Program-made: the position numbers and the translations under genes | Notes under the pieces: model-generated | Databases searched by the model: none | Seen by the model: only the letters and a program-made list of their open reading frames with translations | Told to the model about the DNA's origin: nothing | From: Catajapyx aquilonaris | Taxonomy: Eukaryota | NCBI GenBank assembly: GCA_000934665.2 | Contig: JYFJ02002748.1 | Span: 52,868 to 72,867 of the forward strand | DNA length: 20,000 nt | Reading direction: 5' to 3' | Shown: in pieces, positions 1 to 20,000 of the stretch | Layout: every line of letters begins with the position of its first letter | Numbering within the stretch: the stretch's first letter is position 1

Positions 1-13
1 CTGGATTCGACCG

Positions 14-70
14 TTTGTTCGGGAAAAAAGCCGTATCTGCTTGCAGATACGGCTTTTTTCCCGGAACAAA
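14..70. repeat. 27-bp-arm hairpin/palindrome
   Basis: tttgttcgggaaaaaagccgtatctgc-tt-gcagatacggcttttttcccggaacaaa; perfect except for one bulged G. Confidence 0.9.
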
Positions 71-2380
71 ACATCATAACTGTACTGAACCCACCTCGAA
101 GGCCGGTCCAGGCTGTACTTTTTTCCAAAATTGAAGGGTGTGTAAGTGGTGCCAGAGAAACCGGATGGAATCCGATGATGATGATGATGGCCACAGTGGC
201 GATGATGATGGCCGAGCACGCATTTTGGACACATGTCTCTTTTAAAAACCTCGAAACTTCACCCCCCTCCGGATATTCAAAAGGGTCCTTTTTACAGGAT
301 CCGTTCAGATGACGCCCACCAACTTTGAGAGATGAACCAGCTCAAGGGTTATCATCTGGCAGGGTTGCCAATGAGCCTTGAACCTCCCCCACATTTACAG
401 CCACCTGCCCCCCCAGTTTTTTATGTATATATTTTTAAAAACAGGCGACTAATTCCACGCTTTCATTAGACTGAAGAGGCTTGAAATTCCCCGAATTAGT
501 CCACCGGTCGTTAGACAAATAGGGGGCTTATTTTTAGACGCCTTGATTGACATCGGAGGCTGAGACAAAGGACAATAAATGCCTTTCTATTCGGTTATGG
601 ATCACACCCATACCATCAGAACAGGCGGGCAATTATCATGCGCGATATTGTGGGTGGGACTAGGGCGGTGCACGTGCGCTCAACATGTGCCATACGTTGT
701 GCCAGACAAGCCCAAACAACAACTAAATAAAAATAAATGCCCTAAACTGTCATGGCGGCTCTCCAACGATACCATCAAACTATGGAGGTCGAATCTAACA
801 TCAGCGCTTCTTTCACTGAGTGACAACCGCACACTAACCCCCATTGTGCACTACCAGTCTAAACTACACCTGGTAAATGGGATCCAAAATAAGGGGGGGA
901 CCCCTCACTTCACCTTGGGTTAGGGTTATGGGATGACCACGAAACTCTTCCCTCTCAGGGGTATATTCTCCCTTTCTACTCTACACGTTTATCTTAAAAT
1001 ATGCAGCCTCGCCCTATCCCTCCCATATTTTTTTTCTTAGGTCTAATCTAACCCACCCCGGGGAAGAGTTGGTAAAAAATAACTCCCCAAAAATTTTGGC
1101 CCCATAGGAAAAACCTTCTCGTGCTATCCAACCAGCAGCAATTCCATTACGGTACCCGTAACGCTAATGCACCCACGACTAATTGGACACATGGTCGCCG
1201 CATGTCACTTTTCAACTCTAAAGTAAATCAACATTTCAATGGTTGGCAGTTTTTTTCTGCCAGCTCACGACCTGCCTAATTGTATAATCACGAATTGGTG
1301 ATATGTAATTTTTGATATGCAAACACGCGCCTGTATTTAATTTGGAGGGGGGAAAAAATTGTCACCTACATCATTCTAATGTACGTTCGAGGCCTAATGA
1401 ACTCGGCGCAAATAATCACAAATCATGCATCAAAATTACCCACGCGATATGCTCATTTTTGTACCTTTCCTGCTCGTGTCCCAAACACATTCGCCATACT
1501 CTCCACACATTATTTACATCCCAAGTTCACCCCCATAAATCGCCTGTTTTAAAAATTGCAAAATATTGGCTTATTGTTAAATCCACCTTTTTTGTGGGAA
1601 TAACTACCAGGATCATTTCATCACCTGTTCCGAGTGGCATGAATCCCTAAGCGGCAGCATATTATTCCGTCCTAATAGTCCAATCGTTACTTTTGCGATG
1701 GTGATACCTCCGTGTATCTGGTGGTCTTCTCTCAACACCTGCGCAAAACCTGCATGTGTCCAACACATCCCGGACTATAAATTCGTCCACACACCGCAAT
1801 TTTCACCCGGTCCACACAACCGGCGTCGTTTACTGCTCAAACCAGAAAGCGCCTTCCAGTTTGAGAAGCCCTCCCAGAGAGTCTACCTGTACCAAAAAGA
1901 CCTTTAAGAAAAAAAAGCAAGGGACGCGCATTTAGGGGGGAAGGGGGGGGGGGGGGGAAATCATAATTTATTTCTTGTATGAAAATGGGGCGTCGTTCCG
2001 GCACCGCAACGCGTCTGGCAGGTTTTTCCCTTGGAGCTCTTTAGAAGGGGGGGATACCCAATGGTCCACCGGAGGAGCAAGGGTATAAATTCTTTCCGGG
2101 CTAGTTTCAACTCTCCCCCCACCCCCCTTCTCCTCTACCTTTTGGTCTGATCCGAAAACCCAAAGGCGGGCAAGCAGGTATCTCAAGATGCCAGCCAGCT
2201 TTCTTTGCCCACTGTCTTTCGGTGGTGCTGGGCATCATTCACTTGACTGTTTGCCTCGCACCTGCTTCCGCTTCCCGGACAGAATCCATAGAATGCAGTT
2301 TATTTGCTGCTGCCACTCTTTGCTGGCAGACTAAACAAAAGGAAATGGTGGGGGTGAAATGGGCTGTGCCGGATTTAGGC

Positions 2381-2490
2381 GGCGGCCATTTTGGGACACT
2401 GGGACGCCCATTTTGTTTCGCACAGATATGGAGGCAGCCATTTTGTATGACGTCACCGAGCGGCCATTTTGAATAAAATCGGCCATTTTG
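2381..2490. promoter_or_regulatory. Cluster of five (G/C)CCATTTTG YY1/Pho-like motifs plus one TGACGTCA
   Basis: Copies at 2385, 2407, 2437, 2463 and 2482; CRE-like palindrome at 2448-2455. Function is not shown. Confidence 0.45.
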
Positions 2491-4738
2491 TCACATGCAA
2501 CTTGATAATTCCACATTGTCTTAGCCGGCCTAATAATGCAAAGTGTACTTTAGTAAAACCCTAATGAAAGGCCACTTAGCTTGATAACACATTGCGACTA
2601 TACGTATGCATGCTAATGACTCCGAAGTGCAAATGCACGGCAGATGACATGCAGAAGCGTGATGCATTTACATCAAAATAGCTGGCTCAGTACACGCCTA
2701 CTAACAATATTACATCAAAATATGACATCAAATTATAATCAGGCATTTATGCCTATAATTGCTACGCTCTCGCCCTGTTGTTATTAGTTGCTAATGGTGC
2801 GACTAAAATTGCGCCGTTTGTACATTAATACAGCGCACTTCACACATACACATGCACACAAAAACAACGCATTCCTTAGTTGCGTAAGCCACTTCTTAGC
2901 AGTTACAAAGCTCTCGTTTAGTATCTTCGCACTTGCTCATGCCAGCCAGTGCATTTGTCATCATTTTCATCACTCCTAATACCAATTTGTAAGCAACTGT
3001 ACATTCTGCAGCCCCAGTGACTGCATCAGTGCTGGTGACGACACACCGACTAATTCACCATCATTGCTACAACATTTCAATGTCCATCGGGCAGACGTTC
3101 CTCCACCGGCATATCAACGGTCCTATTAAACATTAGTATTTCTAATCACGTCCGAACTTTCAACCCCCATCTATTAATATCTCCCGACTGAATATTTTTA
3201 CCATTTTTTTTAAACATCACAATCTACAATGTCCGGACATCAGATTCGCCCAAATCGCACAAACACCACGATAAGCACCTCAAAAAACACTTGTTCGGGT
3301 ACTGTCTGTAATCAGTCACTTGGTAGCTATCACCACCATCACTTTTGCAGCTTGCCAGCACCCAACAGAACCGACTTTGCAAATTAACAGGCTGGATAGT
3401 CTCCAATATGGAATTTTCGCGCCTACTAACAAGTCACCGGTGCCGGTCACCGTGACCTCAGCTTGATATTACTAACAACAGGATTATTTGCTCCTAGCAA
3501 CAGGTGCACTTACCGGTCGCGGTTGTAATATCCCAGCGGCCTACACATACGACACATACACACGCACAGGGCAAAGTGGGGAGTACTGAGGGACAGTAAC
3601 GGAATCACGCTAGGTCATTGGCACCTACGTCACGCTGACGTCACCCTGGTTGGAGCCAACCAAAGGTCGCAAGCCTCGAGGAACCACCGAGGTACAAACC
3701 CTTGTTGGGAGATGGTTGGCTGTGCCCAACAAGTGCCTTATTTAGCACACCACACAGTATGTACAAAAAAAAGGGGGGGAAGTGGTAATGGACTCATTCC
3801 TCCAGAGTCCCCTGCTCATTAGACCTTTCTTTTGGTGGCCCGTCACCTGCACGAGCAACGGATCAAAATGTCATTTATCAGAGGCCTCTTAATGAATAAA
3901 AGGGTGGGTGATCGGAGTGGAAAAACTGTTGATTACCCGCAATCTGTGGCGGGCCCCCTTGTGATCGTGGGGCGGAGGCAAATAGACGGTGGAAAAACGG
4001 TGGGGTGGGTCCAGGCTGGCGTGACGACCGTGACATGGTGGGGGGCGGATTGTGGTTAGGTCATGTCTGTATGACTATTGCAACAAAAGTCTGGACAAAC
4101 AAACTGCCGCCTATAACAGGGATTTCCAACCACCCTGTGTCTGAAAAATTGCATGACCTGAACAATGCAACAATGACCGGTTAATTATTCCCCTCATCCT
4201 CAATATTGTTGTCAGGCGCTGACAAGACGTCCATCCAGCCTGGGTTGTAGGGGTCATCCATTGAGGCTCTCAACACTTCCCAGTCAGTGAACCCACGGTA
4301 ATCTCCCAAAATAACCCCTCCCATCAATGTGTCTTCCTGCAAGAAGTCTTGGAGGGGGGGCTGCACTAGAGGGGTTATCGGCTGGCCTATTGATACCCTG
4401 CATAGAGACACTTCTATTCTTAGTCTGTCTCACTCTGATCGGGATCGCCAGACACCAGGCATTGTCACCTATCGGACCCGGTCATCACCTCGAGGGTAGT
4501 GTCGCCTGTCAAAGAGTCAATTTCAGGCGCCTCCAAAGATGGAATCGCGGTCTTAAAATTAGAACTGGGCGGAACTTGGCCACTGGGCGAACTGCAACAA
4601 TACCCCCAACAATGTCATTTACATTGTAGGCCACGGCTCAACCCGCAACGTCTCATATGAATGCAAAATGGGCCACCAGTAATATGCAGTAATGTCAACT
4701 GCTGTTCCTCCAGCTCTATTAGGTACCCTATTGAAAGC

Positions 4739-4819
4739 GCAGATACGGCCTTTTTGCAAAGAGGTGCAGATACGGCTTTTTTGAACATCAGTGAAGATAC
4801 GGCTTTTTTCTAAATCAGT
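4739..4819. repeat. 3 x 27-bp tandem repeat with core AGATACGGCyTTTTT
   Basis: Units start at 4739, 4766 and 4793. The core matches the arm of the hairpin at 14-70. Confidence 0.85.
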
Positions 4820-5638
4820 GCATAACATGCCCGTGATGGCAACAATAGTCCGCCACATTTTACGCCCGTGTGAACAACCCCAGTGTCAACTACACCTCCC
4901 CCCAACGACGACAACGCCCGTGTGAACCCACGCCCGCCTCCCGGTCCAAATCCGATAGAATAAAAAGTGTTTATACTCACCTCAGCCGGCGCAGGTCAGC
5001 AACAAGTGTACCGGAAAAAGGGCCCACACTCACTACGCCCTTTTTCTTCCCTCCCCAATTATTTCCCCTCTCTCTCATGCCGGGCGTATATCCAGCCTAA
5101 AAAGAGGGGAGGTTGGCCCCTTCCACCGACCGCCACTCGCCTGCAAAACCCCATGGGGGAATGAGGGCCTCCGCCACGTGGTCCTCTAAAAAGAGTGCCC
5201 CCACTCCCACACAACCCCGCCTTTTCCTCCCAAACTGTATAAAACACCCCCCAACCATTACAGGGCGGGCTACTAAAAAAGAAAGAAAAAAAAGACCCAG
5301 GGATTGAACCTCCCTCGCTGGGTCGGCCATCTTGGCGTTACAAAATCACGCGTGACACGGGGCCATTTGAGGGCCACAAGTATGGAGATGGGAGGCAAAA
5401 GGCGCGCGTACCTATAAGGGGAGTCGCCGGCCTTATAATTGCATGGTGGAGGAGGCGTACTCTGTATTATTTTTGGGGATGGTGGTGGGGTGGTCTTTTG
5501 GGAGGACCGCTGTTGAGGACGGCGGTGGTATCTGGCGGTTGGTGAGGGAATGAAGGAAAGATTGGGGAGTACTTGTGGCGACACCTAGTGGTCATTAAAA
5601 ACCATTGTATGGTATTGTACACAACCAGTTAATGGAGC

Positions 5639-5644
5639 TTTATT
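5639..5644 (-). promoter_or_regulatory. Putative polyadenylation signal for exon A
   Basis: AATAAA on the minus strand ~156 nt after the stop codon. Confidence 0.55.
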
Positions 5645-5800
5645 TATATCCAAAAATGAAAAGACAAATTATTTGTTTACTGTACTCGAGTCATCAGATG
5701 ATGATGACAATAATCACCTTAAGGAGTACTCCTCATAGAGGAGCTCCGAATAATCATATATGAAAAATGAAAATCTCCTTCCCATTGCATTGCTTTAAAA

Positions 5801-7033
5801 TTACCACAACAAGGGCGGCAACAAATTGCATGGCGGCTTGGACTTATCACCATCTTCATGGACGAAAACTGTACGGTCGCCAACATTCTTGCTAAAACGA
5901 CTCTTGCTGGTGTCGACAAATATCTCCCATCGCATCCAACCACAAAAATGGATCCTTTTAGAGCACTTGGGAGAGTAAAAATCGCATATTTTTGCGACAG
6001 GCACAAGTTTGCCTGTGCACATGAAATCAAAAAGCGGGGACCAACAACAGTCACAGACCCCAGACACACCAAAGTAAGAAATGTGGTGGGTGAACAAATC
6101 CTTTTCTAGAAGATCTTCCACCACTTTGACAAAACCAGGAACAGACACGGCCTTCACATATTCCAGTTTGGGAGAGGTGAGAAGCATCACAAGATCATGG
6201 ACAGGTAGGGAGAGTTCATCACAATGATTCATTCCGGTCATTATTTTCAACTTAATTAGATGCTCAAATGGTTCATGGATGCTGTTGAATTGCATTTTAT
6301 AAATATTATCCTTCAGAGTCAGCTCCTGCAAATTTGGACATGCTGATCTGACATCAGCCAGGTACACAGAAGGCACCGACACCAGTTTGAGAACTGTCAG
6401 TCCCTTTCCACAATCCCTGGTGATGCCATACCACTCCATCGCCTCCGTATTATCCTCTAAGATACGGTCAATCACTTTAAGCTTTTTCACGTTTCCCAGC
6501 ACTTCTACATCATGACTGCAGCATCCATGATCAGTTAAGTCCTCAGTCAACTTGTGTATGCTAGGATACTGCCTGAGGCATGTATTCAGTACATCACAAC
6601 TTTGGTGTGTTGAGTACATTTCCGTGAGCTTTAGATTCAAATGGCTACCTATTGAGTACAGGACCTGTGCAGTGGCTTCATGCTGAAGGCTCTTGAGTTC
6701 ACGTAAGTTCATGAAAAGAGTGCGGATACCATCCTTTGTGACTTGGGTGTACCTGACATCTACAGCCGTCAGTTTCTTGCAGCATCCAGACTTTGTCTCC
6801 TGTGTTGTGTTTGGGACGCACAGGGACATCACACCATCATCAGTTACATCTTTACATCTTGAAACATCCAACACTGACAGCATGGCAGCATGGGAACCCA
6901 ACTTACATAATACACCATCATTGATGTGACATCCTCTTAGGTAAAGTTCTTCCAGATTCTTCAACAAATGACAGGTTTCTTGAAGAAGTTCACTTAGGTC
7001 ACAGGTGTCAGATAAGTTCAGGATTCGCAGATT
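5801..7033 (-). CDS. LRR terminal exon A (410 aa), paralogue of B and C; no dedicated 5' exons seen
   Basis: The 388-aa ORF is open back to the acceptor tttctgtctctag|AATCTGCGA (phase 0), with a branch-like CCTAAT at 7062-7067. LRR motifs: NLEELYLRGC, LSVLDVSRCKDVTDDGV, CPNLQELTL. The frame is intact. Confidence 0.88.
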   Translation of the reverse strand, partial: NLRILNLSDTCDLSELLQETCHLLKNLEELYLRGCHINDGVLCKLGSHAAMLSVLDVSRCKDVTDDGVMSLCVPNTTQETKSGCCKKLTAVDVRYTQVTKDGIRTLFMNLRELKSLQHEATAQVLYSIGSHLNLKLTEMYSTHQSCDVLNTCLRQYPSIHKLTEDLTDHGCCSHDVEVLGNVKKLKVIDRILEDNTEAMEWYGITRDCGKGLTVLKLVSVPSVYLADVRSACPNLQELTLKDNIYKMQFNSIHEPFEHLIKLKIMTGMNHCDELSLPVHDLVMLLTSPKLEYVKAVSVPGFVKVVEDLLEKDLFTHHISYFGVSGVCDCCWSPLFDFMCTGKLVPVAKICDFYSPKCSKRIHFCGWMRWEIFVDTSKSRFSKNVGDRTVFVHEDGDKSKPPCNLLPPLLW

Positions 7034-7191
7034 CTAGAGACAGAAACAAAAATGTGGGAATATTAGGTCACATCATCCACAGAATATATCCCTTTCAGTG
7101 GCAATGTTTTACAAGTAACAATAGATTCAAGTTGAAACTGGTGCTCTCGGACAACCAGTATTCTGTGTCCTGAGCCATTAATTGCGAGTTT

Positions 7192-7299
7192 GTTTGTTTG
7201 TTTGTTTGTTTGTTTTTGCTTTATTTATCCTTTGTCGGCCTGCAGTACATGCCGCTCAGCCGACCCTCCTCCTCCTTCACATGATGACATTTACATTTA
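7192..7299 (-). mobile_element. Short 5'-truncated non-LTR retro-insertion (LINE/SINE 3' end)
   Basis: 15-bp direct repeat ATTAATTGCGAGTTT at 7177-7191 and 7300-7314. On the minus strand: GTCGGC...GCCGAC stem, then AATAAA (7220-7225), then a (CAAA)n tail. Confidence 0.75.
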
Positions 7300-7998
7300 A
7301 TTAATTGCGAGTTTCAGTGTTGATTTGGTGAAGTCATTGTTGCCACGTGGCTCTGATCAGTAGCCTACTCAAGATTCAATATCCTACTGTGTCACTGGTC
7401 ATTGTTCTAATTAATGGGAAACTTCCTACATGTGAAATCCTTCTCATCTGAGGCAGAGAATGAGGTGAGCCAGGGTGGCAGGCCTGGAACCTATTGTCTA
7501 CATAGCACATACCCACAAGCAACTTTGCGATTCTTAACATTGAGATATAACTCTTTTGCAGTCATGAAACTCTGCTATATTGTAAACCATTTATGCTGCT
7601 GCAGATATTTTCAAAAGCATTCTAGATGCAAGTTAAATGCCATAATGCCCATAAATATTGGCGTCAACATGGTTTTTAAAACTAAGTAATATTTACGCAT
7701 TCATATAGTTCCTGTACTATAAGAGGACTCCAATAGTACACTGTATTACATGTCTGCATAATAAATATTAATTATTGAAGTACAAATTCATTTCAAATTT
7801 TTCACCAACATTTTCAACAAAACTGACATTTACAGTGTGGCACACTAAACTACACTAAACCAGGAGCATCAGAACACTGATATAGTTCACTTTGATAACA
7901 TAAACTCTCATACAAATTTTTGATTTCTAAAGAACATGGGTTACTAAATTTTCAAAATTCAAGAACCTTAGGCCTGTGGAAATTGAAATTATTGAGTA

Positions 7999-9478
7999 GG
8001 GGAGACCAGGACTAGATGGCACACTTTTTACATTTCATTTTGTTCTGAGGTCAGTAAAGACTTATTCACTGCAGTTTTTATACTGATAAATACTTTAGAC
8101 ATTTGAGAATATATGTGATATTTTCGCATGGTTGTATTTTAGATATGCTATCCACTAGAAATTACAGCAAAACTTCCATAAGTCGAACTTCCCTAAGTCG
8201 AAGTTCTCTATAAGTAGAAGAAAATGATGAGCTTGGTTGGTCACAATGTAAAATAATGGGAAATAAACTCCCCTAACTCGAAGTTCTCCATAACTCGAAG
8301 TGCAGGCAGGGCCTTACCATGGGATAGCAATGCATTTTCAGTCTCCCTAAGTAGAAGTTCATGTTGGTGAGTACGGAAAATTTGCTCATTTCCCAGTCGA
8401 AGGGTCGAGAGTAGGCCACGTGTACAGAAAGGCTCAATTTCCTGATTCTCAATTTCTCCGTCTACCAGACGTACCGCACGAAGTGTTTGACTCGATTGTG
8501 GCAATGGAATCCTTGAATCTAAGAGTACACAATGCACATAACTTTTTTTTGCAACAAAACAACGAGGAACATTGTAAAGGTGATAGTGACAGTTATTTTC
8601 CAGTTTTGAAAACCTTTCGTTGCTGGATATAAAGGTAGGCTTCCATATAAAGTTCTGTGCTTTAAAAAATCCAAACTTCTCTAACTCAAATCTTCTATAA
8701 CTCGAAGTCTTTTCCAGTCCCATGGAGATTCGACTTATGGAAGTTTTACTGCTATTTAAAAAGTCTCCCCACATGTGCCATCGTGACCCGTGGCCGCGGC
8801 ATGATGGCACAAGGCATGTTGGCACAGTCATATAAGGCTAAGGAAGGGCTTATGAAATAATATGAAAATCACATACATTATCGATTCATATCAATATAGT
8901 TGCAAGAGAATACAAAGATATTACAAAGATATTTAAAACTTTTTGCCTGCAGGATAACATAGCGTTTCCTCCAGCTAATAAGGAGCAAGTAGATGGCAAT
9001 TGGGGAAGGTGCATGGGCCCGGCCTAATAAGTTACAGGGGAGAGGCACTAGAGCCTGCCATGGTCCGCCAAAGTTGATAGGGACATGTGTCAACATGCCC
9101 CAAGCAAAATGTGCCAACATGCCTCATAGGGATTTTTTTACCTTTCGAGTTCTCCTGCTCTTGAGTGACAAATATATTAAATGGACATATATGCTGTCAT
9201 TTTGTAGGCAGATATTCTGCCTTGCAAACTCATTGTGCTGGGTGATCTAGTTGGAAGAAGAAAAAAACCTACTGAAAATTGGAAATTTACTCAAATGGTC
9301 AAAAACCGACAAAATCGGTACTGCCGCCAGCATCTTTTGCGATTGAATTGAAAATAGGATGTAATGTGGTATGTGGAGCATGTCTAACTGCACCTACCAC
9401 ATAAGCATCAGGTCCGTGAACCTAATGGCGAATGGCCTATTCACAAATTTGACTGTGCCATTGTGCCCCGGTCTCCCC
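7999..9478. mobile_element. Non-autonomous TA-flanked DNA transposon (pogo/Fot1-like by termini)
   Basis: ~25-bp imperfect TIRs (GGGGAGACCAGGACTAGATGGCACA / GGGGAGACCGGGGCACAATGGCACA), TA on both sides, and internal TGGCACA/TGTGCCA repeats. Confidence 0.8.
8165..8751. mobile_element. Tigger/pogo-like MITE nested in the 7999-9478 element
   Basis: 23-bp TIR CAG(C/T)AAAACTTCCATAAGTCGAA and multiple subterminal TAA(C/G)TCGAAG repeats. TA on the left; the right flank is imperfect (CTA). Confidence 0.8.
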
Positions 9479-9482
9479 TATA

Positions 9483-9627
9483 CAAGGGGGTAACAACTTC
9501 GTGGAACAGATGTACAGGGTCCCGCTGGAACCAGCTTGGAACTGGTCTGGAAGCAGGCTGGAACCAGGTGGAATCACCTGGTTCCAGGATCTGGTGTACC
9601 CTTTTTTGGGGAGTTGTTACCCCCTTG
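9483..9627. mobile_element. 145-bp MITE with 8-bp TSD (P-element- or hAT-like)
   Basis: 16-bp perfect TIR CAAGGGGGTAACAACT; TSD CCCCTATA at 9475-9482 and 9628-9635; internal CTGGAACCAG repeats. Confidence 0.85.
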
Positions 9628-10059
9628 CCCCTATATCAATAATCTGGTGCTCAGAGAAGATGCTGGCACTTGAAAGATGATTTTTTTTTTACACATATTT
9701 TACCTTTGAACAATTGTATTTTTTGATTGAAGGGACTATTTCATCACAACTAATTATAATGCAACAATATTTCCACCTCTTGTAAAAAGCAAGAACTAAC
9801 TGATATCTGGGAGAGATTAGTTTATGGGATAAATCCTGCAACAGACGAATCACTAGAATTTTTTCTACTGACTCAAGGAGTCTTGTCCACTGTTAGGCTG
9901 GGTCATATGCACTGTCTGGCATTGCTCACTTTGACAAATGTGTAACCAACTGCATACATCGACATAAAATATTTTGGAGAACCATGCACATTTCTTAGTT
10001 ACGAAACTGGCATCTCAAATCTTTTGTGCTAATCAATCGATTGAACATGGTGAGACAAT

Positions 10060-10065
10060 TTTATT
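10060..10065 (-). promoter_or_regulatory. Putative polyadenylation signal for exon B
   Basis: First AATAAA I found on the minus strand downstream of the stop, ~457 nt away. Confidence 0.4.
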
Positions 10066-10522
10066 GCACACATTACACATTCTTGACAAAAGATATGGAA
10101 ACTTATAAGCATAAAATGGATATGTGCAGGTATCTCAGACCTTTCCACATGTGACAGTGCATTCACCATGCCCAATTACCCTTAAAATAGGTAACATTAA
10201 TTTTTTACAGATTTGAACTACTTGACTCCCAGTCAACTCGTTTATCTTAGAGGTTTATACCAACTTACAAACAACAAACCATCAGACCCTGGTGAGATCT
10301 AAATAGCAAATGGTCATGTTTGTCAAAACATGATTTCTTCAATATCTCACACATCACTGCAACAATTTATCAGTACATTATGCCTCTCTAAAATCAACAT
10401 GTAGCTGAACATTATGTTCATTCCCTGTGCTCATAATTGGAAAAATATTAACCATGACAATGAAGATGACCTTATTCTCCTTACTGTTATTAGTCATGAT
10501 GCACTTCTATCACACAAGTATT

Positions 10523-11740
10523 TCACTTGAAGAAGTTGATGTGTTCGTCATTGGGAAGTGGATTTAGATTGATAACCTCACGATATATATCCCACCCCTG
10601 CTTCTCAATCACAATGGACACTTTATCCTGAGGCCTACGTCTAGGCCTTATTCTACTAGTTACAGTGGCAGGCTTGCCATAAGACATGATATCTGAAAGC
10701 TGCAAACAAATCTCTTTACCATCTCGCAACTCATTTGCCTCAAAGTAACTAATATGGGAGCTGAGCATGTTCTTCTTCAAAAGATCTTTTATAATCACTG
10801 TAAGAATTGAAACACCTTTGACTTTCACATATTCCAGCTTGGGAGAGGTGAGAAGCATGTTTAGGTTATTGCACGTAACTTGACAGGTGCCTTCACTACA
10901 CAGATCTTCAAGTTCAGTTATCTTCAACTTCCTCAAATGCTGAAATGGTTCACTGATTGTGTATGATGAATGTTGTGATGAATGTGTATGATGGAATGAA
11001 CATAAGTAGGAGTTCGAAGTCAATGTCAGCTCCTGCAAATTTGGACATGCCAACCTAAAGTAATTCAAGGGCACTTTATATAGCCCATCAAGTTTGAGAA
11101 CTGTCAATCCCTGCCCACAATCCCCTGCAAATTGAAGCAAATTCATCGTGCAAAAAGCAGATTGTCTGTCACATACAATTTTCAACTCTTTCAAGTTGTC
11201 CAATGCTGCCTTGGTATGACTGCACGACTTATCATGAGCAAAGGCAGTCAAGGTCACCTTGTATATACTAGGGTACCACTCAAGGCACTTATTCAACACA
11301 TCACAACTTTGGTCTAGCAGATACATTTCTGTGGGTTTTATACAGAGACTTCTGCCCATTGAGTGCAACACCTCTGCAGTGGTTTTATGCTGAAGACTCT
11401 GGAGTTTAGACAAGTTCATGAAAAGCGTGCAGATTCCATCCTTTGTAACACCAGTGCGCATGAGATCTATAACTTGCAAGTTCTTGCAGCATCCTGAGTC
11501 CACCTCACTTGCTCTGTGTGGGACACACAATGACTTCACACCATCATCAGTTACATTCGCACATCCTGACACATCCAGGATGGTCAGCAATGGTGTATAA
11601 ACTCCCAACTTTGCTAAAACTTTATCGTTGATTCCACAGCAACTGAGATAAAGTCCTTCAAGGTTCTTCAGAAAGGGAACAGTTTTTAGTAGGACTTGGC
11701 TTAGGTTTCCAGTTTTAGACAAGTTCAGGATTCGCAGATT
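10523..11740 (-). CDS. LRR terminal exon B (405 aa; 510-aa protein when joined to exons 1-2); cysteine-containing, FBXL/AMN1-like LRR solenoid
   Basis: The 399-aa ORF extends to the acceptor ccttttttcttcccccgtag|AATCTGCGA, with a branch-like CTTAAC at 11766-11771. Repeated LxxLxLxxC motifs: NLEGLYLSCC, LTILDVSGCANVTDDGV, NLQVIDL, CPNLQELTL. Confidence 0.9.
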   Translation of the reverse strand, partial: NLRILNLSKTGNLSQVLLKTVPFLKNLEGLYLSCCGINDKVLAKLGVYTPLLTILDVSGCANVTDDGVKSLCVPHRASEVDSGCCKNLQVIDLMRTGVTKDGICTLFMNLSKLQSLQHKTTAEVLHSMGRSLCIKPTEMYLLDQSCDVLNKCLEWYPSIYKVTLTAFAHDKSCSHTKAALDNLKELKIVCDRQSAFCTMNLLQFAGDCGQGLTVLKLDGLYKVPLNYFRLACPNLQELTLTSNSYLCSFHHTHSSQHSSYTISEPFQHLRKLKITELEDLCSEGTCQVTCNNLNMLLTSPKLEYVKVKGVSILTVIIKDLLKKNMLSSHISYFEANELRDGKEICLQLSDIMSYGKPATVTSRIRPRRRPQDKVSIVIEKQGWDIYREVINLNPLPNDEHINFFK

Positions 11741-11847
11741 CTACGGGGGAAGAAAAAAGGTGGCTGTTAAGTCATGTTTCACAGACTACCTTCCTTATAG
11801 TCTGACTGAACACAGTGCTGGATTTACCCCCACCCCGGCCACCTTAA

Positions 11848-12416
11848 AGGTCTGTTCTCAAAGCAGCGGGTTGGAGCAAAGCGTGCGCTTGCAAGCGCCT
11901 TGGAGCGGGTGGTTTGGCCGCTCGAGAATATTCTGGTCTTCACGAAGTAGCTGGTGCGCGTGGCTGGTGCGCGCTAGAGTAAGCGCGTATAGACCATTTT
12001 CGGCGGCGGGCTAATTAAAATATTTTAAATAATTACGTTTGCCTATGAACTTATATGACATAATAGTGACATTTACTACCAAATACACCTGCAATTTTGT
12101 GAACTATTTTCAAGTAAATAAAGACCACGTCACGTGACATATTCCAAAACATTCGAATCGGAGCCCACGTGATTACGTCACGTGACCACGTGACTCCCAC
12201 AGGGCCACCGGATTGGTCCCCATGGAGCGGGTGGTGGGCCAAAGTGGGTAGAAATCAACCCGGAGTAGATCGCGCCCGCTAGCTCCTAGCAGCTGGCAAG
12301 TGTATCTCTACTGATCTCTACCCACTTTCGAATGACGTCAGAGCGGGCAAACCACCCGCTCCAAGGCGCTTGCAAGCGCACGTTTTGCTCCAACCCGCTG
12401 CTTTGAGAACAGACCT
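11848..12416. mobile_element. MITE with ~75-bp near-perfect TIRs (Kolobok- or PIF/Harbinger-like)
   Basis: AGGTCTGTTCTCAAAGCAGCGGGTTGGAGCAAA...GCCGCTC is inverted at both ends. Flanks are TTAA / TTAT. Internal CACGTG/TGACGT cluster. Superfamily is ambiguous. Confidence 0.85.
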
Positions 12417-13207
12417 TTATGCAGTTGAAATCCGCCTCCTACATTCCACTTTGACTCCTTATCCCCTGAGCAAATTAGACTTCACCAGTAAAACTAATTT
12501 TAAAATATCCAACATTCTGATCACATAATGGACACTAGAACAGTGGGTAGCACTTTGAGAACCACTGCTCTACGTTACGGTTCCACTGGAGTTCCTATAG
12601 CGTCCAGCTGCACAAATAAGAGGCTTAACACCTGCCATTTCACTCCATACGTGTGTGGCACCTTTGCTCGCGTACAACACGGGAGAATAATGTGGCACCA
12701 GATATTTTAATTAACCCTTTGACGGCGGGGTTTTGTGGGCGGTTTTTCTTCTTCTTCCCTCAACCAAAATTTGTAGTAGTAGTGATGCTACAGAAAAACA
12801 GTATGCTCCAATATTTATCATTTTAACTCATGGTGGTCCGTTTGAATGTAAAATTCATCTACAGGGTGTTCAAGAAGAAAAAATAAATAAAGTGCAATTA
12901 ACTTTAAATGTAATAATTAAATTAATGGATTTTAAATTTTAAACTAATTATAAAATTGACACTATGGTTACATAATAATACTAAAACACTGTACTTTGAG
13001 AAATTCTTAAGAGTCCAGACACCGCATGTGGACAAAAACTTGCAGGAAGGAGGGGTTATGTTTAGCTTGCTATCACTGATGCAATTTGGTCTATGCTGCG
13101 GTCAAAGTCAGTTTTTGTCAGATTCTTCTCTTTCTACACTCAGCAGAGCAAGATCACTGGGTCTGATTCCTTGACCCATGGAGCCATCACAGTGCCTCTT
13201 GCCCATG

Positions 13208-14348
13208 ACACTATGCATTTGTCCATGGGACTTCATTGCCCTTGTTCCTTAGGTCACCTGTAACTCATATTATGACATTTCACTTTGTCTGACCTTTGTT
13301 TTTGACATAGGGGCATTCAAAAAACCAGAGTCCTGCTGTAGCCTGCCAGGGTTCTGCTATACCATCTCGGATTTTGGTGACAAAAATCACAGCTGTACAC
13401 ACTTATGCCAGCCTATTTCATAATGCTTAATATCTAGTTTCAGCGATATTTTGCAATACAGTGAAGAGGGGAAAAATCGCAAATGTTTGGGAAAGGCCTA
13501 AAATGAGGCGTTTTTGGAGAATTTTTCCGGTTCGTGGAAGTGGTCAAAGTCCAATAATATAAACATCATATATTTATATCAAATGAGAGAGAAAGACGAA
13601 GAGAATGTGCCTAAGGAATTAGTTTTCTTTAACAATGTAAGTAGAATAATGGGCGTGACATTCCATCGGTCACACATCCACGAATTTGGGCCCCCGAAAA
13701 TTAGTGGGCAAATCTGCGAATAATTACTTGCAAGCTATGCATGAACCAGACTTAAAACTGACCACAACTCCTGTCACCGAATATGGCTGCCCTTATGCAA
13801 ACAAATCACTAATTGTTGGTGTCAAAATATTTGGACATGTTTATATTTGAGAAATACTTGAGCAGGTGACCAATGGAATGCCGCACACATTTTTCTGGTT
13901 ACATTTTAGAGGAAAACCAATTCCTCAGGCGCATTTTCCTCCCGTCTTTCTCTTTCATTTGATGTATATGTTGATGGGGTTTTGGCCATTTCCACTCACC
14001 TAAAAAAAAATATCCAAAAAAGGCCTAATTTTCAGCCCCTTCCAAAATTGCTCGATTTCTTTTCTTCCCACGGTATTGCACAATATGGCTGAAACTTGAC
14101 ACTTAGGGTCACGTCATAGGTGTGTACTGCTGTGATTTCTTTTGGGAAAATCAGAGATGATCTAGCAACATCGATTCTGAAAGCCTGGCTATAGTATTTC
14201 AAGGACATTGCTTTTCTGACCATGCCAAGCTAAAAAAAAAAAACACGTTCAGACAATATGAATGGTCATTATGAGTTACGAGTGCCCTAAGAAACATGGA
14301 AATGACATGAATGCCCATGGACAAGAGTTGATATTTGTTACATAGTGT
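13208..14348. mobile_element. Degenerate foldback element with ~420-bp inverted arms
   Basis: Collinear inverted matches, e.g. 13249-13280 vs 14260-14291, 13362-13406 vs 14116-14160, 13433-13520 vs 14011-14098, 13561-13630 vs 13909-13980. Ends are approximate. Confidence 0.75.
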
Positions 14349-14417
14349 AAAGATCATACATCTAAAGAAAATTCCATTTTCACAGTCCAAAGATAGCTCA
14401 TTGACTTTCACAGAAAG

Positions 14418-14698
14418 GGTTGAAGTAGGTCCTACAGGCATGCGAAAGGCGGGAGGGTAGTAGTCGGCGGGAGCAGCGGGCTGTGTCGCAAAGGCACGGA
14501 TAAAGGATAGGCGTGTATCGGCTGAAGATAGGTCTGTATCCGCAAGGAAGGAAGGTTACGCTTGGGTTAGGTTAGGTTGGTACATCATACCCCTTCCAAA
14601 ATCCAAAAAATCAATACTTGCATCCTTGCCTTTGCGACACAGTCAAGCTGCGCCCCGCCGCCCTACTCACCCTGGCGCCAGTAGGGCCTACTCCTTCC
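14418..14698. mobile_element. 281-bp MITE with 8-9-bp TSD (Merlin- or MULE-like)
   Basis: TSD ACAGAAAG at 14410-14417 and 14699-14706; GG...CC termini; inverted arms including AGTAGG-CCTA and CTGTGTCGCAAAGGCA; central GGTTAGGTTAGG. Confidence 0.75.
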
Positions 14699-14706
14699 AC
14701 AGAAAG

Positions 14707-14778
14707 TGCTCAGTGGTGCCCCCTTCAAGTGGCGCCCACGGTACTTGTCATACTTGCCATACCATAGTTACGCCACTG
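14707..14778. mobile_element. Solo hAT-like MITE terminus
   Basis: Ends in TAGTTACGCCACTG, the reverse complement of CAGTGGCGTAACTA. The partner end was not found. Confidence 0.4.
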
Positions 14779-15150
14779 CTATGAGGTGGAAACACTGATT
14801 AGCATACGCCATGGCAGTTGAGCCCCTTTCCACGAGGTAGTAGGGGCAGTTTGAGCCTCAAACTGAGCCATTTCTATCTAAACCTTAGCGCACCCAGTTA
14901 AAAAAACCCGCAGGACAGCCTATGATGCACGTATGCCTCAAAGGGTTAAATCGCCTACGTAGTGCCAGGATGCACTGGGTGGGCAAGAATACCTGTTTTA
15001 AAACATTAAAATGTACAACCTGTACAGAAACCCATCTGGAAAAATTGCCGTTGCTTGCAATTCTGTGAAATGCTTAACCAATAGTAACCATGTCTAGAAG
15101 GAATATACGCGTATTCTATGTGCTTGAAAGTCATAAATTACAGTTTTTAC

Positions 15151-15320
15151 CTGACACCTTTCGGAAGCAAATTCCAGCACGAAGTGTGGGTCCTCAGCAG
15201 CACCTCTTGGCATGTCCACCACAGTGAGACGGGGGATCAGCAGGCCCTGGACATGAGCCCGCTTCATAGGCACCCGCCGAAACTTCAGGCGCTCTATGAT
15301 CTCTTGCACATAGAGCAGTG
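15151..15320 (-). CDS. Coding exon 2 of the LRR gene (P-LLYVQEIIERLKFRRVPMKRAHVQGLLIPRLTVVDMPRGAAEDPHFVLEFASERCQ)
   Basis: Acceptor gttgtttcag| at 15321 and donor CAG|GTAAAA at 15150. The 170 nt are phase 1 in and phase 0 out, which matches exon 1 and the phase-0 LRR exons and gives an LRR-type junction RCQ|NLRILNLS. It is part of ORF 15094..15486. Confidence 0.8.
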
Positions 15321-15450
15321 CTGAAACAACATCACTACTAGAGTCATATGTTCCTGATTCAACCACATGCTTTTGTAACACATTTAGGCACACATTTAAG
15401 GACCACTCCTGGAACGTGCAATCCCCCACGAACCCAGCAGTTATACTTAC

Positions 15451-15595
15451 GAATACCGCGGAATGGGCTCTCCGGAAACACCCCATGTTCTAAGAAGAAG
15501 TCCACCCAGTCGGGACAGAACAGGTTCATGTTATCCACAATGCAAGTCAGGCTCAGGGCCGTCAGGGGCTTGATGCAGGTCGTCTGGGACATCAT
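15451..15595 (-). CDS. Coding exon 1 of an LRR gene (MMSQTTCIKPLTALSLTCIVDNMNLFCPDWVDFFLEHGVFPESPFRGI), carrying a BC-box-like motif
   Basis: ATG at 15595 lies in a perfect Kozak context (GCCACCATG). The exon ends at a strong donor, C|GTAAGT (intron starts 15450), phase 1. It is part of ORF 15359..15901. A possible upstream 5'UTR acceptor (ctgcag|G) is at 15621. Confidence 0.8.
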
Positions 15596-16717
15596 GGTGG
15601 CCTGGACGTCCGCTGGGAGACCTGCAGTACCCTTCTGGTGTCCTTCGGAATTAGTGCTGATCAGGTACGGACCTTTTGCCAGTAGGGGCCAACTGAGCCT
15701 CCCTGCAGCTGCGGCTGTCTCGACCTGCACGTGTTCGTCGCCGGGTAACAATAACAATGGCTGCTCGAACGCGCTGTTGCCATGTGTCACTGTAACCACA
15801 TTTGAACCACACGCACCTTGGGACATTACAGGCACGGAACTGATTCCGGAAAGGCTAATTATTACTGCGCGTCCAATAAACACATACATTTTTATAGACA
15901 CTGCTTGGTACGGAGAAAAACGGAGCGTTCAAAAATCGCTGTGGCATGGTAACAACTGGCAACACCGCAAGTACAAATATTTACTGGCAGGTTGATCGCA
16001 AGTATTGCACAAATTATGAACCTCAATTTAGGGCAATTGCGTTATGCTCGTTATTAAAATCACAGCAGTAAAATTTAACTCCCCTTTGGCCATCTGCCGG
16101 TCACTATCATGATTGCTTTTAAGTGGCGGCACATGCGGTTGCTTCATTTCATTGAAATAATTCACTGAGCAACATTTGCCATAAAGCCAGCCCCTGAATA
16201 AACAACAAAAATTACATGTGCAAGCAACAAATTGGGGCCATTCCGAGCCATTCGAAAGAAACGTGATGGGTAGATTTTCAGTGGCATAAATATACATATC
16301 CAACTGCGAATGTGATGCTCCATTCTACAGTTTCCATAATTTTTATGTTGCATTCTTGAATTTCTATTATACCATTCAATTCCTAGATCCAGAACATCTC
16401 ATGGAGACCAGACGACATGGATGATTCTGCCAAGACTTCCTTGTCATCACCTGGTATCACCACCGACAGACACATGGAAAACACCGCCTACAACCATATG
16501 ATCATGTCACTCATTCCCATCTGCAGTGAAGTGGCAGGGTGCCTTGTACTTTGGGTGCATGATACAAAAAAGCGTTGAACAGAACAAGTACAGTGCAGGA
16601 GTACTGTACTTGTTAAACGCTTTTTTGTATTTGTACAAGATTTGCCCGAGACACTGACAATGCTGATGCAACAGGTGAGACGATTTACTTGCGCTTGGCA
16701 GCAGTTCATAATCACTT

Positions 16718-16844
16718 GGGCCGGTTCCACCAAGACCGGTTTATGATAAAACTCCGGTTCTTTCGGTAAATCCCTATTCCATTTGCAGGGAGTTTCCGAA
16801 AGAACCGGAGTTTTATCATAAACCAGGCTTGGTCAAACCGGCCC
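16718..16844. mobile_element. 127-bp hairpin MITE (PIF/Harbinger-like termini)
   Basis: Almost fully self-complementary: GGGCCGGTT...GGTTTATGATAAAACTCCGGTTCTTTCGG and its inverse. TSD is not clean. Confidence 0.8.
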
Positions 16845-16884
16845 TAAGTCATAAAATAACAACATACATATCATGATGAGATCA

Positions 16885-16890
16885 TTTATT
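16885..16890 (-). promoter_or_regulatory. Putative polyadenylation signal for exon C
   Basis: AATAAA on the minus strand ~144 nt after the stop codon. Confidence 0.55.
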
Positions 16891-17034
16891 ACATCTGCTT
16901 AGGTCCTGACAAATATGATTTCTTCCACCCTCATACTCGCAACAATGAATCTTTTCAATTATAAGAAAAATAAAATTGATTAGGTTCTCCTTACCATTCC
17001 TTCAAAATACAGAAAGCAGCATCACATTGAGAAT

Positions 17035-18243
17035 TCAGGAGTCCTGTATTACTGCATGATAGGTGGTAAGTGACTTAATACCAGCCTTCACAGGGTGTCT
17101 AGTGTCACAATACATTTCCCATCCTTTCTTTTCAATCACACAAGCCATTTTATCAAGAGGGCCAGGGACATAGTGTAATACTTTTGTCACAGACACAGGT
17201 TTCCCACCACACATGACTTCTGAAAGCCTAGAGAAACTATTTAAAAAGTCGCAGGACCCAATCACCCCAAAGTAAGAAATATGACGGCTGAACATGTCCC
17301 TGGCCAGATGATTTGACACCACATGGAAAACAGAAGGAACATTATCCACCTTCAGATATTGCAGTTTGGGAGAGGCCAGAAGCATAGCAAGGTCCTGGTC
17401 AGGTGGGTGGCGGTCAAGTGGGTGGCGGTCACGTGGGGGGCGTGCTGCACATGAAAATCCTGCCAATATTTTCAACTTAATTAGATGCTCAAATGGTTTG
17501 TAGATGCCATTGCATTTACTTTCATAGGTATTCTCCTTCAGAGTCAGCTCCTGCAAATTTGGGCATACTGATCTGATGTCAGTCAGGCACACAGAAGACA
17601 AGGACACCAGTTTGAGAACTGCCAGTCCCTGCCCACAATCCCTGATGATGTAAAACCACTCCATCACTCCAGTACATTTTATCACCTTTAGCTCTTTCAA
17701 GTTTCCCAGTACCTCTGCATCATGACTGCACCACCCATGATCAATGTTGTTCACAGTCAACTTGTGTATGCTAGGATGCTGCCTGAGGCATGCATTCAGT
17801 ACATCACAGTCTTGGTGTGTCAGGTACATTTCCATGGTTTTTAGATTTGAATGGCTACCCATTGAGTACAGGACCTCGGCAGTAGTTTCATGCTGAAGGC
17901 TCTTGAGCTCAGGCAAGTTCATGAAAAAAGTGCGGATACCATCCTTTGTAACTTGGGTGGATCGGACATCGACAGCCATCAGTTTCTTGCAGCATCCAGA
18001 CTTTGTCTGCCCTGCTGCATTTGGGACACACAGGGACATCACACCAACATCAGTTATATGTGGACAGCTTGACAGGTCCAACACTGACAGCATGGCAGCA
18101 TGGGCACCCAACTTATCTAATGCTGCATCGTTGATGTGACATCCTCTTAGGTAAAGTTCTTCCAGATTCTTCAACAAATGACTGTTTTTTTTTAGTACAT
18201 CACTTAGGTTACCGGTGTCAGACAAGTTCAGGATTCGCAGATT
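17035..18243 (-). CDS. LRR terminal exon C (402 aa), closest to exon A; its 5' exons presumably lie beyond position 20000
   Basis: The 396-aa ORF extends to the acceptor tttctgtttctag|AATCTGCGA (phase 0), with a branch-like CCTAAT at 18272-18277. It has the same LRR motifs, and the flanking intron is alignable with that of exon A. Confidence 0.9.
   Translation of the reverse strand, partial: NLRILNLSDTGNLSDVLKKNSHLLKNLEELYLRGCHINDAALDKLGAHAAMLSVLDLSSCPHITDVGVMSLCVPNAAGQTKSGCCKKLMAVDVRSTQVTKDGIRTFFMNLPELKSLQHETTAEVLYSMGSHSNLKTMEMYLTHQDCDVLNACLRQHPSIHKLTVNNIDHGWCSHDAEVLGNLKELKVIKCTGVMEWFYIIRDCGQGLAVLKLVSLSSVCLTDIRSVCPNLQELTLKENTYESKCNGIYKPFEHLIKLKILAGFSCAARPPRDRHPLDRHPPDQDLAMLLASPKLQYLKVDNVPSVFHVVSNHLARDMFSRHISYFGVIGSCDFLNSFSRLSEVMCGGKPVSVTKVLHYVPGPLDKMACVIEKKGWEMYCDTRHPVKAGIKSLTTYHAVIQDS
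17397..17441. repeat. In-frame 3 x 15-bp coding minisatellite in exon C
   Basis: ggtcaggtgggtggc / ggtcaagtgggtggc / ggtcacgtggggggc, encoding PPRDRHPLDRHPPD. Confidence 0.9.
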
Positions 18244-18296
18244 CTAGAAACAGAAACAAAGATGTGGGACTATTAGGTGTTACCATCCACTAAATA

Positions 18297-18849
18297 CAGG
18301 GTGAGCCAACTTTATGGCACCAGTAGTTATTGGAAAAATCAACAAGCTGCTTGTTTATAAGCAGGTCGTTGCTAAGAGATCAATAAGAGTTACTTTCTGG
18401 AGAATCGGGAATAGCACCTGCTGATATTAGGTCCAATGCCCATGTAACAATTAATCTACAAGAACTGTTTATTTGCTGGTAACTAAACAACGCTGCCAGT
18501 TTGACCTGTCTCAGTTGCGCCAACTGCGGCCAACAATGAACAGACCAGAAGGCCTATTTATTGACACACCCGGGTCTGTCCAGTTCCGACGGATTAGGCC
18601 TGTGGTTTGGCAGCTAGTGACCTCATGTGAAACCCTCCAGCGAACACCAGAACAGGCCTGTTTCCCACGGATGACCCTTTTTCCCTCATTAATTTTGTTA
18701 CATGGGCATTAGACCTAATATCAGCAGGTGCTATTCCCGATTCTCCAGAAAGGAACTCTTATTGATCTCTTAGCAACGACCTGCTTATAAACAAGCAGCT
18801 TGCGCGATTTTTCCAATAACTACTGGTGCCATAAAGTTGGATCACCCTG
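18297..18849. mobile_element. Tc1/mariner-like MITE with ~160-bp TIRs
   Basis: TA|CAGGGTG...CACCCTG|TA with near-perfect arms. The paralogous intron of exon A (7076-7100) shows the empty site. Confidence 0.92.
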
Positions 18850-18890
18850 TATACCCTTTTCAGTGACATATTTTTCCAAGTAATATATTA

Positions 18891-19676
18891 CAGTGAAACT
18901 GCCCATTACGGACCCTGGGCATAGCGGAAACCTATCCATTGCGGATTTTTTTCCGGGAACAGGTATATGCATAGGGCATGGAACGTATTTTTTGAGGGAT
19001 ATTACGGGACCTCCCCAACCAGGAAACGGAAGGATTTTTGTCTCCCTTCAAAGAAAATCCCTGTTCATAACTGAAATCAAATGGTGCACATTATCTCACA
19101 AAAATAGAAACTACACTTGTGTTCACTCCTCCCAGGCCCTCCCAGGAGGCCTCTGAGTAAGCCTTTTTGGAAGTCTTTCACCATACTGTGTCTCCTAATT
19201 GCTGGAATTGCCAGTGGCCTTGAAGATAGGGGACTATTTTTGGTTGTAAAACTGACATAAGGCCTGTTGGGGGGGGGGGGGGNGGGAAAGAAGATTGTGA
19301 GTTTGTGACTCTCTGGGAAGAGGAAGGGGTTGACAAAGACTCAAAGTATTGCTCCTGTGTGGACAGATGGTCCAAATGAGCATGCAAACTTAATAGCGCA
19401 AAAACTTGGTGTGGCAAAACTTAGTGTTTCAAATGGATGGCTGGAAAGTTTCCGCAACAGGCACAGAACTTCGCAGAAAAAAGTGTGTGGTGTGTGTGTG
19501 GTGGACTGATTTTTCACCATATTGAAGGGAAGGTGGTTATTTTTTCTCTGCCCATTTACCTCTTTCTCACCGGCAAAAAAACTTAATAACGTCCTTAATC
19601 TGAATGTAGCGGAAACCTGTCCATTACGGAATATTTTTAGGGTCCCGTGCAATTCCATAATACGCAGGTTTCACTG
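18891..19676 (+). mobile_element. Tigger/pogo-like internally deleted transposon
   Basis: TA|CAGTGAAAC...GTTTCACTG|TA; subterminal AGCGGAAACCT-TCCATT-CGGA repeats; transposase remnant inside. Confidence 0.85.
19378..19491 (+). pseudogene. Remnant of a CENP-B/Tc5-type HTH of a pogo/Tigger transposase
   Basis: My translation EHANLIAQKLGVAKLSVSNGWLESFRNRHRTSQKKVCG fits the family motif F-x-A-S-x-G-W-L-x-x-F-K-x-R-H. Confidence 0.8.
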
Positions 19677-19888
19677 TATCATCATTGCATTTGTGCAATA
19701 AATGTGGGAGACAGGTATCAGATTTCAAAATGCAAACATCAGTGAAGAACTTTCAAAAGCACCTTCACATTAAACATTACAATATTAGTAAGGGCTAGAA
19801 TTGCGTGGTTTGATATTTTACTTTTCATGGGCCCACAGTAAAAAATATAAACACATGGGCACTAACACAACATAGTGATGCACAATAC

Positions 19889-19930
19889 TTGTCCAACTAA
19901 TGTGGCTAAATAGCCACATTAGTTGGACAA
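19889..19930. repeat. Perfect 20-bp-arm hairpin
   Basis: ttgtccaactaatgtggcta-aa-tagccacattagttggacaa. Confidence 0.9.
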
Positions 19931-19949
19931 CAAATGTTGGCATTACGCT

Positions 19950-20000
19950 CAGTGACGTATTTAGCCTTTTGCCGCCCCTAGGCATAACCTTATCTGCCCC
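19950..20000. mobile_element. Probable left end of a hAT-like MITE running off the window
   Basis: CAGTGACGTATTTAG...GCCGCCCCTAGGC resembles CAGTGGCGTA-type hAT MITE starts. The other end is not in the window. Confidence 0.4.

What the first reader, a model, noticed from the sequence alone, without database searches (positions are those of the whole stretch)
5801..15595. One constant 5' module, two interchangeable LRR terminal exons: candidate alternative-last-exon receptor repertoire
Seen: exons 1-2 end in a phase-0 donor at 15150. Downstream lie two intact ~1.2-kb LRR exons (B, then A), each with a branch-like site, a pyrimidine tract, an identical phase-0 entry (NLRILNLS), a stop and an AATAAA. 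Between A and B (7034-10522) I found no copy of exons 1-2; much of it is transposon. Inference: A is reached by skipping B (intron 7034-15150), giving 510-aa and 515-aa isoforms with the same 105-aa head and substantially different LRR bodies. This constant-plus-variable-cassette logic parallels UGT1A and clustered protocadherins, but with the variable exon at the 3' end.
Basis: partly seen in the sequence, partly recalled or inferred. Interest (0 to 1): 0.8.

Follow-up and report, generated by a model that had tools for sequence, protein, structure and literature searches.

The report
One head, several LRR end exons
A tandem cluster of F-box-like leucine-rich-repeat genes holds three intact, transcribed 1.2-kb end exons but only one start module, so two end exons may share that module by alternative splicing, a known kind of arrangement that is not yet shown here.

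Summary
On the minus strand a two-exon head (15595-15451, 15320-15151; 105 aa) ends in a phase-0 donor. Two intact LRR terminal exons follow, B (11740-10523) and A (7033-5801). Each has a pyrimidine-rich acceptor, the entry NLRILNLS, a stop and one AATAAA. Neither tblastn nor a family head profile finds a second head anywhere in the window.

The locus is therefore a tandem array.

Distant ~500-aa homologues have the same build: head at 1-105 and LRR body from about 106. Their fold resembles F-box/LRR ubiquitin-ligase substrate receptors (FBXL2, Z 23.3).

Contigs of one public run behave like RNA. They confirm the intron-1 splice and cover A, B and C exactly. Exon A is not decaying: dN/dS is 0.49-0.69, it changes as fast as C, and neutral drift would have closed it.

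No contig joins 15151 to either 11740 or 7033, so alternative last-exon use is likely (about 0.5) but unproven.

Constant 5' exons with variable 3' terminal exons are already known in Drosophila (pipe, PGRP-LC, lola, mod(mdg4)).

The parts
15451..15595 (-). Head exon 1. ATG at 15595, 145 nt, phase-1 donor gtaagt at 15450.
   Evidence: Sequence. The family head profile matches it at E 1.9e-11. The joint 15451|15320 appears in one contig of run X1.
15321..15450 (-). Intron 1, 130 nt, GT..AG.
   Evidence: table 5: skips 130, ends CT..AC on the plus strand, one contig, 58 letters on the shorter side.
15151..15320 (-). Head exon 2, 170 nt. It ends ...TGTCAG with a phase-0 donor gtaaaa at 15150.
   Evidence: The head profile matches it at E 5.6e-15.
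11741..15150 (-). Intron from the head to exon B, 3410 nt. It holds an element with terminal inverted repeats at 11845-12419.
   Evidence: The splice itself is inferred; no joint was listed.
10523..11740 (-). LRR terminal exon B, 405 codons plus stop. AATAAA at 10065-10060.
   Evidence: Family profile 154.7 bits from position 106. Exact contigs at 10662-11060 and 11092-11578.
7034..10522 (-). Interval between B and A: the 3' UTR of B, repeats, and no head copy. One exact 207-nt contig lies at 9647-9853, beyond B's AATAAA. An element with terminal inverted repeats lies at 8159-8757. A (CAAA)n run lies at 7181-7229.
5801..7033 (-). LRR terminal exon A, 410 codons plus stop. AATAAA at 5644-5639.
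   Evidence: Family profile 128.8 bits from position 106. Exact contigs at 5685-6271 and 6244-6564. dN/dS 0.49-0.69.
17035..18243 (-). LRR terminal exon C of the neighbouring upstream gene, 402 codons plus stop. AATAAA at 16890-16885. Its head is not in the window.
   Evidence: Exact contigs cover 16895-18245. One of them runs 10 further letters that do not fit the genome, so the exon is spliced at its acceptor. It is 78.6% identical in nucleotides to A.
18294..18852 (.). Element with terminal inverted repeats inserted about 50 nt upstream of the acceptor of C. It interrupts the intron homology between A and C.
   Evidence: I1 and I4, 98% complementary arms; 7034-7086 ~ 18244-18296; 7085-7140 ~ 18850-18901.

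Best explanation
The window holds part of a tandem array of a fast-evolving F-box/LRR-like gene family, all on the minus strand. A canonical member is about 500 aa. Its 105-aa head consists of three helices, collinear with an F-box, followed by the first LRR. This head is presumably the part that docks onto a cullin-ligase adaptor. The remaining ~400 aa form an LRR solenoid encoded by one terminal exon, presumably the part that binds the substrate.

The gene that starts at 15595 has one head and two complete terminal exons downstream, B and A. Most likely the phase-0 donor at 15151 joins either to B (proximal; the transcript then ends at B's poly(A) site) or, by skipping B, to A (an 8117-nt intron). 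This would give 510-aa and 515-aa proteins with the same head and LRR bodies about 49% identical. Exon C belongs to the next gene upstream.

Shown: the anatomy, the intron-1 splice, transcription of A, B and C, the family build, and the lack of a second head.

Inferred: both head-to-LRR splices, and the ligase-adaptor function.
For: Only one head is present in 20 kb, by tblastn and by the head profile (2 of 1022 six-frame pieces match, and both are the known exons).

The family build is fixed. Of the 150 listed library proteins, 7 match the LRR-exon profile from its positions 1-3 starting at their residues 106-109. The profile of 11 homologues places the window's head at positions 1-105 (E 1.5e-12) and A, B and C from position 106. 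In the model of homologue P0001 (pLDDT 88.3), position 105/106 falls between the first and second LRR. An LRR exon alone therefore lacks the helices and the first repeat.

Exon A is under constraint. dN/dS is 0.69 against C and 0.49 against B. Unique amino-acid changes number 27 in A and 29 in C. In a neutral simulation only 0.25% of copies stay open at 0.19 substitutions per site, which is half of dS(A-C) = 0.37.

The acceptor of A is kept. About 107 nt of its intron is still alignable with that of C.

Exon A is expressed and ends like an mRNA. Exact contigs cover 5685-6564, and depth is 0 in bins 1287-5144.

An exact contig at 9647-9853 lies 212-418 nt beyond B's only AATAAA, so some transcription runs past B.

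The donor and both acceptors are phase 0.
Against: No contig joins 15151 to 7033. The expected B joint was not listed either, so contigs could not have shown such a joint, and most pieces and loose ends were not displayed.

Exon C also has no head within the 1757 nt available upstream of it. Heads can therefore lie far from their exon, and the array contains whole-gene duplicates.

At least one other head-like transcript, with mismatches to this head, is expressed from elsewhere (tables 3-5).

The interval between B and A is repeat-rich and could hide a promoter or an unrelated first exon.

A recent loss of A's own head cannot be excluded: at 0.02 substitutions per site, 48% of simulated copies are still open.

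The assembly could not be checked, because no genome is held.
Confidence: 0.5

Rival explanations
1. Exon A has its own promoter and an unrecognised, non-homologous first exon inside 7034-10522, possibly repeat-derived, or it is translated without a head from an internal Met. A is then a separate gene, not an isoform.
For: The 3489-nt interval is repeat-rich and partly transcribed: an exact contig at 9647-9853 and low depth in bins 7074-7716. The first in-frame Met of A is at residue 51.
Against: There is no head-like coding piece in the interval. The contig at 9647-9853 has no GT donor at its 3' end. Every full-length homologue examined has the head (9 of 9 aligned). Without it the protein loses the F-box-like helices and the first LRR.
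Confidence: 0.17
2. Exon A is a recently orphaned duplicate. Its head was deleted or overwritten by repeats. It is still transcribed by read-through from B but makes no protein.
For: There is no head, the interval is repeat-laden, and there is transcription beyond B's AATAAA. A short neutral period cannot be excluded: 48% of simulated copies are still open at 0.02 substitutions per site.
Against: The ORF, the acceptor and the poly(A) signal are all intact. A shows no excess of changes over C (27 against 29). Its contigs stop near its own poly(A) signal, with zero depth beyond.
Confidence: 0.15
3. Exon A is served by a different head: cis-splicing from a head further upstream (for example that of exon C, beyond 20000), trans-splicing, or a head lost from the sequence through an assembly gap or collapse.
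For: A second head-like transcript is expressed. It differs from this head at 5 listed places in exon 2 and at 8 listed places plus two small deletions in exon 1 and the 5' UTR. The head of C is outside the window. A single N stands at 19283.
Against: The nearest phase-compatible donor is 15151. No evidence of misassembly was seen, and the contigs match A, B and C without any difference.
Confidence: 0.15

Closest known systems
Drosophila pipe (pip) and PGRP-LC: mutually exclusive, tandemly duplicated 3' terminal exons or 3' variable regions
   Same: Common 5' exons are followed by a row of homologous terminal exons that arose by tandem duplication. One is chosen per mRNA. Each encodes the specificity-giving domain. 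(PMC9013439, passages seen. That the variable parts encode whole domains is recalled, not read.)
   Different: Only two candidate terminal exons follow this head. No junction evidence exists. The domain is an F-box/LRR-like solenoid. The locus also contains whole-gene duplicates (exon C).
Drosophila mod(mdg4) and lola
   Same: Constant 5' exons that encode an interaction module are joined to one of many alternative 3' exons. (Abstracts of PMC13490949, PMC6237743 and bioRxiv 10.1101/132027, listed.)
   Different: mod(mdg4) uses trans-splicing of 3' exons transcribed from their own promoters. It has 20-30 or more variants with BTB plus zinc-finger/FLYWCH modules (the module names are recalled). 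Here there would be two variants, and cis-splicing is assumed.
F-box/LRR (FBXL) substrate receptors of SCF ligases, and yeast Rad7
   Same: The LRRs are of the cysteine-containing LRR_6 type. The family profile hits FBXL2 at 2.7e-39 and FBXL17 at 2.4e-24, and hits RAD7 collinearly from the N terminus. The model of homologue P0001 aligns to FBXL2 with Z 23.3, rmsd 4.3 over 362 residues, model 23-480 against chain 9-400.
   Different: No Pfam F-box model matches any of the 11 homologues at E <= 0.01, nor the window's two head exons at E <= 1. The head-only profile reaches only RAD7, at E 0.039. Binding to SKP1 or Elongin C is untested.
UGT1A and clustered protocadherins
   Same: The logic of a constant part plus a variable cassette, with variable exons that arose by tandem duplication (recalled).
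   Different: In those loci the variable exons are 5' first exons, each with its own promoter, and the constant exons are 3' (recalled). Here the polarity is reversed, so the choice would be made by splicing and polyadenylation, not by promoter choice.

Membership tests
Alternative-last-exon gene with tandemly duplicated terminal exons (pipe / PGRP-LC type) | One set of common 5' exons upstream of two or more homologous terminal exons on the same strand | tested here: met
   One head and two LRR exons lie downstream of it. No other head was found in the window.
Alternative-last-exon gene with tandemly duplicated terminal exons (pipe / PGRP-LC type) | Each terminal exon has its own acceptor, stop codon and poly(A) signal, in a phase compatible with the common donor | tested here: met
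   phase 0 throughout, with AATAAA at 10065 and 5644.
Alternative-last-exon gene with tandemly duplicated terminal exons (pipe / PGRP-LC type) | mRNAs that join the common donor to each terminal exon | tested here: inconclusive
   One search lists no joint 15151->11740 or 15151->7033. Only contigs of one run were available, and 122 pieces and 42 loose ends were not shown.
Alternative-last-exon gene with tandemly duplicated terminal exons (pipe / PGRP-LC type) | Both terminal exons are expressed | tested here: met
   Exact contigs lie on A (5685-6564) and on B (10662-11060, 11092-11578) in run X1. That run also carries the spliced intron-1 joint.
F-box/LRR (FBXL) proteins | Cysteine-containing LRR solenoid | tested here: met
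   LRR_6 hits on A (8.7e-09) and C (6e-09) pass Pfam's cutoff of 23.4 bits; B's hit (1.3e-04, 22.2 bits) falls just below it. FBXL2 and FBXL17 are the top sequence and fold matches of the family.
F-box/LRR (FBXL) proteins | An N-terminal F-box recognisable by sequence | tested here: not met
   No Pfam F-box family matches any of the 11 homologues at E <= 0.01, nor the two head exons at E <= 1.
F-box/LRR (FBXL) proteins | A three-helix F-box fold ahead of the LRRs that binds SKP1 | tested here: inconclusive
   The model has helices at 10-32, 51-63 and 69-75 before the first LRR. The aligned range to FBXL2 starts at model residue 23 and chain residue 9, but only the ends of ranges are given. Binding was not tested.
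Rad7-type SOCS/BC-box LRR proteins | An N-terminal BC-box-like motif followed by LRRs, collinear with Rad7 | tested here: inconclusive
   The head-only profile hits only RAD7 (5zb2_A residues 3-108), at E 0.039. The whole-family profile is collinear with it, 5-181 against 3-178. The BC-box consensus is recalled.
UGT1A / clustered protocadherin type | Variable first exons, each with its own promoter, spliced to constant 3' exons | tested here: not met
   Here the constant part is 5' and the variable exons are terminal.

The most novel reading that the evidence does not exclude
A ubiquitin-ligase substrate receptor whose whole ~400-aa LRR recognition body is swapped by choosing between tandemly duplicated terminal exons, behind one adaptor-docking head. 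This may be one unit of a larger array in which few heads serve many fast-evolving LRR bodies. It would be a splicing-generated repertoire of degradation specificities.
Probability: 0.4. Interest if true: 0.55.

Novelty: new member of a known kind. Interest (0 to 1): 0.4.

Why it matters
If the head really serves both exons, one promoter and one adaptor-docking module would yield two ligase receptors with LRR bodies only about 49% identical. Specificity would then be set by the choice of splice and poly(A) site rather than by separate genes.

This would add an E3-receptor example to the short list of loci with a constant 5' part and variable 3' terminal exons. It would also show how an exon-only duplication can stay alive.

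If the head does not serve both, the locus is an ordinary tandem array with one headless copy, and annotation pipelines should not fuse the exons.

Tried and rejected
- No genome is held for this window. Heads and LRR exons could not be counted outside the 20 kb.
- The search for homologous proteins found nothing in any of its 3 searches: exon B at near lengths; head exon 2 against longer proteins; exon A residues 1-150 against shorter proteins. No stored protein fragment spans a head-LRR junction.
- The look-up of sequencing runs listed one run of unrecorded kind and no holder on record as RNA.
- Read laying gave only contigs. It showed no joint from 15151 to any LRR exon. The letters of the 10-nt overhang on exon C were not shown, so C's partner exon is unknown. 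Contig depths were not used to rank exons, as the tool advises.
- The search of earlier findings returned nothing in 3 look-ups.
- Pfam on 26 other ORFs of the window gave no hit above a curated cut-off. Rfam at gathering thresholds gave 0 matches.
- The sigma-70 promoter and terminator scan of 7034-10522 does not apply to a eukaryote and matched the shuffled controls (11 promoter-like sites found, 10.7 expected). I ignored it.
- The ORF at 19341-19670 that starts NLRI has no further LRR likeness and no acceptor in the right place. I treat it as chance.
- The weak inverted repeats I6 (7306-7340 with 11527-11561, 77%) and I7 were considered as RNA pairing that might guide exon choice. At that quality I did not pursue them.
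- One literature search combining F-box or LRR with alternative last exons returned only plant gene-family surveys.
Full report
**Anatomy**

All relevant features lie on the minus strand.

- Stop-to-stop ORFs show three long LRR reading frames, not two:
  - A, 7033-5801, 410 codons.
  - B, 11740-10523, 405 codons.
  - C, 18243-17035, 402 codons.
- Each follows a pyrimidine tract and AG, and each begins with the same 20 nt encoding NLRILNL.
- Downstream of each stop, in the stretch searched, there is exactly one AATAAA-type hexamer: 157 nt (A), 458 nt (B) and 145 nt (C) after the stop.
- The head lies between C and B:
  - ATG at 15595.
  - Exon 1 is 15595-15451, donor gtaagt.
  - Exon 2 is 15320-15151, ending CAG|gtaaaa in phase 0.
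  - Together they give 315 nt, 105 aa.
Exon C was overlooked.

**Is there another head?**

- tblastn of the head against the window finds only itself; the next best hit is E 0.67, inside exon B.
- I built a profile from the window's head (plus the first 8 LRR-exon residues) and the first 125 residues of nine distant homologues.
- I ran it over all 1022 six-frame pieces of 12 aa or more:
  - Only the two known exons match (5.6e-15, 1.9e-11).
  - The next best pieces are on the plus strand (E 0.07, 0.089).
  - The best minus-strand piece inside 7034-10522 scores E 2.7.
- So neither A (3489 nt upstream to B) nor C (1757 nt upstream to the window's end, including a 559-nt inserted element and one N) has its own head here.

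**What the gene family is**

- Pfam sees only LRR models, LRR_6 best.
- A word-indexed search found nothing.
- A full HMMER scan with the profile of A, B and C found 1468 proteins at E <= 0.001, the best at 1.4e-29.
- Among the 150 listed, 7 proteins of 498-537 aa match the profile from its first three positions, starting at their own residues 106-109.
- Two named relatives are arthropod proteins labelled F-box/LRR-like.
- A profile of 11 such proteins places the window's head on positions 1-105 (E 1.5e-12). It places A, B and C from position 106, with 128.8, 154.7 and 133.7 bits.
- The exon 2/3 boundary therefore coincides with a fixed point of an old, conserved architecture.
- Against solved structures, that profile hits FBXL2 (2.7e-39), FBXL17, KDM2A/B, TIR1 and SKP2. 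It also hits yeast RAD7, collinearly from the N terminus.
- The head-only profile reaches only RAD7, weakly (E 0.039).
- A confident model of homologue P0001 (pLDDT 88.3, pTM 0.83) has three helices (10-32, 51-63, 69-75) and then a first LRR (strand 82-84, helix 93-102) before position 106.
- That model's best fold match is FBXL2: Z 23.3, rmsd 4.3, 362 residues, model 23-480 on chain 9-400.
- No Pfam F-box model matches.
- I read the family as F-box/LRR-like ligase substrate receptors, with the head as the adaptor-docking part. That function is inferred.

**Is exon A alive?**

- A and C are sisters: 78.6% nucleotide identity over 5986-7086 against 17178-18296. B is about 70% identical to both.
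- Nei-Gojobori estimates:

| Pair | dN/dS | dS |
|---|---|---|
| A-C | 0.69 | 0.37 |
| A-B | 0.49 | 0.92 |
| B-C | 0.51 | 0.84 |

- With B as outgroup, A has 27 unique amino-acid changes and C has 29.
- In a neutral simulation of exon A, only 0.25% of copies keep the frame open at 0.19 substitutions per site. At 0.02 substitutions per site, 48% do.
- About 107 nt of intron upstream of A still aligns with that of C, once the inserted element in C is skipped.
- A has therefore been kept as a coding, spliced exon for most of its history. A very recent loss of its head is not excluded.

**RNA**

- One public run holds 21% of the sampled words. Its contigs behave like RNA:
  - One contig carries the intron-1 joint 15451|15320 with GT..AG ends.
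  - Depth is 0 in bins 1287-5144 and 16076-16718.
- Exact contigs cover these stretches:
  - A and its 3' UTR (5685-6271, 6244-6564).
  - B (10662-11060, 11092-11578).
  - C (16895-18245).
- The last C contig carries 10 more letters that do not fit the genome, so C is spliced at its predicted acceptor.
- An exact contig at 9647-9853 lies beyond B's only AATAAA and has no donor at its end. It is either read-through past B or a long 3' UTR.
- Contigs with mismatches on the head reveal at least one further head-like transcript from elsewhere. They show 5 listed differences in exon 2, 8 listed differences plus two small deletions in exon 1 and the 5' UTR, and a variant 11-nt stretch at the same exon-exon joint.
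- No joint from 15151 to any LRR exon was listed, not even for B. Short contigs break at words shared between paralogues, and most pieces and loose ends were not displayed. The key junction remains untested.

**Reading**

- The family needs a head. A is intact, constrained, expressed and has a preserved acceptor. The only upstream phase-compatible donor in the window is 15151.
- The simplest model is that this donor uses B or, by skipping B, A. I put this at about 0.5.
- Rivals:
  - An unrecognised first exon or promoter in the repeat-rich interval (0.17).
  - A recently orphaned copy carried by read-through (0.15).
  - Another head: upstream cis-splicing, trans-splicing or an assembly fault (0.15).

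**Comparison and novelty**

- Constant 5' exons with tandemly duplicated, mutually exclusive terminal exons are described for Drosophila pip, and 3' variable regions for PGRP-LC (PMC9013439, passages).
- Common exons joined to alternative 3' exons are described for mod(mdg4) (abstracts in the listing). lola is described there as encoding up to twenty isoforms. That lola's isoforms share 5' exons is recalled, not read.
- If confirmed, this would be a new member of a known kind. What would be new is that the swapped cassette is the entire recognition body of a ligase receptor.
- My three completed literature searches found no such case for F-box/LRR genes. They were not exhaustive.

Noticed in passing
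window 17035-18243 (-): A third intact LRR terminal exon, C, lies upstream of the head. It is 78.6% identical in nucleotides to A and is transcribed. It is spliced at its acceptor to an exon that is not in the window.
   Followed up: yes
window 18294-18852; 11845-12419; 8159-8757; 16718-16844: Four inverted-repeat features. Three are elements with terminal inverted repeats, with arms 98%, 97% and 85% complementary. One of these sits 50 nt upstream of the acceptor of C, one in the head-to-B intron and one between B and A. The fourth, at 16718-16844, is a 127-nt near-palindrome (arms 90% complementary) just downstream of C's 3' end. The 8159-8757 region has very deep, mismatched contigs, so it belongs to an abundant, expressed repeat family.
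   Followed up: partly
window 15151-15668 (-): Contigs about 90-95% alike to the head show a paralogous head transcript. It has the same exon 1/exon 2 joint position, a variant 11-nt stretch, a 3-nt deletion in exon 1 and a change in the first ATG. Over 15512-15637 only this variant was listed, with no exact contig.
   Followed up: partly
window 9647-9853 (-): An exact 207-nt transcribed patch lies 212-418 nt beyond B's only AATAAA. It has no splice donor at its end, and a repeat begins right after it.
   Followed up: partly
window 7014-7033, 11721-11740, 18224-18243 (-): The first 20 nt of exons A, B and C are identical, although dS between them is 0.37-0.92. This may reflect a constraint on splicing at the nucleotide level, or local gene conversion.
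   Followed up: no
window 19283: A single N sits in the region upstream of exon C. It may mark an assembly gap.
   Followed up: no
window 7181-7229: A (CAAA)n microsatellite lies about 150 nt upstream of the acceptor of A, just beyond the end of the A-C intron homology.
   Followed up: no
window 8241-8837 (-): A 198-codon open frame with no Pfam match lies inside the deep-coverage repeat. One contig skips 8165-8819, with 28 other letters in between, so other copies lack this piece.
   Followed up: partly
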